In this document: positions 1-42,042 of the stretch, piece by piece | Numbering within the stretch: the stretch's first letter is position 1 | How the letters are laid out: the number at the start of each line of letters is the position of its first letter | Assembly (NCBI GenBank): GCA_964355645.1 | Contig: CAYHDI010000001.1 | Coordinates: forward strand, 158,897 to 200,938 | DNA length: 42,042 nt | Direction of reading: 5' to 3' | Source: an uncultured Candidatus Saccharibacteria bacterium | GTDB lineage: Bacteria; Patescibacteriota; Minisyncoccia; Phycocordibacterales; Zambryskibacteraceae | Made by a program: the position numbers and the translations under genes | Notes under the pieces: generated by a model | Seen by the model: the letters and a program-made list of their open reading frames with translations, nothing else | What the model was told of the DNA's origin: nothing | Databases searched by the model: none

Positions 1-5
1 GTCGA

Positions 6-503
6 TTGACTTTGAACCCTCTGAAACATCTCGATATGTTCGGTTCGGTCATTGTCCCGGCCATTTCGTATTTCTTCGGTGGATTTATTTTCGGTTGGGC
101 AAAGCCGGTGCCTTACAATCCTTATAATCTCAAACCTGGGCGATGGAGCGAAGCGATGGTCGCCGGAGCTGGACCCGCTTCGAACCTTTCTCTCGCGATT
201 TTGTTCGGTTTGCTTCTGCGATTCGGTTTGAATCAAGGGTGGAATGAAGGATTTGTTCATATCACTTCTCTTGTGGTGTTTGTGAACCTTTTATTAATGG
301 TTTTTAACCTCGTACCTATTCCTCCGCTCGACGGTTCGAAGCTTTTGTATGCTTTCTTCCCGGAGAAAATGTTTCAGTTTCGAGGATTTTTCGAACGCTA
401 CGGCCTAATCCTCGTGTTTTTCTTTATCTTTTTCATCTGGCAATTTATTTCCCCAGTAATTTTTGTGCTTTTCCATTTGATTACCGGAGTAGCTCTTGGC
501 TAG
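6..503 (+). CDS. Site-2 protease (peptidase M50) family membrane protein, 5'-truncated at window edge
   Basis: GWAKPVP, AGPASN and NLVPIPPLDG motifs; hydrophobic; HExxH presumably upstream of the window. Confidence 0.9.
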   Translation: MTLNPLKHLDMFGSVIVPAISYFFGGFIFGWAKPVPYNPYNLKPGRWSEAMVAGAGPASNLSLAILFGLLLRFGLNQGWNEGFVHITSLVVFVNLLLMVFNLVPIPPLDGSKLLYAFFPEKMFQFRGFFERYGLILVFFFIFFIWQFISPVIFVLFHLITGVALG

Positions 504-590
504 GATAATTTCTTCTTGCTGGGTCAGACTTGCGTTTATGAGGACTTTTTAGTACAGTAATGGTCTCCTTAGGGAGGTTTTTTATCACAA

Positions 591-1004
591 ATGTCTACCA
601 TTAATCAATTAGTGAGACGCAGACGACACAAACTAACCCGCAAATCAAAGGCGGTGGCTCTTACTCGTGGATTTAATACGATTAAAAACCGCCCAACCCT
701 TTTTAATTCTCCATTCAAACGAGGTGTTTGCACGAAGGTAACTACGAAAACTCCGAAGAAACCTAACTCTGCTATTCGAAAGATCGCTCGTGTTCGCCTT
801 ACAAATGGACTTGAAGTGACCGCCTACATTCCGGGCATTGGGCACAATCTTCAGGAACACTCCGTGGTTATGCTTCGAGGTGGAAGAGTGAAAGACGTCG
901 GTCTTCGCTATACTATTGTACGCGGTGTGCTCGATGCGACAGGAGTAGAAACCCGTCGACAATCACGAAGTCAGTACGGTATGAAGAAACCTAAAAATAA
1001 GTAA
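591..1004 (+). CDS. rpsL: 30S ribosomal protein S12
   Basis: [26 protein letters not shown] motifs. Confidence 0.99.
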
Positions 1005-1027
1005 AAAGTTAAAAGTCAAAAAGTCAC

Positions 1028-1498
1028 ATGAGAAGAAAACTTAAAGCCAAACCAAAGTTAACCCCCGATTCAGTCTATGATTCTGAAAAAGTCGCGAAGT
1101 TTATTAATTATTTGATGCTTGAAGGCAAGAAAACTACCGCTCGCGGAGTCGTGTATCGTTCGCTTGAAGCGGTGAAGGAGTTGGCGAAGGTGAAAGACCC
1201 TCTAGAAGTTTTCGAAGAAGCTTTGAAGAACACCGGACCAACGATGGAAGTTCGTTCTCGTCGAGTGGGAGGTGCGAACTATCAGATTCCTCGTGAAGTT
1301 CGTCCTGAACGCCGACAATTCCTCTCGATGAAATGGATTATTGATGCTGCCCGGGCGAAGAAAGGCAAGCCTATGCATATGAAACTCGCTGAAGAATTAA
1401 TTTCAGCTTCAAAGAATGAGGGTGATGCAGTGCGCAAACGAGAAAACACTCACAAGATGGCCGAAGCCAACAAGGCATTTGCGCATTTTGCTTGGTAG
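1028..1498 (+). CDS. rpsG: 30S ribosomal protein S7
   Basis: SRRVGGANYQIP, HKMAEANKAFAH. Confidence 0.99.
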   Translation: MRRKLKAKPKLTPDSVYDSEKVAKFINYLMLEGKKTTARGVVYRSLEAVKELAKVKDPLEVFEEALKNTGPTMEVRSRRVGGANYQIPREVRPERRQFLSMKWIIDAARAKKGKPMHMKLAEELISASKNEGDAVRKRENTHKMAEANKAFAHFAW

Positions 1499-1562
1499 CA
1501 GTGATTAAAATTTAAATGGTTGAGAATCAACTGGGTACAACCCAGTTTTCTTCTTTTTTCAT

Positions 1563-1600
1563 ATACGCTATAATTTATCTATAGCAAAAATATAGCGTAT
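1563..1600. repeat. 38-bp palindromic direct repeat, copy A (overlaps ATG of the PaaX/Cas2-like gene)
   Basis: ATACGCTATA-18nt-TATAGCGTAT; 32/38 identical to 2181-2218. Confidence 0.9.
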
Positions 1601-2165
1601 GGGCAAGTTAGAAGAGGGGAATAAAATAAGAATCAGAAGACGAGATTTACAACATGCAGTTTTGAATGCTGTTAAAATTACTGGTGTTTTAAGTATTGGA
1701 TTACTTGCTCCAAATGTGATTGGGGCGATGAGCAAACTCGGTATATTACCGAAACCACGACAGAAAGAATACGTGTCCTCTTCTGCTTCCAAACTTGTTA
1801 AACGTGGTTTACTTAAATTTGAAAATGGTCATTATAATCTCACAATTTCTGGAGAAAAACTTTTGCGTCGTTGGGAATTGGAAGATTATAAAATTAATAG
1901 ACCGAAGAAATGGGACAAAAAATGGCGAGTGATTATCTTCGATATTCCAGAAAAAAAGAGAAAAATGCGTCTGCAAATATCGTATCTTTTCAAACAATCA
2001 GGATTATATCGTTTACAGGATAGTGTTTGGGTTTATCCGTATGATTGTGAAGATATTATTGGACTATTGAAAACTGATTTCGGAGTAGGGAAGGATGTTT
2101 TGTATTTAATTGTTGATGAAATTGAAAACGATCGGCATTTGAAGGAAGAATTTCATCTTATATAA
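1599..2165 (+). CDS. PaaX-like protein: winged-helix region plus Cas2/VapD-like ferredoxin-fold domain
   Basis: LVKRGLL..YNLTISG wing; WDKKWRVIIFDIPE..GLYRLQDSVWVYPYD as in the PaaX central domain / Cas2-like fold. Confidence 0.8.
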   Translation: MGKLEEGNKIRIRRRDLQHAVLNAVKITGVLSIGLLAPNVIGAMSKLGILPKPRQKEYVSSSASKLVKRGLLKFENGHYNLTISGEKLLRRWELEDYKINRPKKWDKKWRVIIFDIPEKKRKMRLQISYLFKQSGLYRLQDSVWVYPYDCEDIIGLLKTDFGVGKDVLYLIVDEIENDRHLKEEFHLI

Positions 2166-2180
2166 ATTTGATATCCATTG

Positions 2181-2218
2181 ATACGTCATAAGTTGTCTAT
2201 AGCAAAATTATAACGTAT
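2181..2218. repeat. 38-bp palindromic direct repeat, copy B (15 nt after stop)
   Basis: ATACGTCATAAGTTGTCTATAGCAAAATTATAACGTAT. Confidence 0.9.
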
Positions 2219-2234
2219 AATGAAAGAAAATAAT

Positions 2235-2258
2235 AAAAACTCCCGAAAGGGAGTTTTT
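2235..2258. terminator. Bidirectional intrinsic terminator
   Basis: AAAAACTCCC-GAAA-GGGAGTTTTT. Confidence 0.8.
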
Positions 2259-2311
2259 GATGTGATATAGTTATTTATGGCATCTTTGCCATTTATCAAA
2301 TTTATACATTT

Positions 2312-2683
2312 ATGGATCAAACAAATCAGATTTCTGACCAGACTCAACTTGCTCCGCTCGCGTTACGAGTTATAACCTTACTCGGACTTATTGGAGCAGT
2401 AATCGGTATTCTTGCAAGCGCAGGAGGAGTTTTTCTTTTTGGTTTTAGTGCTGGGTTGTTTTCTTTGCTCGCTATTTTTGCCTTGGCAAAAAACGTTTTT
2501 CTTTTTGTAGCTCTTATGGCCTTAAGAAAAATGAAAAAATGGGCGTTCTATGTGTTTGGAATAATAGCCCTTCTGAATGTTATTTTACTCATTACAAGTT
2601 ATTCTCAAAATCAAATAATCGAAGTTGTTGTCGAAGTTATCTTCTTTGTTTATCTTTGGACACTCAGAAAGAGGTTCGTTTAA
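2312..2683 (+). CDS. Hypothetical four-helix membrane protein
   Basis: 123-aa ORF with about 4 hydrophobic segments, followed by a hairpin near 2706-2733. Confidence 0.75.
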   Translation: MDQTNQISDQTQLAPLALRVITLLGLIGAVIGILASAGGVFLFGFSAGLFSLLAIFALAKNVFLFVALMALRKMKKWAFYVFGIIALLNVILLITSYSQNQIIEVVVEVIFFVYLWTLRKRFV

Positions 2684-2804
2684 CTCATGGTTCAAGAAAA
2701 CGAAAACAAAACTCCCCATGGGGAGTTTTGTTTTGTTGCTTTTTTTGGTTAATTGATGTAATCTTGTGCCAGCAGGAAACTGCCTTTTATTTTTCTAAAA
2801 TCAC

Positions 2805-4973
2805 ATGGAACGCGATTATCCTCTAGAACGAGTTAGAAATTTCGGAATCATTGCGCATATTGACGCGGGGAAAACGACCACTTCAGAGCGCGTACTTTTT
2901 TATACTGGTTCACAACACAAAATCGGCGAAGTACACGAAGGGGATACAACTACGGATTGGATGGAACAGGAACGTGAACGAGGAATTACTATTACCGCAG
3001 CGGCTATCACTTGTTTCTGGGCTCCAACTTATATTCCTGTTGCTGAACATGAGAAGAAAGAAAACAAATTTAGATTCAACATTATTGATACTCCCGGACA
3101 CATCGACTTCACCGTAGAAGTGAAGAGGAGTTTGCGTGTCCTCGACGGAGCGGTGGTGGTTTTCGACGGCGTAGCCGGAGTAGAACCTCAATCCGAAACC
3201 AACTGGCGCTATGCTGAAGAAGCTCAAGTGCCGAGAATTTGCTTCATCAACAAACTTGATCGAATAGGAGCAAATTTCGAACGTTCATACAAATCTATTT
3301 TGGACAGACTTTCCAAGAAGGCCGTGCGTTTCCAGATTCCAATCGGAGAAGAAGATCATCATGAAGGAGTGATTGATTTATTGAAGATGAAAGCATATTA
3401 CTTTGAAGGCAACATGGGTAGTCAGGTGATTGAGAAGGAAATTCCAGAAAATTTAAAAGCCGAGGCAGAGAAATATCGCGCCGAACTCATCGAACGCATC
3501 GTTGAAAATGATGAAGATTTGATGACCGCCTATCTTGAAGGCAAAGAAATTTCTATTTCCGCACTCAAGGAAACTTTGCGCAAAGCCGTGATTGCAAACA
3601 AAATTTTTCCAGTCATGACCGGTTCTGCGCTCAAAAACAAAGGGGTTCAACTCGTACTCGATGCAGTGGTGGACTATCTCCCGTCTCCGCTCGATATTCC
3701 TCCGATTAAAGCAATTGATGCGAACACTGGCGAAGAAGTTCTTCGACACGCTTCCGATTCAGAACCGTTTTCGGCGCTTGCTTTCAAACTTCAAGCCGAC
3801 CCATTCGTCGGACAACTCACGTTCTTTCGAGTTTATTCAGGAACAATTGAATCTGGAAGTTATATTTATAACTCTACAACAGGGAACAAAGAACGCCTCG
3901 GACGCATCGTTCGTCTCCAAGCTGACAAACGTGAAGAAGTGAAAAAAGTTTTCGCTGGAGAAATTGCCGCCGCGGTCGGACTCAAGGATGCGAAGACTTC
4001 GCATACTTTCTCGGATGAAAACAATCCTATTATCCTTGATCAAATTACTTTTCCTGAACCGGTTATCTCGCTTCGCATTGAACCGAAGACCAAGGCCGAC
4101 CAAGAGAAAATGGGTATGGCTCTCAAACGACTTTCAGATGAAGACCCAACTTTTAAAATTAAATCAGATCAAGAAACAGGAGAAACAGTCATTATGGGAA
4201 TGGGTGAACTCCATCTTGAAATTATTGTGGACCGCATGAAGCGCGAATTCAGCGTTGAAGCCAATGTGGGCAAACCTCAAGTGGCTTACAAAGAAACTAT
4301 CACCGGTGAAGCCGAAGTCGAAAACAAATATATCAAACAGACTGGAGGGAAGGGCCAGTACGGTCACGTGAAAATTAAAATCAAACCACTTCCCAAATAT
4401 GATCCAGAAGAAAAGGTGCCGAAGAATGCTCACAGAGAAGTTGGTTTTGAATTTATTGATGCAATTAAAGGAGGAGTTATCCCTCAAGAGTTCATTCCTG
4501 CCGTTGAGAAGGGAGTGAAGGAGGCGATGGAACGTGGAATTCTCGCCGGCTACAAGATGGTGGACATTTCATGTGAATTGAATTTCGGTTCGTATCACGA
4601 CGTGGACTCTTCGGAAATCGCTTACAAGATTGCTGCCTCGCAAGCTTTCCAAGAAGCTGCCAGAAAAGCCAAACCGGTTATCCTCGAACCGATTATGAAA
4701 GTCGAAGTCGTTGTTCCTGAAAAGTTCATGGGTGACATCACCGGCAACCTTTCTTCGAAGCGCGGACAGATTGAAGCCATGGAAGATAGAAACGAATTGA
4801 AAGTCATTCGAGCGATGGTTCCTCTTTCAGAAATGTTCGGCTATGTGACCAATCTTCGTTCAATGACCGAAGGTCGAGGTTCTTCGACTATGGAATTCGA
4901 CCACTATGCGATTGTTCCTCCAAATGTGGCCACTACTATTATTGAACAGAGAACAGGAGTGAAGACAGCCTAA
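2805..4973 (+). CDS. fusA: Elongation factor G
   Basis: [23 protein letters not shown] motifs; 722 aa. Confidence 0.99.
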
Positions 4974-5075
4974 AGTTTATTGGGCTTTCTGTTTTATAAA
5001 ATGTGTGTAATATAGATGTAGGCCGTCCCCGAACGAGGACGGAAGTCTGGGTCATCCATCACTGGAGATTCACAG

Positions 5076-5405
5076 ATGAAGCTGGTCGCAAATGAAGTTG
5101 CGAGAGAAGGCCAGAAGTTCGAGCGAGTTCCGACTGATGTGCACAAGCCAACTGGGGCAGAACGTGTCTGCATCGAGACACACTTCAGCCATTGGCTTGC
5201 TCTTGCACTCATGAGTGCGCTTGAGGAAAACGGCTTCGTTCACCGTTCTTGTTGGAACGGAGAACCGACCAAGATCACACAGGTGTTCCTTGGTTGCTTG
5301 AACAAGGGACTGGGACGCATCCGCGTGTCGTTCAAGATTCGGATGAACTCACAGTACATCTGGTGCTCTCGGTCATCTGATTTGCCCGAACAAATGATTC
5401 ACTAG
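5076..5405 (+). CDS. Hypothetical orphan protein inserted between fusA and tuf
   Basis: 109-aa ORF, GGAG upstream, terminator hairpin GGGCCTGCC-AAAC-GGTAGGCCCTTTT directly after the stop. Confidence 0.6.
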   Translation: MKLVANEVAREGQKFERVPTDVHKPTGAERVCIETHFSHWLALALMSALEENGFVHRSCWNGEPTKITQVFLGCLNKGLGRIRVSFKIRMNSQYIWCSRSSDLPEQMIH

Positions 5406-5462
5406 GATTCATGGGGCCTGCCAAACGGTAGGCCCTTTTCATTTATAAGGCCTTACGGATTG

Positions 5463-5533
5463 ATCCTGTAGTGAAATTTGCCCTCGCAACTCCGTTGCCC
5501 CATAGAAAATAAGGGCAAATTCTACTACGGGAT
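5463..5533. repeat. 22-bp imperfect inverted repeat around a 27-nt core, abutting the tuf promoter
   Basis: ATCCTGTAGTGAAATTTGCCCT vs AGGGCAAATTCTACTACGGGAT (19/22). Confidence 0.75.
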
Positions 5534-5561
5534 TGACTATTTTCATTCTTTTGCGTAAGAT
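5533..5561 (+). promoter_or_regulatory. Putative sigma70 promoter for the tuf-S10 block
   Basis: TTGACT-17nt-TAAGAT. Confidence 0.6.
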
Positions 5562-5752
5562 AGTCCCTACGCGTTCTGTGCATTTTTTGTTTGGTACTTT
5601 AGTCGATCCGCCAGCCGGCGGATCCAAAAAACCGAATAAAGACAAGCCTTTCGCGGACTTTCCGTTCTGAATCGAAGAAAGCCGTTCTCGCGCGCTTCCT
5701 TCGCTTCAAAACTTCAAATTTACAATTTAACAACAAATAACTTATTAATTTT

Positions 5753-6946
5753 ATGGCAGGAGAATTTAATCGTTCGAAGCCACACATCAACGTCGGTACC
5801 ATCGGACACGTTGACCACGGCAAGACCACCCTCACCGCTGCGATTTTGAATGTTCTTCACCGAGCAGGCAAGATAGCCACAGTCAAGAGCGTAGATGATA
5901 TAGACAAGACACCCGAGGAAAAAGCTCGCGGTATTACCATTTCCCTTTCACACAGCGAATACGAATCAGACGCACGACACTACGCGCACGTAGATGCTCC
6001 GGGACACGCTGACTACATCAAAAACATGATTACTGGTGCCGCTCAAATGGACGGCGCAATTCTCGTGGTGGCAGCCACAGACGGAGTGATGCCTCAAACT
6101 CGTGAACACATCCTTCTGGCGAAGCAGGTCGGAGTACCAAAGATTATTGTCTTCCTCAACAAATGTGACATGGTTCCAGACAAGGAGCTCATCGATTTGG
6201 TCGAAGAAGAAGTTCGCGATCTCTTGAAGAAATACGAATTCGATGGAGAAAATGCTCCAGTTATCCGAGGTTCAGCTCTCAAGGCTCTTGAAGCTAAGGA
6301 CAATACAGACGAATGGTCAATGAAGATTCTTGAGCTTGTAAACGCTCTCGATACCTATTTCCCAATCCCTGTTCGAGATTTGGACAAACCATTCCTCATG
6401 CCGATTGAAGACATCTTCTCTATTGAAGGTCGAGGAACGGTGGTGACTGGTCGTATTGAACGCGGTCGAGTGAAGGTTGGCGAAGAAGTTGAAATTGTTG
6501 GTATCAAGGATACTGCCAAGAGTACAGTGACTGGTATTGAAATGTTCAACAAGAACCTTCAAGAAGGTCAGGCCGGAGACAATGCTGGTATTCTTCTCCG
6601 AGGTGTGAAGAAAGAAGATCTTCACCGAGGACAAGTGATTGCCAAGCCGGGTTCAGTGACTCCTCACACAGAATTTACTTCAGAAGTTTATATCTTGAAG
6701 AAAGAAGAAGGCGGACGACACACTCCATTCTTCACTGGATACAAACCTCAGTTCTACATTCGCACAACAGATGTGACCGGAGAAGTGACTCTCGCTGAAG
6801 GTGTTGAAATGGTTATGCCTGGAGATACAGTGACTTTCCAAGTCAAACTTGTGGCCCCAGTCGCTCTTGAAGAACAACAGCGCTTCGCTATCCGAGAAGG
6901 AGGCAAGACTGTGGGAGCCGGAGTGGTGACCAAAGTCATCAAATAA
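5753..6946 (+). CDS. tuf: Elongation factor Tu
   Basis: [28 protein letters not shown]. Confidence 0.99.
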
Positions 6947-6978
6947 GAGAAAATCTTAACTAACTGCAGTACCTTAAA

Positions 6979-7389
6979 ATGGCCACAATTGCCAAAAAAC
7001 CCAGAGCTCCTAAGGCTCCAAAAGCCACAGAGAGCAAACCGAAAAGAGTCGCGAAACCCAAAGTCGCACCAGCGGAAGCCGAAGTATCAATGCTTCGTAT
7101 TCGAGTACGTGCTTATGAGTCAAAGATACTCGATCTTTCGGTTAAGCAGATTATCGACACCGCTCTTCGCTATGATGCGAAGATTATCGGTCCGGTTCCT
7201 CTGCCTGTGGAGATAAAGAAATATACGGTGAACCGAGCAGCATTCGTGTACAAAAATGCGCGAGAACAGTTTGAAATGCGAATACACAAAAGGCTCATCG
7301 ATATAGTGAATCCCACTCCAAAGATTATTGAATCTCTCACCAACATGTCTCTCCCAGGAGGAGTGAACATTGATGTGAAGCTAGTATAG
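6979..7389 (+). CDS. rpsJ: 30S ribosomal protein S10 with Lys/Pro/Ala-rich N-terminal extension
   Basis: LRIRVRAY, GPVPLP, REQFEMRIHKRLIDI. Confidence 0.97.
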   Translation: MATIAKKPRAPKAPKATESKPKRVAKPKVAPAEAEVSMLRIRVRAYESKILDLSVKQIIDTALRYDAKIIGPVPLPVEIKKYTVNRAAFVYKNAREQFEMRIHKRLIDIVNPTPKIIESLTNMSLPGGVNIDVKLV

Positions 7390-7426
7390 TTGAAAGTTCA
7401 AAGTAAAAAGTCGAAAGTAAAACAAA

Positions 7427-7999
7427 ATGAAATTTCTTCTTGCAAAAAAAGTAAACATGACTCAAATCTTCGACGAAGCCGGAAGAACTTTCGCCGTGAC
7501 AGTGCTTTCTGTTGCACCAAACAAAATTACGCAAGTAAAAAACCTGGCTCGAGATGGCTACAATGCAGTTCAAATCGGAATGACTGATAAGAAGAAAGAA
7601 AAAAGAAAAGAATACAAACTTTCTAGTGATGAAATAGTGGTCAATGTTGGGGATGTGATTGATTCTTCGATATTTGCTGAAGGGGAAAATGTCACTGTGA
7701 CGGCTATCTCGAAAGGCAAAGGTTTTCAAGGTGTAGTGAAGAGACACGGCTTCGCTGGAGGTCGCCGCTCACACGGACAGAAACATTCTGAACGTGAACC
7801 AGGTTCGATTGGAGGAGGTGCACGAGCCGGAGGTCGAGTGGCCAAGGGTATGCGTATGGCCGGACGAATGGGTAGTGATCGTATCACGGTGTCTAATCTC
7901 AAGATTATGAAAATTTCTCCTGAGACAAATGAAATTTTCGTGAGCGGAGCAGTGCCCGGCCGACGTGGAACTTTAGTTGAAGTCAAAAGTCAAAAGTAG
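7427..7999 (+). CDS. rplC: 50S ribosomal protein L3
   Basis: DGYNAVQ, SKGKGFQGVVKRHGF, MAGRMG. Confidence 0.99.
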   Translation: MKFLLAKKVNMTQIFDEAGRTFAVTVLSVAPNKITQVKNLARDGYNAVQIGMTDKKKEKRKEYKLSSDEIVVNVGDVIDSSIFAEGENVTVTAISKGKGFQGVVKRHGFAGGRRSHGQKHSEREPGSIGGGARAGGRVAKGMRMAGRMGSDRITVSNLKIMKISPETNEIFVSGAVPGRRGTLVEVKSQK

Positions 8000-8011
8000 A
8001 AAGTTAAAAAC

Positions 8012-8677
8012 ATGGAAGCTAAAATTTACAATGTAAAGGGCAAAGAGACAGGAGACATCAAACTCCCAGAGAAACTTTTTGGCTTGCGTTGGAATTCAGA
8101 CTTGGTTCATCAGGTTTCTACTTCTCTTGAATCTTCGAAGAGAAAGCCAGTGGCTCATACCAAAATTCGCGGGGAAGTCAGAGGAGGAGGCAAAAAACCG
8201 TGGCAACAGAAAGGCACCGGTCGAGCCAGACACGGCTCGTCTCGTTCTCCGATTTGGGTTGGTGGAGGGGTGACCCATGGTCCTAGAAGTGATAAGAATT
8301 TTCTTCGCAAGGTTTCAAAAAGTATGAAGGCCAAAGCATTCTACACTATTCTTTCAAGGAAATTTAGAGACGGTGAAGTGCTTTTCATTGATTCAATCAA
8401 ATTTTCTGAACCGAAAACGAAGATAGCCAAGCAGACTTTCCAAGACATTTCTAAGATCAAAGGATTCGAAAACATCTTCTCGAAGAAAAGAAACTCAGCA
8501 GTCATCGCCCTCGTTGAGAAAAACAAAGAGGTCGAACGCTCGATGGGGAATCTCGGAAATTTCGAAGTGCTCGAAGCTCGCAATCTTCACCCGCTTGCTT
8601 TGCTCAAATACAAATATGTAGTGATTGAGAATCCAGAAGCTTCACTCAAAGTTCTTCCCGGTCAAACCTCAAAATAA
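8012..8677 (+). CDS. rplD: 50S ribosomal protein L4
   Basis: EVRGGGKKPWQQKGTGRARHGS. Confidence 0.99.
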   Translation: MEAKIYNVKGKETGDIKLPEKLFGLRWNSDLVHQVSTSLESSKRKPVAHTKIRGEVRGGGKKPWQQKGTGRARHGSSRSPIWVGGGVTHGPRSDKNFLRKVSKSMKAKAFYTILSRKFRDGEVLFIDSIKFSEPKTKIAKQTFQDISKIKGFENIFSKKRNSAVIALVEKNKEVERSMGNLGNFEVLEARNLHPLALLKYKYVVIENPEASLKVLPGQTSK

Positions 8678-8679
8678 TC

Positions 8680-8985
8680 ATGACTAACTTAAATTTAAAA
8701 CCAACTTCCGTTCTTCTTCGTCCTCGGGTGACCGAGAAGGCCGCGCTTCAAGCCAATCCGCCAGCTGGCGGATCAAACACTTATGTTTTCGAAGTGTCGA
8801 AGAGTGCCACGAAGAAAAGTGTCATTGCTTCTGTTCGAGATTTGTACAAAGTTACTCCAATTCGAGTACATCTTTTGGCCATTCCAACCAAAGAAGTTTT
8901 CCGCCGAGGCAAGAAAGGCGTGACCGGCGGGGGCAAGAAAGCTTATGTTTATTTGAAGAAGGGCGATAAAATCGAAGTAATCTAA
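8680..8985 (+). CDS. rplW: 50S ribosomal protein L23 (contains palindrome-derived NPPAGGS insert)
   Basis: PRVTEKA, YVFEV, KKAYVYL; operon position. Confidence 0.97.
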   Translation: MTNLNLKPTSVLLRPRVTEKAALQANPPAGGSNTYVFEVSKSATKKSVIASVRDLYKVTPIRVHLLAIPTKEVFRRGKKGVTGGGKKAYVYLKKGDKIEVI

Positions 8986-8990
8986 TATTT

Positions 8991-9830
8991 ATGAAGCGCT
9001 ACAAACCAACAACTCCATCCCGAAGACAAACCTCATCCGTCGAAGTGAGAAAGTTTGTGACCGTTTCAGAACCTTTGAAATCTTTGACTAGAGGATTTCG
9101 TCGAGCCAATGGCCGAAACAATACAGGTCGAATTACCACTAGACACAAAGGAGGTGGGCACAAAAGACTTTATCGCGAGATTGATTTTGTTTACAACAAA
9201 CTCAATGTCCCTTTCACTGTGAAGACTATTGAATACGATCCAAACCGTTCCGGATTTATTGGGCTGGTGGCTTACAAAGACGGTGAACGACGCTATGTTC
9301 TGCTTCACAAATCTGCGAAAGTTGGTGAAGTATATATTGTCTCAGAAACTGCTCCTCTCACCGCAGGGAATAGACTTCCTTTGAAAAATATTCCTGTTGG
9401 AACATTTGTTTACAACGTTGAACTCAAACCACGAGGTGGGGCGAAAATTGCTCGCTCGGGTGGAAATTATGTGGAAGTCTCAGCCAAGGATGGTGGCTAT
9501 GTGGATTTGAAAATGCCTTCAAGCGAAATTCGCAAAGTGCTCGAGACAGCTTGGGCTTCTATCGGTGAAGTTTCAAATGATGAGAACAGATTAACAAATC
9601 TCGGCAAAGCTGGACGCTCAAGATGGCTCGGTATTAGACCAACAGTTCGTGGTACAGCAATGAACCCAGTAGATCACCCACACGGAGGAGGTGAAGGTCG
9701 CCAGGGCCGTGGTCGAAGACGCGCCATCTCAATCTATGGGAAGCCAACAGGCAAGGGTCAGAAATCTCGTCGAACAAAGAAATATTCAAACAAACATATC
9801 GTCCGCAGACGCAAAGTCGGGAATAAATAG
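8991..9830 (+). CDS. rplB: 50S ribosomal protein L2
   Basis: IEYDPNRS, RGTAMNPVDHPHGGGEG. Confidence 0.99.
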   Translation: MKRYKPTTPSRRQTSSVEVRKFVTVSEPLKSLTRGFRRANGRNNTGRITTRHKGGGHKRLYREIDFVYNKLNVPFTVKTIEYDPNRSGFIGLVAYKDGERRYVLLHKSAKVGEVYIVSETAPLTAGNRLPLKNIPVGTFVYNVELKPRGGAKIARSGGNYVEVSAKDGGYVDLKMPSSEIRKVLETAWASIGEVSNDENRLTNLGKAGRSRWLGIRPTVRGTAMNPVDHPHGGGEGRQGRGRRRAISIYGKPTGKGQKSRRTKKYSNKHIVRRRKVGNK

Positions 9831-9834
9831 CCCA

Positions 9835-9870
9835 AAAAAACCATCCGCAAGGGTGGTTTTTTGATATAAT
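9835..9870 (+). terminator. Terminator hairpin fused to a TATAAT -10 box
   Basis: AAAAAACCATCC-GCAA-GGGTGGTTTTTT-GA-TATAAT. Confidence 0.75.
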
Positions 9871-9876
9871 CTATAC

Positions 9877-10494
9877 ATGAGAAGATATGCCTTTGTTGAT
9901 GTTCAAAATACAGAAAGTACCACACAGCAATTTTGTGGTTTTTCTGTAGATTGGAAGAAATTATACGAATATTTATGTCACGAAAGGTGGTCTTGCGATA
10001 AAGTTTTTTTCTATACTGGAATTGAAGTTGGGAACGACGATTTGGCCAATGAATTTGAGTCTTTGTCTAAATTACCTGGTTGTATAGTTAGGGCTAAACC
10101 AGTTTTTGTTTACAAGAAGAAAGATAAAACTGTACAACTGAAATGCGTGAAGTGTGGAGAAGAGAATGTGTCTGTTGTGGATATGGGTTATGACAGAAAA
10201 GCAAATTGTGATGTTGAGTTAACGATGGACATTCTTGATGTAATTAATACTCAACCAGACGCTGAAATTTTTGTTTTGACTGGAGATGGTGATTTTGAAC
10301 CTTTATTAAGAAGGGCCGCTGGTGTTTTGAAAAAAGTTCATTTAGTTTCTAGTACTAAGAAAATAGAAATTGCAGGTCTAACAAAAGCTCGATTTTCTAC
10401 AAAATTAAAAAACTTACTTGTTGATGAAAAAGAAAAAGTGTTTTTCTCAGATATTAATACCTGGAAATATAAGATTAAAAAAGATGTAAATTGA
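9877..10494 (+). CDS. NYN-domain (LabA/DUF88, PIN-like) putative RNase
   Basis: FVDVQN, KANCDVEL, TGDGDF acidic motifs; CxxC insert. Confidence 0.9.
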   Translation: MRRYAFVDVQNTESTTQQFCGFSVDWKKLYEYLCHERWSCDKVFFYTGIEVGNDDLANEFESLSKLPGCIVRAKPVFVYKKKDKTVQLKCVKCGEENVSVVDMGYDRKANCDVELTMDILDVINTQPDAEIFVLTGDGDFEPLLRRAAGVLKKVHLVSSTKKIEIAGLTKARFSTKLKNLLVDEKEKVFFSDINTWKYKIKKDVN

Positions 10495-10520
10495 AACCGC
10501 CACGAAGCGTGGCGGTTTCG
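10494..10520. terminator. Strong hairpin at the NYN stop codon
   Basis: GAAACCGCCACG-AAG-CGTGGCGGTTTC. Confidence 0.6.
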
Positions 10521-10673
10521 AGAGACATCTATAGTATATACAAACTTGCGATAAATGCAAGAATCTGTGGATATCTTAGAATATATCAAAAAGCCACTTA
10601 ATAAATGGTTTTTTTGATAATAAAAAATATTTAGGTATACTTTCAACAGACCCTTTTATTGAGGAACGTTCTT

Positions 10674-10919
10674 ATGTGCACGACGCAAGTGCTTCATTTT
10701 TCGACCCCGTCTCAGGTACTGACTTATTATCCGAGGGAAGAGAGAAACAGAAAAATTCTCGATTTCATCGACAGGTACCATTTGCCCATACGGGTTAGCC
10801 CGGTGGAGGGGGTAGTGACTGAGTTGCGCATTTCTCAAGGCAACTATATTTGGGGTATTTCAACAATCATGAATTACCTCAGGGAAGAGTATGCTGACTG
10901 GATTGCTGCAAGCGCCTAA
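10674..10919 (+). CDS. Small hypothetical protein, possible thioredoxin/GST-N-like fold; paralog 1
   Basis: ATG at 10674 after GAGGA; aligns with 11714-11956 (KI.D....LP, TELR...G...G...I...LRE). Confidence 0.7.
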   Translation: MCTTQVLHFSTPSQVLTYYPREERNRKILDFIDRYHLPIRVSPVEGVVTELRISQGNYIWGISTIMNYLREEYADWIAASA

Positions 10920-10960
10920 CACAGGCGTTTTTTTATTGACAAAATTTTGATTTCCTATAG

Positions 10961-11071
10961 TTAGCAAGAACCGTTCTTGCTAAACTGTGCAAAGCCAGGC
11001 TTCGGACATATACATCTAACTCACGCTATAGCTAATTATAAATGTATTACTTAGGTGTCCAACATCTAAGT
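10961..11071. repeat. Stack of four unrelated palindromes (23, 23, 38, 23 bp) spaced 1-2 nt apart
   Basis: 10961-10983, 10986-11008, 11010-11047, 11049-11071. Confidence 0.8.
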
Positions 11072-11072
11072 G

Positions 11073-11108
11073 AAAAACCACCCTTGCGGGTGGTTTTTTT
11101 GATATAAT
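11073..11108 (+). terminator. Terminator hairpin fused to TATAAT; near copy of 9835-9870
   Basis: AAAAACCACCC-TTGC-GGGTGGTTTTTTT-GA-TATAAT. Confidence 0.75.
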
Positions 11109-11114
11109 GCTTCT

Positions 11115-11630
11115 ATGCAACAACTTGATAAAAAGGCAGTTTGGTTATTTTTTATTTATAATTTGTTCGGGGGTTTAGTCTTTATTTTATTTTTCTCGAT
11201 ATTTATCGGTGGTTTTTTGAGTAGTTTTGTAATCAATGGAAAAATAATTGGATTCTTCTCCATTTTTTCTTTTCTCTTTAATTTCTTTTGGTTAGCAGTT
11301 CTGTATATTGTTATATGTTTTATTGCGGCAAAATTGACATATAAATATTACAAATATGAACTCACAGATAGGGGATTCAGAAAGGAGTCAGGAATTATAT
11401 ATAAAAAATATGTAACTATTCCTTACGACAGAATTCAAAATGTAGATATTCATCGTGGTATAACTGCTCGTATTCTGGGTTTATCTGATTTGCATATCCA
11501 AACCGCCGGTACAAGTGCCCCGTCTGCAATAGGGGAAGGAAGATTACCTGGGTTATCTGTAGAAATTGCTGAGAGACTTCGAGATGAACTTGTAGATAGG
11601 GCAAAAAATAACAAAGATCAAGGTTTGTAA
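11115..11630 (+). CDS. Membrane protein with bacterial PH domain (YdbS-like)
   Basis: Two TM segments then GIIYKKYVTIPYDRIQNVDI..RILGLSDLHIQTAG. Confidence 0.85.
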   Translation: MQQLDKKAVWLFFIYNLFGGLVFILFFSIFIGGFLSSFVINGKIIGFFSIFSFLFNFFWLAVLYIVICFIAAKLTYKYYKYELTDRGFRKESGIIYKKYVTIPYDRIQNVDIHRGITARILGLSDLHIQTAGTSAPSAIGEGRLPGLSVEIAERLRDELVDRAKNNKDQGL

Positions 11631-11713
11631 TTTAAAAAATCCCCATAAGGGGATTTTTGGTAAGGCAGTTTGGGGTTATAATTTTAATAGACTCTTTAAC
11701 CGAGGATTTTATT

Positions 11714-11956
11714 ATGAGCGGCGTTCAAGAGAAAGATCCTTGGATGAAACTTGTTTTTTGTCCTTGTGATCCTGATCATCAAAAGATTGTCGATCTCGTG
11801 AACGAACATGAATTACCCGTGATTCTGGATTCGGACGAGAATGTTCCCCATACCGAACTGAGGGTGAACAAGGGAGAAATCCTAATCGGCGAAGAACGGA
11901 TTCTCAGACATCTGCGAGAGTGCTTTGTTTCTCGTATCACCCCAATGCCCAGCTAG
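11714..11956 (+). CDS. Small hypothetical protein, possible thioredoxin/GST-N-like fold; paralog 2
   Basis: ATG at 11714 after GAGGA; similarity to 10674-10919; CPC motif. Confidence 0.7.
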   Translation: MSGVQEKDPWMKLVFCPCDPDHQKIVDLVNEHELPVILDSDENVPHTELRVNKGEILIGEERILRHLRECFVSRITPMPS

Positions 11957-12001
11957 ATCCAGCTAGGCATTTTTTATTGACAAAAATTATATTTCCTATA
12001 A

Positions 12002-12039
12002 ACCCCCACACTTACTTGCAAAAAAGTAAGTGTGGGGGT
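12002..12039. repeat. Palindrome with perfect 16-bp arms in the rplJ promoter region
   Basis: ACCCCCACACTTACTT-GCAAAA-AAGTAAGTGTGGGGGT. Confidence 0.85.
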
Positions 12040-12055
12040 AAAGTGGTCCTCGTAA

Positions 12056-12116
12056 GGTCAAAGACAGAAGGCCCTTCGGATACCTCAGGGTAAACGATAT
12101 AAGTCCTTCCGAGATC
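12056..12116 (+). ncRNA. Ribosomal protein L10 leader (autoregulatory RNA); boundaries approximate
   Basis: AAGACAGAAGG...TAAA...CCTTCCGAG pattern typical of L10 leaders, directly upstream of rplJ. Confidence 0.7.
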
Positions 12117-12176
12117 ACTCTCTAACTCCATAAAAGTGGAAGTCGAGACCTTATTTAACAGGTTGTTTTATTTATT

Positions 12177-12665
12177 ATGGCAATATCACGGGCCAAGAAA
12201 GGAGAGATAGTGGACAAACTTAAGACCGCTTTGAAAGGAGCGAAGTCTCTGGTTTTCGTGAACTTCCATGGACTCAAAGTTTCTGAAGCAAGCGCGATGC
12301 GCCGAAGCTTGAAGAGCGAAGGTGTCTCATACGCGGTGACCAAGAAATCTTTGACCAAACGAGTTTTGGCTGATGAGAAATTCTCTGGTACTCAACCGGA
12401 GCTCACAGGTGAACTCGCAGTCGCATGGTCTGAAGATCTCGTCGCTCCCGCACGCGGAGTGTACGGATTCCAGAAAAAATTTCCCGCAGGTTTGAAAATC
12501 CTCGGTGGAGTTTTCGAGAACAAATACATGACGAAGATTGAAATGGAAGAGATTGCTCTCATCCCATCACTCGATGTTCTACGAGGCAAGTTTGTGAATA
12601 TTATCAATTCTCCAATCCAGCGTTTCGCAATTGCGCTTAATGAAATTGCAAAAGTCAGAAATTAA
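12177..12665 (+). CDS. rplJ: 50S ribosomal protein L10
   Basis: FVNFHGLKV, KKSLTKR, ILGGVFE; upstream of rplL. Confidence 0.96.
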   Translation: MAISRAKKGEIVDKLKTALKGAKSLVFVNFHGLKVSEASAMRRSLKSEGVSYAVTKKSLTKRVLADEKFSGTQPELTGELAVAWSEDLVAPARGVYGFQKKFPAGLKILGGVFENKYMTKIEMEEIALIPSLDVLRGKFVNIINSPIQRFAIALNEIAKVRN

Positions 12666-12683
12666 TAATCACAAATAAAAAAT

Positions 12684-13118
12684 ATGGAAGAAACAAAAAA
12701 TGCTCCGATGCACGAAGTGAACGGAGTCCCGGTCGAAAGCATCGGGAAAGTTCCTGCAAAGTTTGCGAAGATTGTGAAGGAAATCGAAGAAATGCCAGTG
12801 CTCGAATTAAATGAATTAGTGAAAGTGTTCGAAAACAAATTCGGCGTATCAGCCACAGCCGTTGCTTCCGGTCCTGCAGTCGCAGCCGGCCCCGCGGAGG
12901 AAGAAAAATCAACAGCCGATGTTGAACTCACTGACGGTGGTGCACAGAAAATTGCGGTCATCAAAGTGGTGAAGGAAGTCCTCGCCCTCGGTTTGAAGGA
13001 AGCCAAGGATCTCGTCGACGCAGCCCCTTCAATGCTCAAAGCCGGTATGAAGAAAGAAGAAGCTACCGAACTCAAAAAGAAAATTGAGGAAGCAGGCGGT
13101 AAAGTAACTTTGAAGTAA
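12684..13118 (+). CDS. rplL: 50S ribosomal protein L7/L12 with N-terminal extension
   Basis: [24 protein letters not shown]. Confidence 0.98.
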
Positions 13119-13308
13119 ACTTCAAAGTTACTCGCCTGCTTGGGAGGGGGTCGGGGAACAGAAGTTCCCCGTGGAGGAAAACAGCGAACAAAGTGAGCGT
13201 TAGAAACCGTGGGTTTCTAAGGAGGAGCTTGCGACGACGGCTGGTGGAAAAGTTTCCTTTAGAACTCACCTCACCCAACCCTCTCCTAGACGTAAGGAGA
13301 GGAAACAC

Positions 13309-13330
13309 AAAAGCCCCTTAAGGGGCTTTT
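13309..13330. terminator. Bidirectional intrinsic terminator
   Basis: AAAAGCCCCTTAAGGGGCTTTT. Confidence 0.8.
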
Positions 13331-13372
13331 GATGTAATTGAAAAAAAAGACAAGAAATGATATGTTTGTTTC

Positions 13373-13696
13373 ATGGAAAGGCTTAAAAATACAGCTCAAA
13401 AAGGTTCAGTTAGATATATTGTTTTCAAGGAAGCTGACATTTGGTATGGAGTCGGTTTGGAGTTTAATATTGTAGAATCTGGAGACGATCCCCAGCTAGT
13501 ATTATTCAGATTGTTTGAAGCTATTAGTGGTTACGTGGAAGCCTTTAAAAAAATTGGTGGCGCTCGCCCAAATACCCTAAATCAAACTACTGATGAAGAG
13601 TATGAAAATCTTTGGAATAAACTACAGACCAAAGCTCCTATAGAATCTCCATATTCGATTTATTCTTTTGGTGAAAAACCACTAGCGCTTGTTTAA
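13373..13696 (+). CDS. HicB-like antitoxin
   Basis: YIVFKE..WYGVGLEFNIVESGD..LFEAI pattern; adjacent to hicA-like gene; TTGAAA-17-TATGTT promoter. Confidence 0.7.
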   Translation: MERLKNTAQKGSVRYIVFKEADIWYGVGLEFNIVESGDDPQLVLFRLFEAISGYVEAFKKIGGARPNTLNQTTDEEYENLWNKLQTKAPIESPYSIYSFGEKPLALV

Positions 13697-13698
13697 TT

Positions 13699-13923
13699 AT
13701 GCCGAGAGGAATTTTCAACTGGACATTTGCGGAAGTTGATAAATTTCTAAAAGACCGAGGTTTTAGAGTTAATCATACCAAAGGCAGTCATTATTATTAT
13801 CACGGGACATCTAATGGTGAATTGAGAATAGTTTGTGTGCCTTTCCATGGGCATAAGTCTATTAATCCACGAACAATGAAAAGTATCATTGCACAATCCG
13901 GTATTTCATACGAAGAATGGTAA
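13699..13923 (+). CDS. hicA: HicA-family mRNA interferase toxin
   Basis: GF....KGSH, VPFH, TMKSIIAQSG; 74 aa. Confidence 0.88.
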   Translation: MPRGIFNWTFAEVDKFLKDRGFRVNHTKGSHYYYHGTSNGELRIVCVPFHGHKSINPRTMKSIIAQSGISYEEW

Positions 13924-14001
13924 GAGGCAAAACAAAAAATCCTTGTATTTGCTTTTATAAACTAAAAGAGTAAATTAAAAGTATTAATTAATATAAAAAA
14001 T

Positions 14002-14220
14002 ATGTCCGAAAGAGCACCAAAATTGACCCCAGAGCAGGAAGAAATCGAACGTCAGCGTTTAGAATTTCAGGACAGAGCTCGTGTGGAAGCAGCTTCGAAT
14101 AACTCTTTTATTGACAATGTCGTGCACGATGGCAAAGATCCTTTACCTGGTGAGGACAGGCAGTATGAATCAGCCAAGAGTGTCATGCACAAAAATGCAC
14201 TTGATGGTGAAGCTGAGTAG
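14002..14220 (+). CDS. Small acidic hypothetical protein
   Basis: 72-aa ORF with upstream promoter-like TTGCTT..TAAATT and A-rich leader. Confidence 0.55.
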   Translation: MSERAPKLTPEQEEIERQRLEFQDRARVEAASNNSFIDNVVHDGKDPLPGEDRQYESAKSVMHKNALDGEAE

Positions 14221-14322
14221 AATCAGGCCTAACATAATCACCACACAGGTCTTGCCTCTGTGGGGATGAGATCAGCCCGAAAGGGCTGGTTTTTGCTTGC
14301 CCAGATGGTGTAGAATGTCGGC

Positions 14323-14883
14323 ATGACCAAATCGGTATCCCATATATTCGGAGGAGAGGCGAAGGTGAAGATTATGCGTCTTTTTATCTTCAATCCGGAT
14401 AGTGTTTTTGAAGCGAAGACTATCAGCGAACGAACCAAGGAGAAACCCACCCTCGTGCGCAAACGTTTGAATGAACTCTTGAAAGCCGGTCTTTTAAAAA
14501 GACGCTTGAGAGGATTTACTCTGGATAGAGAATATCCATATTTGAAGGCTCTCGAGAATTTCATGATTGATGCTGGGCCCATTACAGACAAACAAATTAT
14601 CAAAAAGCTTTCTAAGGTTGGGGCAGTCAAACTTATTTTGATTTCTGGTATTTTCTTGCACGACTCAGAAGCACGTGTGGATTTGCTTGTGGTGGGGGAT
14701 CACATCAAGAAAGGAAAACTCGTTTCAGCTATCTCAAACATTGAAGCCGAATTAGGAAGAGAAATTCGCTATGCTGCCTTTGAAACAGCAGATTTTCATT
14801 ATCGTTTCGGTATGTATGACAAACTTATTTTAGACATCTTAGACGCGAAGAATCACAAAATCCTCAACAAAATAGGCGCTTAA
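14323..14883 (+). CDS. Winged-helix plus nucleotidyltransferase-like domain protein
   Basis: N-terminal HTH (LNELLKAGLL); SGIF...VDLLVVGD...LGREI degenerate MNT pattern. Confidence 0.7.
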   Translation: MTKSVSHIFGGEAKVKIMRLFIFNPDSVFEAKTISERTKEKPTLVRKRLNELLKAGLLKRRLRGFTLDREYPYLKALENFMIDAGPITDKQIIKKLSKVGAVKLILISGIFLHDSEARVDLLVVGDHIKKGKLVSAISNIEAELGREIRYAAFETADFHYRFGMYDKLILDILDAKNHKILNKIGA

Positions 14884-15030
14884 CTCTGCTCCACAGAAGC
14901 TTCGCAGGGCGAGTCTATCCACAGTCTACGAAGATTAGCCATTTTTTAGCCAATTAGGGTATATAATAAACGGGTACCCCTTTTAGAGTGGTAAATTAAA
15001 AGCTTAAGCGAATTTTTCAGTCAAGAACAT

Positions 15031-15720
15031 ATGATTCTATCAACATGGCAACAAGTTCTAACTCTCTCATTCCAAAATCTTTGGCTGGGAGTAGTTAACT
15101 TCGTGCCGAATCTTGTTATCGCCCTTATTATTGTTATCCTCGGATGGCTCATCGGTGCACTCTTCGGTCGAGCTATCTGGCAAGTTTTCCGTTCACTTCG
15201 AGTGGACGAAGCTCTTCGCCGAGCAGGATTTGAAAGTTTCTTAAGGAGAAGTGGAATGAACCTCGACTCTGGAGCTTTCATTGGAGGATTGGTCAAGTGG
15301 TTTGTAATCGTGGTTTTCCTCGTGGCAGCCTTCGACATCTTGGGTCTCACACAGGTTAATCTCTTCCTTCAACAGGTAGTGATCGCTTATCTTCCTCGTG
15401 TTATCGTCGCAGCCCTTATCCTTCTTGTTGGAGGAGTGGTTGGCGATGTCACAGAGAGAATTGTGGTTACCGCAGCCAAGTCAGCTGAAGTTCGTTCAGC
15501 ACACTTCGCTGGCACTATTGCCAAGTGGGCAGTTTGGGTTTTCGCAATACTCGTTGCTCTCTCACAGCTTGGTATTGCAGCAGCCTTCAGCCAGACTCTC
15601 TTCACCGGCATCGTCATAGCTATCTCCCTCGCTCTCGGCCTTTCATTCGGCCTTGGTGGACAGGAAGCAGCTGGTCGATTCATCGAACGACTTCGTGGTG
15701 AGATGGGTGGCAAGAACTAA
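15031..15720 (+). CDS. MscS-associated TM-helix repeat protein (CmpX-like)
   Basis: Repeated FVPNLVIALII / YLPRVIVAALI; ALGLSFGLGG. Confidence 0.85.
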   Translation: MILSTWQQVLTLSFQNLWLGVVNFVPNLVIALIIVILGWLIGALFGRAIWQVFRSLRVDEALRRAGFESFLRRSGMNLDSGAFIGGLVKWFVIVVFLVAAFDILGLTQVNLFLQQVVIAYLPRVIVAALILLVGGVVGDVTERIVVTAAKSAEVRSAHFAGTIAKWAVWVFAILVALSQLGIAAAFSQTLFTGIVIAISLALGLSFGLGGQEAAGRFIERLRGEMGGKN

Positions 15721-15777
15721 GAGAGTATTCGCTAGATAATACTCAAATAGTAGTCCCGCCTAAGGCGGGGCAATCAG

Positions 15778-15803
15778 AAAAAGGCCTGAAATAAGGCCTT
15801 TTT
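15778..15803. terminator. Bidirectional intrinsic terminator
   Basis: AAAAAGGCCT-GAAATA-AGGCCTTTTT. Confidence 0.75.
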
Positions 15804-15824
15804 CTGCACCTAAATTTCTTTTCA

Positions 15825-15866
15825 AAAAGTGCTTGACTTTTCTTTTGATATATGCTAGGATAAATA
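15825..15866 (+). promoter_or_regulatory. Duplicated sigma70 promoter, copy 1
   Basis: TTGACT-17-TAGGAT with TGn extension; 39/42 identical to 16848-16889. Confidence 0.85.
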
Positions 15867-15923
15867 CAGTACAGGCACGAGCCACACGGTCCTTTCATAC
15901 CCGCCCCTGGAGGGGCAAACACA

Positions 15924-16769
15924 ATGGCTTCCAAGAAGAAGGTTTCAACCGCGTCGTCGAAGAAGACCACGAGGTCCGCAACGAAGGCCGCGAAGCCGAG
16001 GGCTCCGAAGCCCGAGAGCAAGACAGCTGTTCAGGCACCCGCCGAACAGCAGACCGCCGAAGCTCCGACTACGGTCGAACCCGCATCGGTGGTCGAGGTC
16101 GAGGCAATCGCTCCGGCGACGGCCACGGCGACGATCGAACTGCCGTCAGCAACGAAGTCGCAGGTACGTCATGTTCCGAAAAGCGCTGTGAGCACGAAGA
16201 ATCGCCCGACCTCGGGCATCTCGGCTCTGCTCTACGAGACTCGGTTTGCTCTCGGTGCGTTCTTCGCACTCGAGTCGATCGGTACTCGTTTCGACGAGCG
16301 TGAGCGGTCTGGACTGCGCAATCTCAGGCGGTTCGGCGTCGAGCACGCGAAGAAGATTCAGGCGGGGGAGAAGGTCGAATCGGCCCAGCTCAATCGCACC
16401 ATCGGCCTCGCCCGCAAGGTGGGCGAGTTGCTCGAGACGCGCTTCTACGCGATCATGGGCGATTCCTTCATCCTGCTCGACAAGGGGCTGAAGGAGCTCG
16501 AGCAGGTCGCGCCCGAGTACCTCGTTCGCGACGCCGAGAAGATCAAGGCGTTGCGCGAGAACATGCTCAACGTGCTCGCGAAGATTGACGCGACCTACGA
16601 CGAGACGGTCGATGCGTACAAGGCCATGATGACCTACGTGCCGTCGGTCTCCGAGGAAGCCGAACAGATCGTCGAGATCGAGCGCCAGCGCAAGCGTGCG
16701 GCGGACGCGGTCAAGAACGCGGACGATCTGCTCAATGAGTTCGCCGACCTCGACGCCATCGAGTTCTAA
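15924..16769 (+). CDS. GC-rich orphan: basic low-complexity N-terminal tail plus helical domain
   Basis: 281-aa ORF, GGAGG SD, strong G/C third-position bias, own promoter and terminator. Confidence 0.85.
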   Translation: MASKKKVSTASSKKTTRSATKAAKPRAPKPESKTAVQAPAEQQTAEAPTTVEPASVVEVEAIAPATATATIELPSATKSQVRHVPKSAVSTKNRPTSGISALLYETRFALGAFFALESIGTRFDERERSGLRNLRRFGVEHAKKIQAGEKVESAQLNRTIGLARKVGELLETRFYAIMGDSFILLDKGLKELEQVAPEYLVRDAEKIKALRENMLNVLAKIDATYDETVDAYKAMMTYVPSVSEEAEQIVEIERQRKRAADAVKNADDLLNEFADLDAIEF

Positions 16770-16800
16770 CCCTCCAGCTGGGGAATAACACCCCGCGAAT

Positions 16801-16826
16801 ACCCCACAAGGTTTCGTGGGGTTTTT
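16801..16826 (+). terminator. Intrinsic terminator
   Basis: ACCCCAC...GTGGGGT followed by T-tract. Confidence 0.65.
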
Positions 16827-16847
16827 CGTACCAAATTTTGTTTCTAT

Positions 16848-16889
16848 AAAAGTCCTTGACTTTTCTTTTGATGTATGCTAGGATGAATA
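16848..16889 (+). promoter_or_regulatory. Duplicated sigma70 promoter, copy 2
   Basis: TTGACT-17-TAGGAT with TGn extension. Confidence 0.85.
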
Positions 16890-16948
16890 TAGAATGGCAA
16901 ACCCGCCATCTGTATCAGACCTCCTTTTCCCGTTTTACCGGAGGAATC

Positions 16949-17566
16949 ATGAACTTTGTGAGAGCGATTGATCTCAAGGAAGCAACCGATGTTCTCGTTC
17001 GTTTCCGCTACACCAATCAAGCGATCGTACCCAATGGGTTGCGGCAGCTTGATCGGCCCGCTGAGCGTGAGCTTATCAGCAAGCGTATGCGCGCCATGGG
17101 CGTACAGAGCGAGTCGGCGACTCACGGCAAGCAGGTCATCAACAACCTGCCGCGCACTCAGGTGGCCGTGCTTCGTAAGGGACTCGTGAACAACGGCCTG
17201 CGTCTCGTTGACGCACACACCTCGTGTGAGAAGGCCAAGCACGGCTCGAAGTACATCACCACAATGAGCTTTCGCAAGCTCAAGGAAGGCGAGCCGCCTC
17301 TCCAGATCTCGAACGAAGGGATCGATGAGCTTCGAGGGTTCTCGATGGACTCCGTCTGGACCGCCCACATCTGGTGGAATCCGAACGGGGTGATGGTCAT
17401 CGAGCTTGTCCAGCGTCAGCCGGGGGTAGTACCCCAATACGCTATCGTGGTTCGCGACGGTTGGATTGTCGCCGCTCCAACCGAACGGTTACTCGAGGAA
17501 AACGAAGAGGACATGCAGATTGGTGCACTTCTCCTCGAGGAGCTGGAGTCGCTCAGGGTGGCGTAG
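16949..17566 (+). CDS. GC-rich orphan protein
   Basis: ATG at 16949 after GGAGGA; strong terminator at 17585-17616. Confidence 0.8.
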   Translation: MNFVRAIDLKEATDVLVRFRYTNQAIVPNGLRQLDRPAERELISKRMRAMGVQSESATHGKQVINNLPRTQVAVLRKGLVNNGLRLVDAHTSCEKAKHGSKYITTMSFRKLKEGEPPLQISNEGIDELRGFSMDSVWTAHIWWNPNGVMVIELVQRQPGVVPQYAIVVRDGWIVAAPTERLLEENEEDMQIGALLLEELESLRVA

Positions 17567-17584
17567 CACAAGTTCGTTTGTTTG

Positions 17585-17616
17585 GGGCCGGTGGAGGAAA
17601 CTCCACCGGCCCTTTT
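17585..17616 (+). terminator. Intrinsic terminator
   Basis: GGGCCGGTGGAG-GAAA-CTCCACCGGCCC-TTTT. Confidence 0.9.
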
Positions 17617-17628
17617 GTTTTGTTGAAT

Positions 17629-17657
17629 TTGACAATAAGGCTTGATTTCTATACTAT
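17629..17657 (+). promoter_or_regulatory. Putative promoter restarting the S10 operon at rpsS
   Basis: TTGACA-17-TACTAT. Confidence 0.7.
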
Positions 17658-17693
17658 ATTCTCCTGAAGCTCCGTGGAGCTTTCTTTATTCTC

Positions 17694-18035
17694 ATGACTC
17701 GTTCAAGCAAAAAAGGTCCATACGTAGACCCACGAATCCTTAAAAAGATTGAGGGCAAGAAACCCGGTACCACCGGAGTGATTAAGACGTGGTCGAGAGC
17801 GTGCCAGATTGCTCCTGAGATGGTCGGTTTCACCTTCGGGGTGCACAATGGCAAAGATCATGTGGAAGTTTTCGTCACCGAGGATATGGTTGGACACCGC
17901 CTCGGTGAATTTTCTTTAACTCGCAAGTTCACGAAGCATGGAGGCAAGATGCAGAAGGACCTTGAACAAAAGAAAAAGGAAGCCGAAATCTCTGCTGCCC
18001 AAGCAGCGAAGGGAGCCACGGAGTCTAAGAAGTAG
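17694..18035 (+). CDS. rpsS: 30S ribosomal protein S19
   Basis: [19 protein letters not shown]. Confidence 0.99.
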
Positions 18036-18058
18036 AAAGTCTAAAAGTCAAAAGTAAA

Positions 18059-18427
18059 ATGAAAGAAGCGAAAGCCACATTATCAGATTACAGACAATCT
18101 CCCCGCAAAGTTCGCGGTGTGGTTAATATGATACGAGGCAAATCTATTTTGGAAGCTGAGAATCTTCTTTCGTTCGTACCGAAGCGTTCAGCTGGGCCGG
18201 TTCAGAAACTTCTCGCTTCGGCAGTAGCCAACGCGAAGAACCTTTCCATCCCTCTTGAAAATTTGATAGTGAAAAACATAAGCGTCGATGGTGGCAAGAT
18301 TCTTTATCGCCGATTACCGATGTCTAGGGGCCGAGCCTTCGTCATTCGAAAAAGAACAAGTCATGTGGGCTTGGTTTTGGGCGAGAAGTCGAAAGTCGAA
18401 AGTCGAAAGTCGAAAGTCAAAAAATAA
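18059..18427 (+). CDS. rplV: 50S ribosomal protein L22 (C-terminus from heptamer repeat)
   Basis: SPRKVR, SAVANA, RKRTSH. Confidence 0.98.
   Translation: MKEAKATLSDYRQSPRKVRGVVNMIRGKSILEAENLLSFVPKRSAGPVQKLLASAVANAKNLSIPLENLIVKNISVDGGKILYRRLPMSRGRAFVIRKRTSHVGLVLGEKSKVESRKSKVKK
18384..18420 (+). repeat. Tandem heptamer (CGAAAGT)n at the end of rplV
   Basis: AGAAGT CGAAAGT CGAAAGT CGAAAGT CGAAAGT CAA. Confidence 0.95.
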
Positions 18428-18431
18428 TTTT

Positions 18432-19109
18432 ATGTCACATACAGTTCATCCATATTCACATAGACTTGGAATCCTCCGCGACTGGAAGTCACGATGGTTT
18501 TCTCCGAAAGGCAAATACCAAGAAAATCTTCGTGGAGATATTTTGATACGTCGATTCCTCGAGAAGAAGCTCAAAGGATTTTATATGGCCGATCTTGAAA
18601 TCGAGAGAAGCGAGAAGGCTCTTCGAGTGATTGTTTCAACTTCACGCCCCGGTATGATTATCGGTCGAAGCGGAGACGGTTCGCAGAAACTCTTGATTGA
18701 AATCAAAAAACTTTTGGCCAAACACAAACTACTTAATCCGAAAGTGGAAGTGAAGCTTGATATCAAAGAAATCAAATCTCCAGAATCGAATGCAACGATT
18801 GTGGCTCAGATGGTGGTGGAAGGACTTGAGAAACGATTGCCTTTCCGCCGAGTGGCGAAGTCTACCTTGGAGAAAGTGATGGCCAACCGCGATGTTTTAG
18901 GAGTTCGATTGTTCCTCGCTGGACGACTCGGTGGAGCGACCATGAGCCGTACGGAAGATCGTCACCTCGGACGAATTCCACTTCAAACTTTCCGTGCAGA
19001 TGTGGATTATTGTTCAACCAAAGCGATTATGCCTTATGGGACAATAGGCGTGAAAGTTTGGATTTACAAGGGAGATATTTTCGAGAAAGACGCCAAAGCT
19101 CAAAAATAA
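18432..19109 (+). CDS. rpsC: 30S ribosomal protein S3
   Basis: Start MSHTVHP at 18432; RPGMIIG, GRIPLQT, YGTIGVKVWIY. Confidence 0.98.
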   Translation: MSHTVHPYSHRLGILRDWKSRWFSPKGKYQENLRGDILIRRFLEKKLKGFYMADLEIERSEKALRVIVSTSRPGMIIGRSGDGSQKLLIEIKKLLAKHKLLNPKVEVKLDIKEIKSPESNATIVAQMVVEGLEKRLPFRRVAKSTLEKVMANRDVLGVRLFLAGRLGGATMSRTEDRHLGRIPLQTFRADVDYCSTKAIMPYGTIGVKVWIYKGDIFEKDAKAQK

Positions 19110-19126
19110 TTTATTAATCCACTACC

Positions 19127-19546
19127 ATGCTGTTTCCTAAAAAAGTTAAATATCGAAAGTGGCACACGATGAGGAAGAATCCTCTGAAGGTGGGACCAGC
19201 CACTCGGGGAGTAACTGTGGCTTTCGGTTCGTTCGGACTCAAAGCTCTCGCACCCGTTCGCATTCGTTCAAATCAAATTGAAGCAGCGAGGAAAGTTCTT
19301 TCTCGTTCGATAGGCAAGACTGGTCGTCTCTGGATTCGTATTTTCCCAGACATGCCTTATACTTCGAAGCCAGCCGAAGTGAAGCTCGGGAAGGGCAAAG
19401 GGGATTTGCAAGGCTATGTGGCTCCAGTTCGCGCCGGGACAGTGATTTTCGAGGTAGATGGAGTGACCGATGTGATGGCCAAGGAGGCTCTTCGAAAGGC
19501 CGGCACCAAACTTCCGGTGAAGACTAAAATTGTTGCTCGAATTTAG
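19127..19546 (+). CDS. rplP: 50S ribosomal protein L16
   Basis: QIEAAR, WIRIFPD, GKGKG. Confidence 0.99.
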   Translation: MLFPKKVKYRKWHTMRKNPLKVGPATRGVTVAFGSFGLKALAPVRIRSNQIEAARKVLSRSIGKTGRLWIRIFPDMPYTSKPAEVKLGKGKGDLQGYVAPVRAGTVIFEVDGVTDVMAKEALRKAGTKLPVKTKIVARI

Positions 19547-19573
19547 TTCGGCAAGCTCACCATAAATAAATTT

Positions 19574-19759
19574 ATGAAAAAAACTTCTTACCTCGGACAA
19601 TCTGCACAAGATTTGAAAAAAGCTCTCACTGAGAAGAGGACTGCTCTTCGAGATTTCAGATTTGGTTCAGCTGGTTCGAAAGCGAGAAATGTGAAGGAAG
19701 GAAGCAAGCACAAGAAAGATATTGCTCGTATTCTCACTGAACTTCATAAACACAAATAA
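19574..19759 (+). CDS. rpmC: 50S ribosomal protein L29
   Basis: [15 protein letters not shown]; position between rplP and rpsQ. Confidence 0.93.
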
Positions 19760-19760
19760 T

Positions 19761-20033
19761 ATGAAAAATATGAAAAAAGAAATAACTCCGCCAACTGGCG
19801 GAAAGAAGGGGAAGGTTCTCTCGGGAACAGTCGTCTCGAACAAAATGAAGGACACGGTAGTGGTCTTGGTTGAGCGCTATGAAAAGCATCCGAAGTATGA
19901 CAAGTTCATTAAGTACAAGAAAAAGTTTAAAGCTCACGACGCTGGTAATACTGCCAAGATTGGTGATAGAGTATCAATTATCGAAACAAGACCAATTTCG
20001 AAGGATAAACATTTTAGATTAATTACTAATTAG
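19761..20033 (+). CDS. rpsQ: 30S ribosomal protein S17
   Basis: [24 protein letters not shown]; start at 19761 or 19770. Confidence 0.98.
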
Positions 20034-20050
20034 TAATTACTAATTTCTAA
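20020..20050 (+). repeat. Tandem heptamer (TAATTAC-like) at rpsQ/rplN junction
   Basis: TAATTAC TAATTAG TAATTAC TAATTTC TAA. Confidence 0.85.
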
Positions 20051-20054
20051 AAAC

Positions 20055-20426
20055 ATGATTCAACCTCGTACTATAGTTCAAATCGCTGACAACTCCGGAG
20101 GCAAAATCGGTCGTATTTTCAAAGTGCTTGGGAGTTCAAAGAAACGCTATGCAGGGATTGGTGATGTGGTTGTCCTCTCGGTCCAGAAGGCTGAACCCAG
20201 AAAGACTGTGAAGAAGAAAGATATTCTCTACGCCGTGGTGGTGAGACAGGTGGCTCCCTTTCGTCGAGCCGATGGTTCGTATTTGAGATTTGATGAAAAT
20301 GCTGTGGTGATTCTTGATAAAGCCAAGAAAGAACCTCAGGCTGGGCGTGTTTTCGGACCGATTCCTCGAGAAATTGGTGAGAAAGGCTTCCAGAAAATTA
20401 TTTCCTTAGCCCCAGAAGTGGTTTAA
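20055..20426 (+). CDS. rplN: 50S ribosomal protein L14
   Basis: ADNSG, RFDENAVV, RVFGPIPRE. Confidence 0.99.
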   Translation: MIQPRTIVQIADNSGGKIGRIFKVLGSSKKRYAGIGDVVVLSVQKAEPRKTVKKKDILYAVVVRQVAPFRRADGSYLRFDENAVVILDKAKKEPQAGRVFGPIPREIGEKGFQKIISLAPEVV

Positions 20427-20435
20427 TTTAAATAT

Positions 20436-20654
20436 ATGCACGTAAAAAAGGGAGACAACATCATAGTGCTTTCAGGAAAAGACAAAGGCAAGTCCGGGAA
20501 GATTTTGAAATCTATACCAAAGGAAATGAAAGTGATTGTCGAGGGTGTGAACATGCGGAAAGTTCACGAGAAGCCAAAGAAACGAGATGGCAAGGGGCAA
20601 ATCATTGAGAAAGCGATGCCGATTTATGCTTCGACCGTTAAATTGGTCAAATAA
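20436..20654 (+). CDS. rplX: 50S ribosomal protein L24 (short form)
   Basis: KKGD.IIVLSGKDKGK KOW motif, VEGVN. Confidence 0.97.
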   Translation: MHVKKGDNIIVLSGKDKGKSGKILKSIPKEMKVIVEGVNMRKVHEKPKKRDGKGQIIEKAMPIYASTVKLVK

Positions 20655-20682
20655 ATAGTTCGATAAACTCACTATAAGCAAA

Positions 20683-21216
20683 ATGGAAAATCTAAAAACA
20701 AAAATCAATAATGCGTTCAAAGCTCTGAAAGAAAGTCAGGGTTATAAGAACAAGATGCAGACACCGAAAATCATGAAGGTGGTGATTTCGGCCGGGGTTG
20801 GTTCGTTCAAAGACAAGAACAAGATGAAAGTTGTTGAAGATCGTCTCGCTCGCATCACTGGGCAGAAAGCCTCGGCTCGCGGAGCGAAGGTGGCTATTGC
20901 CAATTTCAAATCAAGACAAGGAGACATCATCGGCTATCAAGTCACTCTCCGTGGAAATAGAATGTATGATTTCCTTGAAAGGTTGATTCACATTTCTCTC
21001 CCTCGAACCAAGGACTTTCGGGGTATCAATCGAACCTCTGCAGATGAGATGGGGAACTATACCTTAGGCATCAAAGAACACAACATTTTCCCTGAAACCG
21101 CCGATGAAGAATTGAAGGACGTTTTCGGCCTGGCCATCACTATTGTCACTTCTGCCAAATCCAAATCCGAAGTTGTCGCGTTTCTAGAATATCTTGGGTT
21201 TCCGTTTAAGAAATAG
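20683..21216 (+). CDS. rplE: 50S ribosomal protein L5
   Basis: ITGQK, VTLRG, PRTKDFRG, GNYTLGIKE. Confidence 0.99.
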   Translation: MENLKTKINNAFKALKESQGYKNKMQTPKIMKVVISAGVGSFKDKNKMKVVEDRLARITGQKASARGAKVAIANFKSRQGDIIGYQVTLRGNRMYDFLERLIHISLPRTKDFRGINRTSADEMGNYTLGIKEHNIFPETADEELKDVFGLAITIVTSAKSKSEVVAFLEYLGFPFKK

Positions 21217-21230
21217 GGTATAATTGGTAT

Positions 21231-21755
21231 ATGAAAAAAATTATTGTTTGGGCCATTATAATAATTGTAATTTTAGGCGCCGGATATTGGATTTATAGTT
21301 CAAAAAATCAAATTCAAAAATCAGAAGCTATTGTCGATGCTATTAATAACCAAATAACAAATCCTCTAAATCCCAACGAAATAATTGAAACCAAATATGA
21401 AGCCTTAGGTCCAATTGATTCAAAAGGAAGGTTTGATACAAAAATAAGTTTATATTCAAAATCAAAAGATTCCGGAATAATGACTGTATTATTGGAAGAA
21501 TCAGCCAGCGAACACCCAAAGAATTATGTTTACGACATCCTTGGTACTCAAGGAACAAAACTAATATTTAATTACCATATGCTTGAAGCTGAAGGCCCGT
21601 GTTTTAGAGCTTGGTTGACTACACTTACACCGATTAAATATATAGATTTATCGGATAAAAAGTTGATAGTCAAAGACTATCCTGTTTCTGCAGAAAAAAT
21701 AGCAAAAGAGAAAGAATTGTTTAATCAGTGCGAAAAAGACACATTTGGGAATTAG
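21231..21755 (+). CDS. Hypothetical membrane-anchored/secreted protein
   Basis: MKK plus one hydrophobic helix; AT-rich; leaderless TATAAT. Confidence 0.75.
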   Translation: MKKIIVWAIIIIVILGAGYWIYSSKNQIQKSEAIVDAINNQITNPLNPNEIIETKYEALGPIDSKGRFDTKISLYSKSKDSGIMTVLLEESASEHPKNYVYDILGTQGTKLIFNYHMLEAEGPCFRAWLTTLTPIKYIDLSDKKLIVKDYPVSAEKIAKEKELFNQCEKDTFGN

Positions 21756-21763
21756 GGTTTTGA

Positions 21764-21786
21764 TTAGCAAGAACCATTTTTGCTAT
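21764..21786. repeat. Second copy of the TTAGCAAGAA-n3-TTCTTGCTAA palindrome
   Basis: 20/23 identical to 10961-10983. Confidence 0.8.
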
Positions 21787-21835
21787 TCACATTCATAAAC
21801 TTGACGTATATACTTTAGTTATATAATATATACAC

Positions 21836-22072
21836 ATGGTAGAACAAGTAATATTCAAAATTGATAAGGGGCTCAAGGTTCGGGCAATGAAGAAGGCCAA
21901 ATTGGAAGGTCTGTCCTTTTCGGCTGTGCTAAAGACCGCAACTCAAGCATATGTAGACAACGAGTTTGATGTGGGATTGAACTATAGCCCTAAACTAATT
22001 AGAGATTTGCGTAGAGCGCGAAAAGAACCAACAATAAGAGGCAACCTAAACGACCTCATAAAGAAATACTAA
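21836..22072 (+). CDS. Ribbon-helix-helix antitoxin (RelB/DinJ-like)
   Basis: VIFKIDKGLK..AKLEGLSFSAVL; abuts RelE-like gene. Confidence 0.75.
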   Translation: MVEQVIFKIDKGLKVRAMKKAKLEGLSFSAVLKTATQAYVDNEFDVGLNYSPKLIRDLRRARKEPTIRGNLNDLIKKY

Positions 22073-22333
22073 ATGTTAAGGATTTCCTTTAAATCCTCCT
22101 TCATAAGACAGGCCAAGAAGCTTGATGAGGAAACTTACAAAGAGCTATTGGAGAGCCTCAAACTCTTTAAAGACAGAGAAAATCATAAATTCTTAAAAGT
22201 TCACAAACTTCATGGTGAATTTTATGACTGCTACGGTTTTTCGATTACTCACAAAATAAGGGTGATTTTTTCTTACGAATCGAGCACTGAAGTAGTGCTA
22301 TGGGCCATCGGCGATCATGGTATTTATAAGTAA
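22073..22333 (+). CDS. RelE/ParE-superfamily (YafQ-like) toxin
   Basis: SFIRQAKKL, LKVHKLHG, RVIF, IGDHGIY. Confidence 0.88.
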   Translation: MLRISFKSSFIRQAKKLDEETYKELLESLKLFKDRENHKFLKVHKLHGEFYDCYGFSITHKIRVIFSYESSTEVVLWAIGDHGIYK

Positions 22334-22426
22334 AATCGTCATTCTTACTCTCAAATTATAAGGTTTGACAATAAAGGGCTTTGTGATAAGCTGAGTACCT
22401 AGCTTTTCGAAGCTTTTTTCGTAAAT

Positions 22427-22612
22427 ATGGCCAAAACATCAGTCGTAGCACGCTCAAAAAAGAAACCCAAGTTCAGCACTCGGGCTACTCACCGTTGCTT
22501 CAAATGTGGTCGAGGACGGGGCTATATGCGGGATTTCGACCTTTGCCGAATCTGTTTTAGAGAAATGGCGAATGAGGGCAAAATCCCTGGAGTGAAGAAG
22601 TCGTCATGGTAG
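22427..22612 (+). CDS. rpsZ: 30S ribosomal protein S14, Zn-binding type Z
   Basis: RCFKCGR...LCRICFRE; 61 aa. Confidence 0.98.
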
Positions 22613-22644
22613 TTCGACTACGCTCACTATAAATAATTCATCAA

Positions 22645-23031
22645 ATGGATCAAATCGCAAACATGATTATAGGACTCAAGAACGCAGGCAACGCCGGTAG
22701 AAATACTGTGGCTCTTCCATACTCAAAAATCAAAGAAAACATCGCGAATGTCTTGAAGAAAGAAGGATTCATCAAAAGCGCCGAGAAGAAAATGGTCGGA
22801 GGCAAATCCACACTCGTTGTTAACCTTCTCTTGGAAAACCGCATTCCGAAAATAAAGGGCGTTAGCCGAATTTCCAAAACGAGCAAACGTGTTTACAAGA
22901 AATCTTCAGAAATTCGTTTGGTGAAGAATGGCTACGGCGCAGTGGTGCTCTCAACCCCGAAAGGAATTTTGAGTGGCCGTGATGCTCGCAAGGAGAAAGT
23001 CGGCGGAGAAATTCTTTTCACTATTTGGTAG
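22645..23031 (+). CDS. rpsH: 30S ribosomal protein S8
   Basis: DQIANM, LKKEGFI, STPKG, VGGE. Confidence 0.98.
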   Translation: MDQIANMIIGLKNAGNAGRNTVALPYSKIKENIANVLKKEGFIKSAEKKMVGGKSTLVVNLLLENRIPKIKGVSRISKTSKRVYKKSSEIRLVKNGYGAVVLSTPKGILSGRDARKEKVGGEILFTIW

Positions 23032-23059
23032 TTCAAATTCTTCACTATAAATAAAATTT

Positions 23060-23593
23060 ATGTCACGCATAGGAAAACAAATCATTAATCTTCCAGAGAA
23101 AACCGAGATTACTATCTCGGCGGATAGAGTGTCGATCAAAGGACCTTTGGGTGAACTTTCTCTCAAAATCGATCCTATCATTGAGATCAAACTTGATGGA
23201 CGCGATGTGACTGTGGTTCCAAAGCGTATGACTCTTGAATCACGAGCCCTCTGGGGAACTTATGCTTCACATTTGAAAAATATGGTCGCGGGTGTGAATA
23301 AACCTTTCGAGAAGAAACTTATTCTCGAAGGAATTGGTTTTAAATCTGAAGTGAAAGGGGATAAAATTGTTTTCGCCCTTGGATTTTCTCATCCGGTTAA
23401 CATTGAAATCCCAAAAGATTTGAAAGTGACTGCAGAAAAAAATATCATCACTGTTTCAGGCCCGAGCAAAGAATTGGTCGGAGAATTTACAGCCAAGCTT
23501 CGTGCTTTGAAAAAGCCAGAGCCGTACAAAGGCAAGGGTATGAGATATGATACAGAAGTGATTAAGCGCAAACAGGGCAAGAAATCCGCCTAG
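23060..23593 (+). CDS. rplF: 50S ribosomal protein L6
   Basis: MSRIGK, LGFSHP, PEPYKGKG. Confidence 0.99.
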   Translation: MSRIGKQIINLPEKTEITISADRVSIKGPLGELSLKIDPIIEIKLDGRDVTVVPKRMTLESRALWGTYASHLKNMVAGVNKPFEKKLILEGIGFKSEVKGDKIVFALGFSHPVNIEIPKDLKVTAEKNIITVSGPSKELVGEFTAKLRALKKPEPYKGKGMRYDTEVIKRKQGKKSA

Positions 23594-23621
23594 TTCGACA
23601 AGCTCACTACAAACAAACAAC

Positions 23622-23936
23622 ATGACCACCAACAAAGAAAAACGAGATAGAAACCACAAGAAAATCCGAGCGAGGATTTCCGGCACCTCGAAGCGCCCTA
23701 GACTTTCTGTTTTCAAATCAAATGTTGCCTTATATGTTCAACTCATTGATGATGAAAATGGGAAGACTCTCGCGCAAGCGAAGGGTAAGGATCCAAAAAA
23801 AGTTGGTGCGGAAATTGCCAAACTCGGTTTGGTGAAGAAAATTAATCATATAGTTTTCGATCGAGGCGGATATATTTATACAGGCAAGATCGAAGCTTTG
23901 GCTAACGCAGCTCGAGAAGGAGGACTTAAATTCTAA
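23622..23936 (+). CDS. rplR: 50S ribosomal protein L18
   Basis: RPRLSVFKSN, VFDRGGY, AREGGLKF. Confidence 0.98.
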   Translation: MTTNKEKRDRNHKKIRARISGTSKRPRLSVFKSNVALYVQLIDDENGKTLAQAKGKDPKKVGAEIAKLGLVKKINHIVFDRGGYIYTGKIEALANAAREGGLKF

Positions 23937-23939
23937 AAC

Positions 23940-24575
23940 ATGGACGAAACAACAAAAACAATTCCAGAAATCATACTCCCGACGGACAAAGTCGTCGGGA
24001 CTCCGACCCCTGCGGGCGGCGGAGCGGCTCAAAACACCCGTCCACAATCTCGTGATACACGTGGAGATAGTCACGGTGGAAGAAAACCAAACCGTCGTGG
24101 ACCTCGTCGCGATGCTCGAACTAAACCCGAATTCGATCAGAAAATTGTCAGCCTCAGACGCGTGACCCGTGTGACTTCCGGAGGCCGAAGATTTGCTTTC
24201 TCCGTTTGTGTTGTGGCCGGCAACAGAAAAGGAAGTGTTGGAGTAGGACTCGGGAAGGCCGGAGATACTCCTTTGGCCATCGAGAAAGCTTTTCGTGATG
24301 CGAAGAAAAACATGATTGTGGTGAACACGACGAAGAACATGTCTATTCCTCATGAGATTGAAGCCAAGTTCTCTGCTTCGAGAGTGGTTATCAGGCCGGC
24401 TCCAGGCAAAGGAATTCTCGCCGGAAGTTCTGTGCGTACCGTTTTGGAATTGGCTGGTCTTCGAGAAGTGTCGGCTAAGCTTCTCTCAAGAAGCAAGAAC
24501 GGGATGAACAACGCTGAAGCCGCCATTTCCGCCCTCAAACAACTCGAACGTACCAAGATAAGACATTCAAAATAG
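23940..24575 (+). CDS. rpsE: 30S ribosomal protein S5 with long N-terminal extension
   Basis: RVTRVTSGGR, VGVGLGKA, PAPGKG. Confidence 0.98.
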   Translation: MDETTKTIPEIILPTDKVVGTPTPAGGGAAQNTRPQSRDTRGDSHGGRKPNRRGPRRDARTKPEFDQKIVSLRRVTRVTSGGRRFAFSVCVVAGNRKGSVGVGLGKAGDTPLAIEKAFRDAKKNMIVVNTTKNMSIPHEIEAKFSASRVVIRPAPGKGILAGSSVRTVLELAGLREVSAKLLSRSKNGMNNAEAAISALKQLERTKIRHSK

Positions 24576-24602
24576 TTCGATTAACTCACTATAAATAATT
24601 TT

Positions 24603-25040
24603 ATGCAACTTCACACTCTTAAGGCGAAAACGAAGCGTGTACTCTCCAAACAGGTTGGGCGTGGTGGTACTCGGGGCAAAACTTCCGGTCGAGGAACGAA
24701 GGGTCAGAATGCTCGTGCCGGACACAAGAATCGTCCTGAACTTCGAGACTTCATAAAGCGCTTCCCCAAACTTCGTGGACGCGGAGTTTCACCTTTCAAA
24801 TCCAAGCAGACCAAACCGTTTGTACTCAATCTTGGCTCAATAGACAAAGCTTTTAAGGCAGGCGAAGTGGTTAACCCAAAATCACTTTTGGAGAACAAAG
24901 TTGTCTCATCGAAGAATGCTTCTTCTAAAATTAAAATTCTTGGCACTGGCGAATTAACCAAGGCCCTTTCATTTGAAGGATTGATTGTTTCCAAAAGTGC
25001 AGAGAAGAAAATTGTTTCTGCGGGTGGTAAAATAAAATAG
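24603..25040 (+). CDS. rplO: 50S ribosomal protein L15
   Basis: GRGGTRGKTSGRGTKGQNAR, KILGTG. Confidence 0.98.
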   Translation: MQLHTLKAKTKRVLSKQVGRGGTRGKTSGRGTKGQNARAGHKNRPELRDFIKRFPKLRGRGVSPFKSKQTKPFVLNLGSIDKAFKAGEVVNPKSLLENKVVSSKNASSKIKILGTGELTKALSFEGLIVSKSAEKKIVSAGGKIK

Positions 25041-25064
25041 TTCGATATACTCACTATAAATAAC

Positions 25065-26336
25065 ATGAAAGAGTTTAGTTCTAAACTTAGATTAATTTTC
25101 GGAGATACAATTCTTCGAAAGAGAATTCTCATCACTCTTGGGCTTTTGGTTATTTCCAGAATCTTAGCTGTTATTCCAATTCCGGGGATTGATTCGGATC
25201 ATCTTCAAGCTTTGTTTTCAGGTAATCAATTTTTAAGCTTGTTAAATGTTTTCTCTGGTGGTGGTCTTTCTAATCTCTCAATCGTGATGCTCGGAGTAGG
25301 TCCGTACATCACGGGCTCGATTATTATGCAACTTTTGACTTTGATGGTTCCAAAGTTAAAAGCCATGTATCAAGAAGAAGGGGATGCCGGTCGTCGAAGA
25401 TTTACTCAGTACTCTCGTCTTTTGACTGTACCCCTTGCGCTTCTTCAAGGTTTCGCTTTCATTACTCTCTTTCAAAAACAATCAGTGCTTGGAATTTTGA
25501 GCCCTTCACAACTCTTCGTTGATTTGATGATTATTACGGCTGGTTCGATGCTTCTTGTTTGGGTTGGAGAACTGATTTCTGAATTCGGTGCAGGCAATGG
25601 CGTTTCTCTTATCATTTTTGCTGGTATCGTCTCAAGTTTGCCGACGAACATTGGACAATTGATTTTCACTTTTGATTTGGCTCAACTTCCGGTTTACCTC
25701 GTTTCCATTGCTCTCATCCTTATAGTTATCTTTGGAGTAGTATTTGTGACCGAGGCTGAACGTCCAATCCCAGTGACTTATGCCAAACAGATTCGAGGCG
25801 GAAATATTTCCGGCGGGGTTTCCACCTATCTTCCACTTAGAGTAAACCAAGCTGGTGTGATTCCGATTATCTTCGCCCTCTCGATTCTTCTTTTCCCTCA
25901 AATGATTTTGCAATTTCTCACTACAGCGAAGATTGTGGCTGTCGCCAACATATCAACCTCGCTTCTGGCCATTGTGAACAACCAATGGTTTTATGGTGTG
26001 GCTTACTTCGTCTTAGTTGTTCTTTTCACCTATTTCTACACCGCTATCACCTTCGATCCTGATCAGATAGCCACGAATCTTCAGAAATCTGGAGCCTTTA
26101 TTCCCGGGGTTCGTCCGGGGGATTCTACCTCCCAACACATCTCAAGGATTTTGACTCGTCTCACTCTTGTTGGAGCACTTTTCCTCGGAGCTATTGCTGT
26201 TCTGCCTTTGATTCTACGCGGAGTTACTGGTATTCAGTCTCTGGCCATAGGAGGAACAGCCCTTCTCATTGTTGTCTCAGTAGTTATAGACTTGGTGAAG
26301 AAAATCGATGCTCAAGTTTCCGCGAGAGAATACTAG
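25065..26336 (+). CDS. secY: Preprotein translocase subunit SecY
   Basis: LGVGPYITGSII, GNGVSLIIFAG, AGVIPIIFA, IPGVRPG. Confidence 0.99.
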   Translation: MKEFSSKLRLIFGDTILRKRILITLGLLVISRILAVIPIPGIDSDHLQALFSGNQFLSLLNVFSGGGLSNLSIVMLGVGPYITGSIIMQLLTLMVPKLKAMYQEEGDAGRRRFTQYSRLLTVPLALLQGFAFITLFQKQSVLGILSPSQLFVDLMIITAGSMLLVWVGELISEFGAGNGVSLIIFAGIVSSLPTNIGQLIFTFDLAQLPVYLVSIALILIVIFGVVFVTEAERPIPVTYAKQIRGGNISGGVSTYLPLRVNQAGVIPIIFALSILLFPQMILQFLTTAKIVAVANISTSLLAIVNNQWFYGVAYFVLVVLFTYFYTAITFDPDQIATNLQKSGAFIPGVRPGDSTSQHISRILTRLTLVGALFLGAIAVLPLILRGVTGIQSLAIGGTALLIVVSVVIDLVKKIDAQVSAREY

Positions 26337-26476
26337 GTATTTTCTACTATTGGTTGTAAAATATCAGGGTTAAGCTTATAAACAGCCAGATTGCATTTAG
26401 GCCAAGCCTTTGATATAATAATGGCGTTAACCCCACTGCCTTCTTGGCGCAAGCCAGGACGGCAGTTGTGCTTTAT

Positions 26477-27382
26477 ATGGAAAATCAAATTAAAAAACGC
26501 GCAGTTGTTTTTATAGATGGTAATAATTTTTACTATAGACAAAAAAATTTACTTTCCGTAAATGGGAAAATATTTAGATTACTCGATTTTGATTTTATAG
26601 GTTTTTCAAAAAATTTAATTAAATCAGATGACCTTATTGAGATCCGTTATTACATCGGAGCTGTTCAAAGACAGTGGGGAATAAATAAAGAAAAATCAGA
26701 AAAAATGTATGCTGATCAGCAAAAACTTATTGCTAAACTCCAACGACAGAAAATCCCAGTGATATTGGGCAATTTGATTCAACATCCAGACAAAAGTTTC
26801 CATGAAAAAGGTGTTGATGTTAGATTGGCAGTAGAAATGATACGTCTTGCCAGAGAAAATAAATATGATACGGCTTATCTTTTAAGTTCTGATACAGATT
26901 TAGTTCCGGCGGTGGAAGAAGTTCAACTTTTTGATAAACGCGTAATTTATGTTGGAACCTCAGAAAAACAATCTTTTGGACTGACGAAGGTTTCTGATCA
27001 CACTATTCTTCTTAGAGTAGAAGACATCGCCCCATTTACTCCCGTTCTGCATCACATGAGACTTAAACAATCTCCATTTGAAAAAATAAAAGAAGGCACA
27101 AAAACCATTGAAGTTAGGCTGTTTGACGAAAAACGGAAAGAACTCAGAATCCGTGATGAAATAGAGTTTTCTTTGATGAGTAATCCTAATGATAAAATTA
27201 GAGTAAGAATCAAAAACTTAGTTCAGCACGAATCTTTTTCTAATTTATACGAAACTTTTCCACCGGAATTATTTGGAGTAGGAAATAAAGAAAATTTTAC
27301 AAAATCAATGTACAGCATATACACCAAAGAAAATGAGAACAAATATGGAGTTTTGGGTATATGCTTAGAATACATAAAATGA
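26477..27382 (+). CDS. NYN-domain RNase fused to C-terminal ASCH domain
   Basis: IDGNNF, EKGVDV, SSDTDL (NYN); HHMRL..PFEKIKEGTKTIEVR (ASCH); ATG at 26477. Confidence 0.88.
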   Translation: MENQIKKRAVVFIDGNNFYYRQKNLLSVNGKIFRLLDFDFIGFSKNLIKSDDLIEIRYYIGAVQRQWGINKEKSEKMYADQQKLIAKLQRQKIPVILGNLIQHPDKSFHEKGVDVRLAVEMIRLARENKYDTAYLLSSDTDLVPAVEEVQLFDKRVIYVGTSEKQSFGLTKVSDHTILLRVEDIAPFTPVLHHMRLKQSPFEKIKEGTKTIEVRLFDEKRKELRIRDEIEFSLMSNPNDKIRVRIKNLVQHESFSNLYETFPPELFGVGNKENFTKSMYSIYTKENENKYGVLGICLEYIK

Positions 27383-27978
27383 ACAATCAAACTGTTATTT
27401 TCATCGGGCGTTCCGGTTGTGGCAAAGGCACTCAAGCCAAACTATTAAGGGACTGGCTCCATCAAGAAGATTCAAAGAAAAAACAAATTCTCTATGTAGA
27501 AACTGGAGACAAGTTTCGGCAATTTATTTTGGGCGAAAGTTTTTCCTCAAAATTGACGAAGGAAAATTACGAGGCGGATAAGCGCCAACCGGATTTTCTC
27601 GCGTGTCTTATGTGGGGAAATATGCTCCTTGAGGAATTTGAAGAAAATATGCATGTTGTTTTTGATGGGGTGGCTCGTTCATTAGCCGAAGCGAATCTCA
27701 TTACTACTGCGCTCGAATTTTATAAACGCGACAAACCAATTGTTATCCATTTAGATGTTTCCCGCGAATGGTCCGAAGAAAGACTCTTGGCTCGAGGTAG
27801 AACAGATGATAAGAGTCTCGCGAAGATTATCAAGAGATTAAATTGGTTTGATGCAGACGTTATGCCAGCTATTGAATATTTTAAGAAAACTCCCATGTAT
27901 AGATACATTCGAGTGAATGGTGAACAGCCGATAGAAAAGGTGCATGAAGATATTTTGAAGGCTTATGATCCGGCTTAA
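27379..27978 (+). CDS. adk: Adenylate / nucleoside-monophosphate kinase, short-LID type
   Basis: GRSGCGKGTQA P-loop, FDGVAR, RGRTDD; ATGA overlap with the upstream gene. Confidence 0.85.
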   Translation: MNNQTVIFIGRSGCGKGTQAKLLRDWLHQEDSKKKQILYVETGDKFRQFILGESFSSKLTKENYEADKRQPDFLACLMWGNMLLEEFEENMHVVFDGVARSLAEANLITTALEFYKRDKPIVIHLDVSREWSEERLLARGRTDDKSLAKIIKRLNWFDADVMPAIEYFKKTPMYRYIRVNGEQPIEKVHEDILKAYDPA

Positions 27979-28732
27979 ATCCAAACAAGAAATAGAAATA
28001 ATGCGAGAGGGAGGGAAGAGACACGCTGAAATTCTTCGAGAATTGGCGAAACTTTGTGAGCCCGGGACTTCCACCCTTATTCTTGAAGAAGAAGCTTTGC
28101 GGATGATAAAACAAGGCGGAGACAAACCCGCTTTCCTCGGCTATACTCCCGCGGGGGCCAAACGGGCCTATCCTGCAGCCCTGTGTGTCTCTATAAACGA
28201 TGAAATAGTGCATGGTATCCCAAACGAGGCAGAGAGGATTCTAAACGATGGAGACATCGTTTCTCTCGATTTAGGCCTTATACACAAAGGACTTATTACT
28301 GATTCGGCTATTACTGTGGCTGTAGGAGCCATAGACGATGAATCAAAGAAACTTATAAATTTTACTAAACGGGCACTCGAAGCGGGAATCTCTGTGGCTC
28401 GTCCGGGCAATACCACCGGAGACATTGGTCAAGCCATTAATGAAGTTGTAGAACAAACGAAATTTTCTTTGGCCGAAGATCTTGCTGGACACGGAGTGGG
28501 ATACAAAGTGCATGAAGATCCATTCGTTCCGAATTTCGGAATGAGTGGCGAGGGAGAAAAACTTGTTCCTGGAATGGTGATTGCCATAGAACCAATGCTC
28601 AATGTTGGAAAGGGCTCAATCAAACTTTCCAAAGATGGTTATACTATTCGAACCAAAGATGGTTCACGCAGTGCCCACTTCGAACATACGGTTGCTATTA
28701 CAGAAAAAGGAAATATAATACTTACTCTATGA
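27965..28732 (+). CDS. map: Methionine aminopeptidase type I
   Basis: SINDEIVHGIP, GHGVG..HEDP, AIEPM, SAHFEHT. Confidence 0.99.
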   Translation: MIRLKSKQEIEIMREGGKRHAEILRELAKLCEPGTSTLILEEEALRMIKQGGDKPAFLGYTPAGAKRAYPAALCVSINDEIVHGIPNEAERILNDGDIVSLDLGLIHKGLITDSAITVAVGAIDDESKKLINFTKRALEAGISVARPGNTTGDIGQAINEVVEQTKFSLAEDLAGHGVGYKVHEDPFVPNFGMSGEGEKLVPGMVIAIEPMLNVGKGSIKLSKDGYTIRTKDGSRSAHFEHTVAITEKGNIILTL

Positions 28733-29334
28733 CACATCCAAAAAAAGAAAGAACATTGGTGGCCGTGAAGATTGATGGTATTCAGCGTTCACTTGTTGGG
28801 GAAATTATTTCACGTTTAGAAAGGGTTGGGCTCAAACTAGTAGCCATGAAAATGCTGACAGTTGATGCAGAACATGTAGAGAAGCATTATACTCTCGATC
28901 CCGAATGGAGGAGAATCACTGGTGAGAAAACCATTGCCAGCTATAAAGCCAAAGGCCTTGAACCATGGACCGACGATCCATACAAAATCACAGAAAAAGT
29001 TTTGAGAAATTTAATAAAGTATATGACGGCCGGCCCAGTCATTGCGATGGTGTGGGAAGGGGCTCATTCAGCGAAGCTTGTGCGAAAATTAGTGGGTTCT
29101 ACAGAACCTCTTACCTCTGATGTTGGTACACTTCGTGGAGATTTTGTTTTAGACTCGTATGCTATGTCTGATGCTGACGATCGTTCGGTGAGAAATATCG
29201 TTCATGCTTCTGGTTCTACAGAAGACGCAGAGAAAGAAATCAAACACTGGTTCAAACCGGAAGAAATAATTGACTATCGACACATCCAAGAAGAGATTCT
29301 CTATGATGCAAACATTGACGGGATTTTGGAGTAG
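28729..29334 (+). CDS. ndk: Nucleoside-diphosphate kinase
   Basis: ERTLVAVKIDG, GTLRGDF, NIVHAS. Confidence 0.95.
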   Translation: MTHPKKERTLVAVKIDGIQRSLVGEIISRLERVGLKLVAMKMLTVDAEHVEKHYTLDPEWRRITGEKTIASYKAKGLEPWTDDPYKITEKVLRNLIKYMTAGPVIAMVWEGAHSAKLVRKLVGSTEPLTSDVGTLRGDFVLDSYAMSDADDRSVRNIVHASGSTEDAEKEIKHWFKPEEIIDYRHIQEEILYDANIDGILE

Positions 29335-29601
29335 GTTTGCAATTGAATAGGCGGGGATTCATATTCTCGAAAACTGGGGATTGTTCTTCTTTTTTCACTT
29401 TCTTCTCTCCGCGCAAGGAATATAATTAATGCAGGGTTATTTGAGGTATTATCTAGCAAATATTTTTCAGGGAGCCAATCGTTTTGTCCCACCTTGGTGT
29501 GACATCGAGGCACCCACCTAGTCTTTATACTAGGCATACTGAAAATAACCCTAAGAAAAACTCCGAGCGCAAGCTCGGATTTTTTCGTATATAATAAGCG
29601 A

Positions 29602-29997
29602 ATGAAGAAATCACTTCTCCTAAAGAGCTTTGCTGTTTTAATTCTACTTTTTATTGTTCATCTTATTGGTCTTAAATTTTATTTGTATTGGGACCTCCGA
29701 TGGTTCGACAGCGTTGCTCATTTTCTCGGTGGATTGAGTGTTGGTCTTTTCTCGATTTGGGTTTTGTTTGTTTCAGGAATTTTCGGTAAGCATCATCCAA
29801 CCAAAAAACAAATATTTTTTTCTAGCATTGTTTGTGGGATGCTCGTCGGCACAGGCTGGGAAATTTTTGAATATGTATATCACATTGCGAATCCAATCGG
29901 CAGTTATCAAGTAGATACAACATTTGATTTGCTCGCTGATTTTGTTGGAGCCGTTGTGGCCGGATGGATTGGTCGTACTCGCGCTTATTATGAATAA
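29602..29997 (+). CDS. Membrane protein with D..AH / E..E / D...D motifs (VanZ/DUF2238-like)
   Basis: WFDSVAHFLGG, WEIFEY, DTTFDLLAD. Confidence 0.75.
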   Translation: MKKSLLLKSFAVLILLFIVHLIGLKFYLYWDLRWFDSVAHFLGGLSVGLFSIWVLFVSGIFGKHHPTKKQIFFSSIVCGMLVGTGWEIFEYVYHIANPIGSYQVDTTFDLLADFVGAVVAGWIGRTRAYYE

Positions 29998-31396
29998 ACC
30001 AACACTGACATGTTGGGGAGGAGTGGGTTCAGTCACTGGAGCGAATTTTCTTTTTGAAGTTGGTGATCCTTCGACTCCGCTCAGGACAAGAAAAATTTTG
30101 ATTGATTGTGGTTTGCTTCAAGGTGTTTCAAATGAAAATACTATTAATGCTTTAAAATTTGATTATGACCCCGCTTCGATTGATTTTCTTTTTATTACTC
30201 ATGCCCACGCTGATCATATAGGCAAAGTTCCAAAACTGGTGAAGGATGGGTTCAAGGGAACAATTTATTCCACTCCGGAAACCAAGGCCATATCTGAACT
30301 AATGCTGGCTGATATGGCCAAGATAAATGAAGGCAATGCCAGGGCTTCGCAAACAATACCTCTGTATACGGCTGTTGATGTTGAGAAATCTATGGGTATG
30401 TGGCAAACAATCAATTATCATGAAACAAAGGACTTTGATGGTTTTAAACTTGAACTTTTCGATGCGGGGCACATCCTGGGTTCAACCATGTACAAATTCA
30501 CTTTTCTTTACCCCGAGCAAGGTCGAGGGGCTGAGCAGTCTATCGTTTTCTCTGGTGATATAGGCAATTCTCCCTCGCCTATTCTTCGAAGCACAGAGGT
30601 CATTTCCGGGGCTAAATATCTACTCATGGAGTCAGTGTATGGAGATAGAAATCACGAGTCAAAATCAGACAGAGACGCGAAGTTTAAGGCGGTTATAAGT
30701 GAAGTGATAGAGAAAAAAAGCACGCTCCTTATTCCAATTTTTTCTCTTGAACGCACGCAAGTGATTCTTTACGAACTTAATTTGCTTTTCGAGTCTAAAC
30801 AATTGAAATCCATCCCAGTTTTCTTAGATTCACCGCTGGCTATTCATGTGACCGAAGTTTATGAAAGGATTACCAAAGATTATAACAATGAGATTAAAGC
30901 AGAAATCAAAGGCGGTGATGATATTTTCAAATTTCCAAAGCTGAAAGAAACTGCGCAAGTCAGGGATTCAAAAGAAATCATAAATGTGCCCGGGCCAAAA
31001 ATTATTCTAGCTGGTTCAGGAATGTCGACTGCTGGTAGGATTTTGGACCATGAACAAATTTATTTGCCAGATTCGAATACTGTTTTGCTTCTTGTGGGAT
31101 ATCAAGCCCCAGGTACGCTCGGTCGAATGCTTGATGAAGGAGCAAAGGAAGTGATGATTCATGGGCAAAAAATAAAAGTAAACGCGAGGGTAGATAAAAT
31201 CGACGGTTTCTCTGCCCATGCTGATTCGAACCAATTGGTTGATTTTGTTTCTCATACAGCGAACACTTTGACAAATGTTTTTGTGGTGATGGGCGAGCCT
31301 AAATCTTCAATCTTTCTCGCCCAACGTTTGAATGACGAACTCGGAGTGAAGGCAATTGTCCCTGAGAGAGGGAAGAGATACGAGTTGGATTTGTAA
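29990..31396 (+). CDS. Metallo-beta-lactamase / beta-CASP RNase
   Basis: LIDCG, THAHADH, AGHILG, ESVYG, GFSAHAD; start MNKPTL at 29990. Confidence 0.95.
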   Translation: MNKPTLTCWGGVGSVTGANFLFEVGDPSTPLRTRKILIDCGLLQGVSNENTINALKFDYDPASIDFLFITHAHADHIGKVPKLVKDGFKGTIYSTPETKAISELMLADMAKINEGNARASQTIPLYTAVDVEKSMGMWQTINYHETKDFDGFKLELFDAGHILGSTMYKFTFLYPEQGRGAEQSIVFSGDIGNSPSPILRSTEVISGAKYLLMESVYGDRNHESKSDRDAKFKAVISEVIEKKSTLLIPIFSLERTQVILYELNLLFESKQLKSIPVFLDSPLAIHVTEVYERITKDYNNEIKAEIKGGDDIFKFPKLKETAQVRDSKEIINVPGPKIILAGSGMSTAGRILDHEQIYLPDSNTVLLLVGYQAPGTLGRMLDEGAKEVMIHGQKIKVNARVDKIDGFSAHADSNQLVDFVSHTANTLTNVFVVMGEPKSSIFLAQRLNDELGVKAIVPERGKRYELDL

Positions 31397-32434
<1,038 letters not shown>

Positions 32435-32494
32435 AAAATTATAATCTTTCTAACTATATTCACAACTCAATCATTTGATTTTTATGCTATACTA

Positions 32495-32520
32495 ATAACA
32501 TACGATATATCGTATGTTAT
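32495..32520. repeat. Perfect 26-bp palindrome, copy A (overlaps ATG)
   Basis: ATAACATACGATATATCGTATGTTAT. Confidence 0.97.
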
Positions 32521-32950
32521 GCCACATATTTCAAAAAGAAATTTACGATTAAAACAATTAGAAAATCTTCAATCCGAACTTTTAAATTCCGTTGAGCGTT
32601 CATTTGATAATAACAAAGGAAGACAAGTTTGGGGAGAATTTTTCTCCCGAACTGAAAGGATTATGTTTGCCAAAAGGCTAGCCGTGATCGCCATGCTTTC
32701 CAAAGGTGTATCAGCGCACATGATTGCTGAGGCACTAGGAATGAGCCCATCCACAACTGAACGGATGTCTATACAATACGAAAAAGGGAAATATTTTTAT
32801 ATTATCAAAGAGGCTCTAGGCAAGAAGGATGTTTGGGATATTATCCAAGATATTTTAACCGTGGGAGGTATTATGCCGCCCAGAGCCGGCGGGAAGCGTT
32901 GGAGATCATTTGATAAAGCTGTCCGTAAAGATAAACTTAAAAATAGTTAA
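32519..32950 (+). CDS. TrpR/YerC-YecD-like helix-turn-helix protein
   Basis: FSRTERIMFAKRLAVIAML..GVSAHMIAEALGMSPSTTER. Confidence 0.8.
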   Translation: MPHISKRNLRLKQLENLQSELLNSVERSFDNNKGRQVWGEFFSRTERIMFAKRLAVIAMLSKGVSAHMIAEALGMSPSTTERMSIQYEKGKYFYIIKEALGKKDVWDIIQDILTVGGIMPPRAGGKRWRSFDKAVRKDKLKNS

Positions 32951-32964
32951 AAACGGTTAATGAG

Positions 32965-32990
32965 ATAACATACGATATATCGTATGTTGT
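32965..32990. repeat. 26-bp palindrome, copy B (14 nt after stop)
   Basis: ATAACATACGATATATCGTATGTTGT; 25/26 identical to copy A. Confidence 0.97.
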
Positions 32991-33276
32991 TGAACTAAGA
33001 GTTGTCTGTATATCAGTCCTTGCAAATTCTGGTGGGTGGGGTAAATTGAGTATATACAAATTTAATCAAAAATTATGGGAGCGGAATCATTTAATGCAGA
33101 GCCGGTCGTTCCAGATGAATCAGAAAGAGTTGAAGATGAGGTTAAAGCAGAATGTCAGGTGCTTGGACTGAGGACCGGGCAAAATTAGAAGGAGAAGCAG
33201 ACGCAAGATATTCTTCGTTTTTTGATGAAAAACGCAGACGTATGCAAGGAAAGTAAAATTTTAATGGCAAATAACA

Positions 33277-33305
33277 CAAAAAATCCGGTTGAACCGGATT
33301 TTTTG
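33277..33305. terminator. Bidirectional terminator after rplT
   Basis: CAAAAAATCCGGTT-G-AACCGGATTTTTTG. Confidence 0.8.
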
Positions 33306-33650
33306 TTATTTCGTTGCTTCGAGGATTTTCTTGAAGGTTTCGGGATTCTTCTCAGCGAGGAGAGCGAGAATTTTCCTGTCTATAGCAATTTCTTTCTTTT
33401 TTAAAGCGGAAATAAATTTGGAATAAGAGACACCATTTTCTTTTAGAATTGCACTAATACGAACATTCCAAAGTCGTCTGAAATCACCCTTCTTGTCCTT
33501 GCGATGGGCGAATGAATAAGTGCCGGCATGAAAAATGGCTTCGTTTGCTTGTCGTTCCTTCGTCGAACGACCGTGTCTGTAGCCCTTAACCTTTCTTAAA
33601 ATATTTTTTCTGGATTTGAGAGCATTTACCCCCTTTTTTACTCTGGTCAT
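33306..33650 (-). CDS. rplT: 50S ribosomal protein L20
   Basis: MTRVKKG, FRRLWNVRI, SYSKFI, DRKILA. Confidence 0.99.
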   Translation of the reverse strand: MTRVKKGVNALKSRKNILRKVKGYRHGRSTKERQANEAIFHAGTYSFAHRKDKKGDFRRLWNVRISAILKENGVSYSKFISALKKKEIAIDRKILALLAEKNPETFKKILEATK

Positions 33651-33654
33651 TGGA

Positions 33655-33846
33655 TTATAGGTTTACTAGAAATCTTGAGCGTTCTTTGTTCGACATATGA
33701 AATTCTCCTCGGCTACCCTTGGCCGCTTTGGCTGAGTGGCGTTCCTTGGCATTAAAGTGGTTCAGGCCGGTTTTTCTAGCCAAAATCTTGCCACTTTTGG
33801 TGACTTTTAGGCGTTTTGAGAAGGATTTGTTGGTTTTCATAGCCAT
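33655..33846 (-). CDS. rpmI: 50S ribosomal protein L35
   Basis: MKTNKSFSKRLKVTKSGK; between infC and rplT. Confidence 0.95.
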   Translation of the reverse strand: MAMKTNKSFSKRLKVTKSGKILARKTGLNHFNAKERHSAKAAKGSRGEFHMSNKERSRFLVNL

Positions 33847-33907
33847 AAAGCTTGTCTCGTCACGGCGTGGACGTAGAGGTATATCTTACTTATTTTGAAG
33901 GCTTTGT

Positions 33908-34414
33908 CTAGGCTTTTTCAACGATGACGGTCATTCCCTTGGGGCTCTTGGTCGGGGGGGTGGCTACTTTGTATTCAACGGTCAAAAGCTTGAGCATACG
34001 ATCAAGACGCGTTTTCAGGAAATTTTGGTCAAGGTATTTCGCTCGTCCTGGTAGGAACAAATCGAGCTTCACTCTGTTGCCTTCGGCTAGCCACTCACTA
34101 GCTTTCTTGGCTTTCAGTCCAAGGTCGTGTTCGCCTGTGCCGAGCTTCACTTGAACAGTTTTAATCTCTACCGAATGCGATTTGGTTTTCGCCTGCTTCT
34201 GTTTTTTGTTCTCTTCGTATTGATACTTGCCGAAATCGCTAATCTTGGCCACAGGAGGCACGGCGTTTGGAGAAATTTCAATAAGGTCAAGACCAGCGTC
34301 TTCTGCTTTTTTAAGAGCTTCACTTAGACTGATAACCCCAAGGTTCTCTCCTTTCGGCCCAATCACGCGCAATTCGGAGGCGCGGATTTGATGATTCACA
34401 CGTGCTGTACTCAA
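33908..34414 (-). CDS. infC: Translation initiation factor IF-3 (TTG start)
   Basis: NHQIRA, LDLIEISP, PPVAKI.DFGKYQYE. Confidence 0.98.
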   Translation of the reverse strand: MSTARVNHQIRASELRVIGPKGENLGVISLSEALKKAEDAGLDLIEISPNAVPPVAKISDFGKYQYEENKKQKQAKTKSHSVEIKTVQVKLGTGEHDLGLKAKKASEWLAEGNRVKLDLFLPGRAKYLDQNFLKTRLDRMLKLLTVEYKVATPPTKSPKGMTVIVEKA

Positions 34415-34468
34415 TTTAGATGTTTAATATGATGTTAACATTCTCATCTTAGCATATAATATAAAGAT

Positions 34469-34924
34469 ATGGAATACAGACACAAAGTCCCTCCACTTGA
34501 AGAAGTTCGTGGTAGTCGACCGATGTTGAGAAACCCGGTGAGAGAATTCAAGATGAATTTGAGAACTCTCGAACGCTTCGCCCTTTTTATGACCAGACGA
34601 ATTGGTTCTATGGGGTTTTTTATTTTCTTGTTGTTTTGGACGCTTATTTGGTTAGGATGGAATATTTTTGGTCCCATTCAAAACCGTTTTGATCCAGCTC
34701 CGGCGTTTGTTATCTGGCTATTTGTTTCAAATATTCTCCAATTAATTTTTCTGCCTCTCATTATGGTTGGACAAAATATTGAATCTCGTACAGCTGATGC
34801 TCGAGCTCAAGCAGATTTCGAAGTGAACCAAAAAACAGAAAAAGAAGTAGAAGTTATCATTGCTCATCTCGAAAATCAAAACGAATTGCTTTTGGAATTA
34901 ATGAAAAAAACTGAGAGGAGATAG
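34469..34924 (+). CDS. DUF1003-like membrane protein
   Basis: IGSMGF, FDPAPAF, PLIMVGQN, D.EVN.KTE. Confidence 0.85.
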   Translation: MEYRHKVPPLEEVRGSRPMLRNPVREFKMNLRTLERFALFMTRRIGSMGFFIFLLFWTLIWLGWNIFGPIQNRFDPAPAFVIWLFVSNILQLIFLPLIMVGQNIESRTADARAQADFEVNQKTEKEVEVIIAHLENQNELLLELMKKTERR

Positions 34925-35222
34925 TTTTGAAATGTATTATAAATAAAAATCCGCACGGTTAGGTGCGGGGGCAATACGTTACAAATAAGTGGTCACTTGT
35001 GGGAAGCGTATTGAACTTTTCTGCCAATTAATAAAAGAGACGCGGGTGAGGCGTCTCAAGGCTGAGGTTTGTTTTGCTCGTACCATCTTTTGAGCTTTTC
35101 AAACACTTCAGATGAGTCGTGGCCGAGCTCGACCTCGGGTCCAAATTGATGTTCTGGATCTTCATCGAGACCTCAAAGCTAACTTTTAGTTATAATTAGC
35201 CCATATCCATTAAACCAATTTT

Positions 35223-35645
35223 ATGAGTATAGAAGGCGCACCAGTAGAAAGAGTTGATGATACTGAGAGAACCCGTTTGATGAAGGAAGCTTCAGTTGTA
35301 GCGCGTACAAGGGTAGCAACTCTTAGTAAAGATTTACCCGACCCAGTTATGGCTCGAATGATGGGGGGTATGCAGTTTGAACTTAAAGATCCTGCAATAG
35401 AAGAAAGGAGGAGAAGTCTAGAACAATGGAAACAAGAAGCAGAAAAAAACGAAAGAGTGGCGGCTACTTTGTACGACACTCAAAAAGATATGGAAGGGAA
35501 AACAAAAGATGAACTTAGTGCCATGCTCCAAGAAGCCATACTCGCCGAAAAGAGAGAACCATCTATCGAAACTACTGTTCGCGCTGAAGTAATAAGAAAT
35601 GCTTTGAGAGAAAAATCGAGGTGGATGTCTTGGTTAAGAAATTAA
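35223..35645 (+). CDS. Hypothetical charged helical protein, convergent on the tmRNA 3' end
   Basis: 140-aa ORF with upstream TATAAT. Confidence 0.7.
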   Translation: MSIEGAPVERVDDTERTRLMKEASVVARTRVATLSKDLPDPVMARMMGGMQFELKDPAIEERRRSLEQWKQEAEKNERVAATLYDTQKDMEGKTKDELSAMLQEAILAEKREPSIETTVRAEVIRNALREKSRWMSWLRN

Positions 35646-35653
35646 TTTATTTT

Positions 35654-36046
35654 TGGTGGAGATGCCGGGAATCGAACCCGGGTGCAAAGTGAGAACGGAT
35701 TGAATTCTACGCGAAGTAGATTGCTTCGTTTGATTCGAATTAGAAAGTACAAAACAAACGAAAGCCCTTCTAACTCTATCCTCTAAGTTTAGTCCCGACT
35801 CGAGGAGGCGTCGGGACAGAGTCCCGAATATTCCACAGCATTCTTAGCACGAGACACTCTAGGAAGCCATGCGCACGAGTGAGCTTACGCTCGAACAGGT
35901 ACGAACTGGAAATCGTTCATACTGAAGTATGGCGATGTCCTAGCAAAAGTTGATTTTGCAGTTGAGTTTTGAAGCGGATTAAGGAGTCACTTCAGCTCCT
36001 TCGCGCATCAATCCGAACGATCTCCTTGTCTAGGCCGATCATCCCC
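35654..36046 (-). ncRNA. ssrA: tmRNA
   Basis: 5' GGGGATG pairs with CATCTCC-ACCA 3' (G3-U wobble); T-arm CCGGGTTCGATTCCCGG; directly downstream of smpB; tag ORF 35959-35885. Confidence 0.96.
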
Positions 36047-36055
36047 ATATGAAAA

Positions 36056-36493
36056 TTACAAAGTTCTCTTCAGGTCCCTTTCGACATCGCGTTTTTTAAT
36101 CGCTTGACGCTTGTCGAACTTTTTCTTGCCTCGCGCTATGGCTAAGTCAAGCTTTATGAACCTACCCTTATTATACACCGAAAGGGGTACGATTGTCAAC
36201 CCTTTGGTTCCTTCCGCCACGGCGAGTTTTTCTATTTCTGATTTGGTCAGGAGAAGTTTGCGTGGGCGAGTCGAATCATAGTCCACGGGAGCATTCTTCG
36301 GTTGATATGGGGGAATATCTGCGCCGATGAGGAAGGCTTCGCCTCCTCGTACCCCCACGAACGAACCGACGAGGGAAACTTTGCCTGCTCGCACGGATTT
36401 CACTTCACTTCCAACAAGCTCGAGCCCAGCCGAGAGGGTTTCCAGTATTTCGTAGTCGAATCGAGCTTTAGAATTGTGGGCAAAGGTGGCCAT
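36056..36493 (-). CDS. smpB: SsrA-binding protein
   Basis: NSKARFDY, AGL.L.GSEVKS, RKLLL, GKKKFDKR. Confidence 0.99.
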   Translation of the reverse strand: MATFAHNSKARFDYEILETLSAGLELVGSEVKSVRAGKVSLVGSFVGVRGGEAFLIGADIPPYQPKNAPVDYDSTRPRKLLLTKSEIEKLAVAEGTKGLTIVPLSVYNKGRFIKLDLAIARGKKKFDKRQAIKKRDVERDLKRTL

Positions 36494-36549
36494 ACGTTCA
36501 TAATACCAAAGAATAGCAAATTTCGGGTTTTTCAGTATAATGTTGGTCT

Positions 36550-38499
36550 ATGCCTCAGCCACTAAATCCAAAAAAGGCCTCAAATCAAGGAAAAAAGGCC
36601 AAGAAAATCATTATTACTCGAGTTCAGAAGAGTTTGAAAGGGCCGAGTGGGTTTTTCGGGCAAACCTCGATAGCCATTCTGGTTTTCGTTTTGCTGATTG
36701 TTTCTTATTCATTCCTCTCAACGGGCAAGAAGCCCGAGGCTGTTTCTCTGTCTGAATTGGCTCAAAATATTTCTGCGCAGACCGTTACCTCGATAGACAT
36801 TAAAGGCGATGATTTAAATATTGTTTATAAAGATGGCACGACGAAAATTTCCAAGAAAGAATTAGACACCCCTCTGACTACCACCTTAAAAAATTACAAT
36901 ATCACTCCGGCTCAGTTGTCTGCCGTGAAGATTGATGTAGTGAACGATCAAGGATTTTTCTACTGGTTCGCGAATCTCGCTCCAATCATCTTGCCGATTC
37001 TCTTCATTCTTTTTTTCTTGTGGTTTATTTCTAAACAGGTGAAAGGAGCGGGGATTCAAGCTCTTTCATTCGGTCAATCGAAAGCACGCATGACTCTGCC
37101 AAGTGATGAGAAGAACAAAGTGACTTTCAAAGATGTGGCCGGTGCTCGTGAGGCGAAAGAAGAGCTCGTCGAGATTGTAGATTTCCTTAAAAATCCTAGA
37201 AAGTTTCTTGATATAGGTGCACGAATTCCGAAAGGCATTCTTCTCATGGGCGCGCCGGGGACGGGCAAAACTCTTTTGGCTCGCGCGGTAGCTGGAGAAG
37301 CCGGGGTAGCTTTCTTCTCTATCTCTGGTTCGGAATTTGTAGAAATGTTCGTCGGAGTTGGAGCCAGCCGTGTTCGAGATTTGTTCGACATGGCGAAGAA
37401 ATCTGCGCCAGCCATTATTTTCGTAGATGAGATAGATGCTGTGGGTCGAGTGCGAGGTGTTGGAGTAGGTGGGGGAAATGATGAACGCGAGCAAACTTTG
37501 AATCAAATTTTGACCGAGATGGACGGCTTCGAACCGAATGAGAAGGTGATTGTGATGGCCGCGACCAATCGTCCAGATGTTTTGGACCCCGCGCTTCTTC
37601 GCCCCGGAAGATTTGATCGTCGAGTGACTCTTGACCTGCCAGACCGCAAAGATCGCGAAGAAATTTTGAAAATTCATTCGAGAGAAAAGCCTTTCGCCGA
37701 GGATGTGAACCTGGCGGTCATTGCTGAACGGACCCCCGGTTTCTCCGGAGCAGATTTGTATTCACTCATGAACGAAGGGGCTATCCTCGCCGCACGAGAA
37801 AATAGAAACAAAGTTTCCCAATTTGATTTGATTCGTTCTATAGAGAAAGTGATGCTCGGGCCTGAACGCCGTTCGCATCTCTTGTCGAAGAAAGAGAAGG
37901 AGCTCACGGCGTATCATGAGGCTGGGCACGCAGTCATCGCCTCCGTTTTGCCTTATGCTGATCCAGTACACAAAATTTCTATCATTTCTCGCGGACGTGC
38001 TGCAGGATATGTCTTGAAACTTCCCCTAGAAGACAAAAAACTTCAATCGAAGAAAGAATTCCTTGCAGATATTGCTGTTTCCCTCGGAGGATATGTCACA
38101 GAGAAACTTTTGTTCAATGATTTGACCACTGGTCCATCAAACGATTTGCAAGTTTCCACCGCTCTCGCTCGAGATATGGTGACCAAATACGGCATGAGTG
38201 ATTTGCTAGGTCCTATTGCGCTTGAAGAATCAAGCGGAATGCCAATCTACGGTTCTCCAATCGGAAGCAAAGAATATTCAGAGAAAGTTAGTGCCGAAAT
38301 AGATGCAGAAGTTTCCAAAATTATGAAAGAGGCTCAAAAGATTGCTTTGGAAACCATCACCACTCATCGCAAAGCCTTGGATGCCATAGCCCATCGCTTG
38401 ATTGAAGTCGAAACTATCGAACGGAAGGATTTCGAAGAAATCTTAGTCGCGAACGAGATTGTTCCTAAAAAGAAACTAGATTTGGAGCACCAGAAATAA
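36550..38499 (+). CDS. ftsH: ATP-dependent zinc metalloprotease FtsH
   Basis: Two TMs, [24 protein letters not shown]. Confidence 0.99.
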
Positions 38500-38595
38500 T
38501 AAAAACCCATTTTCTTTGCACGATAGTTTTCTGCTGAAAACTTCTCTGCTCAAGCCAAGCTTTCCGCAAGGCACGAAAATGGGTTTTTATTATTT
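38494..38595. repeat. 21-bp perfect inverted repeat enclosing 60 nt, between convergent genes
   Basis: AAATAATAAAAACCCATTTTC ... GAAAATGGGTTTTTATTATTT. Confidence 0.85.
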
Positions 38596-38609
38596 ATTCG
38601 CTTCCCATA

Positions 38610-38819
38610 TTACATTCCACTTTTCATCTCGCATCCCTTGCAACGACCCTTGTGGGTGAAAACTTCGTATAGAGCCGAAAGACCAACGAGGATATAAACA
38701 ATGCGAGCAATAGTTGCTCCAATATAGCTGGCGAGATCCCATCCGGATATAAGACCGACCAGGAGCCAGTTCAAACCTCCGATGATGAGAAGAATAAATG
38801 CAATCTTGTGTAATTTCAT
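38610..38819 (-). CDS. DUF378-family small membrane protein
   Basis: LLIIGGLNWLLVG, RIVYILVGLSA. Confidence 0.9.
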   Translation of the reverse strand: MKLHKIAFILLIIGGLNWLLVGLISGWDLASYIGATIARIVYILVGLSALYEVFTHKGRCKGCEMKSGM

Positions 38820-38871
38820 ATTTTAAATTTACTTTATAACCGAGTTAAATTATACCACGGACAGTTTTTCT

Positions 38872-39339
38872 CTAAGCAAGCCGTTTATGCACATCTTTTT
38901 TGCCTGGCCTGCGTAGCTTCAGCGAAGCAGGGTGGGTCTTAAATCCTAGAAGTTTTCTAAATTTAAATAATTCGACATTTATATAAGGACTGAGCCATTC
39001 TACGGAAGCGAGGGTGAACATTCCGCCGGTGAAATACGTACTTCGAACTACGGTACTGCTAAGCAAACTTATCCCGAAGAGTTTGTTCGCATAGAAAGGA
39101 AGGAATCCGACTGAAGTGATGCCCGAAGGATTGCCGGCGAGTTTGCGAAAATATTCTTCGACGATGGTCAGAGGACAGTTCCCGTACACGGACCACAAGA
39201 TTACTACCACGATGAGGATGAGTGATTCCCAAGGTCGAAATCTTTTGTATCTAATGCTCACGAGGATGCCGATGAGCACAATGAGGATAACGGTGAGGTG
39301 TGTGATCGCTGTCGCATCGGCCAAAATGTTGTAATTCAT
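38872..39339 (-). CDS. DUF2784-like membrane protein
   Basis: LAD....H, CPLT..E..FR pattern. Confidence 0.75.
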   Translation of the reverse strand: MNYNILADATAITHLTVILIVLIGILVSIRYKRFRPWESLILIVVVILWSVYGNCPLTIVEEYFRKLAGNPSGITSVGFLPFYANKLFGISLLSSTVVRSTYFTGGMFTLASVEWLSPYINVELFKFRKLLGFKTHPASLKLRRPGKKDVHKRLA

Positions 39340-39367
39340 TCAAATAATACTAACACAACTTTTCTTG

Positions 39368-39441
39368 TCCGCCCTCCACGATTCGAACGTGGGACCCTCG
39401 AGGTATAAGCTCGATGCTCTAACCAACTGAGCTAAGGGCGG
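39368..39441 (-). tRNA. tRNA-Ile, anticodon UAU; CCA not encoded
   Basis: CCGCCCT/AGGGCGG acceptor stem, D-arm GCTC-AGTTGGTTA-GAGC, anticodon arm TCGAG-CTTATAC-CTCGA, T-arm CCACG-TTCGAAT-CGTGG. Confidence 0.95.
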
Positions 39442-39472
39442 GAATAAAGCAATATTATCCTAAAACGTCGTA

Positions 39473-41626
39473 CTATTCAAAATGGATTTTATCTATCGCG
39501 GAATCTATGCGGGACTTGATAGTGGGGTGTCTTGAAAGAGTGGAATCTTCTTCAATAATCCTTGTGGCTTCGGAGCGAGCCGCTTCGACCATTTTGATAT
39601 TTTTGATGGCCTCCATGGCGAGATCGGAGAGACCCCATTGTTTTCTCCCGTACAATTCTCCGGCTCCGCGTTGAGTGAGGTCAAATTCAGTAAGTTCAAA
39701 TCCATTCTTTGCAGTTTTCAAAGCTTTCAATCGTTCAAGAGTTTTGTCTGATTTTGATTCAGCGAAAACAAAACAGTATGGCTGGTGTGTCCCACGGAGT
39801 ACTCGACCACGAAGTTGATGAAGTTGAGCGAGTCCGAACCTTTCTGCTCCTTCAATAATGATGAGTGAAGCGTTTTCCACATTCACTCCGACTTCAACTA
39901 CAGAAGTAGAGACCAAGATATCAATCTTCTTGTCTTTAAAATCGAGCATCACTTTCTCTTTGTCTTTCGGCAACATTTTCGAATGCATTAGGCCGATTGA
40001 ATATTCGGGAAAAATATCTCGTTCAAGTCTTTTCGCTTCTTCTTTCACGGATTTCGCCTGCACCGCAAGTTCTTTATCAGGATCAGGTTCATTAATTCTC
40101 GGACAAATTACATACATCTGTCTTCCGGCCCCCAATTCTTTTCTAATTTCTTCATAAGTTTGTTTTCTTCTCTCGGGAGTAATTATTTCTGTGATAATTT
40201 GTTTCCTCCCGGCTGGCATTTCATCGAGGAGTGAGAGGTCGAGGTCTCCGTAGAGGGTGAGGGCGAGTGTTCGAGGAATAGGCGTCGCCGTCATACTCAA
40301 CAAATGCGGAATTAGACCGTCCTTATCCACCAGTTTTTGCCTTTGGGCTGTGCCGAAACGATGTTGTTCATCGATGATGGCGAGGGCGAGGTGTTTGAAC
40401 TTTACCGTTTTTTGGATGAGGGCATGCGTGCCGATGAGGATGGCAATTTCACCGTTCGCGGTCCATTTTAATAATTGAGTACGAGAGATATCAGTCCATC
40501 CATTCGGATTTATTTTCGAAGGAAATTTTCTACAACCCGTACCAGTGATGAGAGCGATGTTTATGGGCAAATGTTTAAAATATTTTATGAACGATTCGAA
40601 ATGTTGTTGAGCCAATATTTCTGTGGGGACCATGTAGGCCGTTTGAAGAGTGCCGAAATTCTGACCTTTTGGTTTTGAAGTAGTGACCGCATAAGCCACC
40701 GCCGTCGCGACGGCGGTTTTCCCCGAACCGACGTCTCCTTCAAGCAAGCGAGACATCGGATGTCCTCGACGAAAGTCTGCGAGGATATCGTTTATGGATT
40801 TGTTTTGAGCTCTCGTTGCTTCGAAGGGAAATCTTTCTACAAATTTCTCTATTTCTTCGGGTGTCTTATCAATGATGAATGCATTTTTCTCGGCGAATTC
40901 ATGTCGAGTTTTCTGCTTCTCAAGTTGAATGAAGAAAATTTCCTCAAACGCGAAGCGTTTGCGAGCACTTTCTGAATCACTTTTCTTGTGTGGAGTATGA
41001 ATCCAGACGAGCGCAGTGCGGAGAGAGGGAAGGTTGTACTTTTTTAGAATTTCTTCGGGAATTGGGTCAACGAGATTGTTTAGAAATTCAGGCACGAATA
41101 CTTTTTGAATTTTATGAAATATCCAATTCGAGGTCAGTCCACGAGTTTCTGGATAAACTGGATACAAAGCATGTTCGCCGGTTTTCGGATTGAGTAGGGT
41201 TTGTCCCTCTTCAATCTTCGGGTTAGAAAAATAAAGTTCTCCTTTTTGACTTTCTACCTTTGACTTTCTTTGACTAATTTTTCCTTCAACCCGAACAAAA
41301 GAATTCTCGGCAATCATCTTGGCCAAGTACGCCTGGTGAAACCAAACGATTTTTATCTTTCCACTCTCATCTTTGATCCAAGCTTCGCTCATGGGAATAT
41401 GAGAGCGAAAACCTTTGCTTGTTTTCAAACCTGATATTTGTCCGAAAACCACTGCATTTTCTTTTGACTTTAGACTTTCAATACTTTTGACTTCAGATGT
41501 ATCTACATAGCGAACAGGGAAGTGATAAAGCAAATCTTCCACGTTCAAAATTCCGAGCTTTTTCAAGGCTTTCTCTTGTACGGGTAGAATTCGAAATGTA
41601 TCAGTGAGTTTGTCCGAGAGATTCAT
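39473..41626 (-). CDS. recG: ATP-dependent DNA helicase RecG
   Basis: RLLEGDVGSGKT, DEQHRFG, MTATPIPRTL, GLAQLHQLRGRV. Confidence 0.99.
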   Translation of the reverse strand: MNLSDKLTDTFRILPVQEKALKKLGILNVEDLLYHFPVRYVDTSEVKSIESLKSKENAVVFGQISGLKTSKGFRSHIPMSEAWIKDESGKIKIVWFHQAYLAKMIAENSFVRVEGKISQRKSKVESQKGELYFSNPKIEEGQTLLNPKTGEHALYPVYPETRGLTSNWIFHKIQKVFVPEFLNNLVDPIPEEILKKYNLPSLRTALVWIHTPHKKSDSESARKRFAFEEIFFIQLEKQKTRHEFAEKNAFIIDKTPEEIEKFVERFPFEATRAQNKSINDILADFRRGHPMSRLLEGDVGSGKTAVATAVAYAVTTSKPKGQNFGTLQTAYMVPTEILAQQHFESFIKYFKHLPINIALITGTGCRKFPSKINPNGWTDISRTQLLKWTANGEIAILIGTHALIQKTVKFKHLALAIIDEQHRFGTAQRQKLVDKDGLIPHLLSMTATPIPRTLALTLYGDLDLSLLDEMPAGRKQIITEIITPERRKQTYEEIRKELGAGRQMYVICPRINEPDPDKELAVQAKSVKEEAKRLERDIFPEYSIGLMHSKMLPKDKEKVMLDFKDKKIDILVSTSVVEVGVNVENASLIIIEGAERFGLAQLHQLRGRVLRGTHQPYCFVFAESKSDKTLERLKALKTAKNGFELTEFDLTQRGAGELYGRKQWGLSDLAMEAIKNIKMVEAARSEATRIIEEDSTLSRHPTIKSRIDSAIDKIHFE

Positions 41627-41702
41627 GGTCCCATTCTACTCCTTTGAGTTTTTAAAAGAAAAACCCGCCCGAATGTATTCGGAACGGGGGGCCATCGAAT
41701 GT

Positions 41703-41921
41703 TCAGGTGGTTAATATCTCGTCGATTTCATCGACAGTTATATATGGAGAATGGACCAAGATGAATTCTACTTTTCTTTCGTGCCACTGGATATCGGCCA
41801 TGAGTGGGTGTCTGTCTCGCCTTGCTCCGCATCCAGGAACAATGCAGAAGATTGCGGTGTTTTTCGTATTCTGTGCGATTTGATGAACATGTTCAGAGAC
41901 ATTGCTGTTGGCTTCAGACAT
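41703..41921 (-). CDS. Small hypothetical protein
   Basis: ATG at 41921 after GAGGT; hairpin with T-tract follows the stop. Confidence 0.5.
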   Translation of the reverse strand: MSEANSNVSEHVHQIAQNTKNTAIFCIVPGCGARRDRHPLMADIQWHERKVEFILVHSPYITVDEIDEILTT

Positions 41922-42042
41922 TATTACCTCGGTGTGGTTGCCTGAATCAAACTTAGCACAAAAAATTTCTGGGTCAAGCCAATTTTGGCGGTATTCATTG
42001 TACAAAGTTCGAATGTATTTTGAAAGCAACCCTGATGCCGAC

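Follow-up and report, generated by a model that had tools for sequence, protein, structure and literature searches.

We provide evidence that an ultra-small groundwater bacterium, whose genome is rated 100% complete, encodes between two copies of a 38-bp palindrome a protein that is probably a minimal PaaX-type autorepressor. This protein, which we call mini-PaaX, likely acts as a dimer that binds both palindromes, shutting off its own promoter by occluding the upstream copy (copy A) and using the downstream copy (copy B) as a second operator. Its gene lies in a stretch of 42,042 bases (hereafter, the window). The family has many members: a search at E <= 1e-5 recovered 1,761 clusters (90% identity), and at least 556 loci were counted in a set of one genome per species. 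Public records label the members of this family as Cas2 ("CRISPR-associated endonuclease Cas2"), PaaX, or hypothetical protein.

The mini-PaaX gene (1599-2165, plus strand, 188 codons for amino acids) is preceded by rpsG (1028-1498) and followed by an open reading frame (ORF) for a 123-residue membrane protein (2312-2683) and then by fusA (2805-4973). A preliminary description of this DNA had the gene splitting rpsG from fusA, and it does lie between them; because the membrane ORF follows it, however, it is not the sole gene there. On the plus strand after rpsG stands a terminator-like hairpin (1529..1547) with an 8-pair stem and a T-run (tail TTCTTCTTTT), and this hairpin and a T/C-rich tract (1548-1562) directly adjoin the 5' side of copy A. 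Pyrimidine tracts are similarly placed upstream of the palindromes of paralogues, in the flanks of loci L020, L023, and L010. At its other end, the unit of palindrome, gene, and palindrome is closed by a two-way terminator-like hairpin with a T-run (CTCCC GAAA GGGAG, 2235..2258). Hairpins resembling the latter are also present after rpsG in three relatives (G001, G008, and G009).

A repeat search returned copy A (1563..1600) and copy B (2181..2218) as a direct pair of 38 nt that is 84% identical (32/38), with starts 618 nt apart. Their dyad axes fall at 1581|1582, within CTATAG, and at 2199|2200, which bears out the earlier account of two repeats whose arms surround that central block. The arms of copy A, ATACGCTATA and TATAGCGTAT, are complementary at 10/10 positions. 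A degenerate 38-mer built from both copies matched, at <=3 mismatches, only these two places in the window and 0/100 dinucleotide shuffles, and the core that is exact in A and B, TCTATAGCAAAA, gave three matches in the window at <=1 mismatch, a number that 0/100 shuffles reached. The left arm of copy A contains a TATAAT (1569-1574), and the ATG at 1599-1601 takes its AT from the end of the copy (1599-1600), just as the preliminary description had it. Copy B begins 15 nt past the stop codon and carries in its left arm a degenerate -10-like box (CATAAG); this left arm, ACGTCATAA, is common to the syntenic relatives G005 and G014. We read copy A as a predicted promoter plus operator and copy B as a predicted operator without promoter function. 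A promoter-like match in copy B (TTGTCT-17-TATAAT, 2193-2221), which reads straight into the terminator, was rejected as chance because such matches are no more frequent than in shuffles.

The bracketing of the gene by its palindromes is a rule across the family. Four concordant half-sites, called with a joint upstream/downstream finder, flank the gene in 142/168 of the relatives' loci (~85%; two collections, not fully deduplicated, with ~5 loci overlapping), compared with 2/400 random 567-bp segments of the bacterium's own genome. Homologues do carry flanking repeats, and the objection anticipated in the preliminary description, that they might lack them, therefore falls away. That the two sites of a locus belong to each other rests on a direct match of the upstream and downstream flanks and on best-match ranks. 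In 50/93 loci the direct match was higher than all 300 mismatched-locus controls, and in 79/93 it exceeded their 95th percentile. Of the 142 bracketed loci, 92 had their own upstream site as the closest counterpart of the downstream site, and in 124 it ranked within the best three. Copy B itself, compared with the upstream sites of these 142 loci, is best matched by copy A (32/38, rank 0). A mismatched-locus control at a lax threshold (11/19) was set aside as uninformative (337/600 concordant), since the family's sites have a consensus in common. The placement of the site relative to the gene is equally regular: the palindrome center lies 17 nt ahead of the ATG in copy A and in 60/63 bracketed metagenome loci, and of 110 loci, 61 have a perfect TATAAT in the promoter-side arm of the upstream site, versus 9, 16, and 5 for the other three arms. 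The palindrome-gene-palindrome unit recurs whole in unrelated neighborhoods, and its downstream site is intrinsic to the module, since the next long ORF downstream lies on the opposite strand in 38/63 loci.

Mismatches in the downstream site show no wobble bias (54 G.T versus 55 A.C of 272), which argues that the sites act as DNA rather than RNA. This lack of a G.U excess bears on an explanation in which the palindromes would work as stem-loops, either as stability or processing signals at the 5' and 3' ends of the mRNA or as single-stranded DNA, in the manner of repetitive extragenic palindromes (REPs) with their RAYT proteins. Both copies are indeed predicted to fold (-9.6 and -7.5 kcal/mol, z ~ -3), copy B falls within the 3' untranslated sequence, ahead of a terminator, and solo intergenic copies recall REPs. 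The four half-sites, however, coincide in 0.60-0.96 of loci at positions 1-4 and in 0.64-0.98 at positions 11-18, compared with 0.27-0.51 at positions 5-10, which are not kept paired; with no loop provided by the central block, any hairpin would consist of a short outer stem enclosing ~18 nt of loop. The transcript start is predicted to fall inside copy A, so a 5' hairpin would not be transcribed whole. The winged helix of the protein is of the type that binds double-stranded DNA, each site type has only 0-4 solo copies, and an Rfam search over 1400-2900 found no family at the gathering score. We regard the hairpin explanation as highly improbable.

The encoded protein comprises a winged helix (~residues 1-96), with its recognition helix at residues 55-68 (nt 1761-1802), and a PaaX_M/Cas2-like domain (residues 103-174, nt 1905-2120), whose helix alpha1 spans residues 118-134 (nt 1950-2000). 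These are its only domains, and neither is a transposase domain. Residues 103-174 score 62.1 bits (cut-off, 24) with the PaaX_M family (PF20803), described in Pfam as the "PaaX protein central Cas2-like domain," and a Foldseek search with the whole model returned PaaX 8a39 as its best match (E 5e-5), so that profile and structure searches both uphold the earlier identification of a solo PaaX/Cas2-like gene. Two AF2 models reached pLDDT values of 77 and 83. Model residues 10-96 superpose on the winged helices of PadR, VanR, and MarR (VIA: Z 12.6, rmsd 1.4 A, 80 residues), while the N-terminal domain of PaaX in Pfam found no match in the protein at E<=0.1; profile matches to 8a39 and 3kfw span residues 55-147. 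The middle domain is universal among the relatives, with 81/81 matching PaaX_M and 49/81 also matching CRISPR_Cas2 at E<=0.01. PaaX_C had no match in the 188-residue protein and is missing from the family matches listed for the 81 relatives.

With Cas2 (PF09827, TIGR01573) the protein shares a ferredoxin-like fold, the FDI/Asp and LQxSVW motifs, and Foldseek matches that include the Cas2 chains 6k2e, 5zyf, and 3exc (TM to target 0.47-0.62). It scores, however, below both curated cut-offs (16.4 versus 23.8 for PF09827; 23.6 versus 24.5 for TIGR01573), it carries an N-terminal winged helix, and the 38-bp repeats that flank its gene differ by locus and covary with the protein. The genome, moreover, has no Cas1 by a search whose control was positive in 7/14 known genomes, no other cas gene that we could find, no CRISPR-like array in a genome-wide 16-mer spacing scan, and no match to PaaA or PaaC. 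The preliminary statement that no CRISPR array, other cas gene, or paa gene is present thus extends to the whole genome, and a reading of the repeats as a CRISPR mini-array was rejected for want of both Cas1 and array-like spaced repeats. The "Cas2" character of mini-PaaX is one of fold and motifs only, without a CRISPR link. The Cas2 motif residues (FDI with D115; LQxSVW) are >=90% conserved in 81 sequences, a conservation for which a pure DNA-binding role has no obvious need.

Protein and site covary across the family. A mutual-information screen, whose palindrome finder took terminator hairpins for the true site in some loci (L010, L020, and L026 among them), gave its top signals for residues 54-63 with arm positions 13-17 and for residues 121/125 with center positions 4/5. 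Phylogenetically independent pairs changed the same way for K121 with C4 in 7.6 cases and the opposite way in 0.2 (median p 0.016), and for D125 with G5 in 8.0 versus 0 (p 0.008), both residues having been selected beforehand by the screen of these same data; 11 control residues gave p >= 0.69. Among 54 new distinct loci, the joint counts were 34/0/0/20 for Y/F58 with C15, a rule for which supported branches hold only 1-2 independent pairs, related loci not being independent. For the other two pairings, the same loci gave modest results: 20/4/2/28 for K121 with C4 (p 0.031) and 23/4/1/26 for D125 with G5 (p 0.125). These associations, partly replicated on the second set, suggest that residues of the recognition helix track the outer arms and that residues 121 and 125 of the Cas2-like helix track the center.

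The covariation also weighs on a proposal that mini-PaaX is a self-restrained toxin, in which an active Cas2/VapD-like nuclease would be held down by the winged helix and the twin operators as a one-gene, addiction-like selfish module. VapD and Cas2 relatives do act as toxins, and the conserved D115 and LQxSVW, the TIGR01573 score just under its cut-off, the CRISPR_Cas2 matches in 49/81 of the relatives, and a patchy, multi-copy distribution would all suit such a module. If alpha1 sits on the center of the DNA, however, as the covariation places it, the Cas2-like domain already has a reading role. Nor is there a conserved partner antitoxin gene; in comparison with a type II toxin-antitoxin system, in which toxin and antitoxin form a two-gene operon, mini-PaaX is a single gene with neighbors that vary in content and strand. 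We consider a toxin very unlikely.

The autorepressor reading would work as follows. The protein, a winged helix joined to a Cas2-like domain and most likely a dimer, would cover the whole 38-bp palindrome, with two recognition helices reading the outer arms (..ACGTAT) and the Cas2-like core reading the central CTATAG through alpha1 residues 121 and 125. Because copy A would hold the -10 box and the start codon, with transcription predicted to begin at its dyad axis, bound protein would occlude the promoter and shut off its own synthesis. Copy B would be a second operator, either cooperating with copy A through a loop of ~620 bp or serving as a roadblock against neighboring transcription and so insulating the gene. 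The spacing between sites (593-769 nt, median 625) showed no helical periodicity (Rayleigh R 0.143 versus a null 95th percentile of 0.188) in what is a weak test at ~600 bp. The earlier suggestion of an autoregulator that loops its own gene thus stands, by inference, in its first part, which the locus-specific bracket, the -10 box counts, the covariation, and the PaaX-like span of the site support well.

Parallels to this arrangement exist in known systems. PaaX, the phenylacetyl-CoA-responsive paa repressor of E. coli and Pseudomonas (8a39, 3l09), has the same winged helix followed by a Cas2-like middle domain. In a review (PMC9493321), the E. coli PaaX site is given as TGATTC-N27-GAATCA, a long palindrome whose 39 bp are close to the 38 bp of the predicted mini-PaaX site; the repression that PaaX exerts on its own promoter is ascribed to steric hindrance, the mechanism that we propose for mini-PaaX; and PaaX_C is named as the inducer-binding part. 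Mini-PaaX differs in that it lacks PaaX_C, ending at residue 188, and scores 26.1 bits on the PaaX equivalog model TIGR02277 against a cut-off of 264.55. It also differs in its setting, a genome without paa genes and neighbors consisting of rpsG, the membrane ORF, and fusA; in the extra conserved central block of its site, which covaries with the Cas2-like domain; in the location of its gene between two predicted operators in most loci of the family; and in the occurrence of several paralogues per tiny genome. In phage lambda, the cI region lies between the OL and OR operators, and cooperation by looping tightens autoregulation. The likeness is that of a repressor gene between two operators, here predicted, for its own product; the lambda loop, however, spans ~2.4 kb with several sub-sites and serves a phage immunity switch, and mini-PaaX is an unrelated protein for which looping is hypothetical and spacing is not phased. 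In REP/RAYT systems, likewise, the gene has its own palindrome on either side, and more copies stand alone in intergenic DNA. Mini-PaaX has no HUH/Y1 transposase fold, carrying a winged helix and a Cas2-like domain in its place; its solo copies are few for each site type, and its inner palindrome is not kept paired.

The bacterium's own genome holds three genes paralogous to mini-PaaX, each with its own palindromes, and the four paralogues in this one genome have different sites. For this reason a Xer/dif reading of the palindromes was rejected. More broadly, the protein served by the sites could be a host factor (a Xer-type recombinase or a global regulator, for example) and not the encoded one. 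The arms end in ATAA...TTAT and loosely resemble the dif consensus. A Xer site, however, has a far shorter central region than the palindrome, which differs from paralogue to paralogue and covaries with residues of the encoded protein. Among 22 genomes of the genus, the four with the gene family are the only ones that contain sites built in this way, which indicates that the sites travel with the gene. We give the host-factor explanation hardly any credence.

A genome-wide search found two further, solo copies of the mini-PaaX site type in the bacterium's own genome (C1:9130-9167 and C1:17019-17056). One lies 81 bp upstream of a gene for a PIF1-like helicase, and the other between the 5S rRNA gene and a gene for a membrane protein; the same protein probably acts at both. 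In the closest relative (G001), no DNA-level counterpart of either solo-site region was found beyond the 5S gene. For the site type of one paralogue, two of four solo sites lie at the 3' ends of genes (behind aspS; between convergent genes) and not at promoters.

Solo palindromes are among the observations that would suit a mobile cassette, in which the palindromes would be recombination or integration ends and the protein would bind those ends or act as a nuclease; an exchange between the two direct repeats would release the cassette as a circle, with one palindrome remaining on its own. The gene family is patchy and multi-copy, occurring in 3/21 other genomes of the genus, with four copies each in G000 and G005, and the Cas2-type motif residues are conserved. 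Comparison of rpsG-fusA spacers across relatives marks this gap as an insertion hot spot in the genus, with 494-1306 nt in 6/15 genomes and only 26-112 nt in 7. One metagenome locus (L157) has the complete unit sandwiched between the 3' end of rpsG and a diverged relic copy of the same end, and a 99%-identical strain (L155) diverges from the window 8 nt past copy B, just ahead of the hairpin at 2235..2258. Relics of the rpsG end, however, also flank inserts without a mini-PaaX gene in G001, and therefore the scar belongs to the site of insertion and not to the unit. A search past rpsG in the bacterium's own locus turned up no second rpsG 3' end. The insertion scars in relatives point to transfer by flanking homology rather than to self-mobility.

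Further data likewise run against a cassette. There are no near-identical copies of the gene in the genome: the paralogues are only 51-72% identical to mini-PaaX, and their sites differ. The unit has no apparent recombinase gene, Cas1 is absent from the genome, and the asymmetric pattern of -10 boxes fits a promoter and not the ends of an element. A tblastn search of 50,697 phage records gave no match, and 72,556 plasmids yielded only two distant actinobacterial PaaX genes. Contigs joining copy A to copy B were absent from four sequencing runs (one RNA, three DNA), though contigs drop rare forms. Contigs with joints from 1497/1498 to 2801/2805 were considered as excision products and rejected; their 13-17 differences per ~100 bases mark them as relatives in which rpsG lies beside fusA. 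The RNA run gave one error-free contig on rpsG (1000-1206) and says nothing on expression of mini-PaaX, because only mismatched fragments fell on that gene. Of the repeat-gene-repeat cassette suggested in the preliminary description, then, a unit that recurs whole and sits in an insertion hot spot is retained, and nothing shows its repeats to be recombination ends. A mobile cassette is, in our assessment, unlikely.

Beyond autorepression, we tentatively advance a broader proposal, which we judge somewhat less likely than not: the domain with the Cas2 fold would recognize double-stranded DNA in a sequence-specific way by itself. The dimer core would sit on CTATAG, the alpha1 face with residues 121 and 125 would pick bases, and the winged helices would read the arms, forming an evolvable code in two parts; the unit, which would be self-insulated and portable, may have multiplied into private pairs of regulator and site in tiny genomes. 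A likeness exists in the Cas1-Cas2 integrase, in which the Cas2 dimer carries the duplex. If true, the proposal would reveal that the Cas2 fold also measures DNA outside CRISPR systems. In the full-text literature, within which subscription journals are largely not included, we found no paper that treats PaaX as Cas2-like, that connects it with both Cas2 and a crystal structure, or that places it in Patescibacteria.

Ultra-small (CPR) bacteria have few recognizable regulators, and the mini-PaaX family is large. If our reading is correct, the site of each paralogue could be read from its own flanks, and regulons of uncultured organisms would thereby become predictable from sequence alone. The residue/base pairs 58-15, 121-4, and 125-5 would constitute a testable recognition code, and the Cas2-type fold would gain a role in reading DNA.

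The locus in the window is a genuine case of a large family of minimal PaaX-type regulators, in which every gene stands between two copies of its own putative operator. The genome (549,535 bases in 9 contigs, completeness rated 100%) carries rpsL (591-1004), rpsG (1028-1498), an ORF of 188 aa (1599-2165), a membrane ORF of 123 aa (2312-2683), fusA (2805-4973) and tuf (from 5753). The preliminary description had the 188-aa gene splitting rpsG from fusA; it does lie in that gap, but it shares the gap with the membrane ORF. A repeat search bears out the 38-bp palindromic direct repeat that had been claimed around the gene: copy A (1563-1600) and copy B (2181-2218) form a 38-nt direct pair with an identity of 32/38, and a degenerate pattern built from them occurs at only two places in the window, both being the pair, and nowhere in 100 shuffles of the window. 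Both copies are palindromic about CTATAG. The outer arms of copy A are complementary at 10/10 positions, and its last bases, as had also been claimed, are the AT of the gene's ATG. Within the neighboring membrane ORF, an internal 39-nt direct repeat (2403-2507, 72% identical, 66 nt spacing) suggests that transmembrane segments may have been duplicated.

The profile and structure searches proposed in the preliminary description place the protein clearly. Pfam assigns residues 103-174 to PaaX_M, the "central Cas2-like domain," at 62.1 bits, and gives weak matches to CRISPR_Cas2 and to a winged helix; the NCBIfam models for PaaX (26.1 bits, cut-off 264.55) and cas2 (23.6 bits, cut-off 24.5) fall short, and a profile search found no PaaX_C domain. 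Two AlphaFold models (pLDDT 77 from 17 sequences and 83 from 81 sequences) consist of an N-terminal winged helix (helices 3-28, 33/38-46, and 55-68, a hairpin at 72-81, and a helix at 83-95) followed by a beta-alpha-beta-beta-alpha-beta domain at residues 109-172. Foldseek ranks Escherichia coli PaaX (8a39, E 5e-5) first in the PDB, then Rv0674 (3kfw), with MarR-type regulators and several Cas2 chains lower, and VIA-align superposes residues 10-96 onto PadR/VanR/MarR winged helices (Z 12.6, rmsd 1.4 A over 80 residues). The claimed absence of a CRISPR array and of paa genes holds across the genome, which contains no Cas1, no array-like repeats, and no PaaA or PaaC. Given these domain hits, models, and genome-wide absences, the protein is a two-domain "mini-PaaX," neither a CRISPR protein nor a paa regulator. 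Its relatives are named "CRISPR-associated endonuclease Cas2," "Transcriptional regulator, PaaX family," or "hypothetical protein" in public records, and the link to CRISPR is one of name only. The full-text literature searched, which includes few subscription journals, has no account of the family.

Four family members are encoded in this genome, at 100 (mini-PaaX itself), 72, 69, and 51% identity. Among 18 homologous loci of relatives, nearly all have one palindrome whose end falls on or close to the ATG and a matching one shortly past the stop, and the palindromes vary from locus to locus. We extended the comparison to 80 loci, one genome per species, drawn from at least 556 stretches encoding a relative, in records assigned to Zambryskibacteria and other Parcubacteria, and to a second set of 80 loci on metagenome contigs. 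The bracket counts leave out L024 (in-frame TGA), L084 and L110 (ATG not found), L098 and L113 (short flanks), and three metagenome loci with no complete ORF. The best direct match between upstream and downstream flanks scored above all 300 mismatched-locus controls (maximum 18) in 50/93 loci and, in 79/93, above the control 95th percentile (11). A joint finder recovered four concordant half-sites in 142/168 loci, as against 2/400 random 567-bp segments of the own genome; since relatives' loci do carry flanking palindromes, the possibility raised beforehand, that homologues would lack them, fails. The best match of the downstream site is its own upstream site in 92/142 loci and ranks among the top three in 124/142, and the two sites of a locus have a median identity of 31/38, compared with 20/38 for all pairings across loci. 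The window pair, at 32/38, has rank 0 among the 142 loci.

Numbering half-site positions outward from the dyad, all four half-sites agree in 0.60 to 0.96 of loci at positions 1-4 and in 0.64 to 0.98 at positions 11-18, but in just 0.27 to 0.51 at positions 5-10, so in the site a loose spacer separates a central block from an outer one. The palindrome center lies 17 nt 5' of the ATG in 60/63 bracketed metagenome loci. Across 110 loci with this spacing, a perfect TATAAT occupies the upstream left arm, oriented to drive the gene, in 61, as against 9 for the upstream right arm, 16 for the downstream left arm, and 5 for the downstream right arm. In the window, TATAAT lies at 1569-1574 in the left arm of copy A, and a transcript starting ~7 nt past it would begin on the dyad axis; copy B has CATAAG instead, in an altered arm, ACGTCATAA, common to the syntenic loci of two genus genomes (G005 and G014). 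From this arm bias and the CATAAG of copy B, we read the upstream copy as a putative promoter plus operator and the downstream copy as a putative operator only. According to a review (PMC9493321), the E. coli PaaX site is TGATTC-N27-GAATCA, a span of 39 bp; PaaX gets in the way of RNA polymerase at its own promoter and so represses it, and the inducer is bound by its C-terminal part. The 38-bp mini-PaaX palindrome thus has the same span, whereas mini-PaaX is without the inducer-binding part.

The next long downstream ORF is on the opposite strand in 38/63 loci; the downstream site is therefore not generally there for a co-directional neighbor and is part of the unit of palindrome, gene, and palindrome. 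Looping between the two sites would fit autoregulation, by analogy with lambda CI, which loops between its operators, but the site spacing (593 to 769 nt, median 625) has no helical periodicity. Alternatively, bound protein might form a roadblock at each end, shielding the autoregulated gene from read-through, a reading that matters here because the gene lies between a terminator-like hairpin of rpsG (1529-1547), immediately 5' of the unit, and a two-way terminator-like hairpin (2235-2258) beyond the gene. The palindromes are able to fold and might act as RNA hairpins, but the spacer of the half-sites is not kept paired, mismatches in downstream sites have no wobble bias (54 G.T versus 55 A.C, n = 272), and no Rfam family matches at threshold, all of which speaks against an RNA-level function. 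Mismatches in upstream sites number 57 G.T versus 38 A.C (n = 266).

Sites of this architecture occur in 4/22 genus genomes, and the gene family is present in just these four of the 22. The proposed genome-wide motif search, run as a Hamming scan, found two further, solo sites of the window paralogue's type, with similarity ending exactly at the palindrome borders. One (C1:9130-9167) has the 3' end of the 5S rRNA gene on one side and, on the other, a membrane gene of 261 aa that matches nothing in Pfam; the second (C1:17019-17056) precedes a PIF1-like helicase gene by 81 bp. Four solo sites are of the 72% paralogue's type, one of them 45 bp before a DUF975 membrane gene and two at gene 3' ends (behind aspS and between convergent genes); one or two are of the 69% paralogue's type, one lying 60 bp before a DoxX gene; for the 51% paralogue none was found in the genome. 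A paralogue in G005 (C36:5944-6504) has an in-frame TGA after codon 11 and keeps its upstream palindrome, and a solo site of its type lies on another contig (G005:C33:966-1002). The own genome holds other palindromes besides. AGCAAGAAC(C/G)GTTCTTGCT has at least five copies at gene 3' ends (C2:20662, C2:30850, C2:72550, C3:52742, and C5:24086) and twice stands directly beside a solo mini-PaaX site. ACATACGATATATCGTATGT occurs twice (C1:6228-6259 and C1:17070-17095), one copy being 14 nt from the solo site before the helicase gene, and may be another regulator's site; palindromes based on GGACATCGGATGTCC lie at C2:7407-7440 and C4:4532-4570. Within the stretch C1:7630-10667, the rRNA operon lies on the minus strand in the order 23S end, two tRNAs, and 5S, with a LAGLIDADG-like ORF beside or within the 23S region.

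The comparison of rpsG-fusA spacers in relatives, likewise proposed beforehand, covered 15 genus genomes, the own genome (G000) included, with rpsG on the fetched locus: the spacer is 26 to 112 nt in 7/15 and 494 to 1306 nt with varied small genes in 6/15, and 2/15 have no fusA within 1.5 kb. The mini-PaaX unit occupies the gap in G000, G005, and G014; the closest relative, G001 (rpsG 95% identical), has three other small ORFs there. The metagenome relatives nearest to the gene, at 99, 82, and 77% identity, also lie between rpsG and fusA and are followed by 557, 226, and 1019 nt of differing DNA, respectively. The 99% strain, L155, does not differ from the window until 8 nt past copy B; from there to the fusA leader, where the sequences rejoin, it carries another cassette, a wholly different segment (L155, about 1380-1890, compared with window positions 2219-2800) that has an opposite-strand ORF in place of the membrane ORF. 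Diverged second copies (relics) of the last 24 to 36 nt of rpsG mark three of these loci: before the unit in G014 (29/36 identical; L036, about 2019-2054), after an unrelated two-ORF insert in G001 (26/36; L028, about 2600-2635), and, encoding AFAHLAW-stop, ~78 nt past copy B in L157 (about 830-855), where the whole unit sits between the end of rpsG and the relic of that end. The window contains no such relic. Because these scars also flank inserts without a mini-PaaX gene, we take them as marks of a hot spot, at which relatives' DNA would enter with one homologous end in rpsG, and did not adopt self-transposition as their source. That the unit is itself an active mobile element is a reading the evidence points against, since the other paralogues in the genome are just 51 to 72% identical to mini-PaaX, copy A is joined directly to copy B in none of the contigs from four sequencing runs, and mini-PaaX has no phage matches. 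Directly 5' of the fusA start (2772-2804) lie a hairpin (GCAGG AAA CTGCC), a T-run, and TAAAAT, which may be a replacement promoter or leader for fusA; the hairpin is kept in insert-carrying relatives (G001, G005, G008, G013, G014, and L155-L157) and absent where the spacer is 26 to 37 nt.

A single host factor binding all sites is ruled out, because four paralogues in one genome have four different sites. At the loci following rpsG (G000, G005, G014, L156, and L157), the centers differ (TCTATAGC, CCTATAGG, GCGACCGC, and others), and within each locus both copies share the same or nearly the same center. Over 69 loci, protein columns and half-site positions share the most mutual information in two places: residues 54-63, where the predicted recognition helix begins, with outer positions 13-17, and residues 121 and 125, which a single turn of helix alpha1 separates in the Cas2-like domain, with center positions 4 and 5. 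On a phylogenetic tree built without the tested columns, 7.6 independent pairs link K121 to C at position 4 versus 0.2 opposite (median p 0.016), and 8.0 versus 0 link D125 to G at position 5 (p 0.008); eleven arbitrarily picked control residues gave p >= 0.69. As residues 121 and 125 came from a screen of the same data, we put three rules to a second test on 54 distinct metagenome loci whose identity to the first set is below 95% (counts for both members of the pair, first only, second only, and neither): Y/F58 with C15, 34/0/0/20, with just one to two independent pairs; K121 with C4, 20/4/2/28 (p 0.031); and D125 with G5, 23/4/1/26 (p 0.125). The direction of the rules replicates, and the statistics are modest. 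Of most interest is that the Cas2-like domain may itself read the bases at the center of the site.

Follow-up and report, generated by a model that had tools for sequence, protein, structure and literature searches.

Four palindromes stacked in one spacer of a Patescibacteria genome: a probable pile-up of solo REP-type hairpins

Four different palindromes, packed almost end to end in one non-coding spacer, raise the question of what they record: gene cassettes that came and went, an RNA, a set of protein-binding sites, or the work of hairpin-moving enzymes. The palindromes lie in a stretch of 42,042 nucleotides, here called the window, which corresponds to G000:C1:158897-200938, G000 being a genome of 549.5 kb in 9 contigs with 41% GC; the public runs that contain the window sequence are groundwater metagenomes, none of them an RNA run. 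An earlier note on this DNA interpreted the stack as solo sites left by sequential insertion and loss of different cassettes at one hot spot, or as a multi-operator sink. Its description of the palindromes was reproduced in full (coordinates, sequences, arm matches and spacer lengths). They occupy positions 10961-11071, and the gaps between neighbours are 2, 1 and 1 nt long (AC, T and T):

10961-10983, no strand assigned: P1, 11/11 arm pairs, solo family A REP with core AGCAAGAACSGTTCTTGCT
10986-11008, no strand assigned: P2, 9/11 arm pairs, decayed solo REP of the TGTCCAAAGC-NNN-GCTTTGGACA family
11010-11047, no strand assigned: P3, 12/19 arm pairs, 38 bp with ATAC...GTAT ends and a CTATAG centre
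11049-11071, no strand assigned: P4, 9/11 arm pairs plus one G-T, solo REP of the ACTTRGGTGTC-S-GACACCYAAGT family

The family assignments given in this list are of graded strength and are discussed one by one below.

The stack and its spacer

None of the palindromes P1-P4 carries a T-tract, as the earlier note had remarked; it left unmentioned a separate canonical terminator (11073-11100, an 11-bp stem followed by a T-run), which starts 1 nt 3' of P4. Hairpins with at least 9 pairs number 325 in the genome and form 14 adjacent pairs, compared with about 3 expected randomly, and the P1-P4 stack is the longest cluster of all, equalled in length by no other. A few more mixed stacks exist. One of them, at C2:30848-30969 and 3' of the stop codon that ends a 179-aa ORF, combines a REP of family A with a PaaX-type palindrome of 38 bp, a palindrome of family F and one other hairpin. 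Differences between strains by gained or lost units, which the earlier note had envisaged, were not seen: contigs assembled from four DNA runs and mapped to positions 9700-12400 are identical to the window wherever they cover it (one of them, 944 nt long, crosses 10313-11256 with 0 differences), and none of them represents a variant strain with units gained or lost or with a gene at the stack site. The contigs of two of the runs end around 10787-11044 and 10943-10997.

The stack is embedded in a region with two duplicated elements, the relevant features of which are as follows:

9833-9867, plus strand: terminator with extended -10 promoter TGATATAAT, first copy, directly 3' of rplB
10674-10919, plus strand: Grx1 ORF, 81 aa, with its own terminator at 10910-10930
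10929-10959, plus strand: PROM1, truncated copy of the rplJ promoter (T-run, TTGACA, TTTCCTATA), repeat family D16
11073-11108, plus strand: terminator with extended -10 promoter TGATATAAT, second copy, with TGATATAAT in the T-run of the terminator; layout kept in relatives
11115-11630, plus strand: bPH_2 membrane protein gene, conserved neighbour downstream of the stack
11970-12000, plus strand: PROM2, resident copy of the rplJ promoter, 90% identical to 10929-10959 over 31 nt
12002-12039, no strand assigned: unique palindrome, stem of 16 bp, placed in the -10 region of rplJ and bordered by TAAA on either side

The stem-loop of the first terminator copy (9833) is identical to that of the second (11073-11100) at 27/28 positions when the opposite strand is read, the loop being flipped (GCAA vs TTGC). 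In both copies an ATG follows 6 nt past the -10, that of the NYN gene (9877) and that of bPH (11115), which suggests that both mRNAs are leaderless; relatives keep this layout for bPH. Between the two copies G000 has a 1.2-kb insert that comprises NYN, Grx1, the promoter stub and the stack. Grx1 has no Pfam or NCBIfam match and no match to the thioredoxin fold, so that 'Grx' is a label only; over 64 residues it shares 31% identity with the ORF at 11714-11956, and the search for the Grx1 protein in 40 relatives yielded just the Grx2-type gene of G010, with no identifiable donor of the insert. Six bPH loci of relatives (G018 among them) were read, and two of these (G006 and G019) have an rplB-like ORF, one terminator and bPH adjacent to one another, while the other four have different neighbours. 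No sequence match to the stack was found in the 40 relatives.

The duplicated promoter stub that the earlier note had placed immediately before the stack is real (TTGACA...TTTCCTATA, with the 90% identity over 31 nt listed for PROM2). The likeness of PROM1 to the rplJ copy stops at CCTATA, within the -10 used by relatives, which in five of them reads, by eye, as TAAAGT-like, 16-17 nt past the -35. Both G000 copies of the rplJ promoter lose similarity precisely at the -10, PROM1 being interrupted by P1 and PROM2 by the 12002-12039 palindrome; in three relatives the site of the latter reads TATAAAGT or TGTAAAGT with no interruption. The terminator/promoter copies (A) and the rplJ promoter copies (B), each duplicated, are interleaved as A..B..A'..B', and the stack fills the B|A' junction. 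Comparison with the relatives shows the origin of the spacer to be lineage-specific; the spacer appears to be young and to lie at a rearrangement junction. In G010 (locus L018) the Grx2-like gene is likewise followed by another promoter-like copy with TTGACA, separated from the rplJ promoter by about 0.7 kb that end in a terminator of their own; duplicated-promoter inserts thus recur at the rplJ locus.

With a promoter-like copy on its 5' side and a strong terminator on its 3' side, the stack could be suspected of encoding a small structured RNA with a function of its own, about 135 nt in length and driven by the promoter copy at 10938, with four stem-loops and an end at the terminator. An RNA that started at the crippled promoter copy would indeed contain the four stem-loops and stop there, and the 151-nt stretch with the stack folds far better than shuffled sequences (z-score -5.4, equalled by 0/200 shuffles). 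However, the folding is equally good on both strands (z-score -5.5 on the other one), and neither strand is favoured by the mismatches, since that of P4 becomes a G-U pair on the plus strand and P2 pairs better on the minus strand. The -10 read by eye in the rplJ promoters of the five relatives is missing from the stub copy. A scan for consensus promoters and terminators reported no promoter at the stub and missed the terminator at 11073. Searches against Rfam 15 in gathering and E-value modes identified no family at gathering score for the stack; the best match, Phe_leader, reached 36 bits as compared with the required 55 and rests on the terminator hairpin. The tRNA/tmRNA scan found nothing in the stack, its only hits in the window, both on the minus strand, being an ordinary tmRNA (105 bits, 35654-36046) and, at 39367-39441, a tRNA-Ile (anticodon TAT). 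The stack is not a conserved ncRNA: the one conserved transcribed RNA that the earlier note had named as the outcome fatal to its reading has neither an Rfam family nor a counterpart in the relatives, and we consider a small RNA an improbable explanation.

Families and partner genes of the four palindromes

P1 is almost certainly a solo REP-type hairpin. Its 19-nt core AGCAAGAACSGTTCTTGCT has 12 perfect copies and 1 degenerate copy in the 549.5 kb of G000 and 0 copies in 30 other genomes of the same family, and BLAST revealed no similarity to P1 in the 40 relatives. Starts of 7/13 copies fall no more than 12 nt downstream of a stop codon, 3/13 copies lie in frame within ORFs and are translated as NLARTVLA, and the other three are the stack copy, a spacer copy at C5:34775 and the degenerate one, whose position had been given correctly in the earlier note:

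21764-21786, no strand assigned: degenerate P1 copy with 3 mismatches, 9 nt 3' of a stop codon

In-frame REP copies inside ORFs were noted at C2:989, C2:1610 and C1:42441, at C2:9239 and at the loci L034, L053 and L071. A PaaX-format palindrome is found within about 60 nt of 4/13 P1 copies. The copies at C2:1971 and C2:2698 bracket a 222-aa ORF, RAYT-A, and an A-type RAYT that is 66% identical to it in G010 is bracketed by a compensated variant of P1. On these sequence grounds P1 is assigned to the active REP family A of the genome, with RAYT-A as the putative partner.

RAYT-A is one of three genes of G000 (with RAYT-B and RAYT-C) that score above the Pfam cut-off for Y1_Tnp (26 bits for RAYT-A, 44.9 and 25.8 bits for the other two, cut-off 23). 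The sole NCBIfam match for each is REP_Tyr_transpos, with 32.6, 48.2 and 25.6 bits, all below the equivalog cut-off of 80. The pair of palindromes at RAYT-B is TGGTCAACACTCGGTGTTGACCA and that at RAYT-C is TGTTGACACTCGGTGTCAACA. Sequence searches of the PDB with RAYT-A and RAYT-B returned non-significant matches only (E 0.18-0.72). The AlphaFold model of RAYT-B (pLDDT 78.8) identified as the top PDB match 4ER8, the E. coli TnpA-REP on a REP hairpin (E 8.2e-5, TM 0.62 by the target), followed by the TnpA proteins of IS608 and ISDra2; the predicted structure thus shows the TnpA-REP fold for RAYT-B. The HUH residues H91 and H93 and the tyrosine Y151 are invariant across 11/11 aligned RAYTs, Y151 being the likely catalytic Tyr. 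RAYT-A is, from its sequence, a HUH/Y1 transposase of the RAYT kind, with predicted hairpin binding and predicted transposition activity.

RAYT genes are present in 10/21 other genomes of the same genus, with 1-5 genes each, and palindromes flank 12/17 of the same-genus loci that were read. The orientation of a flanking pair can be read from the loop only, and in the RAYT-A pair the loop base is the same on both sides; judged by the loop in this way, 4/6 P4-type pairs are inverted and 2/6 direct, and 1/4 P2-type pairs is inverted. The B-type RAYT genes carry an additional, in-frame internal copy of the palindrome of their own family, of the same variant as the flanking palindrome of the respective gene, within an extra loop, about 11 aa long and missing from the C-type RAYTs. 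A tree of 11 RAYTs places RAYT-B with the RAYTs of the P2 type (support 100/98) and RAYT-C with those of the P4 type (support 94/97).

P2 and P4 are both single-copy in G000, where a substitution-only fuzzy search found no relatives of either beyond chance, and their families were recognized elsewhere with degenerate scan patterns that were composed around the deviations of P2 and P4 themselves. The P2-like pattern has 85 sites in 76 metagenome stretches, with sites on both sides of a RAYT ORF in 4 cases, and P2 agrees with the nearest variant at 21/23 positions, both substitutions disrupting stem pairs. The P4-like pattern has 80 sites in 70 stretches of species-representative genomes (mostly Patescibacteria according to record titles), with sites on both sides of 6 RAYT ORFs; P4 agrees at 22/23 positions with a variant that was seen 3 times, and in G014, a member of the same genus, a C-type RAYT is bracketed by P4-type palindromes. 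The matches to both patterns are mostly perfect palindromes. The consensus of the P2 type is absent from the 21 same-genus genomes, and P2 itself, with up to 3 mismatches allowed, was matched once across 200 genomes of the order, a count that tells little, as the family consensus differs from P2 at 4 positions. Perfect P2-type palindromes do occur in two metagenome contigs (L030 and L048), which are 64-75% identical to G000 across shared genes and carry RAYT-A orthologues with flanking P1 variants.

These comparisons show P2 and P4 as slightly decayed members of REP families whose partners in other Patescibacteria appear to be RAYTs of the B-type and C-type clades. As a solo REP-type hairpin, P4 is very likely and P2 fairly likely. 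G000 retains one RAYT of each of the clades B and C, now flanked by palindromes other than those of the P2 and P4 types. Another hairpin of at least 9 bp is found within 12 nt of only 1/85 P2-like sites and 4/80 P4-like sites, so that members of these families do not, as a rule, occur in stacks.

For P3 the comparison set is provided by genes with a PaaX_M domain, one of which lies in the window:

1563-2218, plus strand: PaaX_M-domain gene (1599-2165) between palindromes 1563-1600 and 2181-2218

Of the four PaaX_M genes of the genome, three are bracketed by pairs of 38-bp palindromes detected by the family profile, each pair with a centre variant of its own and matching solo copies, and the fourth has CTATAG-centred palindromes with different arms. 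P3 fits the 38-bp pattern ATAC...GTAT/CTATAG with 0 mismatches on both strands, a pattern drawn with P3 in view. The ungapped identity of 23/38 to copy B (2181-2218) that the earlier note had reported was obtained again on recomputation, and it is reached by only 20/549,202 genome windows on one strand. Among the 111 CTATAG sites 15 have at least 9/16 arm pairs, compared with 1-4 sites for each of five control hexamers, and P3, with 9/16 arm pairs, is one of the 15. Its left arm recurs at 20/21 positions at C3:18529, 5' of the rpsB promoter; a match to this arm in the genus, with 3 mismatches and inside dnaA, was dismissed as chance. An nhmmer profile built from 12 family members found 13 loci, with P3 not among them at E values up to 10, the global alignment score of P3 is 14-15, a value equalled by about eight unrelated windows, and the P3 variant was not seen on the flanks of any PaaX gene, the four PaaX_M genes of G000 included. 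It is only probable that P3 belongs to the 38-bp class that flanks PaaX genes, as a diverged member or as a look-alike, and the balance tips narrowly towards its being a unit of a REP-type hairpin pile-up.

The palindromes that flank PaaX genes overlap the start codons of those genes, as would an autoregulatory operator, and the combination of a separate centre variant for each PaaX paralogue with solo sites is also compatible with a regulatory role. The stack could accordingly be imagined as a protein-binding platform or sink, a set of putative operators or decoys that would either titrate the RAYTs and a PaaX-like regulator or act as an insulator between Grx1 and bPH. Such a role, close to the second proposal of the earlier note, is improbable: binding sites that are maintained should be intact, and P2, P3 and P4, on the contrary, depart from the perfect form of their families.

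The arrangement palindrome-gene-palindrome is shared, in addition to the RAYT and PaaX-like genes, by a 143-aa ORF of the window (gene 32519-32950), bracketed by 26-bp family D palindromes (centre CGATATATCG) at 32495-32520 and 32965-32990. Its top Pfam match is Trp_repressor (26 bits, just below the cut-off of 27), and its paralogue at C2:86468-86860 lies between another palindrome pair. At C2:32364-32787 a 117-aa ORF, which by eye resembles a DUF559/Vsr-type endonuclease, lies between two GC-rich palindromes CCCCTCTCCTTGTYAAGGAGAGGGG. The ORFs of about 375 aa beside family F palindromes were considered as TnpB candidates and rejected, their translations being, by eye, ordinary (S1-, glycosyltransferase- and membrane transporter-like).

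Origin of the stack

The stack is probably a pile-up to which four families have each contributed one solo REP-type palindrome, in a non-coding spacer made by local rearrangement. The hairpins would have been placed one at a time by RAYT-type enzymes acting in trans, on single-stranded DNA beside hairpins that were already present, and P2 and P4 may be relics of earlier or foreign specificities.

The earlier note had derived the same solo sites from cassettes, and its expectation that paired copies of the palindromes would flank genes was borne out, with P1 at RAYT-A, the P2 and P4 types at RAYTs of other genomes and the P3 format at PaaX-like genes; all four types thus pair elsewhere around a gene of 0.6-0.7 kb. 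Four such units could in principle have lost their genes by recombination between the flanks, leaving solo copies in the manner of solo LTRs, and the two interleaved duplications mark the region as prone to rearrangement. However, the solo copies greatly outnumber the genes, with 13 P1 copies for one RAYT-A, and for three of these copies, which are located in frame within ORFs, a stage with a gene is unlikely. The gaps from P1 to P4 are just 1-2 nt long and contain no remains of a RAYT or PaaX reading frame, and no gene-bearing strain was encountered at this site among the contigs of the four runs. Spread of hairpins in trans, as in the established REP/RAYT model, accounts for the data and makes cassette insertion and loss unnecessary. 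The part of the earlier proposal that holds is that the palindromes are solo sites; their sequential insertion and loss as cassettes was not demonstrated, and we give the collapse of cassettes little credence.

Within the preferred reading, i.e. a pile-up of hairpins spread in trans, the stack might further be a layered record of the turnover of hairpins and their partners, in which all three RAYT clades of the genus and a PaaX-type system each left one hairpin here, P1 representing the current form and P2 and P4 fossils of the B and C palindromes from before a switch in specificity. This extension is tentative and rather unlikely to hold as a whole. If true, it would make specificity switching in REP/RAYT systems datable and directly testable, with three enzymes and both old and new hairpins in one 550-kb genome.

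Comparison with known repeat systems

REP/RAYT systems are textbook material for Proteobacteria, and the kind of element described here is already known. The systems of E. coli (YafM, PDB 4ER8), Pseudomonas and Stenotrophomonas, as presented in passages of PMC2817692 and PMC3733652, share with the present families the short dispersed palindromes that lie mostly just 3' of genes, the several REP types per genome with some copies intragenic, and the species-specific variants with compensatory changes in the stem. A HUH/Y1 partner gene between two palindrome copies is likewise described in a passage of PMC2817692, where the two REPs that flank a RAYT gene are in inverted orientation, and the top fold match of the partner protein is 4ER8 itself. 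The differences are in the details. The REP super-families treated in part of PMC3733652 have an unpaired GTAG or CGTC head, in contrast to the 5' starts found here, (C/T)TAGCAAG in P1, TGTGCAA in P2 and ACTTAGG in P4, none of which has either head. The families of G000 have 3-13 copies each, not over 100 as for the systems of those passages; the proteins, of about 210-220 aa, score below the NCBIfam cut-off for RAYT; the B-type genes hold the extra in-frame copy of their own palindrome; and the host is a 550-kb Patescibacteria genome. No report of REP/RAYT systems in Patescibacteria was found in the literature searched.

The packing of several palindromic units head to tail in one intergenic spacer recalls the BIMEs of E. 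coli (in part of PMC2817692), and the interleaving of different repeat families recalls the mosaic spacers of Neisseria (in part of PMC3733652). A BIME, as far as these passages describe it, is made up of the units of one system with regular spacing and alternating orientation, whereas the stack contains four unrelated families once each, 1-2 nt apart, and two of its units are orphan relics and one is of the type linked to a regulator gene. The 36-38 bp palindromes that flank the PaaX genes resemble P3 in length, in the ATAC...GTAT ends, in the CTATAG centre and in the presence of solo copies between genes, and differ from it in that the arms of P3 have diverged (12/19 pairs) to the point of being missed by the family profile. 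Integron attC sites and cassette arrays are similar in that imperfect palindromes punctuate small genes, but the units here measure 23-38 bp and go with genes for HUH transposases or with PaaX-like genes. The genome has no integron integrase (the best TIGR02249 score, 82 bits, falls short of the cut-off, 265, and so do those of all 14 control genomes), and the stack is not an integron-like cassette record.

What is new, in comparison with these systems, is the mixed, one-of-each composition of the stack, the presence of orphan units whose partners survive only in relatives, and the cognate palindrome in frame within the B-type RAYT genes. For annotation, such stacks should be taken neither for cassette arrays nor for ncRNA genes. 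A 550-kb genome that keeps three RAYT lineages, each with a co-varying hairpin, along with orphan hairpins, offers a compact test set for the joint change of specificity of HUH enzymes and their hairpins, comprising three enzymes, their current and former hairpins and a PaaX-type palindrome.

Follow-up and report, generated by a model that had tools for sequence, protein, structure and literature searches.

What are the short, nearly identical motifs that lie between successive ribosomal-protein genes in the window (the whole 42,042-nt stretch of DNA analysed here), and do they act on the genes that they separate? A first-pass annotation had listed seven of them and proposed a REP-like element that spread locally and may have been domesticated to signal termination-reinitiation, processing or the binding of a protein. 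We find that the first half of this proposal probably describes them well: they appear to be selfish miniature hairpin repeats of the REP kind that land before stop codons.

Seven copies at ribosomal-protein gene junctions

All seven motifs are present as listed here, with E-values from a covariance model of the element. Judging from ORF ends and Pfam matches, the element's TAG is indeed the stop codon of the upstream gene in six of the seven (L16, S14, S8, L6, S5 and L15), and the short distances to the next ATG were also given correctly.

19544..19566, + strand: copy 1, L16 (rplP)/L29 (rpmC) junction, E 1.3e-4; L16 stops at the element's TAG; ATG 7 nt beyond the unit
20656..20678, + strand: copy 2, L24 (rplX)/L5 (rplE) junction, E 2.0e-5; the exception, since L24 stops at its own TAA (20652-20654), one base 5′ of the element; trailing triplet CAA, not a stop; ATG 4 nt beyond the unit
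22610..22633, + strand: copy 3, 24-nt form with centre TAC, S14/S8 (rpsH) junction, E 1.5e-5; S14 stops at the element's TAG; TAA at 22634-22636; ATG 11 nt beyond the unit
23029..23051, + strand: copy 4, S8/L6 (rplF) junction, decayed core TTCAAATTCTTCA, E 4.4e-4; S8 stops at the element's TAG, then TAA; ATG 8 nt beyond the unit
23591..23613, + strand: copy 5, L6/L18 (rplR) junction, E 1.3e-5; L6 stops at the element's TAG; trailing triplet CAA; ATG 8 nt beyond the unit
24573..24595, + strand: copy 6, S5 (rpsE)/L15 (rplO) junction, E 7.7e-6; S5 stops at the element's TAG, then TAA; ATG 7 nt beyond the unit
25038..25060, + strand: copy 7, L15/SecY junction, E 1.4e-5; L15 stops at the element's TAG, then TAA; ATG 4 nt beyond the unit

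Chance would give 0.02 copies in the window. The pattern TAGTTCGANNNNCTCACTATAAA, allowing up to 3 mismatches, finds six of the seven (0.02 expected; maximum of 1 in 100 shuffles), and its 24-nt form recovers the copy at 22610 (0.00 expected).

Each unit of 23-24 nt consists of a 3-4-bp stem, a loop of 13-14 nt and a 4-nt tail (TAAA, CAAG). The loop is conserved as TTCGAYnn(n)RCTCA; the arms differ among copies yet remain complementary, with compensatory variants (TAG/CTA, TCC/GGA, CCC/GGG and others) that make up six fully complementary arm sets. Covariation of the bases flanking the loop centre, reported earlier from the window, is borne out there (3 C..G, 3 T..A and 1 A..C). Among the 26 model matches in the genome, this flanking pair is C..G or T..A in 22, against a shuffle mean of 11.3 and a count that none of 2000 shuffles attains. 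Watson-Crick pairing holds for arm pair 2 in 24 matches (4 pair types) and for arm pair 3 in 25 (3 pair types), again with 0 of 2000 shuffles as high in either case; these counts lean towards structure because the model that selected the matches contains structure, and the shuffle tests overstate significance because the copies are kin to one another. The term "structured element" holds in a statistical sense only; in free RNA the 4-bp stem is marginal: its A/U-rich pairs give a fold energy of about -0.9 kcal/mol, folding of seven 42-50-nt segments gave z = -2.45, 0.09, 0.18, -0.28, 1.18, 0.19 and 0.05, and the TAGT/ACTA stem was present in the minimum-energy fold of only two of the seven.

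Placement in a compact genome

A covariance-model scan, which the first-pass annotation had suggested, returned 26 copies at E <= 0.03 in the 549.5-kb genome, which is 92% coding and 100% complete by marker count. The element is not confined to the ribosomal operon: most copies lie at stop/start junctions and others in frame inside genes. The ribosomal cluster nevertheless holds 7 of 20 genome copies within 5.5 kb, several such copies also occur in genomes G001 and G021, and ribosomal-protein operons are over-represented among copy sites in three species. The order stop, element, ATG (at -1 to +12 nt) is found for 18 of 20 copies in this genome; behind one copy, a terminator and a convergent gene take the place of a start codon. 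Sense orientation holds for 25 of the 26 model copies, including all 7 post-stop spacer copies and likewise about 9 coding copies, and on contig C1 orientation switches with gene direction, with no replichore pattern. Random placement, named beforehand as a sign of a purely selfish repeat, is not what the genome presents, since copies favour gene boundaries and run in the sense direction. This sense bias is more than harmlessness alone would predict and leaves room for an RNA-level function or a strand-specific mechanism; nor does selection alone explain placement at boundaries in the sense direction, and so an RNA-level function stays conceivable.

Two further copies in the window lie outside the ribosomal junctions:

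12072..12094, + strand: possible degenerate copy with CCC/GGG arms and loop TTCGGATACCTCA, a weak match (E 0.024), within the 220 nt that separate two + strand ORFs
30067..30090, + strand: copy with TCC/GGA arms in a beta-CASP metallo-beta-lactamase RNase gene (29990-31396), E 1.4e-3 for a copy that belonged to the model's training set

The copy at 30067 is in frame and in sense, and adds the peptide DPSTPLR to the RNase; this peptide is missing from the orthologues of G004, G010, G009, G017, G006, G002, G014 and G012. Elsewhere, in-gene copies occupy the N-termini of proteins and a loop of a RecR-like protein, in-frame copies also encode the peptides PSTSSGQ and PFDKLRAS, and the in-frame coding copies have no counterpart in orthologues.

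Probable insertion in front of stop codons

Of 20 copies in this genome, 13 begin with a triplet that is an in-frame stop, as do 17 of the 22 copies in G021 and G001. In copies of this kind, the triplet after the unit is also a stop in 27 of 29, as against 1 of 7 where a resident stop lies 3-10 nt upstream (Fisher p = 9.5e-5), a difference that indicates insertion just 5′ of a resident stop codon; we infer a target rule of insertion 5′ of TAA/TAR. The TAA at 19567-19569, behind copy 1, is read as the original L16 stop, displaced. At a typical junction, the element would arrive directly 5′ of the resident stop in sense orientation, its first triplet, TAG, would take over as the working stop, and the former TAA would be shifted 23-24 nt downstream, where it can still be seen as the TAA in TATAAATAA. 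Copies are later eroded by substitution and deletion, often leaving a relic TAG stop. If a unit that begins with TAG inserts before a stop, the supply of stop codons is a by-product of the insertion site and not evidence for a dedicated reinitiation signal.

Turnover between related species

We tabulated 5 orthologous junctions in 22 genomes. In the 21 congeneric genomes, the junctions that carry copies here mostly have either no element (TAA plus 1-20 nt) or a decaying remnant of one. Relic TAG stops are found among them. The S8>L6 junction offers a full decay series, from perfect copies (G021, G001) to short remnants. Sister species G001 differs from this genome (G000) at 3 of 4 junctions, and G021 has a perfect consensus copy where its sister G019 has nothing and the spacer of close relatives is unrelated. 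At the S5>L15 junction, G017 has a copy and G004, G010 and G001 have none; the G000 and G017 copies there scarcely differ from each other even though the proteins share only 77% identity, which fits selection, conversion or re-insertion. Absence from the same junctions in relatives, which had been put forward as evidence against a function, is thus found in part: most relatives are without the element. No species yielded both an empty and a filled allele, and no new insertion was observed directly. We take the element to spread probably by active insertion rather than gene conversion, and the copies to be probably neutral.

A loop family in search of a partner

Of 401 genomes sampled from the phylum, 151 contain the core TTCGACARGCTCA, with 648 matches versus about 20 for the reversed control, and the other 250 have none. 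Some congeners have core counts only about background. Five genomes from other phyla contain the core 40, 93, 29, 366 and 150 times (control matches 0-1). Arms covary in this wider family as well: the base at -2, which the search left unspecified, proves to be C in 133 of 140 instances, with Watson-Crick pairing of the next arm pair in 122 of 140 (shuffle maximum 84). In the other phyla, copies occur in both orientations, in inverted pairs about 40 nt apart and in tandem arrays; between distant phyla the 13-nt loop stays constant and arms and flanks differ. The TAG/CTA-armed variant is specific to this genus and part of a larger cross-phylum loop family. Rfam yielded no family for the element.

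No consistent partner emerged among Y1 (RAYT) transposases. This genome has three Y1 genes (about 220-235 aa, NH[FY]H / Y..(L/K)NP type), the flanking palindromes of which differ from our element. Of the five genomes from other phyla with high copy numbers, three lack a PF01797 match, as does G410, which has 60 copies. Across the 401 genomes, Y1 genes and the repeat are associated with an odds ratio of 2.7, a statistical association uncorrected for phylogeny or genome size. Searches for a parent insertion sequence gave none, and half-sites were not found apart.

Comparison with known systems

Provision of a TAG stop by REP termini is already in print: in the available portion of the description of GTAG-tagged REPs (Di Nocera et al. 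2013, PMC3733652), the terminus supplies the TAG stop of the upstream ORF. As portrayed there, those repeats share with ours a short dispersed palindrome located mostly between unidirectional genes, the TAG taken from the terminus, some copies wholly within ORFs, and dimers or arrays (here in G410 and G440); in the same-class genome G350, moreover, a unit head of GGTAG or GTGG adjoins the stem. They differ in their stem of 6-13 bp versus 3-4 bp, and in our element the TAG lies within the stem and is preceded by G in only 2 of 17 copies. The family consensus sequences that accompany that description might include ours. REP sequences are species-specific according to the methods of PMC6006769, unlike this loop of 11-13 nt, which is conserved across phyla. 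The REPIN/RAYT systems (Nunvar 2010; Bertels & Rainey 2011; Quentin 2018, PMC6006769), so far as these excerpts describe them, similarly combine a hairpin repeat with Y1 (HUH) genes in one genome (our three match subclass 2.1 of the Quentin 2018 table) and resemble the inverted pairs of this family in other phyla, but no REPtron arrangement is seen here: 0 of 10 examined Y1 loci have a copy within 1.5 kb. Ribosome stalling and reduced translation of the upstream gene are described for E. coli REPs that lie no more than 15 nt from a stop (ref. 17, as cited in PMC12306157). Our hairpin also abuts the stop codon, so that an effect on upstream-gene termination is conceivable; its 4-bp A/U-rich stem, though, is unlikely to stall ribosomes.

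Rickettsia palindromic elements (RPEs), of about 100-150 bp, insert in frame in genes. Like them and other MITEs, our element is a selfish palindrome tolerated in frame in essential protein genes, to which it adds short hydrophilic peptides; it is several-fold smaller than an RPE and, unlike these and other MITEs, has terminal inverted repeats of no more than 3-4 bp and neither a parent insertion sequence nor a clear target-site duplication. Viral TURBS-type termination-reinitiation requires complementarity to small-subunit rRNA. Like our element, a TURBS is short and sits immediately 5′ of a stop/start junction, where it is proposed to tether the ribosome, but our element lacks complementarity beyond shuffles to the assembled part of the 16S rRNA (3′ 1007 nt).

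What the repeats are likely to be

A dispersed hairpin in 26 copies, with compensatory arms, presence or absence at orthologous junctions and copies in frame in genes, upholds the idea of a REP-like element that spread locally. Such an element would multiply by insertion and, in a 92%-coding genome, its copies would persist only where harmless, at gene boundaries and in tolerant protein loops. The domestication that the annotation added, a sense hairpin bound by a factor or the ribosome for termination-reinitiation, monocistronic processing or RNA stability, we consider unlikely, though less so than the other alternatives. The setting would suit it: the 16S 3′ end lacks the CCUCC anti-Shine-Dalgarno, first cistrons are apparently leaderless, and upstream of ATG genes (423 genes) GGAGG occurs only 7 times and a TGnTATAAT signal lies at -15 to -7, so that internal cistrons need an SD-independent route. 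Sense orientation, tight spacing between stop, element and ATG, and the preference for ribosomal-protein operons also speak for it, as does the cross-phylum conservation of the loop, which implies a conserved recognition partner. However, the same gene pairs do without the element in most congeners, the sister species differs at most junctions compared, and copies are lost through decay and deletion; what follows one copy is a terminator and a convergent gene, not a start codon, others lie within ORFs, and those in other phyla form inverted pairs and arrays in both orientations. Free-RNA stability is no better than shuffled in 6 of 7 segments, and 16S complementarity is at shuffle level, its best case being matched by 9 of 200 shuffles.

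The invariant loop amid varying arms and flanks, and the high copy numbers in genomes with no Y1 match, could also point to a DNA or RNA site that the host keeps for some universal factor, such as a topoisomerase, a nuclease or a nucleoid protein, and that spreads via conversion rather than transposition; the perfect G021 copy opposite an unrelated spacer could be such a conversion. We regard this as improbable, since no universal need is evident when 250 of 401 phylum genomes lack the core and some congeners are at about background, copies decay, and in-frame insertions in essential genes resemble accidents, not sites. Less probable still is an internal promoter, either of the single-subunit phage type or a -10-like box giving each cistron a short-leader transcript. 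The element's 3′ part CTCACTATA, followed by A-rich sequence, resembles a phage-type (T7-class) consensus, and in a genome whose -10 boxes typically lie at -12 to -7 from the ATG, the element's TATAAA is found 4-11 nt upstream of that codon. But none of the seven copies coincided with a promoter-like site in a sigma-70 scan (15 sites in the region versus 11.0 +/- 3.2 in shuffles), the box has A or G at its end although the -10 consensus calls for T, its distance from the ATG ranges from -1 to 12 nt, and some copies are within ORFs; PF00940 had no match in this genome, in a search equally matchless in control genomes. With the motifs best read as selfish REP-like hairpins, what stays of interest is the loop shared across bacteria, together with its partner.

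A Hairpin Repeat at Ribosomal-Gene Junctions

The first-pass annotation had described a 23-24-nt hairpin element with TAGT/ACTA arms that supplies stop codons at successive ribosomal-gene junctions, and all seven of its units are present in the sequence of window 19400-25200. A 23-nt pattern with up to 3 mismatches retrieved six copies, against 0.02 expected from 100 dinucleotide-preserving shuffles, and a 24-nt form of the pattern recovered the seventh (expected 0.00). ORF ends and Pfam matches place the units among the genes for L16, L29, S17, L14, L24, L5, S14, S8, L6, L18, S5, L15 and SecY, and bear out the claim that the element's TAG is the upstream stop codon in six of the seven cases (L16, S14, S8, L6, S5 and L15); in the remaining one, L24 ends with a TAA one base before its element. 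The distance from the unit to the next ATG is 4-11 nt at all seven copies, as had been noted. The 4-bp A/U-rich stem is marginal as a free RNA: in six of the seven folding windows the fold is no more stable than in shuffles, and only two minimum-energy folds contain the element's stem.

The same operon has several features of its own:

Other features of the ribosomal operon (window coordinates)
21231-22333: three additional spc-operon ORFs separating L5 from S14, of 174 aa (no Pfam match), 78 aa (no match) and 86 aa (sub-threshold match to YafQ toxin, E 2.5e-4, 21.7 bits against a cut-off of 30)
22334-22426: S14 leader, with a promoter-like pair (TTGACA / TGATAAGCT) and, just ahead of the ATG, a hairpin plus T run (AGCTTTTCGAAGCTTTTTT)
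23940-24575: S5, 211 aa, with an extension of about 64 residues N-terminal to the Pfam S5 domain, followed directly by L15 with no L30 gene in between

The 78-aa and 86-aa ORFs overlap stop to start (TAAATG), like a toxin-antitoxin pair, and a promoter-like site (TTGACG-17-TAATAT) lies ahead of them. The S14-leader hairpin is a candidate attenuator or ribosomal-protein leader; it has no Rfam match (window 14000-32000 searched), and a TGGTAAGCT-like box is found upstream of S14 in several congeners too.

Genome-Wide Copies and Covariation of the Arms

A relaxed regular expression found 20 copies in the whole genome (G000; 549,535 bases in 9 contigs, about 41% G+C). The size of this genome, the S5-L15 adjacency with L30 missing and the sizes of its neighbours suggest membership of the ultra-small Patescibacteria/CPR group. 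A weight matrix derived from those 20, together with a looser core search, added a second set with the same core and other complementary arms (TCC/GGA, CCC/GGG, TAC/GTA, TCA/TGA and TGA/TCA). The covariance-model scan that the first-pass annotation had proposed, with eight window copies as input and the hairpin as the structure, gave 26 matches (E <= 0.03) in 549.5 kb; the element is thus not confined to the ribosomal operon, which holds seven of the roughly 26 copies. Watson-Crick pairing is kept by 24 of the 26 at one inner arm pair (4 pair types) and by 25 at the other (3 pair types), and the covariation seen at first sight between Y9 and R12 holds genome-wide (C-G in 13 copies, T-A in 9). 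None of 2000 shuffles reached these values, a comparison limited by the relatedness of the copies and by their having been picked with a structure-containing model; an arm-blind core search recovered the same copies. As a dispersed, mostly intergenic, imperfect palindrome within the 20-40-nt size range of REPs, the element falls among REPs in the broad sense.

Placement and Orientation

A crude gene call of this genome yields 683 ORFs covering 92% of it, with TAA, TAG and TGA as the stop in 393, 164 and 126 cases. Relative to these ORFs, 20 of the 26 copies lie at or between gene ends and 25 are oriented in the sense direction of the local genes; the single exception, on contig C3, sits between a terminator and a promoter. 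Along contig C1 the copies are on the + strand at 27.6 kb, - at 33-46 kb, + at 125 kb, - at 134 kb and + at 171-189 kb. These at least four switches track gene direction, so the element follows transcription rather than the replichore, and we rejected replication-strand bias as the cause of its orientation.

The first triplet is the in-frame stop of an upstream ORF in 13 of the 20 regular-expression copies (12 TAG, 1 TGA), and an ORF-opening ATG is found at -1 to +12 nt in 18. The genes that follow, identified by reading the sequence without Pfam, include recA, S18, S4, S9, rbfA and TatD-like and FtsW-like genes; the element is thus enriched in ribosomal-protein genes and not restricted to them. 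At one copy (C2 23299), no start codon follows; a terminator hairpin and a convergent gene are next. Copies without TAG lie in frame within genes:

In-frame copies and the residues that they encode or adjoin
YraN-like gene, immediately behind its start codon: MK-PFDKLRAS
tRNA-synthetase-like gene, immediately behind its start codon: M-PFDETQGK
Membrane protein, two copies: after MKIN
RecR-like zinc-finger loop: PSTSSGQ
One copy close to a C-terminus
Window 30067: beta-CASP RNase gene

The seven codons at 30067 are missing from the closest RNase orthologues, those of congeners G004, G010, G009, G017, G006, G002, G014 and G012, and a decayed 8-codon relic occupies the same spot in G011 and G015. 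The loop concerned, between LFE(V/T)G and KILIDCG (window 30050-30100), is an insertion hot spot in its own right: different 6-8-codon inserts are found there in five of 20 congeners (G001, G011, G015 and G020 being among the genomes in which the site was examined), and two of these inserts resemble decayed copies of the hairpin.

Probable Insertion in Front of Stop Codons

Two congeners, G021 and G001, show the same arrangement, the first triplet being an in-frame stop in 17 of their 22 copies (13 TAG, 2 TGA, 2 TAA). With these two genomes and G000 pooled, the triplet immediately after the 23/24-nt unit is also a stop, mostly TAA, in 27 of the 29 copies whose first triplet is the operative stop, as against one of the seven copies with a resident stop 3-10 nt upstream (Fisher's exact p = 9.5e-5); 19 of the 55 regular-expression rows fall outside this 2x2 table (random intra-ORF matches, upstream frames shorter than 60 aa, and two genuine copies set aside because their upstream ORF ends 19 nt into the element), and the TGA/TCA-armed copy at C5 14309 escapes the expression used. 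Copies with TAAA tails and copies with CAAG/CGAG tails alike show the pattern.

The simplest reading of these sequences is that the unit inserts directly 5' of a resident stop codon, which would thereby be pushed 23-24 nt downstream and become the TAA of TATAAATAA. Retention of that displaced stop would explain why the 27-nt stretch has stops in all three frames. Comparison of an empty site (TCAAAA-TAA-ATTTT-ATG in G004) with a filled one (TCAAAA-[23 nt]-TAA-TTTT-ATG in G000) fits this reading. Because landing in the spacer would be equally harmless and yet the position is precise, a target preference is implied beyond the filter that selection imposes in a 92%-coding genome. We considered a TA target-site duplication and rejected it: the TA/TA direct repeat is equally well explained by the displaced stop, and it is absent at copies that lie after the stop.

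Turnover among Relatives

Besides G000, 12 of the other 21 genus members carry the TAG-armed form; beyond the genus, 19 genomes of the family and order gave one match, probably due to chance. We compared the S14-S8-L6-L18-S5-L15 junctions of all 22 genus members. Most orthologous junctions consist simply of TAA plus 1-20 nt. At the S8>L6 junction, perfect copies are found in G021 and G001, mutated or partly deleted copies in G014, G012, G000, G005, G006 and G013, short remnants ('TAA ttc...') in G016, G011 and G018, and nothing recognisable in the remaining genomes. At L6>L18, three genomes (G017, G009 and G013) keep a TAG stop with no recognisable element after it. G018 supplies an S8>L6 remnant and a decayed L18>S5 copy; only the L18>S5 row depends on that genome, and dropping the row leaves the conclusions unchanged.

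Even G000 and its sister G001 (support 100/99 in a four-protein tree) differ in state at three of four junctions:

Junction states in sister genomes
S14>S8: G000 intact, G001 degraded
S8>L6: G000 decayed, G001 intact
S5>L15: G000 intact, G001 empty

The perfect S8>L6 copy of G021 stands against an unrelated short spacer common to its close sister G019 and its next relative G007, which indicates that it is probably a fresh arrival at a site used before. States at this junction are scattered on the tree, requiring at least four changes, and cluster no more than in shuffles. Judged from the junction sequences, such turnover is typical of a repeat that is gained and lost, not of a conserved signal.

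Promoter, Terminator and Translation-Signal Readings

The first-pass annotation had also suggested that the element might be domesticated as a signal for gene expression. In window 19000-25600, none of 15 sigma-70 promoter-like sites coincides with an element, and none of the 12 terminator-like sites falls at an element on the + strand. The 3' half of the element resembles a T7-class phage promoter; we dropped this candidate as very unlikely on the variable spacing to the ATG, on the copies inside ORFs and, more weakly, on the lack of a PF00940 match in G000, the same search being silent in all control genomes too.

This organism seems atypical in how translation starts. After helix 45, its 16S rRNA 3' end reads GGAGTAATTCAATTTG..., without a CCUCC anti-Shine-Dalgarno (C4:47340-47460, - strand), and the Rfam 16S model match ends at position 1520 of 1533. 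Only 7 GGAGG motifs lie upstream of the 423 ATG-started ORFs. Base composition ahead of those ORFs instead spells TGnTATAAT at -15 to -7 from the ATG, with TATAA 7.9-fold enriched upstream of starts (94 occurrences), the mark of an organism that lacks an anti-Shine-Dalgarno and whose first cistrons are mostly leaderless. Internal cistrons must therefore start without Shine-Dalgarno pairing. For such initiation in the phylum, nothing was found in open-access text among the matches listed.

Termination-reinitiation by tethering to rRNA would involve complementarity between element and 16S rRNA, and the element differs from such systems in showing none above shuffles within the assembled part of the 16S (about 1 kb, the 5' third of the gene lying beyond the contig end). 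When the seven copies were paired with 1007 nt of 16S, duplex-energy z values ranged from 0.01 to -1.84, and 9 of 200 shuffles did as well as the best copy. With the 3' 75 nt alone, one of the seven stands out weakly (6 of 200 shuffles reach it).

That the element acts as a functional signal at the RNA level is nonetheless a reading with something to recommend it: copies lie strictly in the sense orientation, whether after a stop or in frame within genes, and to call this a by-product is not a full explanation, since insertion aimed asymmetrically at the 5' side of coding-strand TAA/TAR would cover the junction copies and not obviously the coding ones. Evidence against a required termination-reinitiation device is that relatives manage with bare TAA-Nx-ATG junctions, that copies decay, that no element coincides with a sigma-70-like site and that complementarity to the 16S does not rise above shuffles. 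We accordingly think an RNA-level function unlikely, and a role as a binding site for a host factor very unlikely. The idea of a purpose-built or domesticated translation signal is not supported by these observations; the REP-like half of the original proposal stands.

A Wider Family across Phyla

A 16-mer of the TCC/CCC-armed form has matches at at least 120 loci in many phyla (one genome per species, 596 Gb). A few hundred matches would be expected by chance in that much sequence, so the raw count is uninformative and the flanks are what inform. Among the matches listed, the unspecified base that would extend the stem is C in 133 of 140 instances and the next pair is Watson-Crick in 122 of 140 (C-G 89, T-A 25, G-C 8), compared with a mean of 73 and a maximum of 84 in shuffles. 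The 13-mer loop TTCGACARGCTCA is found in 151 of 401 sampled genomes of the phylum, with 648 matches in all, up to 60 per genome, against about 20 for a reversed control. Five genomes from other phyla, selected for having at least one match to the 16-mer, carry it in high numbers:

Counts of TTCGACARGCTCA in genomes of other phyla (control 0-1 in each)
Sphingomonas: 40
Chitinophagaceae: 93
Leptolyngbyaceae: 29
Dehalococcoidia: 366
Microbacterium: 150

The same 13-nt loop thus recurs from ultra-small genomes to Proteobacteria, Actinobacteria, Bacteroidota, Cyanobacteria and Chloroflexota, with arms and flanks that change. In such carriers the units are often arranged as inverted pairs, some 40 nt apart, or as tandem arrays, and the stems are longer, with 8 bp in G410 (60 copies). 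In G350, of the same class as G000, units have a GGTAG or GTGG head, a GCC stem and outer TAG/CTA pairing. From these comparisons, the TAG/CTA form of our genus looks like a trimmed derivative of the wider family.

Relation to Known Repeats and to Y1 Transposases

One survey describes REPs as palindromes of 20-40 bp, most of them located 3' of ORFs where the neighbouring genes are unidirectional or convergent, and some of them inside ORFs (PMC3733652). It also records REP termini that donate TAG stop codons, a published precedent for the headline observation, so TAG donation by REP ends is already in print. The element departs from the described classes in other respects. Repeat sequences are called species-specific in REP surveys (PMC6006769), whereas this loop is found in 151 of 401 genomes of the phylum and in other phyla. 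GTAG-tagged REPs carry GT[AG]G at the foot of the hairpin; here the conserved TAG forms the stem itself, and the base before it is G in only two of 17 TAG/TGG-armed copies in G000. In G350 a GGTAG or GTGG head adjoins a GCC stem. Unlike MITEs, the element has arms of only 3-4 bp in place of terminal inverted repeats, and neither a clear target-site duplication nor a related insertion sequence. A large parent element was also rejected: CTCACTATA occurs 12 times, 11 of them inside elements, and the two halves of the element are not found apart.

The partner that defines REPs is a Y1 (RAYT) transposase. G000 has three Y1 genes (PF01797), whose products are 218-233 aa long and show NHFH/NHYH and Y..(K/L)NP-type motifs. 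With the NCBIfam REP transposase model their score is 48 bits (cut-off 80), and they match subclass 2.1 of Quentin et al., a subclass in which that study reports no REPs (PMC6006769). In REP/RAYT (REPIN) systems the cognate Y1 gene is flanked by the repeat; in contrast, of 10 Y1 loci from eight genomes none lies within 1.5 kb of our element, a transposase association that the first-pass annotation had proposed to test, and two of the three Y1 genes in G000 are flanked by other palindromes. PF01797 has no match in G410 or in three of the five other-phylum carriers (the other two have Y1). Across the 401 genomes, a Y1 match is found in 93 of 151 carriers versus 93 of 250 non-carriers (odds ratio 2.7, p = 3e-6), a comparison that ignores phylogeny and genome size and in which PF01797 takes in IS200-type genes too. 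Of the 22 genus members, 11 have a Y1 match; G001 lacks one and has 25 core matches. In a separate comparison, Y1 is found in four of five high-copy and two of five zero-copy genomes. A tblastn search with the three Y1 proteins gave no match at the at least 120 other-phylum carrier loci, an uninformative test, as REP transposases are single-copy. Given carriers without Y1 and Y1 loci without nearby copies, we rejected Y1/RAYT as a required mobiliser and conclude that this enzyme is neither necessary for the element nor demonstrably involved. With a loop invariant across phyla and no Y1 tracking the family, a widely shared recognition partner is implied.

Two further palindromes were noted around the Y1 genes; the first is unrelated to the element.

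Other palindromic repeats in G000
TAGCAAGAACSGTTCTTGCTA, often with CC/GG outside, about 13 sites: window 10962-10981 and 21765-21784 (degenerate), C2:988, 1609, 1970, 2697 and others; four copies surround the Y1 gene at C2:1985-2686, two of them directly flanking, a REPtron-like arrangement
GTTGACACCGAGTGTCAAC: C1:111582 and 112248, C2:16855, C4:31237 and C2:139274; present on both sides of the Y1 gene at C1:111558-112220, with a degenerate copy upstream of the Y1 gene at C2:9057

Searches for named RNA families returned nothing at the element: Rfam gave five chance-level matches in window 14000-32000 at E <= 5, and at the gathering score 18 other-phylum carrier loci gave only SRP RNA and a tRNA. 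By eye, we rejected a mimic of the tRNA T-arm and T-loop (the loop has TTCGA, and its flanks form no T stem) and a kink-turn or other named RNA module (the second GA is missing). Open-access text contained nothing relevant for the core sequence read on either strand or for the encoded peptides; the figures and supplements of PMC3733652 and PMC6006769 may list the family.

Conclusions

The element is a REP-like miniature hairpin repeat that has colonised stop/start junctions in this genus, probably by insertion in front of stop codons. Measured against open-access text and Rfam, what seems new is the invariant loop shared across phyla, the lack of a RAYT partner and the displaced-stop signature. 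That signature is a precise, testable insertion rule; it accounts for relic TAG stops in ribosomal operons, and it warns that gene callers may misplace starts and stops at element sites.

A bolder reading, which we consider quite improbable, is that TTCGACARGCTCA marks a pan-bacterial mobile mini-hairpin without a transposase of its own, inserted by the host or by an unrecognised enzyme and aimed at translation boundaries. A conserved host machine or such an enzyme would read the invariant loop, and units would land right 5' of stops or just after starts, always on the sense strand. If true, transcription- or translation-coupled insertion would be a new kind of mobility, and the element a hidden source of TAG stops and of short peptide inserts in essential proteins across bacteria. 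About 26 copies are tolerated in this 0.55-Mb, 92%-coding genome, some of them in essential genes (tRNA synthetase, RecR-like, RNase), a load that bears on how streamlined genomes and selfish DNA coexist.

Follow-up and report, generated by a model that had tools for sequence, protein, structure and literature searches.

We found that a TrpR-like helix-turn-helix (HTH) gene in the window, the whole stretch of 42,042 nucleotides analyzed here (G000:C1:158897-200938), is bracketed by two copies of one palindrome, that this bracket is conserved across the gene's family with both copies, as their alignments indicate, under selection, and that solitary copies of the palindrome occur elsewhere in genomes that carry the gene. 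The reading we favor, to which we give a probability of about 50%, is that the gene product acts as an autorepressor: as a dimer it would bind the palindrome, the two flanking sites would serve to shut down and insulate the unit to which the gene belongs, and solo sites would have been dispersed in the manner of REP elements. The host genome (G000; 549,535 bp in 9 contigs, 100% complete) belongs to an ultra-small groundwater bacterium. The unit sits between a beta-CASP RNase gene and rplT, and its neighbors in the window also include membrane ORFs and the remainder of rplT-rpmI-infC.

Table 1. Features of the palindrome-flanked TrpR-like unit and its 3' flank (positions of the window).
Feature	Position	Strand	Basis
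Extended -10 box TGCTATACT, hexamer TATACT at 32488-32493	32485..32493	+	Read from the sequence; one base 5' of the palindrome
Upstream palindrome, perfect 13+13, likely operator	32495..32520	.	Exact match to ATAACATACGATATATCGTATGTTAT; last two bases are the AT of the ATG
TrpR/YerC-fold HTH gene, 143 aa	32519..32950	+	ORF; its ATG uses the last two bases of the palindrome
Downstream palindrome, 25/26, likely second binding site	32965..32990	.	1 mismatch to ATAACATACGATATATCGTATGTTAT; 14 nt after the stop codon
Promoter-like element TTGCAA, 16 nt, TAAATT	33020..33047	+	Read by eye; not in the list of the promoter/terminator scan

The initial annotation had described a perfect 26-bp palindrome ending in the start codon directly behind a TGnTATACT -10 box, together with a 25/26 copy shortly past the stop codon, and we recovered both exactly (Table 1). 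No third match to ATAACATACGATATATCGTATGTTAT was found in the window at up to 3 mismatches, and two matches appeared in 0 of 100 dinucleotide shuffles. The palindrome has a G+C content of 23%, and no Shine-Dalgarno sequence was seen by eye before the ATG. From the position of the -10 box, the transcript start is predicted at about 32499-32501, within the left arm of the upstream palindrome. The likeness that had been noted to a PaaX/Cas2-like gene in the same window also held: this PaaX_M/Cas2-like gene (1599-2165) lies between 38-nt inverted-repeat units at 1563-1600, which ends in the AT of the ATG, and at 2181-2218, and the two units are 84% alike.

By fold, the protein is a member of the TrpR/YerC superfamily. 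The Pfam profile Trp_repressor (PF01371) scored 26.0 bits against it (E 9.6e-6; curated cut-off 27 bits) and matched 81/81 aligned relatives at E ≤ 0.01, with a best value of 9e-13. TIGR02531, the YerC/YecD profile, gave 13.9 bits, below its cut-off of 42.2. The best solved relatives by family profile were the YerC-type “putative Trp repressors” 3frw, 3kor and 3g1c (E 6e-7 to 5e-6). The AF2 model (pLDDT 81.8) is all-helical with eight helices, and its top Foldseek matches were chains of E. coli TrpR (probability 1.0, TM 0.6-0.72 on the target), with no match reaching E ≤ 0.001; as modeled, the protein has a TrpR fold with a central HTH. An intertwined homodimer is also predicted, with a score of 0.82 against 0.00 for the best control, contact agreement of at least 94% across 3 runs, a partner pLDDT of at least 78 and an interface formed by residues 6-55 and 91-115. 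Among solved proteins, 20 of 30 homodimers and 1 of 23 monomers pass the mark used here, and because TrpR dimers are among the solved structures, the pass may reflect mere likeness. The N-terminus, MPH[IV]S, is almost invariant across the family, and the C-terminal tail is basic (PPRxGG/RxRW; family motif PPRxGRGRW). The family comprises 1,503 clusters at 50% identity (E ≤ 1e-10), with lengths of about 113-194 aa among the best 150 of these clusters. A search of viral contigs returned 118 pattern matches and 0 confirmed relatives of the protein.

Despite its fold, the protein is not a Trp repressor by function, because the genome lacks the tryptophan synthase alpha chain. The initial annotation had remarked that no trp genes are nearby; the neighbors in the window include neither his nor trp genes, and a profile search of the complete 549,535-bp genome gave no Trp_syntA match, compared with matches in 14/14 control genomes. 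A repressor of tryptophan synthesis or transport genes in the strict sense was thus rejected.

The bracket proved to be a trait of the family. G000 carries two paralogues, 52% and 49% identical to the window protein, each between its own distinct palindrome pair, so that its three TrpR-like genes have three different palindromes; at one of the paralogues the palindrome likewise runs into the start codon and supplies its AT. In relatives, another six homologues proved to be bracketed as well (6/6). Examining the flanks of homologues for cognate palindromes had been proposed at the outset, and for this we sampled 80 loci from 211 confirmed relatives in a collection of species-representative genomes and scored each bracket by comparing, without gaps, the 160 nt 5' of the start codon with the 160 nt 3' of the stop codon and keeping the best match. 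With five stop codons corrected, the score was at least 16 in 76/87 loci and at least 14 in 80/87, compared with 1/170 same-locus controls shifted by 400 nt that reached 16; mismatched-locus controls gave 19/261, and these come from related loci with a common palindrome. The 87 loci, all from Patescibacteria/Paceibacteria, represent 85 distinct ones (L006 equals L034 and L007 equals L092) and include one with an internal stop codon (L070) and one without the usual N-terminus (L093). Median distances were 25 nt from the center of the upstream palindrome to the ATG (≤30 nt in 53/76 loci) and 33.5 nt from the stop codon to the center of the downstream palindrome (≤50 nt in 60/76).

Conservation among orthologues points to selection on both copies. 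In five orthologues, whose proteins are 57-76% identical to that of the window, 22 of the 26 columns of the upstream palindrome were invariant, compared with 0 and 2 of 47 in its flanks, and for the downstream palindrome 23 of 26 columns were invariant, compared with 3 and 3 of 47. The downstream copy had been suspected to be a recent site duplication on insertion; with both copies conserved to this degree in the five orthologues and a bracket found throughout the family, that explanation is ruled out. DNA looping, which had been offered as the other possibility, is without support because the center-to-center distances of the palindrome pairs (419-620 bp, 76 loci) are not phased at 10.5 bp (Rayleigh p 0.28); phasing at 10.0 bp gave a p of 0.026, uncorrected for the five periods tried.

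We next compared site cores with the residues of the predicted recognition helix. The half-sites have a central TATA/ATATAT in common, and their arms vary. TATCG cores go with Ser78 in 32/32 cases, Ala78 together with Arg82 goes with TATGAT in 14/14, and Thr78 with Lys82 goes mostly with TxxTGT cores; two loci of the latter kind (L060 and L065) have TGT-type cores within a clade of otherwise similar proteins and outer arms. Wherever paralogues could be compared, namely in G000 and in another five MAG assemblies that, by record title, had been sampled twice, their half-sites were always different. The expectation that the palindromes co-vary with recognition-helix residues is thus borne out by the raw counts, but the association loses significance when relatedness is taken into account: with the helix columns left out of the tree, there were 3 and 5 independent pairs on supported branches, with a median sign-test p of 0.5. 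We therefore regard the covariation as suggestive, not proven.

The placement of the upstream copy fits the autoregulatory operator that the initial annotation had proposed. In the clade of the window, a TGn-extended -10 box starts 20-21 nt left of the palindrome center, and boxes of this type sit at that offset in relatives L031, L032, L033 and L034. In the largest clade, TGATATACT lies within the right arm, in 35/76 upstream and 27/76 downstream copies. With a -10 box next to it or inside it, the upstream copy thus invariably adjoins the core promoter or overlaps it, as the operator of an autorepressor would, and the cores that track helix residues agree with this role. Under our reading, the target of the dimeric TrpR-fold protein would be the palindrome that flanks its own gene. 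At the 5' copy, which lies next to the -10 box and spans the predicted start of transcription, bound protein would repress the promoter of its own gene. The 3' copy would be a second site, at which the bound protein may act as a roadblock that seals the unit against transcription from a neighbor that is usually convergent, and it may also cooperate with the 5' site.

To see which neighbors the units have, we called genes crudely, as the longest ORFs of at least 80 aa. The unit lay between convergent genes in 44/80 loci; the right neighbor was convergent in 52/80 and co-directional in 28/80, and the left neighbor was co-directional in 62/80. From the downstream copy to the stop codon of a convergent gene the median distance was 54 nt. 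Settings seen repeatedly were ThrRS > unit < GyrB (15 and 13 loci), GAPDH > unit > RpiB and PfkB < unit > FBA, for which the family names were checked.

These settings bear on a simpler alternative, in which the protein would be a conventional transcription factor acting locally, with the upstream copy controlling its own gene and the downstream copy as the operator of the next promoter. At the locus under study, such a promoter may exist: the promoter-like element lies 30 nt 3' of the downstream palindrome, and a similar element (TTGTAA...TATATT) is found at the same place in G011, where it precedes a 127-aa ORF. It may or may not be part of the unit. A 248-nt contig from an RNA library covers 32996-33243 at a depth of 2 and includes nothing of the TrpR-like gene, of which it reveals neither expression nor silence; it is a weak hint in the same direction, and the GAPDH and PfkB settings place palindrome copies before sugar-metabolism genes. 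In G000, however, the unit is followed only by ORFs of 34-41 aa, and the one of these that was scanned, a 37-aa ORF at 33075-33188, had no family match. That promoter's predicted start also lies some 75 nt beyond the center of the downstream copy, which from such a position would not occlude it, and solo copies at stop codons would go unexplained. Since the next gene is convergent in 52/80 relatives, service as its operator is not the general role of the downstream copy. We consider this alternative unlikely as an account of the unit; what stands of it is the promoter-like element common to G011, and in the autorepressor reading the 3' copy could double as an operator at the minority of loci, about a third, that have a co-directional downstream gene.

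The palindromes could also act as RNA hairpins, with the 5' copy as a stabilizer or translation control element, the 3' copy as a terminator, and the likeness of the two incidental or due to conversion. The 3' copy does fold at -13 kcal/mol (z -3.7), and a hairpin of 7 bp is possible in the predicted 5' leader. Because the predicted transcript start falls within the 5' palindrome, though, the full 5' hairpin would not be transcribed. An intrinsic terminator at the downstream palindrome was rejected: the sequence, at 23% G+C, is followed by GUUGAACUAAG without a U tract, and the terminator scan of the region lists only the hairpin at 33276-33306. Arm mismatches on the sense strand showed no G-U excess (18 GT vs 40 AC upstream, 30 vs 21 downstream), no Rfam family reached its gathering score here, and an RNA role leaves the tracking of HTH residues by the site cores unexplained. 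We regard this as the least probable of the explanations considered, with very little chance of being correct.

A gene between two 26-bp sites also recalls site-specific recombination, either as the attL/attR-like outcome of a small circular cassette integrating into an existing solo palindrome or as inversion sites of the Hin/hix type. The sites at hix have 12-bp arms with a central dinucleotide, and the palindromes here can be divided in the same way. Solo palindromes do occur at the type of junction where units sit, and the four solos of G041, a genome of another specificity, match its cassette copies except at the two central bases. The bracketed gene, however, contains no recombinase domain, the bracket is stable across deep divergence, and three paralogues use three different sites, which makes a shared host recombinase unlikely. 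A serine invertase/hix-type switch was rejected: the family has no Resolvase domain, with weak HTH_7 matches in just 3/81 members, and the Logan contigs of 4 runs contained no deletion or inversion joints, rare forms being invisible in contigs. Recombination of either kind is thus very improbable, if somewhat less so than the hairpin explanation.

We then determined where else in these genomes the palindrome occurs. The five genomes with the specificity of the window (G000, G005, G011, G044 and G045) have 4-5 sites each, of which two flank the gene and 2-3 are solos (2 in G000). Six congeners without the gene had no sites (0/6), and a reversed-pattern control gave 0 sites in all genomes. As perfect 22-28-mers, the solos occupy places that are not orthologous between related genomes; most of them lie at stop codons or within DGR reverse-transcriptase (RT) genes (5/5 genomes). 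The first of the two in G000 is a perfect 28-mer (C1:6230-6257) exactly between the stop codons of convergent glycosyltransferase and ftsW/rodA genes, and the second is a copy with 2 mismatches at the deletion junction of a truncated RT gene. Among the 11 solos in the other four genomes, 4 lie within RT-type ORFs; for the remaining 7, a stop codon is overlapped or no more than 8 nt distant in 5 cases, and it is 33 nt and 126 nt distant in one case each. Eight congeneric RT genes have a post-YADD segment of equal length, and in five of them it has turned into a TrpR-type palindrome, at one of two positions. In addition, the gene of an FAD-linked oxidase carries a related palindrome of 20 bp, TACTACGATATATCGTAGTA, as an in-frame insertion of 4 residues that 20/20 orthologues lack. 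A pal2-like “site” with 3 mismatches in miaA (C2:54174) shows no indel against 19 orthologues; it belongs to the native coding sequence and was not counted as a solo.

Genomes with other specificities also had few solos: 4 in G041 and 2 in G042, all intergenic and, by eye, beside terminator-like hairpins, and 0 in G043. One of those in G042 lies between ORFs that, again by eye, resemble thrS and gyrB. Judging from where the copies lie, the palindrome also appears to have spread through the genome by copying, much as REP elements do. In our reading, the few solo copies at gene ends or in coding sequence would most likely be occupied by the same protein. The pattern of the solos looks like the copy-and-paste of a mobile repeat and not like a slowly evolving regulon, a point that speaks against our reading, and it is not obvious how a roadblock within a coding gene would be useful.

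The rplT site varied across congeners. Empty-site alleles had been proposed as something to look for; the locus was syntenic in 3 of the 21 congeners with rplT (G000, G005 and G011), and the unit was absent from that site in the other 18. In 9 of the 21, the stop codons at the site are just 6-64 nt apart, and 5 have a 174-202-nt stretch resembling a 54-aa ORF translated in G005. Two minus-strand ORFs, as in G000, are found in 2, a 467-aa ORF in 1, and a gene with a profile match to Y1_Tnp, between its own hairpins, in 1 (G014). By rplT identity to G000, G005 and G011 (82% each) are not its nearest kin, G001 and G004 being 92% and 89% identical, and the pattern of presence thus needs several losses or gains; kinship is judged here by rplT identity alone. 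The TrpR-like gene was present anywhere in 4/21 congeners, a count in which G018, an unpublished genome, is among the non-matches.

Several of these observations raise the possibility of a REP/RAYT-like system with a non-catalytic partner, in which a mobile or copied repeat would need the TrpR-like protein to spread, to persist or to be kept in check, with the cutting and joining left to a host or RAYT enzyme. The layout of a gene between its own repeats recurs in G000 at three Y1-transposase-like genes and at three PaaX-like genes, one of the latter in the window, and the Y1_Tnp gene of G014 occupies the exact site of the TrpR-like unit. Perfect, lineage-specific solos were found only where the cognate gene is present (5/5 vs 0/6), and the C1:6231 solo between two convergent stop codons in G000 is missing from 17/17 orthologous junctions in congeners, G005 and G011 included. 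The in-frame palindrome in the FAD oxidase has the look of an insertion, and the thrS/gyrB-like junction that holds a solo in G042 holds full units in 13-15 other genomes. Against this, neither the window protein nor its 81 relatives have a nuclease or recombinase domain, only HTH families being matched, with the Y1_Tnp match of the G014 gene as positive control, and there are 0-4 solos per genome, a tiny number given that REPs have tens to hundreds of dispersed copies per genome. The sites in RT genes replace native codons at two positions with the length unchanged, which selection explains as well as insertion does, the miaA “site” proved to be native, and viral contigs yielded no family member. 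We consider such a system possible but doubtful, although it is the alternative that we take most seriously. The protein may do no more than bind the solo copies, or it may also help to spread them.

The sites at starts, stops and convergent junctions and inside genes point to protein roadblocks or insulators as a means of keeping transcription units apart where convergent genes share or abut stop codons. The analysis also defines a large family of small regulators, with its 1,503 clusters, in poorly understood uncultured bacteria. Since the likely DNA target can be read from the flanks of each gene, the family offers hundreds of natural protein-operator pairs for the recognition code of the TrpR fold, and it could be a ready set of orthogonal repressor/operator parts. 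Finally, Y1 transposase, PaaX-like and TrpR-like genes share one design in a single 550-kb genome, which raises the question of whether the REP-type class is broader than its transposase-based members. A bolder possibility, which we consider doubtful, is that the TrpR-like genes form a second type of REP-like system, the third in G000 if RAYT and mini-PaaX are counted. An HTH “guardian” and not a transposase would then partner a dispersing palindrome; protein and palindrome would co-diversify into orthogonal pairs, three of them in G000, and perfect copies at gene ends and, repeatedly, just after YADD in DGR RT genes would lie under a roadblock. If this were true, Patescibacteria would use mobile operators to wire and insulate transcription where intergenic space is almost nil.

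Among known systems, E. coli TrpR has the same fold and the intertwined homodimer predicted here, and likewise a palindromic site that overlaps the core promoter of its own gene (trpO, trpR promoter). It differs in several respects: the genome studied here lacks TrpA and with it a tryptophan pathway for the protein to control, the window protein exceeds TrpR by about 35 aa and has the MPH[IV]S arm and a basic C-terminal tail, and the sites are near-perfect palindromes of 20-30 bp with a second copy after the stop codon. The closest solved sequences are those of YerC/YecD (HisR) of Firmicutes, which are likewise small, stand-alone TrpR-like HTH proteins, but the window protein scores below the cut-off of their profile and has no his or trp genes nearby. 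The parts of the HisR paper that were available (PMC9413887) do not describe a flanking palindrome pair.

In the openly accessible literature and in the portions of it that could be searched, with subscription journals outside the scope, we found nothing on palindrome-flanked TrpR-like genes or REP-like systems in Patescibacteria. Two known arrangements offer analogies at most. In lambdoid immunity, the cI repressor gene lies between OL and OR, matching operators that co-vary with it as a module, and the terminator-binding proteins TTF-I, mTERF and Reb1 have sites at either end of a gene, where one protein occupies promoter and 3' end alike and blocks the polymerase. The unit described here would resemble these in arrangement alone, as it is not homologous to them, differs from them in scale and lies outside a phage context, with 0 relatives in viral contigs.

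The closest counterparts in layout are the mini-PaaX units and REP/RAYT. The mini-PaaX units of the same genome have an identical layout, with a repeat ending in the ATG and a copy after the stop codon, but their protein is unrelated (PaaX_M/Cas2-like fold plus a winged helix) and their 38-nt repeat is a split inverted repeat, not a continuous palindrome. For REP/RAYT (REPIN), the accessible portions of the published accounts (Bertels and Rainey 2011, PMC3116915; PMC3337134) describe a single-copy gene between cognate palindromes with extra copies elsewhere, mostly vertical inheritance, and co-diversification of protein and repeat. The TrpR-like unit similarly combines a gene between cognate palindromes with further genomic copies, and here too inheritance is mostly vertical and protein and repeat appear to diversify together. 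Its palindromes are AT-rich and have no loop, its solo copies are far fewer, and its partner, in the window and in the 81 relatives, is an HTH protein instead of a Y1/HUH transposase; the layout thus matches that of REP/RAYT yet comes without its defining transposase.

TrpR-type palindromes, the site type that flanks TrpR-like genes, were found within the coding sequence of DGR-type reverse transcriptase (RT) genes in the genome containing the window (G000) and in three congeneric genomes (G005, G011 and G014). Within these genes the palindromes occupy two positions, 21 and approximately 48 nt 3' of the YADD motif, with protein length unchanged. The second RT copy of G000 has 93 residues deleted, and a TrpR-type palindrome lies at the end of the deletion. 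RT was present in 4 of the 5 congeners having the TrpR-like gene versus 8 of 22 overall; because these kin are not independent, the association is no more than a lead. In the gene of an FAD-linked oxidase, a perfect 20-bp palindrome (G000:C3:10622-10641) that includes CGATATATCG, the family core, forms an in-frame addition of four residues (TTIY within NDNTTIYRSNNEP); it was missing from 20/20 congeneric orthologues.

The beta-CASP/rplT junction, which holds the TrpR-like unit in the window (31397-33305), is occupied in G014 (locus L022, contig C23) by a Y1_Tnp gene that has GC-rich hairpins of its own in its flanks. Several kinds of repeat-flanked genes seem to share convergent junctions as landing places. 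Between the downstream palindrome of the TrpR-like unit and the rplT terminator lies an ORF-poor stretch, which is covered (32996-33243) by a single metatranscriptome-library contig of 248 nt with a depth of 2 and 100% identity. This stretch matched no Rfam family at its cut-off, and in G011 a 127-aa ORF occupies the equivalent place.

Other genes in G000 also carry repeats of their own. Each of three PaaX_M/Cas2-like paralogues (188-189 aa) lies between its own repeat pair; for the one in the window, the repeat unit is a split inverted repeat of 38 nt, with TATAAT inside it and its 3' end in the ATG, and both arms of the downstream copy are altered together at position 6. The NHxHhh motif that marks IS200-like Y1 transposases was recognised by eye in three ORFs, and each of these has its own hairpin in its flanks; the CTAGCAAGAACSGTTCTTGCTAG hairpin occurs at least 13 times in the genome.

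Features of the window, of the rest of G000 and of congeneric genomes (G, genome; C, contig)
Feature	Location	Remarks
PaaX_M/Cas2-like unit 1	window 1563-2218	
PaaX_M/Cas2-like unit 2	G000:C4:6104-6752	
PaaX_M/Cas2-like unit 3	G000:C1:29092-29719	
Y1-like ORF, own hairpin	G000:C2:9239-9716	outside window; NHxHhh by eye
Y1-like ORF, own hairpin	G000:C1:111581-112266	outside window; NHxHhh by eye
Y1-like ORF, own hairpin	G000:C2:1966-2720	outside window; NHxHhh by eye
RT genes with TrpR-type palindrome	G000:C5:12715, G000:C1:80329, G005:C13, G005:C38, G011:C44, G014:C25	
Recurring motif copies	window 20653-20688, 23588-23623, 24570-24605, 25035-25070	
Recurring motif copies	window 15825-15869 / 16848-16892	
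Recurring motif copies	window 10929-10959 / 11970-12000	
tRNA-Ile	window 39367-39441	anticodon TAT
tmRNA	window 35654-36046	tag AKSTFARTSPYFSMNDFQFVPVRA

Recurring motifs of 30-45 nt, among them AAATAGTTCGATnnACTCACTATAA, TTGACTTTTCTTTTGATATATGCTAGGAT and TTTTTTATTGACAAAA, lie immediately 5' of several window genes and are probably shared promoters. Outside the window, at G000:C1:153583-154103, two identical 22-nt direct repeats (CAATGATAACAATTTTTACTGA) enclose a pair of short ORFs of 69 and 72 aa that overlap each other; judged by eye, these ORFs look like a HicA/HicB toxin-antitoxin pair.
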